Notes: a model not told the origin generated them from the sequence alone. A DNA stretch of 41,638 nucleotides from Candidatus Elarobacter sp. (GCA_036402855.1 DASWSC010000079.1:1-41638), one strand, 5' to 3'; counted from the stretch's first letter, positions 1-41,638 are shown. Numbers and translations: made by a program.

Positions 1-444
1 TCGAAGATCGCCGAGCTCAAGCGCGCCGTCGACATCCCGGTGATCGGCAACGGCGATCTCGCCGACCCGTACGAGGCGATGCGCAAGATGCGCGACACGG
101 GCGTGGACGCGGTGATGCTCGGGCGCGCGACGCTCGGCAACCCGTGGCTCGTCTCGCGGCTGCGCGCGCTGATGGAAGGTCGCGAGCCCGCCGCGACGCC
201 GCCGGCGCACGAGCGGCTGCGCTTCGCCGTGCACCACTATCACACGATGGTGGAGGAGTGGGGCGAGCCGCGCGCGGTCCCACAGATGCGCAAGCACCTG
301 GGCTACTATCTCAAGGGGTTCCCGGGCGCGAGCGCGCTGCGCGAGCGGCTGATGCGCACCGAGACGGCCGCCGAGACGCTCGCCGTCCTCGAGGCCACGA
401 TCGCTCGGCTCGAGTCCGGCGCGTACGAGCTCGCCGTCGCGTGA
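1..444 (+). CDS. dusB: tRNA-dihydrouridine synthase (DusB-like), 5'-truncated by window edge
   Basis: Frame open from base 1; motifs IPVIGNGD, GVDAVMLGRATLGNPW, MRKHLGYYLKG. Confidence 0.9.
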   Translation, partial: SKIAELKRAVDIPVIGNGDLADPYEAMRKMRDTGVDAVMLGRATLGNPWLVSRLRALMEGREPAATPPAHERLRFAVHHYHTMVEEWGEPRAVPQMRKHLGYYLKGFPGASALRERLMRTETAAETLAVLEATIARLESGAYELAVA

Positions 445-1748
445 CCGGCTCCGGCCAGGGCACCGCCGCGACGGACGATCTCTACGGTGCGGCCTCGCCC
501 GCCGCGCTGTACGACGAAGTCTACGAGAGCTACCGCGCCCACCTCAACCCGCCGCTCGCGCGCGTGATGAAGCTCTCCGGCTCACCGGTCGAGGTCCGTG
601 CCGAGGGCTGCACGATCACGGACCACGCCGGAAAGACGTATCTCGACTTCGCCGGCGGCTACGGCGTCTTCACGCTCGGCCACCGCCATCCGCGCGTGGT
701 CGCCGCGGTGCGCGAGCAGCTCGACCGCATCGCGCTCTCCGGGCGCACGATGTTCAATCCGCTGATGGGACGGCTCGCGGCGCGGCTCGCCGAGCTGACC
801 CCGGGCGACCTGTCGATCGCGTTCTTCGCGAACAGCGGGACCGAGGCGGTGGAGGGGGCGCTGAAGCTTGCGCGGGCCGCGACGAAGCGTCCGGCGATCG
901 TCTCCACCGAGGCCGCGTTCCACGGCAAGACGCTCGGCGCGCTTTCGGCGAGCGGGCGCGAGGCGTTCCGCGAACCCTTCGCGCCGCTGCTCGCCGACGT
1001 GCGGCACGTCCCGTTCGGCGACGCGGCTTCCCTCCGCGAGGCGGTCGACGCGCGCACCGCAGCGGTCATCGTCGAGCCGGTGCAGGGCGAAGGCGGCGTC
1101 AACGTCCCGCCCGAGGGGTATTTGCGCGAGGTGCGCGCGATCTGCGATGCGAGCGGCGCGGTGATGATCGCCGACGAGGTGCAAACCGGACTGGGCCGCT
1201 GCGGGACGCTCTTCGGCTGCGACCGCGACGGCGTCGTCCCCGACGTGATGACGCTCGCGAAGGGGCTCTCGGGGGGCGTCGTGCCGATCGGCGCCTACGT
1301 CGCGCGGCCGGGCGTCTGGAACGCCGCGTACGCGAAGCAGCCGCTGCTCCACACCTCGACGTTCGGCGGGAACGAGCTCGCCTGCGCGGCGGCGCTCGCC
1401 GCGCTCGACGTGCTGCGCGATGAGGGACTGGCGGAGAACGCGCGCGAGCGCGGCGGGGAGCTCCTGGACGCGGTCCGCGGAACGATGCAGCGGTTCCCGG
1501 CCGTCATCGCGGAGGTCCGCGGCGCGGGGCTGCTGGTCGGCGTCGAGCTGCGCAGCGAGGGGTACGGCGGGACGATCATCCCGGAGCTGCTGAAGCGCGG
1601 GGTCACGGCGGCCTGGACCCTGAACCAGCAGCGCGTGATTCGGCTCGAACCGCCGCTGATCGTGACCGCCGAGCAGATCGGTTCGGCGGCGAGCGCGTTC
1701 GACGCCGCGGTGGCGGTCGCGTTCGAGAAGCTCGGGACGCTGAGCTGA
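441..1748 (+). CDS. Class III PLP-dependent aminotransferase (putrescine/acetylornithine aminotransferase family)
   Basis: GTG overlapping dusB stop; NSGTEAVE, FHGKT, EPVQGEGG, DEVQTGLGR, LAKGLSGG, HTSTFGGN. Confidence 0.9.
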   Translation: MTGSGQGTAATDDLYGAASPAALYDEVYESYRAHLNPPLARVMKLSGSPVEVRAEGCTITDHAGKTYLDFAGGYGVFTLGHRHPRVVAAVREQLDRIALSGRTMFNPLMGRLAARLAELTPGDLSIAFFANSGTEAVEGALKLARAATKRPAIVSTEAAFHGKTLGALSASGREAFREPFAPLLADVRHVPFGDAASLREAVDARTAAVIVEPVQGEGGVNVPPEGYLREVRAICDASGAVMIADEVQTGLGRCGTLFGCDRDGVVPDVMTLAKGLSGGVVPIGAYVARPGVWNAAYAKQPLLHTSTFGGNELACAAALAALDVLRDEGLAENARERGGELLDAVRGTMQRFPAVIAEVRGAGLLVGVELRSEGYGGTIIPELLKRGVTAAWTLNQQRVIRLEPPLIVTAEQIGSAASAFDAAVAVAFEKLGTLS

Positions 1749-2203
1749 TGCCGTACGTCGAGTGCACGATCGACGTCGCGGCTCCGGCGGCGACCGTCTA
1801 CGAGCTCGCCAAAGAGCAGGAGCGCTTCCCGGAGTTCATGCCCGACGTCGAGACCGTCGTCGTGCTCGAACGTCATCCCGACCGCGTGATCACGCGCTGG
1901 AAGACGCTGGTCGAGGACGCCCCGATCGAATGGACCGAGGAAGACCGCTTCGACGACGCGCGGCTGCGCATCGACTACGCGCTGATCGAGGGCGACCTCG
2001 ACACGTTCGAGGGCGCGTGGACCTTCGAAGCCGACGGCGAGACGACGCGCGTCGTGCTCGGCGTCGAGTACGACTTCGGCGTGCCGACGCTCGCCGAGCT
2101 CATCGGCCCGACGCTGGAGAAGAAGGTCCGCGAGAACTCCGAGATGATGCTCGCCGCCCTCAAGGCGGAAGCGGAAGCGCGCGTACCGAGCGAGCGGCGC
2201 TAG
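1748..2203 (+). CDS. SRPBCC/START-domain (polyketide cyclase/CoQ-binding-like) protein
   Basis: IDVAAPAATVYELAKEQERFPEFMPDV, EGDLDTFEGAWTF; coupled to the upstream stop (TGATG). Confidence 0.8.
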   Translation: MPYVECTIDVAAPAATVYELAKEQERFPEFMPDVETVVVLERHPDRVITRWKTLVEDAPIEWTEEDRFDDARLRIDYALIEGDLDTFEGAWTFEADGETTRVVLGVEYDFGVPTLAELIGPTLEKKVRENSEMMLAALKAEAEARVPSERR

Positions 2204-3276
2204 CCCGCGCCGGGCTTCGGCCGGGAGACCGACGGACCCGCGGTCGGCGCGCGGTAGGCGCTGAAGCTGGTCGCCGAGCTCTGCGCGCGCAGCGGGATCG
2301 CCGCGTGCAGCAGCTCGATCGTGCGCAGCAGCTCCTCGGCGTACTCCGGTTCGTCGAGACGGGCGGCGTCGACGTCGAGCGCGCGGACGCGGAACCCGGC
2401 GCGCTCGATCCGCTCGAGCGCCGTCGTGACGTTCCCGGCACGCGTCTGGAGGGTGCGAATCCGCTGCAGCGCGTCCTCGAGCCGAACGACCTCGGTACGG
2501 TAGTCGCCGTACTTGCGCACCTCGGCGAGCGCGCGGTCGCGGATCGCCGGCCAGTGCTCCTCGCGAAAGCGCGCGATCTCTTCGTTGCCGCGCTCGGTGA
2601 AGCGGCGCTTCCGCGCAGCGACGATCTTCTTTTCCTCCTCGTCGGCGCTGCGCGCTCCTTTGGCCCGCGCGCGCGCGAGCGCGGTGTGCTCCTGCGGCGT
2701 GTACTCGGTCGCCATCGCGACGCGGTCGCTGATCGCCGAGAGCTCCTCACGCCAGATCTCTTCGACCGTCGGCGGTTCGTTCAGCGCGCCGAGCTGCGCG
2801 CGCCGTGCCGCGAGCCGCTCGCGCCGTGCGTCGAGGTGCCGCCGCAAGCCCTGCACCGCCTCGCCGAGCGTCGCCACCCATTCGCTCTGCGTCGCGGTGC
2901 CGTGCTCGTCGAAATGCAGGTCGATGCCGAGGCCGATCGGCTGGATCTCGTCGATGCGCCAGCGCTCGCGTTCCGCGGTCAGCAGCCGCACGCGACTGCC
3001 GATCGGCGGCCGGTTCCCGGTGGTGCGGAAGACGACCAGCGCCTCGCCGGTATCGACCGCGGTCAGCACGCTGCTCTCGTCGAGGCCGCGCGCGAAGGTC
3101 AGGATGCCGGAGTACGCGGCTTCCGGCAACCACAGCGGGACGTCGACGTCGTCGTACCGGCGGTTCCAGAGCACCGCCCAGAGCGCGTCGTGGATCTCCG
3201 ACGCGAGCGCCGCGTCGGGGGTCATCGACTCGAGCACGGTGCGCACGCTGGAGCGGCGCGACCGGGGACTGGTCAC
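2200..3276 (-). CDS. Hypothetical protein with long charged coiled-coil region
   Basis: Protein-like composition and GC3-biased codons; E/R-rich helical C-terminal half; start uncertain. Confidence 0.65.
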   Translation of the reverse strand: MTSPRSRRSSVRTVLESMTPDAALASEIHDALWAVLWNRRYDDVDVPLWLPEAAYSGILTFARGLDESSVLTAVDTGEALVVFRTTGNRPPIGSRVRLLTAERERWRIDEIQPIGLGIDLHFDEHGTATQSEWVATLGEAVQGLRRHLDARRERLAARRAQLGALNEPPTVEEIWREELSAISDRVAMATEYTPQEHTALARARAKGARSADEEEKKIVAARKRRFTERGNEEIARFREEHWPAIRDRALAEVRKYGDYRTEVVRLEDALQRIRTLQTRAGNVTTALERIERAGFRVRALDVDAARLDEPEYAEELLRTIELLHAAIPLRAQSSATSFSAYRAPTAGPSVSRPKPGAG

Positions 3277-3333
3277 GCTCGGTCGCTTCGAAGAGGACGC
3301 GGGTGGTCCCCGTTCACCCGCGTCCGCGTTCGG

Positions 3334-4002
3334 TTAATCCGGCTTTGCGAAGGCGACGATCGTGTTCTCGGCGCGGCAGTTCGTCCAGAACTTCGTGCCG
3401 TCGAACCCGAGGCTTCGCGCGGCGAACGGGATCGCGGCCAGCTCGTGGACCTCGGGCTGTTCCTTCCGCGCGTCCAGGCACAGGAGCCGGTAGTCGTCGA
3501 CCTCGCGGCTCTCGGTCGTGACCAAGTAGAACCGTCCGGCCACGACGACCATCCCCGTGATCTGGCGCGGGACGGGGATCGTCCGCAGCACCGTGCCGCG
3601 CTCGTCGAGCTCGAGGATCACTTTGTTGTCGCGCTGGCTCAAGTACAGGCGGTCGCCGTCATAAGCGAGGAACGAGCCGGTCCCTTCGGGACAGCGGATC
3701 GCTTCGGACTTGAAGTCCTTCCCCATGATGTACCGGCGGATGAACCGGTCGTCGGCGCCGCCGTCGTCGCTGTCGCCGACGACGACCCGCAGCGCATCAC
3801 CGGTGACGGTCAGCCCGTATGGCCTGCCGGGTGCGGTCGCCTCTTCAAAAACACGGCCTTGTATCGCAACAAGGCCGTAGATCCGATTCGTCTCGTAGGA
3901 GCCGATCCACAGGTCGGGCCCGTCACACGCGAGCCCCATGGGCGAGGGGCAGGGGGCGGGGATGCGGACGAGCTCCTCGATGGTCGAGAGCGTCTGATTC
4001 AT
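3334..4002 (-). CDS. Beta-propeller protein (glutaminyl cyclase/YncE-like repeats)
   Basis: Repeated GLACDGPDLW / GLTVTGDAL / FLAYDGDRLY / SLGFDGTKFW blades; ATG preceded by GGAAAGGGG. Confidence 0.65.
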   Translation of the reverse strand: MNQTLSTIEELVRIPAPCPSPMGLACDGPDLWIGSYETNRIYGLVAIQGRVFEEATAPGRPYGLTVTGDALRVVVGDSDDGGADDRFIRRYIMGKDFKSEAIRCPEGTGSFLAYDGDRLYLSQRDNKVILELDERGTVLRTIPVPRQITGMVVVAGRFYLVTTESREVDDYRLLCLDARKEQPEVHELAAIPFAARSLGFDGTKFWTNCRAENTIVAFAKPD

Positions 4003-4069
4003 GTGCGCGCCCCTTTCCCCGATCGGCCCGCGGGCTCCCGGCGGCGGACGGCGAAAACCCCGCGCTCGG

Positions 4070-5179
4070 ATGGCCAAGTTCTGCTTTGTGATCCACCCCC
4101 TCTCGGTCGAGGACGTCGTCCGCTACGAGCCCGGCGCCAAGGGTAAGGGCGACGCCATCATCGCGAAGATCATGGAGTGGATGCCGCCCTGGGCCGCGGC
4201 ACATGTGACCGGGATCCGCACCCCCGACGGCCGCGAGACGGAGGGCTGGTTCGTCGCCGCGCCGCTCCTGCCGCAGCAGATGCTCGAGTTTCCGCGCGAA
4301 GCGGTCTACGAGCGCATCCTGAAGGCGATCGAGATCGGCGCCGAGCTGGGCGCCGACGTCGCGGGGCTGGGCGCGTTCACCGGCGTCGTCGGCGACGGCG
4401 GCGTGACGATCGCCGAGCGCGCGCCGATCCCGGTGACGACCGGCAACTCGCTGACGATCGCAGCCGGCGTGCGCAGCCTGTTCCGCGGCGCGGACGAGAT
4501 GGGAATCGACGCCGAGCAGGCGACCGCGGTCGTGGTCGGCGCGACCGGGTCGATCGGCGGCGCGTGCGTCGAGCTGATCGCGCCGCACGTCGCCCACGTC
4601 GTGCTCGTCGCGCGCAACGAGACGCGGCTGCGCAAGTTCCACGAGACCATCAAGGACCGGCTTCCGTGCGAGTCGTCGTTCACGACGGACATCGCCGCGG
4701 CGGTGCGGCGGGGCGATCTCGTCCTGACGGCGACGTCGTCGACGCAGGACGTGATCGAGCCGGAAGACCTGCGCAGCGGCGCGGTGGTCTGCGAGCTCTC
4801 GCTGCCGCACGACGTCAGCCGGCGGGTCGCCGTCGAGCGCCCGGACGTGCTCGTGCTCGAAGGCGGGAACATGCGCGTCCCCGGCGCGATGAAGTGGTGG
4901 CGCGTGCGCGAGCAGGGCGAGGAGTTCGACATGGGGCTTCCGCCGGGGACCGCGCTCGCGTGCATGTCGGAGACGATGGTCCTCGCGCTCGAGAACCGGT
5001 GCGAGCCGTACACGCTCGGGCGAGGGATCGACGTCGCGAAGGTGCGCGAGATCGACGCGCTCGCCGCGCGCGACGGCTTCGAGCTCGCCGACATGCGCGC
5101 GTTCGATCTGCCGATCTCGCGCGAGCAGATCGCCCGCACGCGCGCCGCCGCCGCAGAGCGCCGGGCGGCCTCGGCATGA
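4070..5179 (+). CDS. Long-chain acyl-ACP reductase-like dehydrogenase (COG5322; often annotated shikimate dehydrogenase)
   Basis: FCFVIHP, LGAFTGVVGDGG, TTGNSLT, Rossmann VVGATGSIG, ACMSETMVLALE with Cys at the AAR catalytic position. Confidence 0.8.
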   Translation: MAKFCFVIHPLSVEDVVRYEPGAKGKGDAIIAKIMEWMPPWAAAHVTGIRTPDGRETEGWFVAAPLLPQQMLEFPREAVYERILKAIEIGAELGADVAGLGAFTGVVGDGGVTIAERAPIPVTTGNSLTIAAGVRSLFRGADEMGIDAEQATAVVVGATGSIGGACVELIAPHVAHVVLVARNETRLRKFHETIKDRLPCESSFTTDIAAAVRRGDLVLTATSSTQDVIEPEDLRSGAVVCELSLPHDVSRRVAVERPDVLVLEGGNMRVPGAMKWWRVREQGEEFDMGLPPGTALACMSETMVLALENRCEPYTLGRGIDVAKVREIDALAARDGFELADMRAFDLPISREQIARTRAAAAERRAASA

Positions 5180-5655
5180 ACGTCCGGCCGCACCGCTACG
5201 CCGCGCGCCTGCGCTGGACCGGCGCCTCCGGCGGCCCGACCACCTCGTACAAGGCGTACTCGCGCGACTACGCGCTCGAGAGCGACGGCAAGCCCGCGCT
5301 GCGCGGGTCCGCCGATCCGCATTTCCTCGGCGACGCGACCGCTTGGAATCCTGAGGATTTGCTGGTCGCGGCGCTCTCCGCATGCCATCTGCTCTCGTAC
5401 CTCGCCGAGTGCGCGCGCGCCGGGATCGCCGTGACGGCGTACGAGGACCGCGCGGAGGGTGAGATGACGCTGGTCGACGGCGTCATGCGGTTCCGTGAAG
5501 TGACGCTGCGCCCCGAGGTGACGATCACCGACGCAGCGCGGCTTCGGGAAGCCGAGGAGCTTCACGAGCGCGCGCACGCGGTGTGCTTCATCGCCAACAG
5601 CGTCAATTTTGCGGTGCGCAACGAGCCGCTGGTACGGGCGGGGAGTCCCGAATGA
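5176..5655 (+). CDS. OsmC/Ohr family protein
   Basis: WNPEDLLVAALSACHLLSYL and AHAVCFIANSV (two conserved Cys). Confidence 0.88.
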   Translation: MNVRPHRYAARLRWTGASGGPTTSYKAYSRDYALESDGKPALRGSADPHFLGDATAWNPEDLLVAALSACHLLSYLAECARAGIAVTAYEDRAEGEMTLVDGVMRFREVTLRPEVTITDAARLREAEELHERAHAVCFIANSVNFAVRNEPLVRAGSPE

Positions 5656-5770
5656 GAGCGGCAAGGACGGCGACGGCCGCCGCGCTCGATGCACGCGACG
5701 GCCGTGGCGATGCGAGGAGCGGCCCTGACACGACCACCCTATCACATCCCGAACCGGGGCGCCGTCGCCG

Positions 5771-5843
5771 GGCTGGAGCGGGGCATCGAACCCCCGGAAG
5801 ACGGCTGTCAGGACCGTTCCTCGGACCACCGAACCGCCCCAGC
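5771..5843 (-). ncRNA. 73-nt tRNA-like cloverleaf (atypical or pseudo-tRNA; nominal anticodon UGA)
   Basis: Minus strand GCTGGGGC-GG-TTCGG-TGGT-CCGAG-GA-ACGGT-CCTGACA-GCCGT-CTTCCG-GGGG-TTCGATG-CCCC-GCTCCAGC-C; T54-T55-C56 and A58 at canonical positions; several invariant bases missing, no CCA. Confidence 0.4.
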
Positions 5844-5887
5844 GCAGGCCTCATCACGCGGCGCCGCCGTTCGGAAAGGGCCGTCGC

Positions 5888-6799
5888 GTGAAAACGGTCG
5901 TCTCGGTCTCGCTCGGATCGTCGTCGCGCGATCATCGCGCGCAGGTCGAGCTGCTCGGCGAGCGCTTCGACATCTCGCGCGTCGGCACCGACGGCTCGAT
6001 CGACAAGGCGATCGCGCAGATCCACGCGCTCGACGGCACGGTCGACGCGATCGGGCTGGGCGGGATCGACGTGTACTTGTACGCCGGGAGCGACCGCTAC
6101 GCGCTGCGCGACGGGCTGCGGCTGCTCGACGCGGCGAAGACGACGCCGGTCGTTGACGGGAGCGGCCTCAAGAACACGCTCGAGCGGCACGCGGTCGCCT
6201 TCATGCAGAGCGCGCTCGGGATCGAGCTGCGCGGAAAGCGCATCCTGATGGTCAGCGCGCTCGACCGCTTCGGGATGGCGCAGGCGCTCGTGCAGGCGGG
6301 TGCCGACGTGGTGTTCGGCGATTTCATCTTCGCGCTCGACCTCGACCGGCCGGTGCGCGGGCTCGACGAGTTCGAGGAGATGGCGCGCAAGTATCTCCCC
6401 GACGCGTGCAAGCTGCCGTTCCAGTTCTTCTACCCGACGGGGAAGAAACAGGACCGCGCCCCGCAGGCGAAATACCCCGAATACTACGACGACGCGGAGA
6501 TCATCGCCGGCGACTATCACTTCATGCGCCAGTTCATGCCCGCGCGGCTCGACGGCAAGACGATCCTGACCAACACCGTGACCGCGAGCGACGTGGAGTT
6601 CGTGCGCGAGCGCGGGATCGCGCGGCTCGTCACCACGACCCCGGCTTTCGGCGGACGCTCGTTCGGCACGAACGTCGTCGAGGCGGCGATGATCGCGCTG
6701 CTCGGGAAGAAGTGGGCCGACGTCAGCGATGAGGAGTACCGCGAGCTGCTGGAGCGGCTCGACCTGAAGCCGCGCGTGATCGAGTTCCAGGCCGCGTAG
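5888..6799 (+). CDS. Conserved protein commonly annotated 'quinate 5-dehydrogenase' (function unverified)
   Basis: VVSVSLGSSSRDH, RVGTDG, GLGGID, VVDGSGLKNTLE, GRSFGTNVVEA family motifs. Confidence 0.7.
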   Translation: MKTVVSVSLGSSSRDHRAQVELLGERFDISRVGTDGSIDKAIAQIHALDGTVDAIGLGGIDVYLYAGSDRYALRDGLRLLDAAKTTPVVDGSGLKNTLERHAVAFMQSALGIELRGKRILMVSALDRFGMAQALVQAGADVVFGDFIFALDLDRPVRGLDEFEEMARKYLPDACKLPFQFFYPTGKKQDRAPQAKYPEYYDDAEIIAGDYHFMRQFMPARLDGKTILTNTVTASDVEFVRERGIARLVTTTPAFGGRSFGTNVVEAAMIALLGKKWADVSDEEYRELLERLDLKPRVIEFQAA

Positions 6800-6801
6800 C
6801 G

Positions 6802-8223
6802 TTGTCGCTCCTCCGGAACCTCTTCGCGCGGCAGCCGCACGATCGCGAGCGGCTGCCGACCGACGGCGTTCCGCTGCGGCGCGTGCTCGGCGTCGGCGGA
6901 CTGGTCGCGGTCGGCCTCGGCACGATGCTCGGCGGGATCTTCACGACGGTGGGATCCGGGGCGAACGCGGCGGGGCCGGCGGTCATCGCCTCGTTCGGGC
7001 TCGCCGGCCTGACGTGTCTGTTCGTCGCGCTGTGCTACGCCGAGCTGGCGTCGATGGTGCCGATCGCCGGGAGCGCGTACACGTACGGCTACGCCGCGCT
7101 CGGCGAGGTCGTCGCCTGGATCATCGGCTGGGACTTGATCCTCGAGTACGGGATCAGCGTCGCGCCGCTCTCGGCGACGCTCTCCGGCGCGCTGCAGCAG
7201 CTCCTCGCCAAGGCCGGGCTCGCGCTGCCCGCCTGGGCGCAGCAAGGGAACGTCGTCGTCACGCTGCACGGGATCGACATCGCGCACTCGCAGGTCGACC
7301 TCATCGCCGCCGCCGCCGTGGTGCTGCTCTCGATCGTGCTGGCGATCGGGATCCGCGAGTCGGCGGCGACCAACGTGGTGCTGGTCGTGGTGCAGGTCGT
7401 CGCGATCGTCACCTTCGTGCTCGTCCTCGGCGGCGCGGTGCATCCCGGCGCGTACCGGCCGTTCGCGCCGCTCGGAGGACACGGCATCGTGATCGGCGCG
7501 GCGCTCGTGTTCTTCGCCTACATCGGGTTCGACACGGTGACCGTTGCCAGCGAAGAGGCGCGGAACCCCGTGCGCGACGTCCCGCGCGCGATCATCATCT
7601 CGCTGATCGTCGGGGCGGTGCTGTTCATGGCCGCCGCCGCGGTGACCGTCGGCGTCGTCCCGTGGGACAAGGTCGCCGCGTCCTCCGGGATGGTCGACGC
7701 GGTGGTGAAGAACGGCGGATCGGATCTGTTCTTCGCGCTCGTCCTCGCCGGCACGGTGACGGGAGCGGCGGCGTCGATGCTCACCTCGCTGCTCGGGCAG
7801 ATCCGCATCCTCTACGTGATGGCACGCGACCGCATGATTCCGCCGGTCTTCGGCCGCGTCAGCGCGCGCACGCGGACGCCGGTCGCGATCACGCTGATCA
7901 CGGGGCTCGTCGTCGCGCTCTTCGCCGCCGGACTCCCGCTCGCGGTGCTGCTGGAGTTCGTCAACATCGGGACCCTCTCGGCCTTCGTCATCGTGTGCGC
8001 GGGCGTCATGGTGCTGCGATTCAGCCGGCCTGACGCCGTGCGGCCGTTCCGCGTTCCGTTCGGCCCGGTCGCCGTTCCGGCGATCGGGATCGCGCTCTGC
8101 GTCTGGCTCACCGTCGAGGGGCTGAAGCCCGCGACGTGGCTGCGCTTCTTGATCTGGTTCGCGGTCGGGATCGCCGTCTACGCGCTGTACGGCTACCGCC
8201 ACTCGCTGTTGCGCGAGCGTTGA
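6802..8223 (+). CDS. APC-superfamily amino acid permease (cationic amino acid transporter-like)
   Basis: GTMLGGIF, CYAELASMVPIAGSAYTY, FFAYIGFD, EEARNP; about 12 hydrophobic segments. Confidence 0.9.
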   Translation: MSLLRNLFARQPHDRERLPTDGVPLRRVLGVGGLVAVGLGTMLGGIFTTVGSGANAAGPAVIASFGLAGLTCLFVALCYAELASMVPIAGSAYTYGYAALGEVVAWIIGWDLILEYGISVAPLSATLSGALQQLLAKAGLALPAWAQQGNVVVTLHGIDIAHSQVDLIAAAAVVLLSIVLAIGIRESAATNVVLVVVQVVAIVTFVLVLGGAVHPGAYRPFAPLGGHGIVIGAALVFFAYIGFDTVTVASEEARNPVRDVPRAIIISLIVGAVLFMAAAAVTVGVVPWDKVAASSGMVDAVVKNGGSDLFFALVLAGTVTGAAASMLTSLLGQIRILYVMARDRMIPPVFGRVSARTRTPVAITLITGLVVALFAAGLPLAVLLEFVNIGTLSAFVIVCAGVMVLRFSRPDAVRPFRVPFGPVAVPAIGIALCVWLTVEGLKPATWLRFLIWFAVGIAVYALYGYRHSLLRER

Positions 8224-9608
8224 TGGCGGAGGACGTGCCGGCCGCGACGGGTTCGACCCCGCACCTGCGTCCGGTCCTCGGGCTGCGCGACCTGATCGTC
8301 GTCGCGGCGGCGGCGATGGGGCCCGCGTTCTCGCTCGCGACCACGATGGCGGCGATGATCGCCGCCGCCGGCCGCTGGACCTGGCTCGCGCTCGCGATCG
8401 TCGCCGTGCTGATGGCGATGATCGCCGCCGGCTACCGGCGGCTGGGGGAGCGGATGCGCGACGCGGGCTCGTCGTACGCCTGGATCCGCGCGGCGTTCGG
8501 CCCCGTCGCCGGCGCGTACGGCGCGTGGGTGCTGCTGGTCGCGAACCTCTTCGCGGTGCTGGCGACGGCGCTGCCCGCCGGGACGTACACGCTCGACCTG
8601 CTCGCGCCGCCGCTCGCGGCGAACGGCGCCGCCGTCGCGGCCGTCGCCTGCCTTTGGATCCTCGCGAGCTCGCTGCTCGTCTGGTACGGGCTGCGCCCGA
8701 CCGCGCTGCTCGCCCTCGCGCTGCTGGCGGCGGAGGTCGTGGTGCTCGGTGCCGCCGCGCTCCTCGCCTGGCTGCAGCCGCGCCCCGACGCCGTCGCGTT
8801 CACGACCAGTGCGCCGAGCTGGGGCGGCTTGGCCGGCGCGATCGTGATCGGCGTGTGGATGATCGACGGCTGGGAAGTCTCCGCCTCGGCCGCCGAGGAG
8901 TCGGGAGGCCGTCCCGCGGTCCCCGGGATCGGCGGCATCGCCGGGCTCGCGCTCACGAGCGCCGTCCTGCTCGCGTCGATCGCCGCGTTCACGCGCGTCG
9001 GGAGCTCGGCCGGCTTCGGCGCGCACGAGAGCGACGCGCTCGCGTACGTGGGCGGCCTGCTCGGCGGCGCCTGGCCGCAGATGCTCGCGGTCACCGTGCT
9101 CGTCTCGCTCGCCGCATCGCTGCAGACGACGGTGGTCTATCTCACCCGGAGCATCTACGCGATGGGACGCGACGGGCTGCTGCCGCGCGTGCTCGGCGAT
9201 CTCGACGGGCGCGCCGAGCCGGCCGCCTCGATCGTCCTGATCGCGGCCCTCTCGGTGGCGTTCACGCTCGCCGCCGGACTTTCGCCGACGGCGAAGGGCG
9301 GATTCGACCTTGCGCTCACCGGGACGTCGTGGTTCCTCGGACTGCTCTTCGTGATGACCGCTGCAGCCGCCGTGCGCGTGTTCGCCGGGGAGGGAACCGC
9401 TCGCTGGTCCGGCGTCGTTCTGCCGGGCAGCGCCGCGCTGGCGCTCGGCGCGATCCTGCTGCTCGGCCTCCAAACGGACGATGCTCCCACCAGGGGTTTC
9501 ATCGCCGCCTCCGCAATCATCGGGCTTCCCCTGGCGCTGTGGCGCGGACGAGCGGTCCGCGGCCCCCACTCGCCCGGGGGCAGGTCCATCACCGGGAGTC
9601 GCTTTTGA
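8223..9608 (+). CDS. APC-family amino acid/polyamine permease
   Basis: AAMGPAFS, AGSSYAWI, GWEVSASAAEE, SIYAMGRDGLLP; multi-TM. Confidence 0.8.
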   Translation: MAEDVPAATGSTPHLRPVLGLRDLIVVAAAAMGPAFSLATTMAAMIAAAGRWTWLALAIVAVLMAMIAAGYRRLGERMRDAGSSYAWIRAAFGPVAGAYGAWVLLVANLFAVLATALPAGTYTLDLLAPPLAANGAAVAAVACLWILASSLLVWYGLRPTALLALALLAAEVVVLGAAALLAWLQPRPDAVAFTTSAPSWGGLAGAIVIGVWMIDGWEVSASAAEESGGRPAVPGIGGIAGLALTSAVLLASIAAFTRVGSSAGFGAHESDALAYVGGLLGGAWPQMLAVTVLVSLAASLQTTVVYLTRSIYAMGRDGLLPRVLGDLDGRAEPAASIVLIAALSVAFTLAAGLSPTAKGGFDLALTGTSWFLGLLFVMTAAAAVRVFAGEGTARWSGVVLPGSAALALGAILLLGLQTDDAPTRGFIAASAIIGLPLALWRGRAVRGPHSPGGRSITGSRF

Positions 9609-10108
9609 ACGACAAAGAAATCGTTTTGACCCGCGACGGGCTCAAGAAGCTCGAAGACGAGCTCGACGAGCTCAAGACGGTCCATCGCCGCGAGGTCAAC
9701 GAACGCATCCGTCAGGCCAAAGAGTTCGGCGACATCTCCGAAAACGCCGAGTACGAGGACGCGAAGCAGGAGCAGGCCTTCGTCGAGGGGCGCATCCTCA
9801 AGCTCGAAGCGATGATTCGCAACGCGCGCGTCATCGACGCGTCCGACTACGTCGCGGACGAAGTGCATCTCGGCGCGACCATCAAGGTCAAAGAGACGAG
9901 CTCCGGCACCTCGCACGAGTTCACGATCGTGGGCTCCGCCGAAGCGGACCCGAAGAACGCGCGGCTCTCGAACGAGTCGCCGCTCGGGCGCTCGCTCATG
10001 GGCCGCAAGAAGGGCGAGACGGTCGACGTCACCACGCCGCGCGGCTTGATGAAGTACAAGATCGAGTCGATCAACAAGGACCCCAAGAAAACCAAGAAGG
10101 CCTCCTAA
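9605..10108 (+). CDS. greA: Transcription elongation factor GreA
   Basis: TTG start; AKEFGDISENAEYEDAK, SNESPLGRSLMG. Confidence 0.95.
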   Translation: MNDKEIVLTRDGLKKLEDELDELKTVHRREVNERIRQAKEFGDISENAEYEDAKQEQAFVEGRILKLEAMIRNARVIDASDYVADEVHLGATIKVKETSSGTSHEFTIVGSAEADPKNARLSNESPLGRSLMGRKKGETVDVTTPRGLMKYKIESINKDPKKTKKAS

Positions 10109-10117
10109 CGGCGCGCC

Positions 10118-11626
10118 GTGCCTGATCTCGTAGCCGCGCGGCGCGCAAGGCTGGCCGCGCTGCGCGAGCGCGGCGCCGACCCGTTCGCCGCGACGCGGTA
10201 CGACGTCACCGCGCACGCGGCGGACCTCGCCTCGGCGTATGCGGAGCTTCCGGAACAGGGCCGGGCCGAGGACGCGGCGTGGTCGATCGCCGGGCGCATC
10301 ATGGCGGTGCGCGGCCAAGGGAAGGTCATCTTCTTCGATCTGCACGACCGGACCGGCCGTTTTCAGCTCTTCGTGCGCGCCAACGACGTCGGCGAGGAGG
10401 CCTTCGCGATCGCGAAGGAGCTCGAGCGCGGCGACATCGCCGGCGCGACGGGCTTCGTCTTCCGCACGAAGGCCGGCGATCTCTCGCTCTACGTGCGCAC
10501 GTTCGAGGTGCTCGGAAAGTCGCTCCAGCCGTTCCCCGACAAGTGGCACGGGCTGCAAGACGTCGAGAAGCGCTACCGGCGGCGGTACGTCGACCTGACG
10601 GTGAACCCGCACGTGCGCGACGTCATGATCCTGCGCTCGCGGATCGTCGCCGAGATGCGCCGCTTCATCGACGCGCAGGGATTCTTCGAGGTCGAGACGC
10701 CGGTGCTCCTGACCCTCGCCGGCGGCGCGTCGGCCCGTCCGTTCGTCACGCGCTCGAACGCGCTCGACATCGAGCTGAAGCTCCGCATCGCGACGGAGCT
10801 CTACCTCAAGCGCCTCATCGTCGGCGGGATGGAGCGCGTCTACGAGATCGGCCGCACGTTCCGCAACGAGGGGATCGACCACACCCACAACCCCGAGTTC
10901 ACGATGCTCGAGCTGTACGCGGCGTACTGGGACGTCACGGACATGATGCGCTTCAACGAGGAGCTCATGGCGCATCTCGCCCGCACCGTCCACGGCTCCG
11001 AGACCGTGATGCACGGCACCGACGCGATCTCGTTCGCGACGCCGTTCCGGCGCATCGGGTACCTCGAAGCGTTCCACGAGTTCGGCGGTCTCGAGCGCGA
11101 GCAGTTGCTCGATCCCGGAGCCGCGATGGGGCTGCTCGCCGAACACGGGATCCCGGAGTCGCCGACGCACGCCCACGCGCTCGACAAGCTGTTCGAGAAG
11201 ATCGTCGAGCCGAAGCTGCTGCAGCCGACGTTCGTCTACGGGTACCCGGTGGTGCTCTCGCCGCTCGCGAAGCGGATGCGCGACGACCCGGATCTCACCG
11301 AGCGCTACGAGCTCTTCGCGGCACACATGGAGCTCTCGAACGCGTTCACCGAGCTCAACGATCCCGACGATCAGCGCCGGCGCTTCGAGCTGCAGGTCGC
11401 CGAGAAGGCGGCGGGCGACGAAGAGATCCCGCCGCCCGACTGGGACTTCGTGACCGCGCTCGAGTACGGGATGCCGCCGACGGCGGGGATCGGGATCGGC
11501 GTCGACCGCCTCGTCATGATGCTGACCGACAACGCGTCGATCCGCGACGTGCTCCTCTTCCCCCTCCAGCGCCCGCTCCCGCCGGATGCGCGCGACCCGG
11601 ACGACGACGAGGCGCAATCGCCCTAG
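10118..11626 (+). CDS. lysS: Lysine--tRNA ligase (class II)
   Basis: OB-fold N-terminus, RYRRRYVDL, LRIATELYLKRL, FRNEGID, YGMPPTAGIGIGVDRL. Confidence 0.97.
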   Translation: MPDLVAARRARLAALRERGADPFAATRYDVTAHAADLASAYAELPEQGRAEDAAWSIAGRIMAVRGQGKVIFFDLHDRTGRFQLFVRANDVGEEAFAIAKELERGDIAGATGFVFRTKAGDLSLYVRTFEVLGKSLQPFPDKWHGLQDVEKRYRRRYVDLTVNPHVRDVMILRSRIVAEMRRFIDAQGFFEVETPVLLTLAGGASARPFVTRSNALDIELKLRIATELYLKRLIVGGMERVYEIGRTFRNEGIDHTHNPEFTMLELYAAYWDVTDMMRFNEELMAHLARTVHGSETVMHGTDAISFATPFRRIGYLEAFHEFGGLEREQLLDPGAAMGLLAEHGIPESPTHAHALDKLFEKIVEPKLLQPTFVYGYPVVLSPLAKRMRDDPDLTERYELFAAHMELSNAFTELNDPDDQRRRFELQVAEKAAGDEEIPPPDWDFVTALEYGMPPTAGIGIGVDRLVMMLTDNASIRDVLLFPLQRPLPPDARDPDDDEAQSP

Positions 11627-11719
11627 CGGCTACGCGACCGGGCTGAGGATTCGGCCCACACCGCCACGAATCGTACGGTACAAGAACGTTCAAGCGGACT
11701 TACGGGTGTATGATCTACC

Positions 11720-12049
11720 TTGCCACGCGCGCGACCAAAGAACCCCGGCCGGAGACACGTCACACTGTACCGCGCCGTGTCGGCCGCAGAGATGGCGCAG
11801 ATTCTACGTTCGAAGTCCTTTGAGATTGGAGGCGGCGTTGAAGGGAAGCATTTCTGGGACCGACGCTCTGACGCCGAGTGGTTTGCGATGAAGTACGGCG
11901 AACCGCATATCGTGCGGGCACGCTTTCACGATAGCGCGGCACGGGCGTTCTACCGATGGACGCATCTTGACGGTGACCGGCGCGCGCGGTTCGCCGACGA
12001 GAGGCAGATGAACGACGGCCTTCTCGACGTCGTGGAGATCGCATGGTAG
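11720..12049 (+). CDS. Orphan Rhs/polymorphic toxin C-terminal-like domain (possible ART fold)
   Basis: TLYRAVSAAE...GGVEGKHF...AEWFA resembles Rhs C-terminal domains; atypical codon usage; start uncertain. Confidence 0.5.
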   Translation: MPRARPKNPGRRHVTLYRAVSAAEMAQILRSKSFEIGGGVEGKHFWDRRSDAEWFAMKYGEPHIVRARFHDSAARAFYRWTHLDGDRRARFADERQMNDGLLDVVEIAW

Positions 12050-12408
12050 TGCAGTCGTCCCGCGCCCAGCACACGGCCGCACAGGGTGGCGCGAAAGCGC
12101 AAATCACATGGTTTCGTCATGCGCAAGGCGGGCGCCGGCAACTCCCCTCGGTGTCCACGTATCGAAGCGTCGCGCGCTTTGATGACGATCCCAATTACAG
12201 CCTTGGGACCTGGGATGTCGAAGTTCGTTTCGTAAAACCGCCCGGCTATGAGCGACCGTCTCCCGCGATCGTTTCATTTCTGTCCGAAGAGGCGCCGAAC
12301 CAGCTGCTGCATGCGGGAAGCCGGTTTGAATTGACGGAGGGACCCAAGGTGGTTGCCCGCGGTGAAGTGCTTCCTCGCGCGCCCCGCAAGTCCAGGACGC
12401 AGCAGTAG
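12043..12408 (+). CDS. Small EF-Tu domain-III-like beta-barrel protein, putative immunity protein
   Basis: AQITW...QGGRRQLP...YRSVARF and GSRFELTEGPKVVARGEV align by eye to the EF-Tu C-terminal domain; overlaps the upstream stop. Confidence 0.55.
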   Translation: MVVQSSRAQHTAAQGGAKAQITWFRHAQGGRRQLPSVSTYRSVARFDDDPNYSLGTWDVEVRFVKPPGYERPSPAIVSFLSEEAPNQLLHAGSRFELTEGPKVVARGEVLPRAPRKSRTQQ

Positions 12409-12454
12409 CGCGACCGTATACGCGCGACGTTCGGTGCTGCGCACGGCGGCCGCG

Positions 12455-12988
12455 GTGAGGTTCCTGGAGACGGCGCGGTTGATCTTGCGCGACAAGCGGC
12501 CGGAGGACTTCGGCTTCATCGCCTCGCTGTATGCGGACGCGCAGGTGATGCGGTACATCGGCGACGGAACGACGTTGGCGCGCGACGAGGTCGAAGCGCG
12601 TTTTCACCGGGTGATGGCGATCGAGAACGGGCCGGGGCACGAGCGGTGGGACGCGTTCAAGATCGTCGAGCGGAAGTCGGACGGCGCAGCGGTCGGCCAG
12701 GCGGGGATGCTGCGGTGCGAGATCGACGGTGAGCCGGAGGTCGAGGTCGGCTGGTGGCTGGCGCCCGCGGCGTGGGGCCACGGATACGCCACCGAAGCGG
12801 CGGCGGCGCTGTGCGACTACGCCTTCGGCACGCTCGGGCTCGACCACGTGAGCGTCGTGCTGCTGCCCGAAAACGCCAAATCGGTCGCGGTCGCCCGGCG
12901 GATCGGCGGCGAGCATGCCGGAACGGCACGGTACCGCGACCGCACGGTGACCCGCTACATCGTCCGCAACCATCCGAAACGCAGCTGA
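12455..12988 (+). CDS. GNAT N-acetyltransferase, RimJ/RimL family
   Basis: LETARLILR, EVGWWLAPAAWGHGYATEAA, ENAKSVAVARRIG. Confidence 0.9.
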   Translation: MRFLETARLILRDKRPEDFGFIASLYADAQVMRYIGDGTTLARDEVEARFHRVMAIENGPGHERWDAFKIVERKSDGAAVGQAGMLRCEIDGEPEVEVGWWLAPAAWGHGYATEAAAALCDYAFGTLGLDHVSVVLLPENAKSVAVARRIGGEHAGTARYRDRTVTRYIVRNHPKRS

Positions 12989-13003
12989 GTCCAACCGTTC
13001 GCC

Positions 13004-13459
13004 ATGCTGAAACGCGACCTGACCACTTCCTATCCGCGTTCCGTGCGCGAACCGTACCTCGGCGTCGTCCAGCTCGGGCGCGCCGTCGACAAGGGGATCG
13101 CGCTCGCCAACGGACTCAACGGCGAGTACAACTACGACTGCCCGATGGACAAAGCCGTCCTGGGCTTCCTCGGCGTCGACGGGAGCGCGCTGCTCGACGT
13201 CATCAAGAACGCGCGGAGCGAAGCGGACGTCGAAGCGTACCTCCAGCCCTTCGTCGACAAGAAGGCGCCGCAAGAGCTCGCCGCCTTCAACGCCGAGTTC
13301 CTGACCCATGCCCCGCAGCCGGGGACGCCGGGAGCCGAGTACTTCCTCGAGCTGCGCAACGAGGTTGCGCCCGACCGCACGGACGTCACGCAGTGGGCCG
13401 ATTTGCTCGACCTCGACGAAAAGCGCGATGTTCCGCGCCGGGTCCCCGCGACGGCCTAA
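13004..13459 (+). CDS. DUF5069-like protein
   Basis: DLTTSYPRS, LGRAVDK, GEYNYDCPMD, DLLDLDE family pattern. Confidence 0.7.
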   Translation: MLKRDLTTSYPRSVREPYLGVVQLGRAVDKGIALANGLNGEYNYDCPMDKAVLGFLGVDGSALLDVIKNARSEADVEAYLQPFVDKKAPQELAAFNAEFLTHAPQPGTPGAEYFLELRNEVAPDRTDVTQWADLLDLDEKRDVPRRVPATA

Positions 13460-13481
13460 CGATCTTCGCTCAGACCCCGGT

Positions 13482-13517
13482 GACGAGGCCGCTTTGTTCG
13501 GCCTCGTTTTCGTTTCT
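13482..13517 (+). terminator. Intrinsic terminator
   Basis: ACGAGGCCG-ctttgtt-CGGCCTCGT hairpin followed by TTTCGTTTC. Confidence 0.7.
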
Positions 13518-13645
13518 GGCAGCACGCTGAGGGCGACCGAGCGGACGAAACGAGACGCATCCTGAGAGCGCCGCGTTTTTCCTACCGCGGCGCACCTCGA
13601 GTGGGCTCGGACGGACGCCGACATTCATCTTCATTCGGAGCTCGC

Positions 13646-14275
13646 ATGCTCGACGACAGTGGGGCTATACTCGGCGACTTGTTCGCACAGCCCTTTACCT
13701 CGGCGTTCCTCGGCGCCGTCCTCGCACACGACTATGAAACACATCGGCACCTCATCAACGTCGGGATGCTGAGCGCACGGGTTGGGCGAACCGCCGGGCT
13801 TTCGCGCGATGAAGCGACGGTGCTCGGACAAGCCGGGCTCTTCCACGACATCGGCAAGCTGCACATCCGTCGCGCGCTGCTGAACGCGCGGCACGAGCTG
13901 AGCGAGGCGGAATGGCGCATCCTCAAAGCGCACGCGGCGCGCGGCGAGCAGATGCTGCACGCGCAAGGCGCGGGAACGATCGCCGCGATCGTGCGCGGAC
14001 ACCATGAGCGGCTCGACGGCTCGGGCTATCCCGACGGCCTGCGCGGGCACGCGATCCCGTTGGAGACGCGGCTGCTCGCGGTGGTCGACGCGTACGACGC
14101 GATGCGCTCGGGACGGCCGTACGCCGCGGCGATCTCGCACGAAGAAGCGCTGGAGCGGCTGATCCTCGCCGACCACCTCTTCGATCCGGATGCGGTTGCG
14201 GCGCTGGCCGCGACGCTCGGCGCTAGTCAGGCCGAGGCGCACGCTCGGCGAAAGGCGCTCGCGCCGATTTCGTGA
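13646..14275 (+). CDS. Stand-alone HD-GYP phosphodiesterase (cyclic dinucleotide)
   Basis: FHDIGK, HHERLDGSGYPDGL, VVDAYDAM; GGAG RBS. Confidence 0.88.
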   Translation: MLDDSGAILGDLFAQPFTSAFLGAVLAHDYETHRHLINVGMLSARVGRTAGLSRDEATVLGQAGLFHDIGKLHIRRALLNARHELSEAEWRILKAHAARGEQMLHAQGAGTIAAIVRGHHERLDGSGYPDGLRGHAIPLETRLLAVVDAYDAMRSGRPYAAAISHEEALERLILADHLFDPDAVAALAATLGASQAEAHARRKALAPIS

Positions 14276-15060
14276 ACCGGTCGCCCGTGCCGACGTACCG
14301 GCTCGTCGTCGAATACGACGGCGGCGCGTTTCACGGGTTCCAGTACCAGCCGGCGCTCCGCACGGTCGCCGGCGTGCTCGAAGCGGCGCTCTCGCCGCTG
14401 TTTCACGAGCCGGTGAAGGTCAGTTCTGCCGGACGAACCGATGCGGGCGTCCACGCGACGGGGCAGGTCATCTCGTTCGCCGCGCAGCGCGAGTTCCCGA
14501 TCGCGCGCCTGCGTCTGGCGCTGAACGGGAGCACGCCGTACGATCTCACCGTGCGCGACGCAGCCGTCGTCGACGACGGATTTTCCGCGCGCTTCGACGC
14601 GCTCGAGCGGATCTACGATTACCTGATCCTCGACCGGCGCTTCCCCTCGGCGCTGTGGCGCGCGCGCGCCTGGCACGTCCCGCGCCCGATCGACGACGCG
14701 CGGTTCGCCGAGGCCGCGCGGCCCTTGCTCGGCGAGCACGATTTCATGGCCTTTTGCGGCGAGCTCCCGGAGCGCGGCGGAACGGTTCGCGAGGTTCGGG
14801 AGATCGCGCTGGTACGCCGCGGCGACCTCATCCGCGTCACGGTGCGCGGCAACGGGTTCCTGCACCGCATGGTCCGCGTCATCGTCGGGACGCTCGCCGG
14901 CTGCGCGACCGGCTACCGCGACGTCGAGTTCGCGCGGCGCGCGCTGGAGTCGCGGGAGCGCGGGGCGGCGGGTGCCACGGCGCCCCCGCACGGTCTCTAT
15001 CTCGCCGGCGTACGCTACGCCGGGTTGGACACGTACCGCCCGGTCGAGCTTGCGCCCTGA
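14272..15060 (+). CDS. truA: tRNA pseudouridine(38-40) synthase
   Basis: [41 protein letters not shown]. Confidence 0.95.
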
Positions 15061-16397
15061 CCGCCCGCGATCGCCGCGACCCGCTCGCGGATGGTGTCGG
15101 CGATCCCGTCGAGCCCCGCGCTCGCGTCGCGCGTCGTCCGGCTCGCCGCGGCGAGCGCTTTCGACGAGGCGACGAGATGGTCGCAGGCCGCGCGCTGCCG
15201 CTCGATCGCGGTCTCCACGCCGGCGGCGTTGCGCTGGATCGCCGCGATGATGTCGACGATCTGCTGGTTCGCGAAGTTCTGCTCTTCGAGTGAGCGCGCG
15301 GCGGCGCGCATCAAGTCGTTCATCTGCTCGACGGAGTTCACGATCGCCGACGCGCCGCCGGCCTGTTCGCGTGCCGCCATCGAGATCTGCTCGATCAGCC
15401 GGTTCGCCTCGCCGACGGCGGAGGAGATGTCACCGATCGCGCGGCCCGCGACGTCGGCCATCTGCAGACCGCCTTCGGCCTTCTTGCCGGAGTCCGTCGT
15501 CGAGCGCACGACCTCGCCGGTCTTGGCCTGGATGTCCTTGACCAGGGTGCCGATCTCGCGCGTCGAGTGCGCCGAGCTTTCGGCCAGCTTGCGCACTTCG
15601 TCGGCGACGACGGCGAAGCCGCGCCCGTGTTCGCCGGCGCGCGCCGCTTCGATCGCCGCGTTGAGCGCGAGCAGGTTCGTCTGATCGGCGATCGCGTCGA
15701 TCACTTCGACGATCGCGCCGATGCGCTCGGAGGCGCTGCCCAGCTCCTGCATCTTCGCGACGACCGCGGTGATGTCGTCCGCGACCTCGCGCGTGGAGCG
15801 GACGAGCCGTTCGACCGCGACGCCGCCGTCCTTCGCCTTCCGGTCGGCTTCGAGCGAGAGCGTCGACGCCTCGCGCGCGCTGCCCGCGACTTGGCTGACC
15901 GAGACGGCGAGCTGGCCGATCGCCGAGCTCACGCTGGCGACGTTGTCGGCGAGCTCCGTGATGTTCCCCGAGACCGTGCTGATCGAGGCGACGGTCTCTT
16001 CGACCGCCGCGCCGGCTTGCGTCACGCCGGCGGTGAGCTCGCCGACCGCCGCGCTGGCCAGCGTCTGCTCGCCCATCGCGGCGCGGAGCGCGTCCTGCGC
16101 CGACGTCCCGACCGAGTCGCGCGCGCTGACCGCTTCGATCATGCGCGCGTGGCGTTCGGCGAGCTCGTCGACGGCCGGGGCGAGCGCCGTCACGGCGTCG
16201 CTGCGTCGCCGGGCTTCGATCAGCGCGGCGACGACGTCCTCGATGGAGACGGCGCCGGCGACGTCGAGCGCGCCCTGGAGCATCGCCTGCTGCGCCTTGA
16301 GCGCGGACGAGGCGCGCCGGTAGGCCAGCGCCGCGGTGGCGGCGAGCGCGGTGGCGAGGACCGCGGCCGCGATCCAGAAAACGTCGAACCAGCTCAC
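15015..16397 (-). CDS. Methyl-accepting chemotaxis protein with a single N-terminal TM
   Basis: [38 protein letters not shown] hairpin-tip motif; GGAGGG RBS. Confidence 0.92.
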
Positions 16398-16567
16398 TCG
16401 GGAACCCTCCGTTGTGCGCGCGAGCCTACTGTTCGTCGTATCGGTTGACCGGGGTCGCCACTTGACGGCGCTCCGCCCGGGCTGACCGGCACGTGAGGGC
16501 TCCAGGCCCGGCTGCTCGGTTGGGCTGACGAGCTTCCGGTCGAAGGCGCGGGAGCGGCGTCTCTCGG

Positions 16568-16597
16568 TTGACTTCCGGTCCACCGGGCCCGTATACT
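16568..16597 (+). promoter_or_regulatory. Sigma70-type promoter of rplM-rpsI
   Basis: TTGACT-N18-TATACT about 70 nt upstream of rplM. Confidence 0.7.
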
Positions 16598-16666
16598 GCG
16601 TAGGTTGCCGTGGCCTCAGCCTGTGCTGAGGTTGCCGGCGGCCTCCTTGCCATTCCGACGGACCCC

Positions 16667-17092
16667 ATGCGCACATATCAGCAAAAAACGGCCGAGACTC
16701 AGCACGATTGGTACATCGTCGACGCGACCGGGCAGCGGCTCGGGACGCTCGCGGTGCGCATCGCGCGCGCCCTTTCAGGCCGCACCAAACCGACCTGGAC
16801 CCCGCACATCGACGACGGCGATCACGTCGTCGTGCTCAACGCCGAGAAGGTCGAGCTGGCCCCGCGGAAGTGGACGCAGAAGGTCTACCACCGGCACTCC
16901 GGCTTCCCGGGCGGCCTCCGCACCGAGACCGCCGCGCAGGTCCGCGAAAAGTACCCGGAGCGCCTGATCGAGCGTGCCGTCCGCGGGATGCTGGCGACGA
17001 ACCGCATGCGCGACGTGCAGCTCGGCCGCCTCAAGGTCTACGCCGGAACCGATCACCCGCACACCGCTCAGCAGCCGAAGGCGCTCGTCTAG
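16667..17092 (+). CDS. rplM: 50S ribosomal protein L13
   Basis: [39 protein letters not shown]. Confidence 0.97.
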
Positions 17093-17488
17093 ATGCAGAC
17101 TTCCGATCTCTTCAACGGCACCGGCCGCCGCAAGCGCGGGATCGCGCGCGTTCGCCTGACCCTGGGTCAGGGCGTCATCACGGTCAACAAGAAGCCGGTC
17201 GACGAGTACTTCCCGCGCCCGACGCTCCAGATGATCGTCCGCCAGCCGCTCGAGGTGACGCAGTCGCTCACGCGCTTCAACGTCGACGTGAAGTGCGAAG
17301 GCGGCGGGGTCTCCGGTCAGGCCGGCGCGGTACGCCACGGGATCGCCCGCGCGCTGCTCGAGATGGACGAGTCACTGCGCGAGCCGCTGCGCAAGAACGG
17401 TCTGCTCACCCGCGACCCGCGCGAAAAAGAGTCGAAGAAGTACGGCCGCAAGAAGGCTCGCAAGCGCTTCCAGTTCTCGAAGCGCTGA
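17093..17488 (+). CDS. rpsI: 30S ribosomal protein S9
   Basis: [37 protein letters not shown]. Confidence 0.97.
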
Positions 17489-17493
17489 TCTCC

Positions 17494-17526
17494 GAAGGCC
17501 CGGGACGCTCCCGGGCCTTTTCGTTT
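17494..17526 (+). terminator. Intrinsic terminator after rpsI
   Basis: AAGGCCCGGGA-cgc-TCCCGGGCCTT followed by a T tract. Confidence 0.85.
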
Positions 17527-17533
17527 GCCGGGC

Positions 17534-17758
17534 TCAGGGGCAGCCGCCGTGCGCGGCGCACCACATCGGAATCGTCGCCGGCGCGCTGATCATCACGGCG
17601 ATCACCGCGAAGGCCAGCGCGATCCCGATGGCGAGCGCGGTGACGACGGCGAACCCTTCGGCGTCGTCGGCGCGGTCGGCGCGGCGGCGGGCGGTGCGGG
17701 CGATCGCCAGCGCGGCGGCGACCGGGTCGGGGGAGGCGGCGGAGGCGTGCGTCATCAT
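17534..17758 (-). CDS. Small single-TM membrane protein
   Basis: Hydrophobic FAVVTALAIGIALAFAVIAVMI segment, C-terminal CAAHGGCP. Confidence 0.5.
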   Translation of the reverse strand: MMTHASAASPDPVAAALAIARTARRRADRADDAEGFAVVTALAIGIALAFAVIAVMISAPATIPMWCAAHGGCP

Positions 17759-17812
17759 GCGCCAACCATAGCCGCCGGCGGGCAGTCCGAACGTCCGTAG
17801 TACTACGGAACC

Positions 17813-19525
17813 TCAGGCGACGGCGAAGATCGTGACCGGCTCGGCCTTGCCGCGGATCTTGGCGATCAGCTTCTCCGCAGCGGGACGGTCGCGCAGCCGC
17901 TGGTAGGTGCGGTCGTCGACGTACGTCTTGCCGGGCGGCGCGGCCCCTTGGAGGCGGCTCGCGAGGTTCGCGGCGTCGCCGATGACGGTGTAGTCCATTC
18001 GCTTCGGGCTGCCGATGTGGCCCGCGACGACCTCGCCGGTGGCGACGCCGATCGAGACGCGCAGGGCCTTCCCGTCGGCCTGGATCTCGGCGGCCGCGCG
18101 GTGCAGCGCCTGCGCGACGGAGATCGCGCGCGCGGCGTCGTCGTCGCGGACGCGCGGCGGCCCGAAGACGACCATCAAGCCGTCGCCGTAGAACTTGTCG
18201 AGCAGACCGTCGTGCTCGAAGACGATCTGCACGGCGGCGCTGAAGAAGTGGTTGAGGATCTCGACGACCGCTTCGGCGTCGAGCCGCTCGGCGAGCTCGG
18301 TGAAGCCGTCGAGATCGGCGAACAGGATCGTCGCGGTCGCGCGCTCGCCGCCGAGCGCGACGCCGCCGGGAGCGCGCATCAGCTGCTCGACGACGTGCGG
18401 AGCGAGATAGCGCGCGAACGCGTCGCGGATCGCGCGCCGCTGCTCGACGTCGGCCGCGTGCAGCCGTTCGAGCTTCCGCCGTTCGGTGAGATCGGTGACG
18501 GCGATCGCCCAGCCGTGCCTCCCGCTGCCGTCGGGGAGATCGAGCGGCGCGGTGCGCACTTCGAGCAGCAGATCGCCGCGCGTCGGATGATGCGCCTCGA
18601 GCTCGGCGGGTTTCGTCGGCAGTAGGTTGTCCTCGAGGATCGTCGTGATCCCCGGGATGAGCGCTTCCAGCGCACGGACCGGCTTTCCGATCATCGTCGT
18701 GCCGGGGACGCCGAACGTGTCGGCGGCGGCGTCGTTGAACGTGGCGATCGCGCCGAGCCCGTCGACCGTGATGACGCCGCTGGTGATCGAGCCGAGGATC
18801 CGCGCCTGGAGCTGCTCGAGCCGGCTGATCTCGACCACCTGCGCGCGCAGCGCGTCGAACAGCCGCGCGTTCTCGATCGCGAGCGCCGCCTGGTTCGCGA
18901 ACGCGGTCAGCAGATCGGGATCGTGCGGCGAGAACAGGCCGGGCGCGAGCCGCGAGTCGAGGTAGACGACCCCGATCGTGCGCGCCTTGATGGCGAGCGG
19001 GACGCAGATGATCGAGCGCAGCCGGAGCGCGCGGACGGAGAGGTTGATGTTGAAGCGGGGGTCCTGCTGCGCGTCCGTCGTGACGATCGGCTCGCCCGTC
19101 TCGAAGACGCGGCGTACCGTCGTGTGCGAGGGCCGCATGTCGTCGCCCTCGACGGTCGCGCGGTCGATCCCGTACGTCGTCGTGAGCTCCAGCTTCCCGC
19201 CGGCGTCGGCGATCATCAGGAAGCCGCGCTCGGCTTTCATCACGTCGACGGCGGTGTCCAGCACCGTGCGGAGCACGACGTCGAGCTCGAGCGAGGAGTT
19301 GACGGTCTCCGCGACCCGTCCGAGGGTGCGCAGCTTCGAGAGCTCGCGCTCGGCGTTCGTCGCGGAGGCGGCGAGGCGGCTCTGCAGCGAAGCGCGCTCG
19401 AGGGCTAGGGTCTCGTAGGCGCGCTCGGCCTCCGCGACCGCTGCAAGCAGCGCGGGGTCACCGCTTGCCGCGGCGCGGGCGCGCAGCGCGGCAAGGGCGC
19501 CGGCGCCCGGCTGCGGAGCGTTCAC
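17813..19525 (-). CDS. GAF-PAS class III adenylate cyclase
   Basis: GAF (RSIICVPL, FANQAALAIENARL), PAS, ILFADLDGFT, DKFYGDG, DYTVIGDAANLASRL; K/D residues indicate ATP specificity. Confidence 0.92.
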   Translation of the reverse strand: MNAPQPGAGALAALRARAAASGDPALLAAVAEAERAYETLALERASLQSRLAASATNAERELSKLRTLGRVAETVNSSLELDVVLRTVLDTAVDVMKAERGFLMIADAGGKLELTTTYGIDRATVEGDDMRPSHTTVRRVFETGEPIVTTDAQQDPRFNINLSVRALRLRSIICVPLAIKARTIGVVYLDSRLAPGLFSPHDPDLLTAFANQAALAIENARLFDALRAQVVEISRLEQLQARILGSITSGVITVDGLGAIATFNDAAADTFGVPGTTMIGKPVRALEALIPGITTILEDNLLPTKPAELEAHHPTRGDLLLEVRTAPLDLPDGSGRHGWAIAVTDLTERRKLERLHAADVEQRRAIRDAFARYLAPHVVEQLMRAPGGVALGGERATATILFADLDGFTELAERLDAEAVVEILNHFFSAAVQIVFEHDGLLDKFYGDGLMVVFGPPRVRDDDAARAISVAQALHRAAAEIQADGKALRVSIGVATGEVVAGHIGSPKRMDYTVIGDAANLASRLQGAAPPGKTYVDDRTYQRLRDRPAAEKLIAKIRGKAEPVTIFAVA

Positions 19526-19618
19526 CGCTGCCTTCGGCGGCTTCGACGGAACGGCACGCGGCGAAGTTCCTCACTTCTCGGCAACGTTCCGCTCATCTCG
19601 CTGCGAGATGCTCGCGCC

Positions 19619-19810
19619 ATGACGAACGATCCGATGTTCCCGACCGCCGCCGATGCCCTCGCTGCGCGCGACCGCGTCGAGCGGCTGGCCCCGGACGCCA
19701 GCCGCGACGAGCGCGCCTCGGCCCGCCTCGCGCGAGCGGCGATCTTCCAGGAGGCGCTGCTGGGCGCGCTGCGCGCGCACGCCGCCGAGCTGCGGACCGC
19801 GGCGCGATGA
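19619..19810 (+). CDS. Miniature FlgB-like rod protein
   Basis: First gene before flgC; C-terminal ARLARAAIFQEALLGALRAHAAELRTAAR resembles the FlgB terminal helix; 63 aa. Confidence 0.5.
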   Translation: MTNDPMFPTAADALAARDRVERLAPDASRDERASARLARAAIFQEALLGALRAHAAELRTAAR

Positions 19811-20175
19811 GCGAGCTCGACCTGCTCTCGGTCGCGGCCGACGGGATGAGCGTGCAGCGCAGGCTGCTCGACGTCGCGGCTCGCAACGTCGCGGCCGCGC
19901 AGGCCTCCACGCCGCAGCACCCCTACCCGCGGCTGGTCGCCCGTTTCGCGAGCGCCGATCCGGCCGATGCGTTCCTCGGCCCCTCCGACGACGACCAGGA
20001 GGGCCTCGACGGCGGCACGCGCTTCACCGGGACCGTCCGATCGGGTGAGACCGCGGACGCGCTCACCGAGATGATCGCCGTGCTCGATGCCCAGCGGGCG
20101 TTCGAAGCGAACGCCGGCGTCTTCGACGTCGGAAAACGCCTGGCGGAGCGGACGCTCGACGTGGGGCGCGGCTGA
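19807..20175 (+). CDS. flgC: Basal-body rod protein FlgC-like
   Basis: VAADGMSVQRRLLDVAARNVA...PYPR...TEMIAVLDAQRAFEAN...TLDVGR. Confidence 0.8.
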   Translation: MSELDLLSVAADGMSVQRRLLDVAARNVAAAQASTPQHPYPRLVARFASADPADAFLGPSDDDQEGLDGGTRFTGTVRSGETADALTEMIAVLDAQRAFEANAGVFDVGKRLAERTLDVGRG

Positions 20176-20450
20176 TGCGCGTCGACGTGCTCGTCCCCGA
20201 CGGGCCTGCCGCGCCGCGCGGACCGGCGGCGGCGCAGCCGGCTGCCAACGACTTCGCGCGGCTCGTCGACGCGGCCGGGACGATCCTCGCCGGCGCCGAT
20301 CGCGCCGAGTCGGCGTTCGCCGCGCACCGCGGCGGGCTGCAGGAGATGGTCGTCGAGCGCGCGCGCGCCGACGTGGCGCTGCAGGTCGCCGCGACGGCCG
20401 CGCAACGCACGGCGCAAGGACTCTCGACCCTGCTCGGGATGCAGATCTGA
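20175..20450 (+). CDS. fliE: Hook-basal body protein FliE-like
   Basis: About 90 aa, ADVALQVAA...LLGMQI C-terminus, position between flgC and fliF. Confidence 0.8.
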   Translation: MRVDVLVPDGPAAPRGPAAAQPAANDFARLVDAAGTILAGADRAESAFAAHRGGLQEMVVERARADVALQVAATAAQRTAQGLSTLLGMQI

Positions 20451-20452
20451 CG

Positions 20453-21913
20453 ATGACGGTGTCGCCGCTCGTGGCGCGCGTGCGCGCGGCATCGGCTCGC
20501 ACCCGGATCGCCGCGGCCGGTGCGGTCCTCACGCTCGCCGCGGCCGGCGCGCTCGGCATCGCGGCCTCGCGCGACGCCCGCGTTTCGCTGTTCGCGACGC
20601 CGCTCCGTGCCGAGCAGCTCGCCGAGGTCGAGCAGCGTCTCGCGGCGTGGAACGTTCCGCACGCGAGCGGGCCCGACAACGTGCGCGTCGAGCGCGGAAA
20701 GCGCGGCGAGCTGCTGCTGCGGCTCGCGCTGGCGGGCGTCCCGCACGCGCATCTGGCGGGGAGCGACGAAGCGCTCGCGCACGTCGGCGCGCTGACGCCG
20801 CAGAGCGTCCTCGAAGCGCAGACGCGCGACGCGCTCGCCGCCGATCTTGCGCTCGGCCTGCGCGGGATCGACGGCGTGATCGACGCGCGCGTCGTGATCG
20901 CGCCCGCCAGCGCCGGAATCTACGCCGACGAAACGACGCGCGACGCGAGCGCGAGCGTGCGCGTGACGCTCGCAGCCGGCGCGCGGCTCTCCGCGCGCAC
21001 GGTCGCCGGGATCAAGGCGTTCGTCGCGGGCGGTGTCCCGGCGCTCGACGCGGAGCGGGTGACCGTCCTCGACGACCGCGGCATCGCGCTCGCCGGCGGC
21101 TCGGACGACGCGGCGGACGTGCAGCTCGCGCTGCAGAGCGCGCTCGACGCGGCGTTCGGCGCCGGCGCGACGATCGTGCGCGCGCATCGCGAGCCCGACC
21201 CGGAGCGGCGCGACGTCCACGACGTGCGGCGCGCCGCCACCGGCGGCAGCATCGCACGCGCGACGACGGACGAACGCTACGCCTCGACGGCGAAGAAGTA
21301 CTCGAAGACGAGCGCGACCGAAGACCGCGGGAGCGAGCTGCGCGAGGAACGGCGGACCAGCGCGCCGGGTGCGACGGCGCGTTTGAGCGTCGCGGTCTTC
21401 GTCGACGCGGCGCGGGCGCTCGACCTCCGCAAGATCCGCGCGCTCGCCTCGGCGACGGCCGGGATTCGGACCGAGCGCGGCGACGCGCTCAGCGTCGAAG
21501 CGGTCGCCTTCGGCGAGCGGGGCGGCCGCGCACCGCGCACCCCGCCCTTGCCCGGATGGGCGCTGGCGCTGGCGGGACTCTTGCCGCAAGCGCTCAACGG
21601 TACCGTCGTCGTGCTGGTGGTCGCGTTCGCGGCGAAGCCGCTCGCCGGGCTCGCGTTGCGCGCGGCGGAATCCGCGTCGGCCCGGCGCGCGGCGCGCGAG
21701 GTGGCCGGAATCCCGCCGGCGCGCGTGCACAGCGCGCTCGCGCACGAGCCGCCGCACGTCGCGGCCGCGATCATCGCGGGGCTTCCCGCCGCGACCGCCG
21801 CGGAGGTTCTCGAGCTGTACGGTGCACCCGAGCGCGCCGCCATCGTGCGCCGCCTCGCGCACGCCAACACGTCGCTGCTCCCCGCACCCGAGGAACTGTT
21901 CCGTGCCCGCTGA
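20453..21913 (+). CDS. fliF: MS-ring protein FliF (YscJ/FliF family) fused to a FliG middle-domain-like segment
   Basis: N-terminal TM, GIDGVIDARVVI, ASASVRVTL, VPALDAERVTVLDDRG, RLSVAVFVD, RGDALSV, second TM, then HEPPHVAAAIIAGL...ERAAIVRRLA. Confidence 0.82.
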   Translation: MTVSPLVARVRAASARTRIAAAGAVLTLAAAGALGIAASRDARVSLFATPLRAEQLAEVEQRLAAWNVPHASGPDNVRVERGKRGELLLRLALAGVPHAHLAGSDEALAHVGALTPQSVLEAQTRDALAADLALGLRGIDGVIDARVVIAPASAGIYADETTRDASASVRVTLAAGARLSARTVAGIKAFVAGGVPALDAERVTVLDDRGIALAGGSDDAADVQLALQSALDAAFGAGATIVRAHREPDPERRDVHDVRRAATGGSIARATTDERYASTAKKYSKTSATEDRGSELREERRTSAPGATARLSVAVFVDAARALDLRKIRALASATAGIRTERGDALSVEAVAFGERGGRAPRTPPLPGWALALAGLLPQALNGTVVVLVVAFAAKPLAGLALRAAESASARRAAREVAGIPPARVHSALAHEPPHVAAAIIAGLPAATAAEVLELYGAPERAAIVRRLAHANTSLLPAPEELFRAR

Positions 21914-22412
21914 GTTCGTCTCGCTGGCCGACGTGCTGCGCCGGCCCGCCGTCTCGCATCTCGCTCCGCCGCGCGCCGCCGAGTCGGGCACGCCGCCCGG
22001 CTGCGACGTCGAACCGCGCGCGGTCGCCGTTGAGGACCCGCCCGATCGCGCGCACTCCGGAGATGAAGAGCTCGTCGCCACCGTGCGGGACGCGCGCCTC
22101 TTTCGCGCACGGCTCGCGGACGCGTTCGACGATGCCGCGGCGCGGCTGCTCCGCGAGCTCGCGGCCTCGGTCCTCGCCCGCGAGCTGCGGACCGCCCCGT
22201 GCGAGCTCGATGCGCTGGTCGCCCGGGTGCGCACGCGCATCCCGGTAGCGCGCGTCCGCGTCGCGCCCGCGGACGTCGCGCGGATCTCGGGCGTCCCCGT
22301 GACCGGCGATCCGGCGCTCGCCGCCGGCGATGCCGTCGTCGAGGTCGCCGGCGGCGCGCTCGACCTGCGGCTCGGGGTTCGTGTCGCCGCCGTCCTCGAG
22401 GCGTGCCGATGA
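21903..22412 (+). CDS. fliH: Short FliH/SctL-like stator protein
   Basis: RVRVAPADV...DPALAAGDAVVEVAGGALDLRL C-terminal motif; directly before the ATPase. Confidence 0.7.
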   Translation: MPAEFVSLADVLRRPAVSHLAPPRAAESGTPPGCDVEPRAVAVEDPPDRAHSGDEELVATVRDARLFRARLADAFDDAAARLLRELAASVLARELRTAPCELDALVARVRTRIPVARVRVAPADVARISGVPVTGDPALAAGDAVVEVAGGALDLRLGVRVAAVLEACR

Positions 22413-23650
22413 TCGGCCGGGCGCTGGGCGCGGTGACGGCGGCGCGCGGCGATCTCGTCGAAGCCGAGCTGCCGTTCGCGCGCGTCGGCGAGGGCGTGCG
22501 CGTCTGCGCGCGGGACGCCGCGGTGAACGCGCGCATCGCCGCCCTCCGCGAGACGCGCGCGCTGCTCGCGCCGTTCGGTCCGGTCGACGGCGTCGCGCGC
22601 GGCGACCGCGTCGCCGCCGACCCCGCGGCGCTCACCGCACCGCTCGGGACGGCGCTCCTCGGGCGGGCGATCGATGCGTCGGGGGCGCCGCTCGACGGGG
22701 GTGGCGCACCGCGCGGCCGGCGCGTCGCGGTCGCGCTCGAGGCGCCGCCTCCGGGCTCGCGACGGCCGTGCGAGGGGATCTTCTGGACCGGGGTGCGCGC
22801 GATCGACGGTCCGCTCGCGATCGGGCGGGGCGCGCGGATCGGCGTCTTCGGCGAAGCGGGCGCCGGGAAGTCGACGTTGCTCGACGCGATCGTGCGCGGC
22901 GCGGCCGCCGACGCCGTCGTGCTGGGGCTGGTCGGCGAGCGCGGCCGCGAAGCCGAGCGTGCCCTCGCGCGGCTCGACCCGCGGACGACGATCGTCTGCG
23001 CGACGGCGGATCGCGCTCCCGCCGAGCGCCTCCGCGCCGCCGAGGTCGCCGCGGCGCAAGCCGCCGCCCTGCGCCGCCGCGGCCTCGCCGTGCTGCTGGT
23101 GATCGATTCGCTCGCCCGCGTGGCGGGCGCGGCGCGGGAGGTTGCGCTCGCCGCGGGCGAGCCGGCCGGCCGCGGCGGCTACCCGCCGAGCGTCTTCGCG
23201 GCCCTCGCGCGGCTGCTCGAGTCGGCCGGTTCGGACGGGCGCGGGAGCGTCACGCTGATCGCGACCGTCCTGAGCGACGGCCCGCACGAAGCCGATCCCG
23301 TCTCCGAGGCGGCGCGAGCGGCGCTCGACGGGCACCTGGTCCTCTCCGGCCGGCTCGCCCGCGCGGGCCGCTTCCCCGCCGTCGACGTCGCGCAGAGCGC
23401 GAGCCGGACGCTGGCGGAGGTCGCGAGCCCCGAGCACCTGGCCGCGGCGCGCGCCGTGCGGGCGGCGGTCGCGGCGCTGGACGAGTCGCGCGACGCGCGG
23501 GCTCTCGGCGTCGCCTCCGCCGGCCCCGATCTGGCGCGGTGCGTCGCCGCCGAGGCCGAGCTCGAGCGGTTTCTGCGCCAAGGCCCCGAGCCGTCCGAGC
23601 GGCGAGCGACGCTCACGGCGCTTCTCCGGCTCGCCGATACCCTTCCATGA
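22409..23650 (+). CDS. fliI: Type III export ATPase FliI/SctN
   Basis: TGVRAIDG, Walker A GEAGAGKST, GERGRE, LLVIDSLAR, GYPPSVF, LDGHLVLS. Confidence 0.92.
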   Translation: MIGRALGAVTAARGDLVEAELPFARVGEGVRVCARDAAVNARIAALRETRALLAPFGPVDGVARGDRVAADPAALTAPLGTALLGRAIDASGAPLDGGGAPRGRRVAVALEAPPPGSRRPCEGIFWTGVRAIDGPLAIGRGARIGVFGEAGAGKSTLLDAIVRGAAADAVVLGLVGERGREAERALARLDPRTTIVCATADRAPAERLRAAEVAAAQAAALRRRGLAVLLVIDSLARVAGAAREVALAAGEPAGRGGYPPSVFAALARLLESAGSDGRGSVTLIATVLSDGPHEADPVSEAARAALDGHLVLSGRLARAGRFPAVDVAQSASRTLAEVASPEHLAAARAVRAAVAALDESRDARALGVASAGPDLARCVAAEAELERFLRQGPEPSERRATLTALLRLADTLP

Positions 23651-24273
23651 TGGACGTCTTCGGAGAGATCGCCGCGGTCCAGAACCGGATCGCGGAGATC
23701 ACCGGCGCCCCGGCACGGGGGAGCGTGCAGCCCGTTCCGGTCCCCGCCGCGGCGAGCGCGCCGCGCTTCGCGAGCGCGCTCGCGCAGGCGATGCATCCGA
23801 ATCCCGCGCTGGGCCTCGAGCCGGGCGGTCCCGATGCGCCCGGGACCGGCCTTCCGTCGCGCGTCTCGGCGCCCGCTCCGCCGGCCCAGATCGACGCGCT
23901 GGTCGAGCAGAACGCCGCCACGTGGCAGGTCGATCCCGCGCTGATCAAGGCGGTGATCGCGAACGAGTCCGGCTTCAACGCGAACGCGACCTCCGGCGCC
24001 GGCGCGCAAGGGCTCATGCAGCTCATGCCGGAGACCGCCTCGTCGCTCGGCGTGCGCGATGCGTACGATCCCGTGCAGAACGTCGCCGGAGGGACGCGCT
24101 ATCTGCGCGGCTTGCTCGACCGCTTCCACGGCGACAAGCGGCTCGCGATCGCGGCCTACAATGCGGGACCGGGTGCGGTGGAGAAGTACGGCGACGTCCC
24201 GCCGTATGCCGAAACCAAAAATTACGTCGAAAACGTCCTGGCTTCGTTCGACAAGTACAGCGGCGCTCGTTAG
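23647..24273 (+). CDS. Lytic transglycosylase (SLT domain)
   Basis: AVIANESGFN, GAQGLMQLMP, AAYNAG, PPYAETKNYV. Confidence 0.92.
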   Translation: MMDVFGEIAAVQNRIAEITGAPARGSVQPVPVPAAASAPRFASALAQAMHPNPALGLEPGGPDAPGTGLPSRVSAPAPPAQIDALVEQNAATWQVDPALIKAVIANESGFNANATSGAGAQGLMQLMPETASSLGVRDAYDPVQNVAGGTRYLRGLLDRFHGDKRLAIAAYNAGPGAVEKYGDVPPYAETKNYVENVLASFDKYSGAR

Positions 24274-25807
24274 CGCGCTGCTCGCGCTGGCCGTCGCTCC
24301 GGCCGCCGCGAAGCGTCCCGCCGATGCCGACGTTCCCGTCGCGACCGTCGTCGCGGCGTACGACCGCGCGACGCACGCCGACGACATCCGCACCTTCGCC
24401 GCGGAAGGGACGCTCGCCGGGAACGGCCTGACCGGGACGTTCACCATCGTGCGCGACGGAACGAACGAGCGCGAAGACGACGTGCTCGGCCCGCGCCACG
24501 ACACGTCGCTGCGGCTCGGCGACCGTTTCTTCATGCGGAACCCGAACGGCAACGTCCGCGAGCTGCGCGGCTTCCTGCGGCGGCGCGCGCGAACCGAAGA
24601 GGTGATCGACTCCGGTGCGTTCATCCGGCACCCCGAGCTCGCGCGGTTCGCCGGCTGGGGCGACGCGAACGGGACGAAGGTGTGGCGGCTCGAGGTGAAC
24701 GCGCAAGGCGGCGAGCCGGAGACGCTCTGGATCGATCCCGCGAGCGGCTTCCCGCTGCGGCTCGAGTACTTGGACGGCGACGGACCGACGTTCGTCGACT
24801 ACGCCGACTGGCGTGACGTCAAAGGCCGGAAGATCGCGTTTCGGAGCACGATCAGCGACGGCGACCACCGCTTCGACACCGTGCAGCAGACGACGGGGGT
24901 GCGGATCGACGAGCCGGTCGACCCCGCGAACTTCGCCCCGCTGGCGCCGCGCGTGCTGGCGACCGGCGGCGTCCACACCGTGCCGCTGGTCGAGCGCGGC
25001 GGACACGTCGGCGTGACGGTGCGGATCGCGAACCGCGACTGGTTCTTTCTGCTCGACACCGGCGCGCAGTCGATCCTGGTCGACGCGGCGGTGCTCAAAG
25101 CGGCCGGGATTGCGGGACAGGGCGCGATGGAGGTGCGCGGCGCGTCGCGCAGCGGCGGCCTGACCGTCGCAGTGCTGCCGAAACTCGAAGTCGACGGGGC
25201 GGCGATGGACGACGTCGTCGTCTCGTCGCTCGACATCGCGCACAGCCTCGGCGGCGGCCTGCAGATCGACGGCATCCTGGGCTATCCGTTCCTCGCCTCG
25301 GCGGTGGTCGAGATGGACTTCGCGGCGCATGCGCTGCGCTTCGGGCCGCCCGGCTCGTTCGTTCCGCGCGGGACCCCGGTGCCGCTCGACGTCGACCGCG
25401 AGCTCGCCGAGGCGACGCTGCGCGTCAACGGCCGCCTCGACGCGCCGTTCATCGTCGACACGGGGAACAGCGGCGAGATGCTGCTGTACCGCCCGTTCCT
25501 CGACGCCCATCCGGGTCTCGTCCCCTTCGCGCCCTCGACGTCGTGGAACTACGGGATCGGCGGCGCGAACGCGACGTACCGCACCTCGCTCGACGAGCTG
25601 AAGCTGGCCGGCTTCGATCTGTACCATCGCAGCGTCGACGTGGTGCTGGCGAAGAACGGTGCGTTCGCCGATCGCGTCGACGCCGGGAACGTCGGCTTGG
25701 GCGTGCTGCGCAACTTCGTCGCGACGTTCGATCTCGGCAACGCGTCGATGTATCTCGCGCCGGGCCCTGCGTTCGACGACGGCAGACGCCGAACCGCGCG
25801 CATCTAG
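24206..25807 (+). CDS. Exported aspartyl protease with two retropepsin-like domains and an N-terminal beta-rich domain
   Basis: Signal-peptide-like N-terminus; FLLDTGA...IDGILG and FIVDTGN...GNVGLG; start uncertain. Confidence 0.82.
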   Translation: MPKPKITSKTSWLRSTSTAALVSALLALAVAPAAAKRPADADVPVATVVAAYDRATHADDIRTFAAEGTLAGNGLTGTFTIVRDGTNEREDDVLGPRHDTSLRLGDRFFMRNPNGNVRELRGFLRRRARTEEVIDSGAFIRHPELARFAGWGDANGTKVWRLEVNAQGGEPETLWIDPASGFPLRLEYLDGDGPTFVDYADWRDVKGRKIAFRSTISDGDHRFDTVQQTTGVRIDEPVDPANFAPLAPRVLATGGVHTVPLVERGGHVGVTVRIANRDWFFLLDTGAQSILVDAAVLKAAGIAGQGAMEVRGASRSGGLTVAVLPKLEVDGAAMDDVVVSSLDIAHSLGGGLQIDGILGYPFLASAVVEMDFAAHALRFGPPGSFVPRGTPVPLDVDRELAEATLRVNGRLDAPFIVDTGNSGEMLLYRPFLDAHPGLVPFAPSTSWNYGIGGANATYRTSLDELKLAGFDLYHRSVDVVLAKNGAFADRVDAGNVGLGVLRNFVATFDLGNASMYLAPGPAFDDGRRRTARI

Positions 25808-25869
25808 CAACAACTTCGCAACGCGGGCGCTGCCCGCCGCACGGTATGGTCGCTGCGGAGGGATTCACG

Positions 25870-26406
25870 ATGCAGCAGCACACCACCGGCGTCGCCTTCG
25901 TCGCGACGCACCTCGCGCACACCGACCGGCGCGCGCTCTCCGAAGCCTGGTACAGCGCGCTGCACCTCGCCGGCGACGCACACCGTGCCGCGACGCCGAA
26001 CCGAAGCGTCGCGCGGCGCCCCGTTGCGGCGAAGCCTGCGCCGGGTGCGCGGGTCGAGCGCGTCCACGCGACCGGCGTGACCCCGCCGCGCGCCGCGCGC
26101 GATGCGGGGCGCGCGACCGCCCGGCACGACGTCGCCGCGGTCACACCCGAGCGGCGGGCGGCGAAGACGCCGCTCGCGAGCCGCATCGCGGCTGCGCTGA
26201 ACCGGCGCGCGGCATGTGCCGGGGCCCGCTCGTTCGCGGTGGCGACGGCGGACGGCCGCATCCACGTGGTCGTTCGGAGCGACGGCGCGCGGACGCGCAT
26301 CGTCGCGGTCTGCACGCCCTCGCTGCGCGAGCGGGTCGAGCGCGCGCTGGCCCAGGCGCGCTTCGCGCTCGCCGGACACGGCCTGAACACCGAGGCGGCG
26401 CGATGA
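25870..26406 (+). CDS. Short FliK/SctP-like length-control protein
   Basis: Low-complexity P/A/R middle plus C-terminal GRIHVVVRSDG..TRIVAV..SLRERVERALAQARFALAGHGL (FliK-C-like); at the fliK position. Confidence 0.55.
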   Translation: MQQHTTGVAFVATHLAHTDRRALSEAWYSALHLAGDAHRAATPNRSVARRPVAAKPAPGARVERVHATGVTPPRAARDAGRATARHDVAAVTPERRAAKTPLASRIAAALNRRAACAGARSFAVATADGRIHVVVRSDGARTRIVAVCTPSLRERVERALAQARFALAGHGLNTEAAR

Positions 26407-27128
26407 ACGGCGCCTCGCCGCTCGATGCGTACGAACGCGTCCTCTCGCGGGCGCAGGATCTGCGCGACGCGTTCCGCGCCGGTGCGCTCCCCCTCAACCA
26501 CGACGTGCAGGCCGGGGCGCACGTCGTCCCGTCGAGCGATCCGCTAAGTATCGTCCCGCCGCCCGGCGCATGGCTGGTCACGCGCGGCGCCGACGGTGTC
26601 CGCGCCTACGAGCGCGACGGGACGCTGACGCTCGACGACGGCGTGCTGCGGGCGCGCGACGGCGCCGAGGTGCTCGGCTATCCGGGCGGTGCGTCGCACG
26701 GCGCGATCCCCGTTCCGCTGCGGGTCCCGGAGATCGATCGCGCGCTCGGGCGCGCGGCCGGCGCGCGCGTCGCCGAGGACGGAACGGTGGCGTACGAGCG
26801 CGCCGCGATCGACCCGCGCACCGGCGTCCGCCGCGCCGAGCGCGTCGTGCTCGGACGCGTCGCGCTGGCGCGCTTCCCCGCCGGGACGCAGCCGGCGCGG
26901 CTCGACGCGACGCGCGCCGCCGCGCCGCCGGGCGTCGCGCCGCACCTCGGGACGCCGCGCGACGGGACGTTCCCGGCGCTCGCCGCGGCCAGCCGCGACG
27001 CGGGGACGATCGACCTCGTCGCGGGCGTCGCGCGGCTGGACGAGGCGTACCGCGCGTTCGAGGCGCTCGGCGCCGCGGTGAAGTCGCGGGCGAGCGCGCA
27101 GAAGACCGCCGTGGACCTCGTGAAGTGA
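26403..27128 (+). CDS. FlgE/F/G-family rod/hook subunit (rod-sized, 241 aa)
   Basis: [26 protein letters not shown]...GAEVLGY; C-terminal [19 protein letters not shown]...TAVDLVK. Confidence 0.75.
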
Positions 27129-27928
27129 TCGGCGGGGCGACCTTCGGTGCGCCGGGTCCGCGCGTTCGCCGGCTGCGTTTCCTCCCGCGCGCGCCGGTCT
27201 CGCTCGAGGCGGCCTGCGCGGCCGCGAACGGGATCCGCGAGACGCTGCGCGAGCTGCTCGGCGAACGCTGCGAGCTCGTGATCGGCGAGCCTGCCGCGCT
27301 CTCGCCGGAGGCGTGGGCGGCGCTCGCGCACGACGCGCACCTGTTTCTGACGCGCGGGCGCCGCACCGACGTGGTCCTCGTGCTCCCGAAAGCCGACGCG
27401 CGGCGGCTGGTGCTCCGCGCGTTCGGCGAGACGGGCGGCGGCTCCGGGGCGCCTCTCCCGGACGCCGCGTGCTCCGTCCTCGAGCTGCACGCGCTCGAAC
27501 GGATCGCGGTGCGTTGTTCCGCGGCGTTCGCGCCGCTCGCCGCGGAGCGCGACGCGCCGCGCCGGGTCGCGGCTCGCGAGCTGCCCGCGTGCGCCGCGTA
27601 CTTCGATCTGCGCGTCCACGAGCCGGTCGCGTTGACGCTGGGGATCGGGATCGTGCGCGACCTCCCCGACCCGCCGCCGGCCGGGGCGCTGGCCGCCGCC
27701 GCGCTCGACGCCGTCGCCGTCGAGGTGCGGGCAGTCTTCGCGGAGGGAACGCTCGACGCGGGAGAGTTCGTGAAGATGCGGCCGGGCCACGTCGTGAAGC
27801 TCGACACCAAGGTCGGCGCTCCGGCATCCTTGAAGCTTGGAACCCGACGCCTTGCAACGGGCGTCCCCGGCGTCGTCGCTTCGAGCACCGCCTTTCTGGT
27901 TCACGACGTCGCCCAGGGAGCGCAATGA
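27125..27928 (+). CDS. Divergent FliM/SctQ-like C-ring protein (C-terminal SpoA domain)
   Basis: [34 protein letters not shown] SpoA pattern; precedes fliN. Confidence 0.65.
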
Positions 27929-28185
27929 TGGCCATGACCGAGCAAGGCAAGAACCTCGACCTCTTGATGAACGTGCCGCTGAAGGTGACGGCGGAGCTCG
28001 GCACGTGCAAGATGCTGGTGCGCGACATCCTCAAGCTGGGGACGGGCTCGATCGTCGAGCTCGACCGGCTCGCGGGCGGTCCCGTCGACCTGCTGGTGAA
28101 CGACCGGCTCGTCGCGCGCGGCGAGGTCGTCGCGATCGACGAGAACTTCGGCGTCCGCATCACCGAGCTGATCGAGAAACCGTAA
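27925..28185 (+). CDS. fliN: C-ring protein FliN
   Basis: [17 protein letters not shown]...[44 protein letters not shown]. Confidence 0.95.
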
Positions 28186-28230
28186 CACCGCGGCCACCGG
28201 CCGGTTCGCGCCGGCGCGCACGATGGCCGC

Positions 28231-28890
28231 ATGGACGACCTGCTCACCATCGCGCGGCACGGGCACTCGGCGCTCCCGCTCGACGTGCTCGCCGCGCTGA
28301 CGCTCTTGTCGGTGGCGCCGTTCGTGCTCGTGCTCTCGACCTCGTTCGTGCGGATCGTCGTCGTGCTCTCGCTGGTGCGCTCGGCGATCGGCGCCTCGAC
28401 GCTGCCGCCGAACGCGGTGCTCACCGGCCTCGCGCTGGTGCTGACGATCGTCGTGATGACGCCGACGTTCGAGACGGTGCAGCACGATGCGATCCGGCCG
28501 TACGCCGCCGGTACGCTGAGTCAGTCGGCGTTTCTCGAACGCGCGAGCCGGCCGCTGCGCGCCTTCATGCTGCGCCAGACGAAGGCCCGCGATCTCGCGG
28601 TGTTCGCGCGGCTCGCGCACCGGCCGGACGGCGAGGCGGCCGCCGAGGCGCCGCTGACGGTCGTCATCCCGTCGTTCGTCGTCGGCGAGCTGCGCGCGGC
28701 GTTCGCGATCGGCGTCGCGCTCTATCTTCCGTTCGTCGCGATCGATCTCGCCGTCGCCGCGATCCTGATGGGGATGGGGATGGTCATGCTCAGCCCGCCG
28801 GTCATCTCGCTCCCGTGCAAGCTGCTGCTCTTCGTGATGGTCGACGGTTGGGCGCTGGTCTGCGCCGGCGTCGTGCAGAGCTTCCGCTGA
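28231..28890 (+). CDS. fliP: Export gate protein FliP/SctR
   Basis: TSFVRIVVVLSLVR, PPNAVLTGLAL, YLPFVAIDL, GMVMLSPPVISLPCKLLLFVMVDGW. Confidence 0.93.
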   Translation: MDDLLTIARHGHSALPLDVLAALTLLSVAPFVLVLSTSFVRIVVVLSLVRSAIGASTLPPNAVLTGLALVLTIVVMTPTFETVQHDAIRPYAAGTLSQSAFLERASRPLRAFMLRQTKARDLAVFARLAHRPDGEAAAEAPLTVVIPSFVVGELRAAFAIGVALYLPFVAIDLAVAAILMGMGMVMLSPPVISLPCKLLLFVMVDGWALVCAGVVQSFR

Positions 28891-28928
28891 CGGCGGGACG
28901 ACCGCTCCGCGCCGCGAAGCCGCGGCGT

Positions 28929-29366
28929 GTGGAGGCCTCGCCGGGATCGCGTGACGGCGCCGAGTTGCTCGACCGGCTTCGATCGCTGCGGCTGCCTCGC
29001 GGGGACTACGCCGTCTTCGGAAGCGGTCCGCTGGTCGTCCGCGGCATCATCCCCGCGAGCGGCGATCTCGACGTCTTGGCACGCGGAGCGGCCTGGTCTC
29101 GCGCCCGTGAACTCGGGCCGCTCGTCGCGCTCCCGCAGTACGGCGTCGAGATCGTCGAACTGTGCGGCGGAGGAATCACGGTCGGGACGCGCTGGGGGAT
29201 CGGAACGTTCGACGCCGACGAGCTGATCGACGGGGCGGAGCTCATCGGCGGCTTGCCGTTCGTGCGGCTCGAGCACGTCCGCCGCTACAAGCAGATCGCA
29301 CAGCGGCCGAAGGATCTGGCGCACGTCGCCGCGCTCGACGCCTGGGAGCGCGCGCACCCCGGCTGA
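28929..29366 (+). CDS. Small nucleotidyltransferase-like protein
   Basis: YAVFGSGPL...SGDLDVL (GS..DxD) and terminal RPKD; start uncertain. Confidence 0.55.
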   Translation: MEASPGSRDGAELLDRLRSLRLPRGDYAVFGSGPLVVRGIIPASGDLDVLARGAAWSRARELGPLVALPQYGVEIVELCGGGITVGTRWGIGTFDADELIDGAELIGGLPFVRLEHVRRYKQIAQRPKDLAHVAALDAWERAHPG

Positions 29367-29466
29367 GACGCCGGCACGGCCGAACCGGCTCGTCCAAAGG
29401 CGGCGATCGCGCCGGCTGTGGACGCCGCGGGGTGGAGTGCCGCGCCGTGACGGGGAAGCCGCGCGC

Positions 29467-30345
29467 GTGAGGATCGCTGAGAAGCTCTCGACGCGGCGGC
29501 CGTTCTTCTCGTTCGAGTTCTTTCCGCCGAAGAGCGACGAGGCGGAACGGAACCTCTTCGAGACGATCGCGACGCTGAAGCCGCTCGACCCGGGCTTCGT
29601 CTCGATCACCTACGGCGCGGGCGGTTCGACGCGCACCCGCACGGTCGACATCGCCAAACGGCTCAAGAGCGAGGCGGGCTTCGACGTGATGGCGCACGTC
29701 ACGTGCGCCGGGGCGACGGCCGACGAGCTGCGCGGCCTGCTGAACGACCTGCGGCGCTCGGGGATCGAGAACATCATGGCGCTGCGAGGCGACCCGCCGC
29801 GCGGGACGGAGACCTTCGTGGTCGCCGAAGGCGGTCTGCGCTATGCCAGCGATCTCGTCCGGCTGCTGAAGAGCGAGTTCTCGTTCTGCGTCGGCGGCGC
29901 GTGCTATCCGGAGAAGCACCCCGAAGCGCCGAGCCTCGATGCGGATCTCCACGCGCTGTGCGGGAAGGTTCGCGCCGGAGCGGAGTTCCTGGTGACGCAG
30001 CTGTTCTTCGACAACGCGCGCTACTTCGAGTTCGTCGAGCGCGCGCGCGCCTGGGGGATCAAGGTTCCGATCCTGCCCGGGATCATGCCGATCACGAACT
30101 ACGATCAGATCGACCGTTTCACGCGGCAGTGCGGCGCGGTGATCCCGCCGAGCCTGCGGGACGCGCTCGAAGAGCGGCGAGACGATCCGAACGCCGTGGT
30201 CGATCTCGGCGTCGCGTACATGACGCTGCAAGTCGCGGACTTGCTCGCGCGCGGCGCGCCCGGGGTGCATTTCTACACGCTCAACCGCTCGCCGGCGACC
30301 CGCGCGGTCGTCTCCGCGATGCTCGCCGCACGCCGCGCATGGTGA
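29467..30345 (+). CDS. metF: 5,10-methylenetetrahydrofolate reductase
   Basis: SFEFFPPK, SITYGAGGSTR, ALRGDPP, YPEKHPEA, TQLFFDN, HFYTLNRS. Confidence 0.96.
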   Translation: MRIAEKLSTRRPFFSFEFFPPKSDEAERNLFETIATLKPLDPGFVSITYGAGGSTRTRTVDIAKRLKSEAGFDVMAHVTCAGATADELRGLLNDLRRSGIENIMALRGDPPRGTETFVVAEGGLRYASDLVRLLKSEFSFCVGGACYPEKHPEAPSLDADLHALCGKVRAGAEFLVTQLFFDNARYFEFVERARAWGIKVPILPGIMPITNYDQIDRFTRQCGAVIPPSLRDALEERRDDPNAVVDLGVAYMTLQVADLLARGAPGVHFYTLNRSPATRAVVSAMLAARRAW

Positions 30346-30397
30346 CGGTAACCTTTCGGCAACGGCGTGCGCCGGCGGGGACGGCTACGCTTCCCGC

Positions 30398-30664
30398 ATG
30401 GATGCCTTCGAAGGACTGCTCCGCGACGCGCTGCTGCTGACGGCGCTGCTGACCCTCCCCGTCCTGCTCGTCGCGACCGCGGCCGGCGCGGCGGTCGCGG
30501 TGGTGCAGGCGGCGACGCAGGTGCAGGAGCAGACGCTGACGCTGCTCCCGAAGCTGATCGCGGTCGCGATCGTGATCGTGCTGTTCGGGCGCTTCGGGAT
30601 GAGCCTCTGCGAGCGGCTCTTTCACGACGTCGTCTTGCGCATGCCGCTGCTCGCACGCGGATGA
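30398..30664 (+). CDS. fliQ: Export gate protein FliQ/SctS
   Basis: QAATQVQEQTLTLLPKL. Confidence 0.93.
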   Translation: MDAFEGLLRDALLLTALLTLPVLLVATAAGAAVAVVQAATQVQEQTLTLLPKLIAVAIVIVLFGRFGMSLCERLFHDVVLRMPLLARG

Positions 30665-31392
30665 GCGCACCGGCGTTCGACGCCACCACGCTGCTCGTGC
30701 TGGCGCGGGCCGCCGGGCTGGTCGCGCGCGCGCCCGGGTTCTCGCATCCGTCGGTTCCGCCGATCGTGCGCGCCGGGCTGGCGCTCGCGCTCGCGTGCGC
30801 CGTCGCACCGGCGGTCGCCCCGGTGCGCGGTGCGGATTTGGCCGAGCTCGTCCTCGCGCTCGCGGCGAACGCCGCGACCGGCGCGGCGATCGGCTTCGGC
30901 GCCTCGCTGCTGTACGACGGCGCCTACTTCGCCGGCCGCACGGTCGACGATTACCTGGGCGTGCGCGGGAGCGTGCCGGGTGCGAACGTCACGAGCGCGC
31001 AGGCGTTCGGGCGGCTGTGGTCGTCGGTGTTTCTGGTAGCGTTCGTGCTACTCGACGGCTGGGTGCCGGTCGTCCGCGCCTTCGCCGGCTCGTTCGCGCA
31101 CGTCGGCGCGACGGGATTTCCGTCGTCGGCTTCATGGCGCGCGTTCGCGCTCGACGTCCCGGCCGCGATCGTGCGCGCGGCGTTCGAGGTCGCGGCCCCG
31201 GCCATCGCGGTCGCTGCGGCGCTCCAGCTCGCGCTCGCGGCGGTGGCGCGCGTCGTGCCGCGGTTCTCGAGCCTGAGCATCGCGTTTCCGGCGGTCTTCG
31301 CGGCCGCGCTCGCCGTCACGCTGGCGACGCTCCCGCTCCTCGCGCGCGCGGGCGCGCACCCGTGGCTCGTCGTGCCGTGGAGCCTCCGGTGA
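30661..31392 (+). CDS. fliR: Export gate protein FliR/SctT
   Basis: APGFSHPSVPPIVRAGLA, AGRTVDDYLG, VARVVPRFS; between fliQ and flhB. Confidence 0.82.
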   Translation: MSAPAFDATTLLVLARAAGLVARAPGFSHPSVPPIVRAGLALALACAVAPAVAPVRGADLAELVLALAANAATGAAIGFGASLLYDGAYFAGRTVDDYLGVRGSVPGANVTSAQAFGRLWSSVFLVAFVLLDGWVPVVRAFAGSFAHVGATGFPSSASWRAFALDVPAAIVRAAFEVAAPAIAVAAALQLALAAVARVVPRFSSLSIAFPAVFAAALAVTLATLPLLARAGAHPWLVVPWSLR

Positions 31393-32435
31393 GCGACGAG
31401 AAACGGTACGAGCCGACCCCGTCGCGCAAAAGCCGCGCGCGGCGCGAGGGGAACGTCGCGCGCTCGGTCGAGCTCACGAGCGTCGCCGCGTTCGCGGGTG
31501 CGATCGTTGCGGCGGTCGTCGCCGTCCCGCTGGTCGCCGCAGCGGCCGCGGCGGCGGTGCGCCTCGCCGCCCGGCATGCGAGCGCAAACGCAGGCGCCGC
31601 AACACCGGGCAGGTTCGCCGCGGCGGCGATCGTGATGTGCGCCCTGCTCCCGGCGGCGGCCGCCGCGGCCGGCGGTGCGCTCGCGGCGCTGGTGCAGGGC
31701 GGCGGACTGCGCGTCGTCCCGCTGCGCGCCGACGCGAAGCGCCTCGACCCGATCGCCGGGTTCAAGCGCATCCTCGGCGGCGAGACGCTGGTCGCGCTCT
31801 GTCGCGCCGTGCCGGCGTTGGCGGCCGCGCTGCTGGCGATGGTGCCGATCGCGCGCGATGCGATCGGCGGCGCCGCGCTGCTGAGCTCGCCGGCTGCCGC
31901 GGGAGCCCTCGTCGCGTCGGCGGCGCTGCGCGCGTGCGGCGCGGCTCTCGCCGTCGGCGCGGCGTTCGCCGTCGCCGACTACGCGCTGACGCGGCGGCGC
32001 TGGCTGCGCGGCCTCAAGATGTCGCACGACGAGCTCAAGCGCGACACGAAGGAGAACGACGGCGACGCGCATGCCCGCGCGCGGCGGAAGAGCGCCCACC
32101 GCACGATCGTGCGCGGCGCCGTCGGCCGAACCCGCGAGGCGAGCTTCGTCGTGGTGAACCCGACCCACGTCGCGGTCGCGCTCCGCTACGATCCGCCCGC
32201 GGTCGCGGTCCCGGAAGTCCTCGTGCGGGCGGTCGACGAGGCGGCGTTGCGCGTCCGCGCGATCGCGCGCGAGCACGGCGTCCCGATCGTCGAAGACATT
32301 GCGCTCGCGCGGCTCTTGTACGCGCAGGGCGAGAGCGGCCGCGCGATCCCCGCCGATGCGTACGTCGCGGTGGCCCAGGTCGTCGCGGCCCTGGCGCGCG
32401 ACGGTCTGCTCGGGGCGGAGGCCGCGGCCCGGTGA
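31389..32435 (+). CDS. flhB: Substrate-switch protein FlhB/SctU
   Basis: EKRYEPTPSRKSRARREGNV, LKMSHDELKRDTKENDGD, autocleavage motif NPTH. Confidence 0.92.
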   Translation: MSDEKRYEPTPSRKSRARREGNVARSVELTSVAAFAGAIVAAVVAVPLVAAAAAAAVRLAARHASANAGAATPGRFAAAAIVMCALLPAAAAAAGGALAALVQGGGLRVVPLRADAKRLDPIAGFKRILGGETLVALCRAVPALAAALLAMVPIARDAIGGAALLSSPAAAGALVASAALRACGAALAVGAAFAVADYALTRRRWLRGLKMSHDELKRDTKENDGDAHARARRKSAHRTIVRGAVGRTREASFVVVNPTHVAVALRYDPPAVAVPEVLVRAVDEAALRVRAIAREHGVPIVEDIALARLLYAQGESGRAIPADAYVAVAQVVAALARDGLLGAEAAAR

Positions 32436-34465
32436 ACGGACGGCTCACCACCGCGTTCGCGGTCGCCGTGCTCGGCGTCGTCGCGATCCTGATCGTCCCG
32501 CTCGCGCCGGCGCTGCTCGACGTCCTCCTGGCGCTGAACGTCTTCGGGTCGGCGCTCGTGCTGCTGATCAGCCTGCGCGTCGAGGAGCCGCTGGAGTTCT
32601 CCGCGTTCGCGCCCTCGCTGCTGCTCGCGACGCTGTTCCGGCTCGCGCTCGACGTCAGCGCGACGCGTTTGATCCTTACGCAGGGTCACGATGCCGGCGG
32701 GGTCGGCGCGCTGATCCCGGCGTTCGGCCAGTTCGTCGTACGCGGCAACGTGGTCGTGGGCTTGATCGTCTTCGCGATCCTGATCACGATCCAGTTCGTC
32801 GTCATCGCGAGCGGCGCGCAGCGCGTCGCCGAGGTGTGCGCGCGGTTCACGCTCGACGCGATGCCCGGGAAGCAGATGGCGATCGACGCCGACCTGCACG
32901 CGGGGATGCTCGACGCCGACGTCGCGCGCCGCAAGCGCGCGCGGGTGCAGCGCGAGGCCGACTTCTACGCCGCGATGGACGGCGCCGGGAAGTTCGTGAA
33001 GGGCGACGCCGTCGCGGCGCTCGTCATCGTCGTGCTGAACCTGCTCGGCGGCGTCCTGGTCGGGACGCTCTATCACGGGATGCCGCCGCTCGAGGCGATC
33101 GAGACCTTCGCGATCCTCTCGATCGGCAACGCGCTGCTCACGACGCTGCCCGCGTTCCTCATCTCCACCGCGATGGGGCTGATGGTGACGCGCGTCGCCG
33201 GCGACGGCGCGCTCGGCGTCGATCTCGCGTTGCAGCTCTCGGCGCGGCCCGACGTGCTGCGCGTCGCGGCCGTCCTCGTGCTCGCGCTCGCGTTCGTTCC
33301 CGCCTTCCCCGGTCCGCTGTTCGGTACGATCGGCGTGCTGGCGTTCGGCGGGGCGCTGCTTGCGGAACGGCACAAGCGGCGTGCCGACGAGCGCGCGGGC
33401 GCGGTGCGCGAGCAGCGCCGGCGCGACGCCGTTCGCCGGCCGGAGACCGCGTTCGGGCTGGTCGGCGTCGACGCGCTGGCGATCGACGTCGGCGCCGACC
33501 TCTTTCCGCTGCTCGTCGCGCCGAACTGCGACGCGCTGCTCGACCGCATCGCCGACGTCCGCCGCTCGCTCGCCGCCGAGACCGGGATCGTGATCCCCGG
33601 CGTCCGCCTGCGCGACGATCCGCTCCGCGATCCGCGCACGTATGCGATCCGCGTGCGCGACTGCGTCGCCGCGGAAGGCGTGGTGCGGCTCGACCGTCTG
33701 ATCGCCGTCGGCGGGCCCGAGGTGCTCGAACGTCTCGGGGGCGAGCCGGCGACGGAGCCGGTCTACGGACTGGACGCGCGCTGGATCGAGGAGGACGACG
33801 TCGCGCGCGTCCAGGCCGCCGGCGCGCTGACGTTCGACGCGATCTCGATCCTCGGTTCGCACCTGGCCGAGGTCGCGCGCTGCCACGCCGCGGAGCTCTT
33901 CGGACGCCAGGAACTGCAGACGCTGCTCGAGCACTTGCGCGGCGCCGTACCGGCGGTCCTCAAGGACGTCGGAACCGACCTCGTGCCGCTCGCCGCGGCG
34001 CACCGCGCGTTCGGACACCTCTTGCGCGAGCGCGCCTGGCCGCGCGATCCGGTCGCCGTCTTCGAAGCGATGACCGACGCGGCCGCGACGACGCGCGAGC
34101 CGCGCGAGCTCGCCGAAGCGGTGCGGCGGAGCGTCGTACCGCTCCAGCTCCGCCGGGACGGCGTCTCGGCGCTGCGACCGCTGATCCTCGATCCGGCCTT
34201 CGAAGCCGAGCTCGTGCGGATGTGGTCGCCCGAGAGCGGGCTCGCACCCGACCCGGCGACGGCGCTGCACCTGCGCGAGTCGGTCGTGCGCTACGCCGCG
34301 CACGACGAACGCGCCCCGCATGCGCTCGTCGTCACGGCGGCGCTGCGACCGCTGCTCGCCGAGTTTCTCCAGCGCACGGCATCCCGTGTTCCGGTCTATG
34401 CCTACACCGAGCTTCCCCCGGAGCTCGAGCTCGAACCCGCCGGGGTGATCGACGGACACGCGTGA
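32432..34465 (+). CDS. flhA: Export gate protein FlhA/SctV
   Basis: LFRLALDVSATR, RVAEVCARFTLDAMPGKQMAIDADL, MDGAGKFVKGD; full cytoplasmic domain. Confidence 0.95.
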   Translation: MNGRLTTAFAVAVLGVVAILIVPLAPALLDVLLALNVFGSALVLLISLRVEEPLEFSAFAPSLLLATLFRLALDVSATRLILTQGHDAGGVGALIPAFGQFVVRGNVVVGLIVFAILITIQFVVIASGAQRVAEVCARFTLDAMPGKQMAIDADLHAGMLDADVARRKRARVQREADFYAAMDGAGKFVKGDAVAALVIVVLNLLGGVLVGTLYHGMPPLEAIETFAILSIGNALLTTLPAFLISTAMGLMVTRVAGDGALGVDLALQLSARPDVLRVAAVLVLALAFVPAFPGPLFGTIGVLAFGGALLAERHKRRADERAGAVREQRRRDAVRRPETAFGLVGVDALAIDVGADLFPLLVAPNCDALLDRIADVRRSLAAETGIVIPGVRLRDDPLRDPRTYAIRVRDCVAAEGVVRLDRLIAVGGPEVLERLGGEPATEPVYGLDARWIEEDDVARVQAAGALTFDAISILGSHLAEVARCHAAELFGRQELQTLLEHLRGAVPAVLKDVGTDLVPLAAAHRAFGHLLRERAWPRDPVAVFEAMTDAAATTREPRELAEAVRRSVVPLQLRRDGVSALRPLILDPAFEAELVRMWSPESGLAPDPATALHLRESVVRYAAHDERAPHALVVTAALRPLLAEFLQRTASRVPVYAYTELPPELELEPAGVIDGHA

Positions 34466-34530
34466 GGGGAGTCGGCGCGCTCCGGGTCAAACGACCGTCG
34501 TCCCCACGTACCGGAGCGCCTTCTTTCGAC

Positions 34531-35607
34531 ATGACGCTATGTCTTGACGCCGTTCGGTCCGATGATCTCCGCGATTGGCTGCTCTTCGCGCCGATCCAGC
34601 CGCTCAGCGGACCGCACCGGGGGGGCGTTGCGGGGTGGCTCGACGAGGCGGACCGTCCGGCCTTCGTGTACGGCGAGATCACCGGGTATTTCCTGACGTG
34701 CGGGCGTTTCATGGCGCGCCACGATGACAGCGAAGCGCTCCGCCGGCGGCTGACGGCCGCGGACGCGTGGCTCGATTCCGTCTGGCGTGACGCGCCGCCC
34801 CCGACGCGCCACTATCTCGCGCCCGCCGCGCCCGACTGGCGCAACGAGGCCGTGTTCTCGTTCGACTGCGCGATGATGCTGCGCGGGCTGAACGGCATCG
34901 CGACGGAGCGCGCGGCGCGGACCCGCGCGACGATCGAAGCGGCGCTGCTCCGCACCGTCGGACCCGACGGGACGCTGCGCACGCACGTCCCGCGCGCCGG
35001 CGACGCCGCGCTCCCCGAGCGGTGGTCGACGAGGCCGGGCCCGTTCCAGCTCAAAACGGCTGCGGCGATCCTTTCGGCGCCCTGCTCGGCCCCGCTGCGC
35101 GCCGCCGCCGAAGCGACTGCTGCGCGCTGGCTCGGCTGGTACTGCGCGCACGAGCCGGCGGGCGAGCTGCACCCGCTGCTGTACCATATCGAAGGGCTGC
35201 TGCTGCTCGGCGGCCAGCGTCTCGACTGGGCGCTCTGGCGCTTCGCCGCCGAGATCTTCGGCGAGATCATGGCGCGTCAGCGGCGCGACGGCGACCTTCC
35301 CTCGACGCTCTCCGACGCGTCGTCGGAGTCGCGATCCGACGTCACCGCGCAGGCGCTTCGCGCCGGGTCGCTCCTCGCGGCGGCGGGATTCCTGACGGCC
35401 GGCGACGCGCGACGGCTGGGCGGACTCGCCGAAGCGCTGAGCGGCTACGCCGATCGCGGCTGCGGCGTCCGCTTCCGTCGTGCGAACCCCGCCGAGGCGC
35501 ACGTCAACGTGTGGTGCACGGTCTTCGCGTACCAAGCGCTCTCGCTGTACGAGCGCACCGGCGCCGGGACCGCCGTCGACGAGCGCATCCTCGACGCGGT
35601 CGCATGA
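34531..35607 (+). CDS. Hypothetical (alpha/alpha)-barrel-like protein associated with glycosyltransferases
   Basis: VYGEITGY, HPLLYHIEGLL, RSDVTAQALR, NVWCTVFAYQAL; coupled to the next gene. Confidence 0.6.
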   Translation: MTLCLDAVRSDDLRDWLLFAPIQPLSGPHRGGVAGWLDEADRPAFVYGEITGYFLTCGRFMARHDDSEALRRRLTAADAWLDSVWRDAPPPTRHYLAPAAPDWRNEAVFSFDCAMMLRGLNGIATERAARTRATIEAALLRTVGPDGTLRTHVPRAGDAALPERWSTRPGPFQLKTAAAILSAPCSAPLRAAAEATAARWLGWYCAHEPAGELHPLLYHIEGLLLLGGQRLDWALWRFAAEIFGEIMARQRRDGDLPSTLSDASSESRSDVTAQALRAGSLLAAAGFLTAGDARRLGGLAEALSGYADRGCGVRFRRANPAEAHVNVWCTVFAYQALSLYERTGAGTAVDERILDAVA

Positions 35608-38600
35608 TCGCACCGGAGATCGATCGCACGATCGATCTGCGCACCGGCGACATGCCGAGCGTGCTGTGGATCGAGCTGACGTCGGACTCCGGCGAGATGG
35701 ATTTCGGCTTCTACCGGTCGGTTCTGGCGCAACTCGTTCGTCCTTCGCTGCTGCGCCTGACCTGTTCCGGCGAGTCGATCCACCCGCGTATCGCCGAAGC
35801 GGTCGAGCTTGCCGCAGCGACCGGCGCCGTCACCGAGATCGTCTCGGCGTCCGCGACGGTCCCCGACGATGAGATGGAGCGTTTGGTGCGCAGCGGGCTC
35901 CGGCGTTTCACGATCGCCCCGCCCGGCGGAAGGCCGGCGTCGCCGGAGGTCGCTGCGACCCGGGAGCTGGACGGCGTGCCGCGGCGTTTCGCGGGGCCGC
36001 TCCCGCCGCAGGCGCGCATCCACACGTGCGATCAAGATCCGTGGGATACCGTTCGCGTCCTCGCCGGCGGCGACGTCGTCGTCTGTGAGGTGCGCAAGAC
36101 GATCGTGATGGGCAACCTGCGCGAGCGCAGCCTGCGCGAGATCTGGCGCAGCGACGGCTATCGCGGGTTTCGCAGGGACTACGCCGGCGGCCGCCCCGCC
36201 GCGTGCCGCGGTTGCCCGTACAAGGTCGCGTACCGCCCGGCGCCGCCGAGGGCCGCGATCGACCTCGACGGCGGGATGGATCCGCAGCTTCTGCGCGGCT
36301 GGTATCCGGCGGAGTCCGGGATCACGTGGAGCATGGGCCGCTCGCTCGCGACGCTGACGCCGTTGCGCGCGGCGCGAGCGCTCCGCATCGAGGGAATCTT
36401 GCCGCCGGGGTCGGGCGGCGTCCGCAACGAACTGGTCGTCGAGGCCGGCGGCAGGCGCATCGGCACGATCGTGAACGCGTCGTCCGAGATGCTGCAGTTC
36501 GACACGGAGCTGCCGTTCCGCGGATCGCTCAAAGGCGACGTGACGTGCACGTTCGATGCGACGCTCGTCTACCGCCCGGCGGAGCACGGCGGCGCGGACT
36601 CGCGTGCGATGGGGTTCGCGCTGCGCAGGGTCGCGCTGGTCGAAGCGGCGGTCGAGGAGGTCCCGGCGGCGCCGCGACCGCGCCGGATCGACGGCATCCG
36701 TCGAAGGCTGCGGATGGTTCGCCTGGCGGCGACGTTGCGCGCCGCGCGCGCCGTCCTGTCGCTCGCCGGTCGCGTGCCGCGCCGGCGCCGTCCGCCCGTC
36801 ACGGAATGGCGGCCGGGGCTGAGCATCATCGTCCCCGAGCGCGCGAACGCCGTGATGCTCGGCGAGACGCTCGAGCGCGCCCACCGTGCGGCGCGCGCCA
36901 CCGGGGAGCCCTTCGAGCTGATCGTGGTGGTGAACGGCTGCGCGCTCGACGACTATCGCGGGCTGATCGACGGGTATCCCGGGACGCGCTGGCTGCACTC
37001 CGCAGAACCGCTCGGTTTCGCCGAAGCGGTGCGGCGCGGGATGCGCGACGCGCGCTACGACGGCGTCTACCTGCTCAACAGCGACATGTTGCTCGAGGAC
37101 GACGCGCTGCTCGCGCTCCTGCCGTGGCGCGCACCGAACGTCTTCGCGATCGCCTCGCAGATCTTCTTCGTCGACCGCACCCGCCGCCGCGAGGAGACCG
37201 GGTGGACCGACTTCGCCGTCGAGCCCGCCGGCGTGCGTGCGTTCGACGTCGAGCCCGATGCCGGCGGGATGGTGCGCGGCAACCTGTACCCGAGCGGCGG
37301 GTCGTCGCTGTTGCGCCGGCAGTACTTCGAGCGGCTCCAGAACCGCCGCGATCCCTACGCGCCGTTCTACTGGGAGGACGCGGAGTGGGGGCTGCGGGCG
37401 TGGCGGGAAGGCTACGAAGTCCTGTTCTGTCCCGAGTCGCGCGCGCATCATCATCATCGCGCGACGATCGGGCGCTTCTTCGCGCGCGAGGACGTCGAAC
37501 GGATCTTCGAGCGCAACGCGATGCAGTTCACGTTGCGCAACCTGCTCGGCTCGATCGACACCCGGGCGTTCCTCGAGGCCGCAGGCGATCCGGCGCGCTG
37601 TTCCGATCTCACCCGCCGCGAGCTCACCAGCGTGCGGAACACGCTCGCGCTGATCGCCGCGCAATGGCGGCTGGGACGCGCACCGTGCGGCGACGCGCCG
37701 CTGCGTCACCTGCGCCGGAAGTTCTATCCGCCGCGCGACCCTGCGTCCGCCGCGAAGCCCGTCCTCCTCGTCGCGTCGCCGTACGCGGTCTACCCGCCCG
37801 CGCACGGCGGCGCGATCCGCATCGCCGAGCTGTTGCGCACGCTGCGAGCGACGTACCGCGTGGTGCTCCTCAGCGACGAGGAGTCGCTCTACACGGCGGA
37901 GAGCGAGCGGCATTTCGCCGGCCTCCACGCCGTGCATCTGGTCGGCGGGCGGCCGCGTGAGATGCCGGAGAACGTCGGGCGGCGGATCCCGCGGATCCTC
38001 AACCACACGCACGAGGCGTTTCGCGCGGAGCTGCGCCGCCTGCTGGTCGCCGACGAGCCGGAGGTCGTCCAGATCGAATACGTCGAGCTCGCGGCGTCGG
38101 TCGCGGAGCGGCGCAACGGCGCGGCATGGTTTCTCACGCTGCACGACGCGCTCTTCACGGCGGACGGTACGACCGAGGAGGACCGCTTCGAGCGCGCGCT
38201 CGTCGAACGCTACGACGCCGCGGTCGTGTGCTCGTCGGAAGATGCGGCACTGGTGCGCGGCGTCCCGGCCGAGGTCGTGCCGAACGGGACGCGGCTGGCG
38301 GAGGTGCCGTACGTTCCGTCCCGCGGAAACGTCGAGATCCTCTTCGCCGGACCGTTCCGCTACACGCAGAACCTCGAAGGGATCCGTGCGTTCCTCGAGC
38401 TGGTCTACCCGCGGCTGAAAGAGGCCGTCCCGCAGGTGCGCGTCGTCGTCCTCGGCGGCAACGGCGCGCCGGCGATCGCACGAACGATTGCATGCTTCGA
38501 CCAGCCCGGCGTCGAGGTGCGCGAGTACGTCCCGAACGTCGCGCCGTTGCTCGAGCGCTGCGCCCTCACCATCAACCCGCTCTACGGGATTCGCGGGTCG

Positions 38601-38873
38601 AGCATCAAGCTGATCGAGTCGGTCGCCGCCGGACGCGTCTGCGTCTCGACGCGCGAAGGCGCGCGCGGGTTCCTCGGTGCCGAGCAGGCCGCGCTGGTGA
38701 TCGTCGACCGGATCGACGACTTCGGCCCGCCGCTCGAGCGCCTGCTGCTCGACGAGCCGTATCGGCTCGCGCTGGAGCGGCCCGCGCCGGAGGTGCGAGC
38801 CGCAAGCTCGTGGGCGTCCTCGGCGCACGATCTGCTCGCCGTCTACGGGCGATACGCGACCGGCCGTGGGTGA
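35604..38873 (+). CDS. Fusion protein: degenerate radical SAM + SPASM/twitch + beta domain + GT2 + GT4 glycosyltransferases
   Basis: WIELTS..MDF without CxxxCxxC; CDQDPW..GDVVVC..MGNL..W..CRGCP; SIIVP..LLNSDM..PFYWEDAEW; YPPAHGGA..GSSIKLIE. Confidence 0.8.
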   Translation: MIAPEIDRTIDLRTGDMPSVLWIELTSDSGEMDFGFYRSVLAQLVRPSLLRLTCSGESIHPRIAEAVELAAATGAVTEIVSASATVPDDEMERLVRSGLRRFTIAPPGGRPASPEVAATRELDGVPRRFAGPLPPQARIHTCDQDPWDTVRVLAGGDVVVCEVRKTIVMGNLRERSLREIWRSDGYRGFRRDYAGGRPAACRGCPYKVAYRPAPPRAAIDLDGGMDPQLLRGWYPAESGITWSMGRSLATLTPLRAARALRIEGILPPGSGGVRNELVVEAGGRRIGTIVNASSEMLQFDTELPFRGSLKGDVTCTFDATLVYRPAEHGGADSRAMGFALRRVALVEAAVEEVPAAPRPRRIDGIRRRLRMVRLAATLRAARAVLSLAGRVPRRRRPPVTEWRPGLSIIVPERANAVMLGETLERAHRAARATGEPFELIVVVNGCALDDYRGLIDGYPGTRWLHSAEPLGFAEAVRRGMRDARYDGVYLLNSDMLLEDDALLALLPWRAPNVFAIASQIFFVDRTRRREETGWTDFAVEPAGVRAFDVEPDAGGMVRGNLYPSGGSSLLRRQYFERLQNRRDPYAPFYWEDAEWGLRAWREGYEVLFCPESRAHHHHRATIGRFFAREDVERIFERNAMQFTLRNLLGSIDTRAFLEAAGDPARCSDLTRRELTSVRNTLALIAAQWRLGRAPCGDAPLRHLRRKFYPPRDPASAAKPVLLVASPYAVYPPAHGGAIRIAELLRTLRATYRVVLLSDEESLYTAESERHFAGLHAVHLVGGRPREMPENVGRRIPRILNHTHEAFRAELRRLLVADEPEVVQIEYVELAASVAERRNGAAWFLTLHDALFTADGTTEEDRFERALVERYDAAVVCSSEDAALVRGVPAEVVPNGTRLAEVPYVPSRGNVEILFAGPFRYTQNLEGIRAFLELVYPRLKEAVPQVRVVVLGGNGAPAIARTIACFDQPGVEVREYVPNVAPLLERCALTINPLYGIRGSSIKLIESVAAGRVCVSTREGARGFLGAEQAALVIVDRIDDFGPPLERLLLDEPYRLALERPAPEVRAASSWASSAHDLLAVYGRYATGRG

Positions 38874-39663
38874 GCCGCCGGCCGCGGTCGCGACGTTCTC
38901 GTACGATCTGATCGCCGGCATCTACGACGAGGACATGGGGCGCAACGTCGGCGGCGACGACGTCGCGTTCTACGTCGGCCGGTGTGCGGAAGCCGGCGGT
39001 CCGGTCCTCGAGCTGGGCTGCGGAACGGGACGCATCACCTTGCCGCTCGTGCGGGCCGGCCTCAGCGTCACCGGGATCGATCTCTCCGGTCCGATGCTGC
39101 AGCGGCTGCGCGCGAAAGCCGCATCGCTGACCCCGGCCGAGCAGGCTCGCCTCGAGCTGCGCTGCGCCGACATGGCGGAGGTCGATCTCGCGCGCCGCTT
39201 CGCGCGCGTGATCTGCCCGTACTCGGCGTTCACGTATCTCGTCGAGCCGGAACGGCGCGCCCGAGCGCTCGCGCGCGTACGGGAGCACCTGGCGCCGGAC
39301 GGCCGCTTCATCCTGGACGTCTTCGTCCCCGACGGGCGGATCGAGGCGCTGCCCCCGGGGCACGTCCACCACGATTACCGCCGCACGCTCGGCGACGGCA
39401 GCATCCTGGAGCGGACGAAGACCGTGACGCCGGCCGAGCCCGGCGTGAACGCGATCGCGCGCGAGTACACGTTTCTGGACCAGGGCGGAGCGCTGCTCAA
39501 GCGCGTGCGCACGCTCGACCGCATCCGCGTCTACGAGCCGGACGCGTTGCGCACCGTCCTGGAGGCGCACGGATTCCGGGTCGTCGAGGGGTTGCCCGAC
39601 TTCGGCGCCGGCCCGTGGACCGGCGCGACGAAGATGGCGGCGTTCATCTGCAGCGCGGCATAG
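38866..39663 (+). CDS. Class I SAM-dependent methyltransferase
   Basis: VLELGCGTGR, GIDLSGPML, HLAPDGRFILD. Confidence 0.9.
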   Translation: MGEPPAAVATFSYDLIAGIYDEDMGRNVGGDDVAFYVGRCAEAGGPVLELGCGTGRITLPLVRAGLSVTGIDLSGPMLQRLRAKAASLTPAEQARLELRCADMAEVDLARRFARVICPYSAFTYLVEPERRARALARVREHLAPDGRFILDVFVPDGRIEALPPGHVHHDYRRTLGDGSILERTKTVTPAEPGVNAIAREYTFLDQGGALLKRVRTLDRIRVYEPDALRTVLEAHGFRVVEGLPDFGAGPWTGATKMAAFICSAA

Positions 39664-39685
39664 CCGCGCCTCGGCAGCCCGGCCG

Positions 39686-40027
39686 CTAGGTCTGCGGCGG
39701 CGCGTTCGGGTCGGTGCGCGGCGCCGGCTGCGGGCGCTCGGTGTGCGTCTCGGCGCCGCGCTTCGCTTGGCGCAGCTCGGAGATCTTCGCTTCGAGGTTC
39801 GTCAGCGCCGCACGGACCGCGCCGACCTCGTGCGAGGCGACGGCTCCGAGCTTCGCGGCGGCCTGTGAGGCCGACTCGGCGAGCTCGACGCCCTCCTGCT
39901 GCGCGCCGTGGGCGATCGCGAGACGGGTCTGATCGGCGACGTGCTCCATCTCGTGGAGATCGCCCCGTTTGATGGCGTCGGCGATCGCCGACCCGTGCGG
40001 CGTCTGCGTTCCGGTCTCGTCCGCCAT
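39686..40027 (-). CDS. DUF1843-like (GDL-motif) small helical protein
   Basis: PHGSAIADAIKRGDLHEM...VRAALTNLEAKISEL matches the DUF1843 pattern; GGGGAA RBS. Confidence 0.6.
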   Translation of the reverse strand: MADETGTQTPHGSAIADAIKRGDLHEMEHVADQTRLAIAHGAQQEGVELAESASQAAAKLGAVASHEVGAVRAALTNLEAKISELRQAKRGAETHTERPQPAPRTDPNAPPQT

Positions 40028-40204
40028 GTCACGTTCCCCCGCATGTGCGACCGGCGCGCCTCTCGGGAAGCGCTCCGCTCAGTGTATCAGCCATGCTAGC
40101 AAGAGCGGTCAGCAGAGGCAAGGGACGCACAAGAGCCTCGGCGGCGCGCGGCGTACTGGTACCGAGCGGTGCAACATCGAGGAGAGAACCCGGTAGGAGG
40201 CGGC

Positions 40205-40981
40205 GTGAACGCGTTGCCGGCCGAGGCGGAGGCGCTCGTCGCGCGGATCGAGACGATGCTGCTTCAGGCCGAGCCGCTGCTCGCGGCCGGCGGCAGCGAC
40301 GAGGCGGGGTACGCGCTCCGTGAGACCGAGCGGCGCTATCTCCCCGACACGCTGAAGGCCTACGAAGACATCCCGCCGGCCCGGCGCGATGCGACGGCGC
40401 GCGAGATGCTGGTCGAGCAGCTTCGGCTGCTGGAGCGGGCGACGGCGCAGCGGCTGGCCGCGCTCAGCGAGAACGCCGAGACGGCGCTGGCGGCCAACGG
40501 CGCGTTCCTGACCGACCGGTTCGGGCCCGTGAGCGCGCTTCCCGAGGCGCCCGCGCCGGAGCAGATCGATCCCGCCGGCGCGCCGCCGGCCGTGATGGTG
40601 CGGCGGCTCCTCGAGCGGCTGGAAGCCGAGAGCGGTCCCGAGCCCGCGGCGATCCTCGAGCGTGCCGGCGTCCGGCTCGCCGCCGCGTTCCCGTCGATCG
40701 CCACGATCCAGCGCGGCGGATTTCTCGGCCGCGGACCGGTCGAGCAGGTCGCGCTCGACGTTCCCCGCCGCGACGACATGCTGCGCTACGCGCTCACGCG
40801 GACGCGCCAGGGCAACGTCGAAGCGAGCGTGACGCGGTACTTGCGCGGGATCAAGAACAAGACGATCGTCGTCGACGTCGGCGAGTGGACGCACGGTTTG
40901 ATCGATGACCTCGCCGCCTACGCCGAACGCGAGCGCGGCGCGCGCGAAACCCTCACCCGGCTGTTCAGGGAGGCACGATGA
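40205..40981 (+). CDS. Hypothetical protein
   Basis: AGGAGG RBS before GTG; YLPDTLKAY helical motif; coupled to the downstream gene. Confidence 0.7.
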   Translation: MNALPAEAEALVARIETMLLQAEPLLAAGGSDEAGYALRETERRYLPDTLKAYEDIPPARRDATAREMLVEQLRLLERATAQRLAALSENAETALAANGAFLTDRFGPVSALPEAPAPEQIDPAGAPPAVMVRRLLERLEAESGPEPAAILERAGVRLAAAFPSIATIQRGGFLGRGPVEQVALDVPRRDDMLRYALTRTRQGNVEASVTRYLRGIKNKTIVVDVGEWTHGLIDDLAAYAERERGARETLTRLFREAR

Positions 40982-41638
40982 GCTTTTTCGGAATCGGGCG
41001 CGGCAACCAGCCGCAGTCCGAGGTGCGCACGACCGAGGGCGGCGTCCCGCTCGACGCGGTCACCCGCCTGCGGCGGATGCGCGGCGAAGGCGGCGCGCCG
41101 CTCTTCACCAGCGATCTCTCCGTCTCGGAGTTCGTGCTGCTCGAGCAGATGGGATGGCGGCCGCTCGGGCTCGTCCTCGGCAGCTCGATCTACCACGTCG
41201 GGATCCAGTACGGCAACTTCTACCAGAACCAGGAGCTGCAGTACCTCACCGCCGCGATGTACGAGGCGCGCGACCTTGCGATGACGCGCATGGAAGAAGA
41301 AGCCGACGTCCTGGGCGCCGACGGGATCGTCGGCGTGCGGCTCGAGGCCGGCGGGTACGCGTGGGCCGAGAACGCGCTCGAGTTCACCGCCGTCGGGACC
41401 GCGGTCAAAGCACCGGAAGGCTCGTGGCGCACGCGCGACAACAAGCCGTTCACCAGCGACTTCAGCGTTCAGGACTTCTACAAGCTGGTCAGCTCGACCG
41501 GGTACGTGCCGCGCGAGCTGGTGCTGGGCAACTGCGTCTACCACATCGCGCACCAGGGCTTCAGCCAGATGATGCGCACGATCGGCACCAACATCGAGCT
41601 GCAGAACTACACCGAGGCGATCTACGACGCGCGCGAGC
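40978..41638 (+). CDS. YbjQ/UPF0145 (heavy-metal-binding-like) tandem-domain protein, 3'-truncated
   Basis: Not in the ORF track (no stop in window); FTSDLSVSEF, ARDLAMTRMEEEADVLGADGIVGVRL, EFTAVGTAV, second repeat FTSDFS. Confidence 0.85.
   Translation, partial: MSFFGIGRGNQPQSEVRTTEGGVPLDAVTRLRRMRGEGGAPLFTSDLSVSEFVLLEQMGWRPLGLVLGSSIYHVGIQYGNFYQNQELQYLTAAMYEARDLAMTRMEEEADVLGADGIVGVRLEAGGYAWAENALEFTAVGTAVKAPEGSWRTRDNKPFTSDFSVQDFYKLVSSTGYVPRELVLGNCVYHIAHQGFSQMMRTIGTNIELQNYTEAIYDARE

What the first reader, a model, noticed from the sequence alone, without database searches (positions are those of the whole stretch)
19619..34465. Reduced flagellum-derived type III secretion machine that appears non-motile
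Seen: the order flgB'-flgC-fliE-fliF(G')-fliH-fliI-slt-protease-fliK'-flgEFG-fliM'-fliN-fliP-..-fliQ-fliR-flhB-flhA follows the Firmicute-like fla/che operon. The export core keeps its functional motifs (Walker A/B, FlhA FHIPEP region, FlhB NPTH, FliP/Q motifs) in uninterrupted, translationally coupled ORFs. Rotor and axial parts are shrunken or divergent, and fliG-C, fliJ, flgD, fliL, fliO, cheY, flhF, motAB, flgHI, flgKL and flagellin are absent from the locus. There is no secretin, needle or translocon, so it is not a classical injectisome. Inference: an independent exaptation of the flagellar basal body into a short secretion, nanotube-like or envelope-remodelling device, paralleling the reduced systems of Chlamydia and Buchnera but apparently in a free-living lineage.
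Basis: partly seen in the sequence, partly recalled or inferred. Interest (0 to 1): 0.88.

Follow-up and report, generated by a model that had tools for sequence, protein, structure and literature searches.

The report
Motorless second flagellum-derived secretion machine
This soil bacterium has ordinary flagellum genes and also a second, shrunken set that most of its relatives keep even when they have no motor or filament genes, so the second set likely builds a non-swimming protein-export machine, possibly a living relative of the step from flagellum to bacterial injection needle.

Summary
Observation confirmed, with corrections. The window (Vulcanimicrobiaceae, phylum Vulcanimicrobiota/Eremiobacterota) holds an intact but shrunken flagellar export operon. 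The same genome also has an ordinary flagellar set with its own export gate, FliG, MotB and flagellin, so the machine looks non-motile, not the organism. The reduced FlhA is full-length in 73 of 80 class genomes; 46 of these have neither MotB nor flagellin. A second locus (flgF'-flgG'-flgJ'-sigma28-like) shares a promoter motif with the window's cluster. The sister class carries a less eroded version (26 of 26) whose FliG lacks two torque arginines. dN/dS is 0.14-0.59. Best reading: a stator-less, filament-less type III export machine with a short rod; no substrate, expression or structure is shown. New here: export-gate trees place the sister-class version next to all injectisomes, and AU tests reject other positions on fixed backbones. 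FliI agrees only weakly, and the window's own long-branched proteins are not firmly placed. The scan reported this system before on other DNA (e1-9873313; e1-3069472, part of which fell). My literature searches found no description, but key papers were unreadable.

The parts
19569..19612 (+). Predicted leaderless promoter: tandem boxes with 11-bp period plus -10 hexamer, 6 nt before the flgB' ATG
   Evidence: Rank 2 of 2703 gene starts in the genome with a matrix trained without this genome; conserved in relatives
19619..19810 (+). flgB', 63 aa; only the C-terminal helix of proximal-rod FlgB is recognisable
   Evidence: No Pfam hit; hhalign prob 61 to sister-class FlgB; 61-72 aa in 15 loci
19807..20175 (+). 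flgC', 122 aa, proximal rod
   Evidence: PF06429 and TIGR01395, below cut-off
20175..20450 (+). fliE', 91 aa
   Evidence: hhalign prob 95.9 to sister-class FliE; orthologues hit PF02049 weakly
20453..21913 (+). fliF fused to the FliG middle domain, 486 aa (MS ring plus predicted FliM-binding link; no torque domain)
   Evidence: PF01514, PF08345, PF14841; alignment with FliG
21903..22412 (+). fliH', 169 aa, shortened
   Evidence: hhalign prob 97.5; weak Pfam hit
22409..23650 (+). fliI export ATPase, 413 aa
   Evidence: TIGR01026 E 3e-101; GERGRE, Walker B and SR motifs in 16 of 16 orthologues, Walker A pattern in 15 of 16
23647..24273 (+). slt lytic transglycosylase, 208 aa; same position in both classes
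   Evidence: PF01464; synteny
24206..25807 (+). Two-domain aspartyl protease (start uncertain); probable passenger
   Evidence: PF13650; about 10 paralogues in the genome; absent from sister-class and G070 clusters
25870..26406 (+). fliK'-like ORF, 178 aa; candidate short length ruler
   Evidence: Same position as sister-class FliK (PF02120); hhalign only prob 3.6; single-sequence model pLDDT 44
26403..27128 (+). flgE', 241 aa, FlgE derivative without domain D2
   Evidence: PF22692 weak; family alignment and search; the sister-class orthologue scores best on FlgE models among equivalogs
27125..27928 (+). fliM', 267 aa, without the N-terminal LSQxEID peptide seen in the genome's ordinary FliM
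   Evidence: PF01052; hhalign prob 93.7; sequences
27925..28185 (+). fliN, 86 aa
   Evidence: TIGR02480 over cut-off
28181..28224 (+). Predicted leaderless promoter of fliP, same motif
   Evidence: Rank 3 of 2703
28231..28890 (+). fliP, 219 aa; lacks the N-terminal extension of ordinary FliP; M-loop has Ser-Pro as in SctR
   Evidence: TIGR01103 over cut-off; motif survey
29467..30345 (+). metF, inserted housekeeping gene, not part of the machine
   Evidence: PF02219; retained where the cluster is deleted (G106)
30347..30391 (+). Likely fliQ promoter, same boxes with spacing one base longer
   Evidence: Read by eye; not recovered by the matrix scan; motif conserved in relatives
30398..30664 (+). 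fliQ, 88 aa
   Evidence: PF01313
30661..31392 (+). fliR, 243 aa
   Evidence: PF01311
31389..32435 (+). flhB, 348 aa, NPTH site intact
   Evidence: PF01312
32432..34465 (+). flhA, 677 aa
   Evidence: PF00771 E 4e-190; 37% identical to the genome's ordinary FlhA

Best explanation
The cluster encodes a second, flagellum-derived type III export apparatus that many relatives keep without motor, hook-cap or filament genes, and that likely works as a non-rotating protein-export machine with a short rod. Shown: gene content, order, conservation, distribution, a shared promoter motif. Inferred steps: (1) an unidentified regulator binds tandem 11-bp boxes and switches on both loci; (2) FliP/Q/R, FlhB and FlhA form the gate inside a FliF ring; (3) the FliG middle domain fused to FliF holds a FliM'/FliN scaffold that carries FliH'/FliI, like an injectisome sorting platform, with no torque domain; (4) FliE', FlgB', FlgC', FlgF', FlgG' and FlgE' are exported and assemble a rod through a hole opened by SLT; (5) with no P/L ring or linked secretin the rod likely ends in the periplasm or at the outer membrane; (6) a short FliK' and FlhB cleavage would then switch export to unknown late substrates, perhaps under the dedicated sigma28-like factor.
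For: Distribution: full-length reduced FlhA in 73 of 80 class genomes at least 90% complete; ordinary FlhA and MotB in the same 29; flagellin over cut-off in 28 of those 29; 46 genomes have the reduced FlhA with neither, five of them single-contig. FlgD in 10 of 10 class genomes with the ordinary set and 0 of 34 without; FlgI only in the flagellated genome of 5. Ordinary flagella have their own flgBC-fliE-flgFG-flgAHIJ. Sister class: the same operon with full FliG, FliJ, FliK, FliO but no flgD or motAB in six loci read; reduced-type FlhA in 26 of 26 genomes; flagellin in only 12 of 38. In 8 of 8 sister-class FliG the arginines matching E. coli R281 and R297 are replaced, while 4 of 4 ordinary FliG keep them (roles from PMC6079164, one passage). 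Selection: within-genus dN/dS 0.14-0.59 with metF at 0.21; ATPase motifs conserved; near-constant gene lengths. Regulation: a matrix trained without this genome ranks flgF', flgB' and fliP first among 2703 starts. The sigma28-like gene is found in 78 of 80 genomes.
Against: No substrate, expression or structure was shown. The system evolves faster than the ordinary set in the same two genomes (dN/dS 0.17-0.30 against 0.08-0.22). It is dispensable in places: G106 has a clean deletion; G036, G074, G082, G092 have no FlhA match; G130 has split or merged frames. NPTH was matched in 17 of 22 FlhB, with NPEH in one and four unmatched; the strict FHIPEP pattern matched only 7 of 22. FliJ is missing in this class, and one of two G070 copies lacks FliI. 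FliK' identity is weak. A short FlgE is not proof of a needle: five of six Bacilli loci have FlgE-like proteins of 254-272 aa. No rod or hook cap other than a FlgJ-like stub is evident.
Confidence: 0.72

Rival explanations
1. The complex assembles but secretes little beyond its own parts; its job is envelope remodelling or cell-cell connection (a membrane scaffold plus local peptidoglycan opening, nanotube-like).
For: SLT is conserved inside the operon in both classes; no P/L ring or linked secretin; no substrate genes beside either locus; the second locus lies near genes I read as yggS-sepF-divIVA (labels recalled, not scanned).
Against: ATPase, FlhB cleavage site, six axial genes, a FliK-type ruler (clear in the sister class) and a dedicated sigma factor are more than a bare scaffold needs.
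Confidence: 0.15
2. It is a slowly decaying duplicate of the flagellum under relaxed selection.
For: Faster evolution than the ordinary set; stepwise shrinkage from the sister class to this class; losses and damaged copies in about 6 of 80 genomes.
Against: Kept in 73 of 80 and 26 of 26 genomes across both classes, far more often than the ordinary flagellum (29 of 80); dN/dS below 1 for every gene; conserved promoters at two unlinked loci; where lost in G106 it is deleted cleanly; monophyly with the phylum's own flagellum is rejected (p-AU 0.0066 and 0.027).
Confidence: 0.05
3. The proteins are accessory or alternative parts of a rotating flagellum, using stators and filament encoded elsewhere.
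For: This genome does encode MotB, FliG and flagellin.
Against: 46 genomes keep it with neither MotB nor flagellin; the ordinary set is self-sufficient; the torque domain of FliG is lost in this class and its arginines are replaced in the sister class.
Confidence: 0.03
4. Evolutionary rival: the link to injectisomes is long-branch attraction or convergence after loss of rotation, and the system is an independent exaptation.
For: Both groups have long stems. The free FliI tree put the sister-class FliI with Bacilli (support 80). The Ser-Pro signature in FliP also occurs in 4 proteobacterial flagellar FliP. The window's own proteins are strongly composition-biased and fall with Actinomycetota in several fast searches. 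No Chlamydiae, spirochaetes, Thermotogota or Armatimonadota were knowingly sampled. AU tests used fixed backbones.
Against: The grouping holds under site-heterogeneous models, Dayhoff recoding and 142 added FlhA representatives (99, 99 and 98-99.9). Signal is positive in 4 of 5 genes. Other long-stemmed flagellar clades are not attracted. A FliI tree holding the group together scores 4.5 log units higher than the free one, though p-AU is 0.55.
Confidence: 0.45

Closest known systems
Terrabacteria-type flagellum (fla/che operon order)
   Same: Gene order and homology of export gate, ATPase, MS ring, C ring and rod; sister-class FlhA, FliP, FliR, FliQ, FliI, FliF and FliG pass NCBIfam flagellar cut-offs.
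   Different: No MotAB, FlgD or flagellin in genomes that carry only this system; no flgA/H/I at either locus; FliG cut to its middle domain and fused to FliF; coexists with a complete ordinary flagellum.
Buchnera aphidicola basal body (PMC8109811, passages read)
   Same: Flagellar export gate and rod kept, fliC and motAB lost, proposed secretion role.
   Different: Buchnera keeps flgH, flgD, flgE and flgK and is an endosymbiont in genome reduction; this system is phylum-wide in free-living cells, is a paralogue of an intact flagellum, and has its own promoter motif.
Myxococcales needleless T3SS* (PMC3459982, PMC12075869, passages read)
   Same: No linked secretin, needle or translocon; free-living host; vertically conserved; Tad-like and pilus secretins occur elsewhere in the genomes (locus labels are my reading).
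   Different: Myxo systems lack FlgBCDEK and FliEG per Abby and Rocha; this system keeps FliE, FlgB/C/F/G, FlgE' and part or all of FliG, so it is structurally closer to the flagellum. Predation is shown only for Myxococcus.
Injectisome (NF-T3SS, Sct proteins)
   Same: Homologous export gate; shared residues in FliP, FlhB and FlhA with the sister-class version; sister position in export-gate trees.
   Different: No SctC, SctD, SctF, SctW or translocon recognised at the loci; most proteins score higher on flagellar than on Sct models.

Membership tests
Rotary bacterial flagellum | Flagellar export gate and ATPase (FliP/Q/R, FlhB, FlhA, FliI) | tested here: met
Rotary bacterial flagellum | Stator (MotA/MotB) belonging to the system | tested here: not met
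   MotB plug in 0 of 46 class genomes that carry only the reduced FlhA; MotA not searched
Rotary bacterial flagellum | FliG torque domain with its charged residues | tested here: not met
   Domain absent from the window's fusion; R281 and R297 equivalents replaced in 8 of 8 sister-class FliG
Rotary bacterial flagellum | Flagellin filament and hook cap | tested here: not met
   Flagellin_N over cut-off in 0 of 46; FlgD in 0 of 34; FlgK and FliD not searched genome-wide
Rotary bacterial flagellum | Rod proteins FliE, FlgB, FlgC, FlgF, FlgG | tested here: met
   Main and second locus; FlgB' is a remnant
Injectisome (NF-T3SS) | Secretin SctC linked to the system | tested here: not met
   None at the two loci; secretins exist in 5 of 5 genomes but at other loci; use in trans is not excluded
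Injectisome (NF-T3SS) | Needle SctF, ring SctD, gatekeeper SctW, translocon | tested here: inconclusive
   No such Pfam/NCBIfam hit among cluster proteins; not searched genome-wide
Injectisome (NF-T3SS) | Export-gate proteins nested inside the Sct clade | tested here: not met
   Sister to, not inside, the Sct clade
Injectisome (NF-T3SS) | Delivery of effectors into another cell | not testable with these tools
   No substrate identified
Buchnera-type repurposed basal body | Basal body and export genes kept under selection without stator and flagellin | tested here: met
Buchnera-type repurposed basal body | Complex expressed and assembled in the envelope | not testable with these tools
   Needs RNA, proteomic or imaging data
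Myxococcales needleless T3SS* | Lack of FlgB/C/E, FliE and FliG | tested here: not met
   These are retained

The most novel reading that the evidence does not exclude
Vulcanimicrobiota carry a living descendant of the flagellum-to-injectisome intermediate: a system that has lost stator, hook cap and filament but still has the flagellar rod and C ring, branching as sister to all injectisomes below the Myxococcales. The sister class shows the early state; the window's class shows further, injectisome-like shrinkage (FliG cut to a linker; FliO, FliJ and the FliP N-terminal extension lost).
Probability: 0.45. Interest if true: 0.95.

Novelty: new variant of a known kind. Interest (0 to 1): 0.85.

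Why it matters
How injectisomes arose from flagella is a long-standing question, and the earliest known branch (Myxococcales) has already lost the flagellar rod and rotor genes. A phylum-wide, free-living system that keeps those parts but not the motor would supply the missing earlier stage. It can be tested, because one member of the family is in culture and is reported to have no flagella or flagellin (PMC9758169). Even if the tree position falls, a second flagellum-derived machine that is retained far more often than the flagellum itself points to an unknown core function in an abundant soil phylum, and it means that flagellar gene hits over-call motility there.

Tried and rejected
RNA evidence: no RNA holder was listed for one relative's cluster; this is no evidence either way, and read laying was not used. 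Weak Flagellin_N hits in six genomes: the two loci read (G087, G058) showed a membrane-transporter operon, not flagellin (my reading from sequence, not scanned). Single-sequence AlphaFold model of FliK' (pLDDT 44) was too poor to search with; the ESM Atlas did not answer. The full C20-mixture AU test did not finish; I ran it under PMSF and LG instead, and there the site profiles came from a free guide tree, which can favour the free topology. A constrained fast search on 206 FlhA gave a tree 335 log units worse that was rejected (p 0.0002); it had also lost other groups, so I repeated the test by regrafting, where window class plus sister class scored best but the Actinomycetota placement was not rejected (p 0.11). 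Candidate substrate: a 182-200 aa HExxH metalloprotease carries the same promoter motif (6 genomes; 6 of 7 further orthologues), but it persists in 4 of 5 genomes lacking the main cluster and has no clear orthologue in 2 sister-class genomes, so it is not accepted as a dedicated substrate. Secretins were not found at either locus. No complex prediction was run. Literature: 8 searches; none of the listings or passages I saw describes this system. Ji et al. 2021 (PMC8397712) was not held, and the TXSScan tables in the supplements of PMC9259500 were not read, so an earlier mention is possible.
Full report
Identity. The window is the whole contig C79 of a fragmented genome (2.87 Mb, 308 contigs, 78.5% complete, 70% GC). 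Its FlhA is 81% identical to that of a record titled Vulcanimicrobiaceae bacterium, which places it in Vulcanimicrobiota (Eremiobacterota). I call its class 'this class' (families f1-f3) and the other phylum members 'the sister class' (f4-f18).

Observation. The genes are there as described and uninterrupted. The short parts without Pfam hits were tested against longer orthologues from the sister class: fliE', fliH' and fliM' are well supported, flgB' is a C-terminal remnant, and fliK' rests mainly on position. FliF carries the FliG middle domain at its C-terminus. The protease, metF and the ORF at 28929 are passengers.

Flagellin, MotB and a full FliG are in this genome, but they come with a second complete export gate, ATPase and MS ring that are 29-49% identical to the window's and with their own rod genes (contig C88). 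In two single-contig relatives the ordinary set includes flgBC-fliE-flgFG-flgAHIJ-flgKL-fliC and flgD-flgE-motAB (some labels are my reading of order and sequence). There are two systems, not one scattered one.

Distribution. One search examined 151 phylum genomes; I took 80 of the 99 from this class, favouring few contigs. Of these 80, 73 have a full-length reduced-type FlhA, one has it split over two frames (G130), two have C-terminal fragments only (G106, G142) and four have none. Ordinary FlhA and MotB occur in the same 29; flagellin passes the cut-off in 28 of them. Forty-six genomes have the full reduced FlhA with neither, five of them in a single contig. FlgD was found in 10 of 10 class genomes with the ordinary set and 0 of 34 without; FlgI in 1 of 5, the flagellated one. 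In the sister class, 26 of 26 genomes tested have an FlhA of one distinct clade, while flagellin was found in 12 of 38 and MotB in 14 of 38, two of them weak. Six sister-class loci read in full show flgB-flgC-fliE-fliF-fliG-fliH-fliI-fliJ-slt-fliK-flgE'-fliM-fliN-fliO-fliP-fliQ-fliR-flhB-flhA, without flgD or motAB (in one the fliO gene was not called). These genomes are kin and not independent samples. The cultured Vulcanimicrobium alpinus is reported to have an outer membrane, no flagella and no flagellin gene, and its Table S8 lists a fliN (PMC9758169; passages and two supplement searches). That this fliN is of the reduced type is my inference from the class-wide pattern.

Second locus and regulation. 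A rod-domain search found a conserved pair in 5 of 5 genomes: flgF'-flgG'-flgJ'-sigma28-like, on contig C139 in this genome. The sigma gene is found in 78 of 80 genomes, two as partial matches. Upstream of flgB', fliK', fliP, fliQ and flgF' lies a tandem box with 11-bp period, then a -10 hexamer 6-7 nt before the start codon. A matrix built from 52 of 62 upstream regions of relatives, excluding this genome, ranked flgF', flgB' and fliP first among 2703 starts (scores 25.4, 22.0, 20.1; three column-shuffled matrices peaked at 12.6-15.6), but missed this genome's fliK' and fliQ. A pattern search gave 114 matches against 30 for the reversed pattern in 20 genomes; the pattern was derived from some of these genomes, so this enrichment is partly circular. 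This ties the two loci into one regulon. The only other recurring member was a small HExxH metalloprotease, which survives loss of the main cluster in 4 of 5 genomes.

Selection. Within the genus, Nei-Gojobori dN/dS is 0.14-0.59 across 18 genes, with metF at 0.21 (high GC3 compresses dS, and the fliQ starts were set too early there). For one genome pair the reduced genes give 0.17-0.30 and the ordinary ones 0.08-0.22: faster, but purifying. Gene lengths are nearly constant across about 20 loci. Losses exist: G106 keeps metF between stubs of flgC and flhA.

Loss of rotation. This class has no FliG C-terminal domain in the system. In the sister class, 8 of 8 FliG replace the arginines aligned to E. 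coli R281 and R297 while mostly keeping the acidic pair, and 4 of 4 ordinary FliG keep both arginines (alignment to a solved FliG; residue roles from one passage of PMC6079164; the match to E. coli numbering is my reading of the motif). FliM' lacks the N-terminal peptide present in the ordinary FliM. FlgE' lacks domain D2, and its nearest outside relatives are full FlgE, but five of six Bacilli loci have equally short FlgE-like proteins, so this alone says little.

Phylogeny, for. With 31 taxa and 1576 columns (FliP, FliQ, FliR, FlhB, FlhA; LG+C20 PMSF; ten of 41 available rows left out, including all six from this class), the sister-class system and eight injectisomes are separated from 19 flagella with SH-aLRT 99. 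Monophyly with the phylum's own flagellum is rejected (p-AU 0.0066 PMSF, 0.027 LG). Of 25 positions for the injectisome clade, only this one stays in the AU set. The signal is positive in four of five genes and includes shared residues, such as Ser-Pro in the FliP M-loop (4 of 4, 8 of 8, 0 of 19). With 43 taxa including Proteobacteria, the grouping holds under LG (99) and Dayhoff recoding (99). Under C10 PMSF with profiles from a guide tree that split the two classes, all 17 placements of injectisomes among ordinary flagella were rejected by AU (p at most 0.009). With 142 added environmental FlhA representatives the clade persists (98.2 and 0.999) and takes in five unnamed sequences.

Phylogeny, against. 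The free FliI tree, rooted on F1 ATPases, put the sister-class FliI with Bacilli (support 80); holding it with SctN gave a tree 4.5 log units better, but p-AU is 0.55. The Ser-Pro signature also occurs in four proteobacterial flagellar FliP. The window's own proteins have a GARP/FYMINK ratio of 3.0 against about 1.0 and fall with Actinomycetota in fast searches. Joining them to the sister class scores higher by 45, 31 and 26 log units, but the alternative is rejected only in the first (p 0.037, 0.055, 0.11), and one constrained fast search was far worse. Their orthology with the sister-class system therefore rests also on the FlhA tree (99), shared gene order, slt, the FlgE' family, the FliP signature and the second locus. 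Trees were short searches on one CPU, AU tests used fixed backbones, and sampling misses several phyla.

Comparison. Abby and Rocha (PMC3459982, passages) derive injectisomes from flagella with Myxococcales as the first branch, lacking FlgBC, FliE and FliG. Buchnera keeps a basal body without fliC and motAB (PMC8109811, passages). The Myxococcus needleless system works with a Tad pilus in prey lysis (PMC12075869, passages). This system fails membership in the rotary flagellum and in the injectisome, and works most like the Buchnera basal body. PMC9259500 ran TXSScan on sister-class genomes (passages; supplements not read). PMC13277936 and bioRxiv 10.64898/2026.06.21.733656 had no relevant passage.

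Earlier notes of this scan describe the same system on other DNA. I had reached my reading before opening them, and I do not know which part of e1-3069472 fell.

Verdict. A real, conserved, non-rotating flagellum-derived type III system (about 0.9 for that much; 0.72 with protein export as its job). New variant of a known kind, interest 0.85. Sister of the injectisomes: 0.45.

Noticed in passing
L202:6070-7557, L211:7282-8667, L212:5693-7120, L213:6357-7706, L205:4216-6522: Sister-class genomes encode stand-alone proteins made of the FlhA cytoplasmic domain (about 450-500 aa, in three of four loci beside an HTH/coiled-coil gene); large genomes have many more, one fused to a FliG_N domain. Possible substrate adaptors; unexplained.
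   Followed up: partly
L288:501-1046 and orthologues; G000 contig C133:10845-11138 (cut by contig end): A 182-200 aa HExxH metalloprotease with no evident signal peptide (not run through a predictor) and only below-threshold Pfam hits (ATLF, M90) shares the system's promoter motif across family f1.
   Followed up: partly
L280, L278; G000 contig C247:1224-1424: Short coiled-coil ORFs (66-75 aa) follow motif matches in three genomes; they look alike by eye but BLAST did not link them.
   Followed up: no
L104, L105, L214, L215 (G070): One 1.9 Mb genome has two reduced clusters (one without fliI) and an ordinary set with MotB and FlgD but no flagellin match.
   Followed up: partly
L236 (G106): Clean deletion of the main cluster leaving metF between flgC and flhA stubs; useful as a natural knockout.
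   Followed up: yes
L208 (G045), L205 (G043), L207 (G073): Duplicated or divergent second copies of the reduced-type FlhA in large sister-class genomes.
   Followed up: no
L155 (G053): A third, differently organised flagellar system with its own motAB in a sister-class genome, on a long branch of its own.
   Followed up: no
P0351, P0252, P0354, P0263, P0298: Five environmental FlhA without organism names join the clade of this system plus injectisomes; their loci could not be fetched.
   Followed up: partly
window 15015-16397 (-) and 17813-19525 (-): A methyl-accepting chemotaxis protein and a GAF-PAS-adenylate cyclase lie upstream; the cyclase is adjacent to flgB' in several relatives, including family f3.
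   Followed up: no
many genomes: A second sigma factor (33-40% identical to the system's sigma) is matched in many genomes, including ones without a flagellum.
   Followed up: no
L004, L002: Records titled 'uncultured proteobacterium' and 'uncultured bacterium' carry reduced-type genes (FlhA tree for L004, FliP motif for both) and probably belong to this phylum.
   Followed up: partly
window 34531-39663: Downstream genes for a large radical-SAM/glycosyltransferase-like fusion and a methyltransferase (read from sequence, not scanned); not conserved beside flhA in relatives.
   Followed up: no
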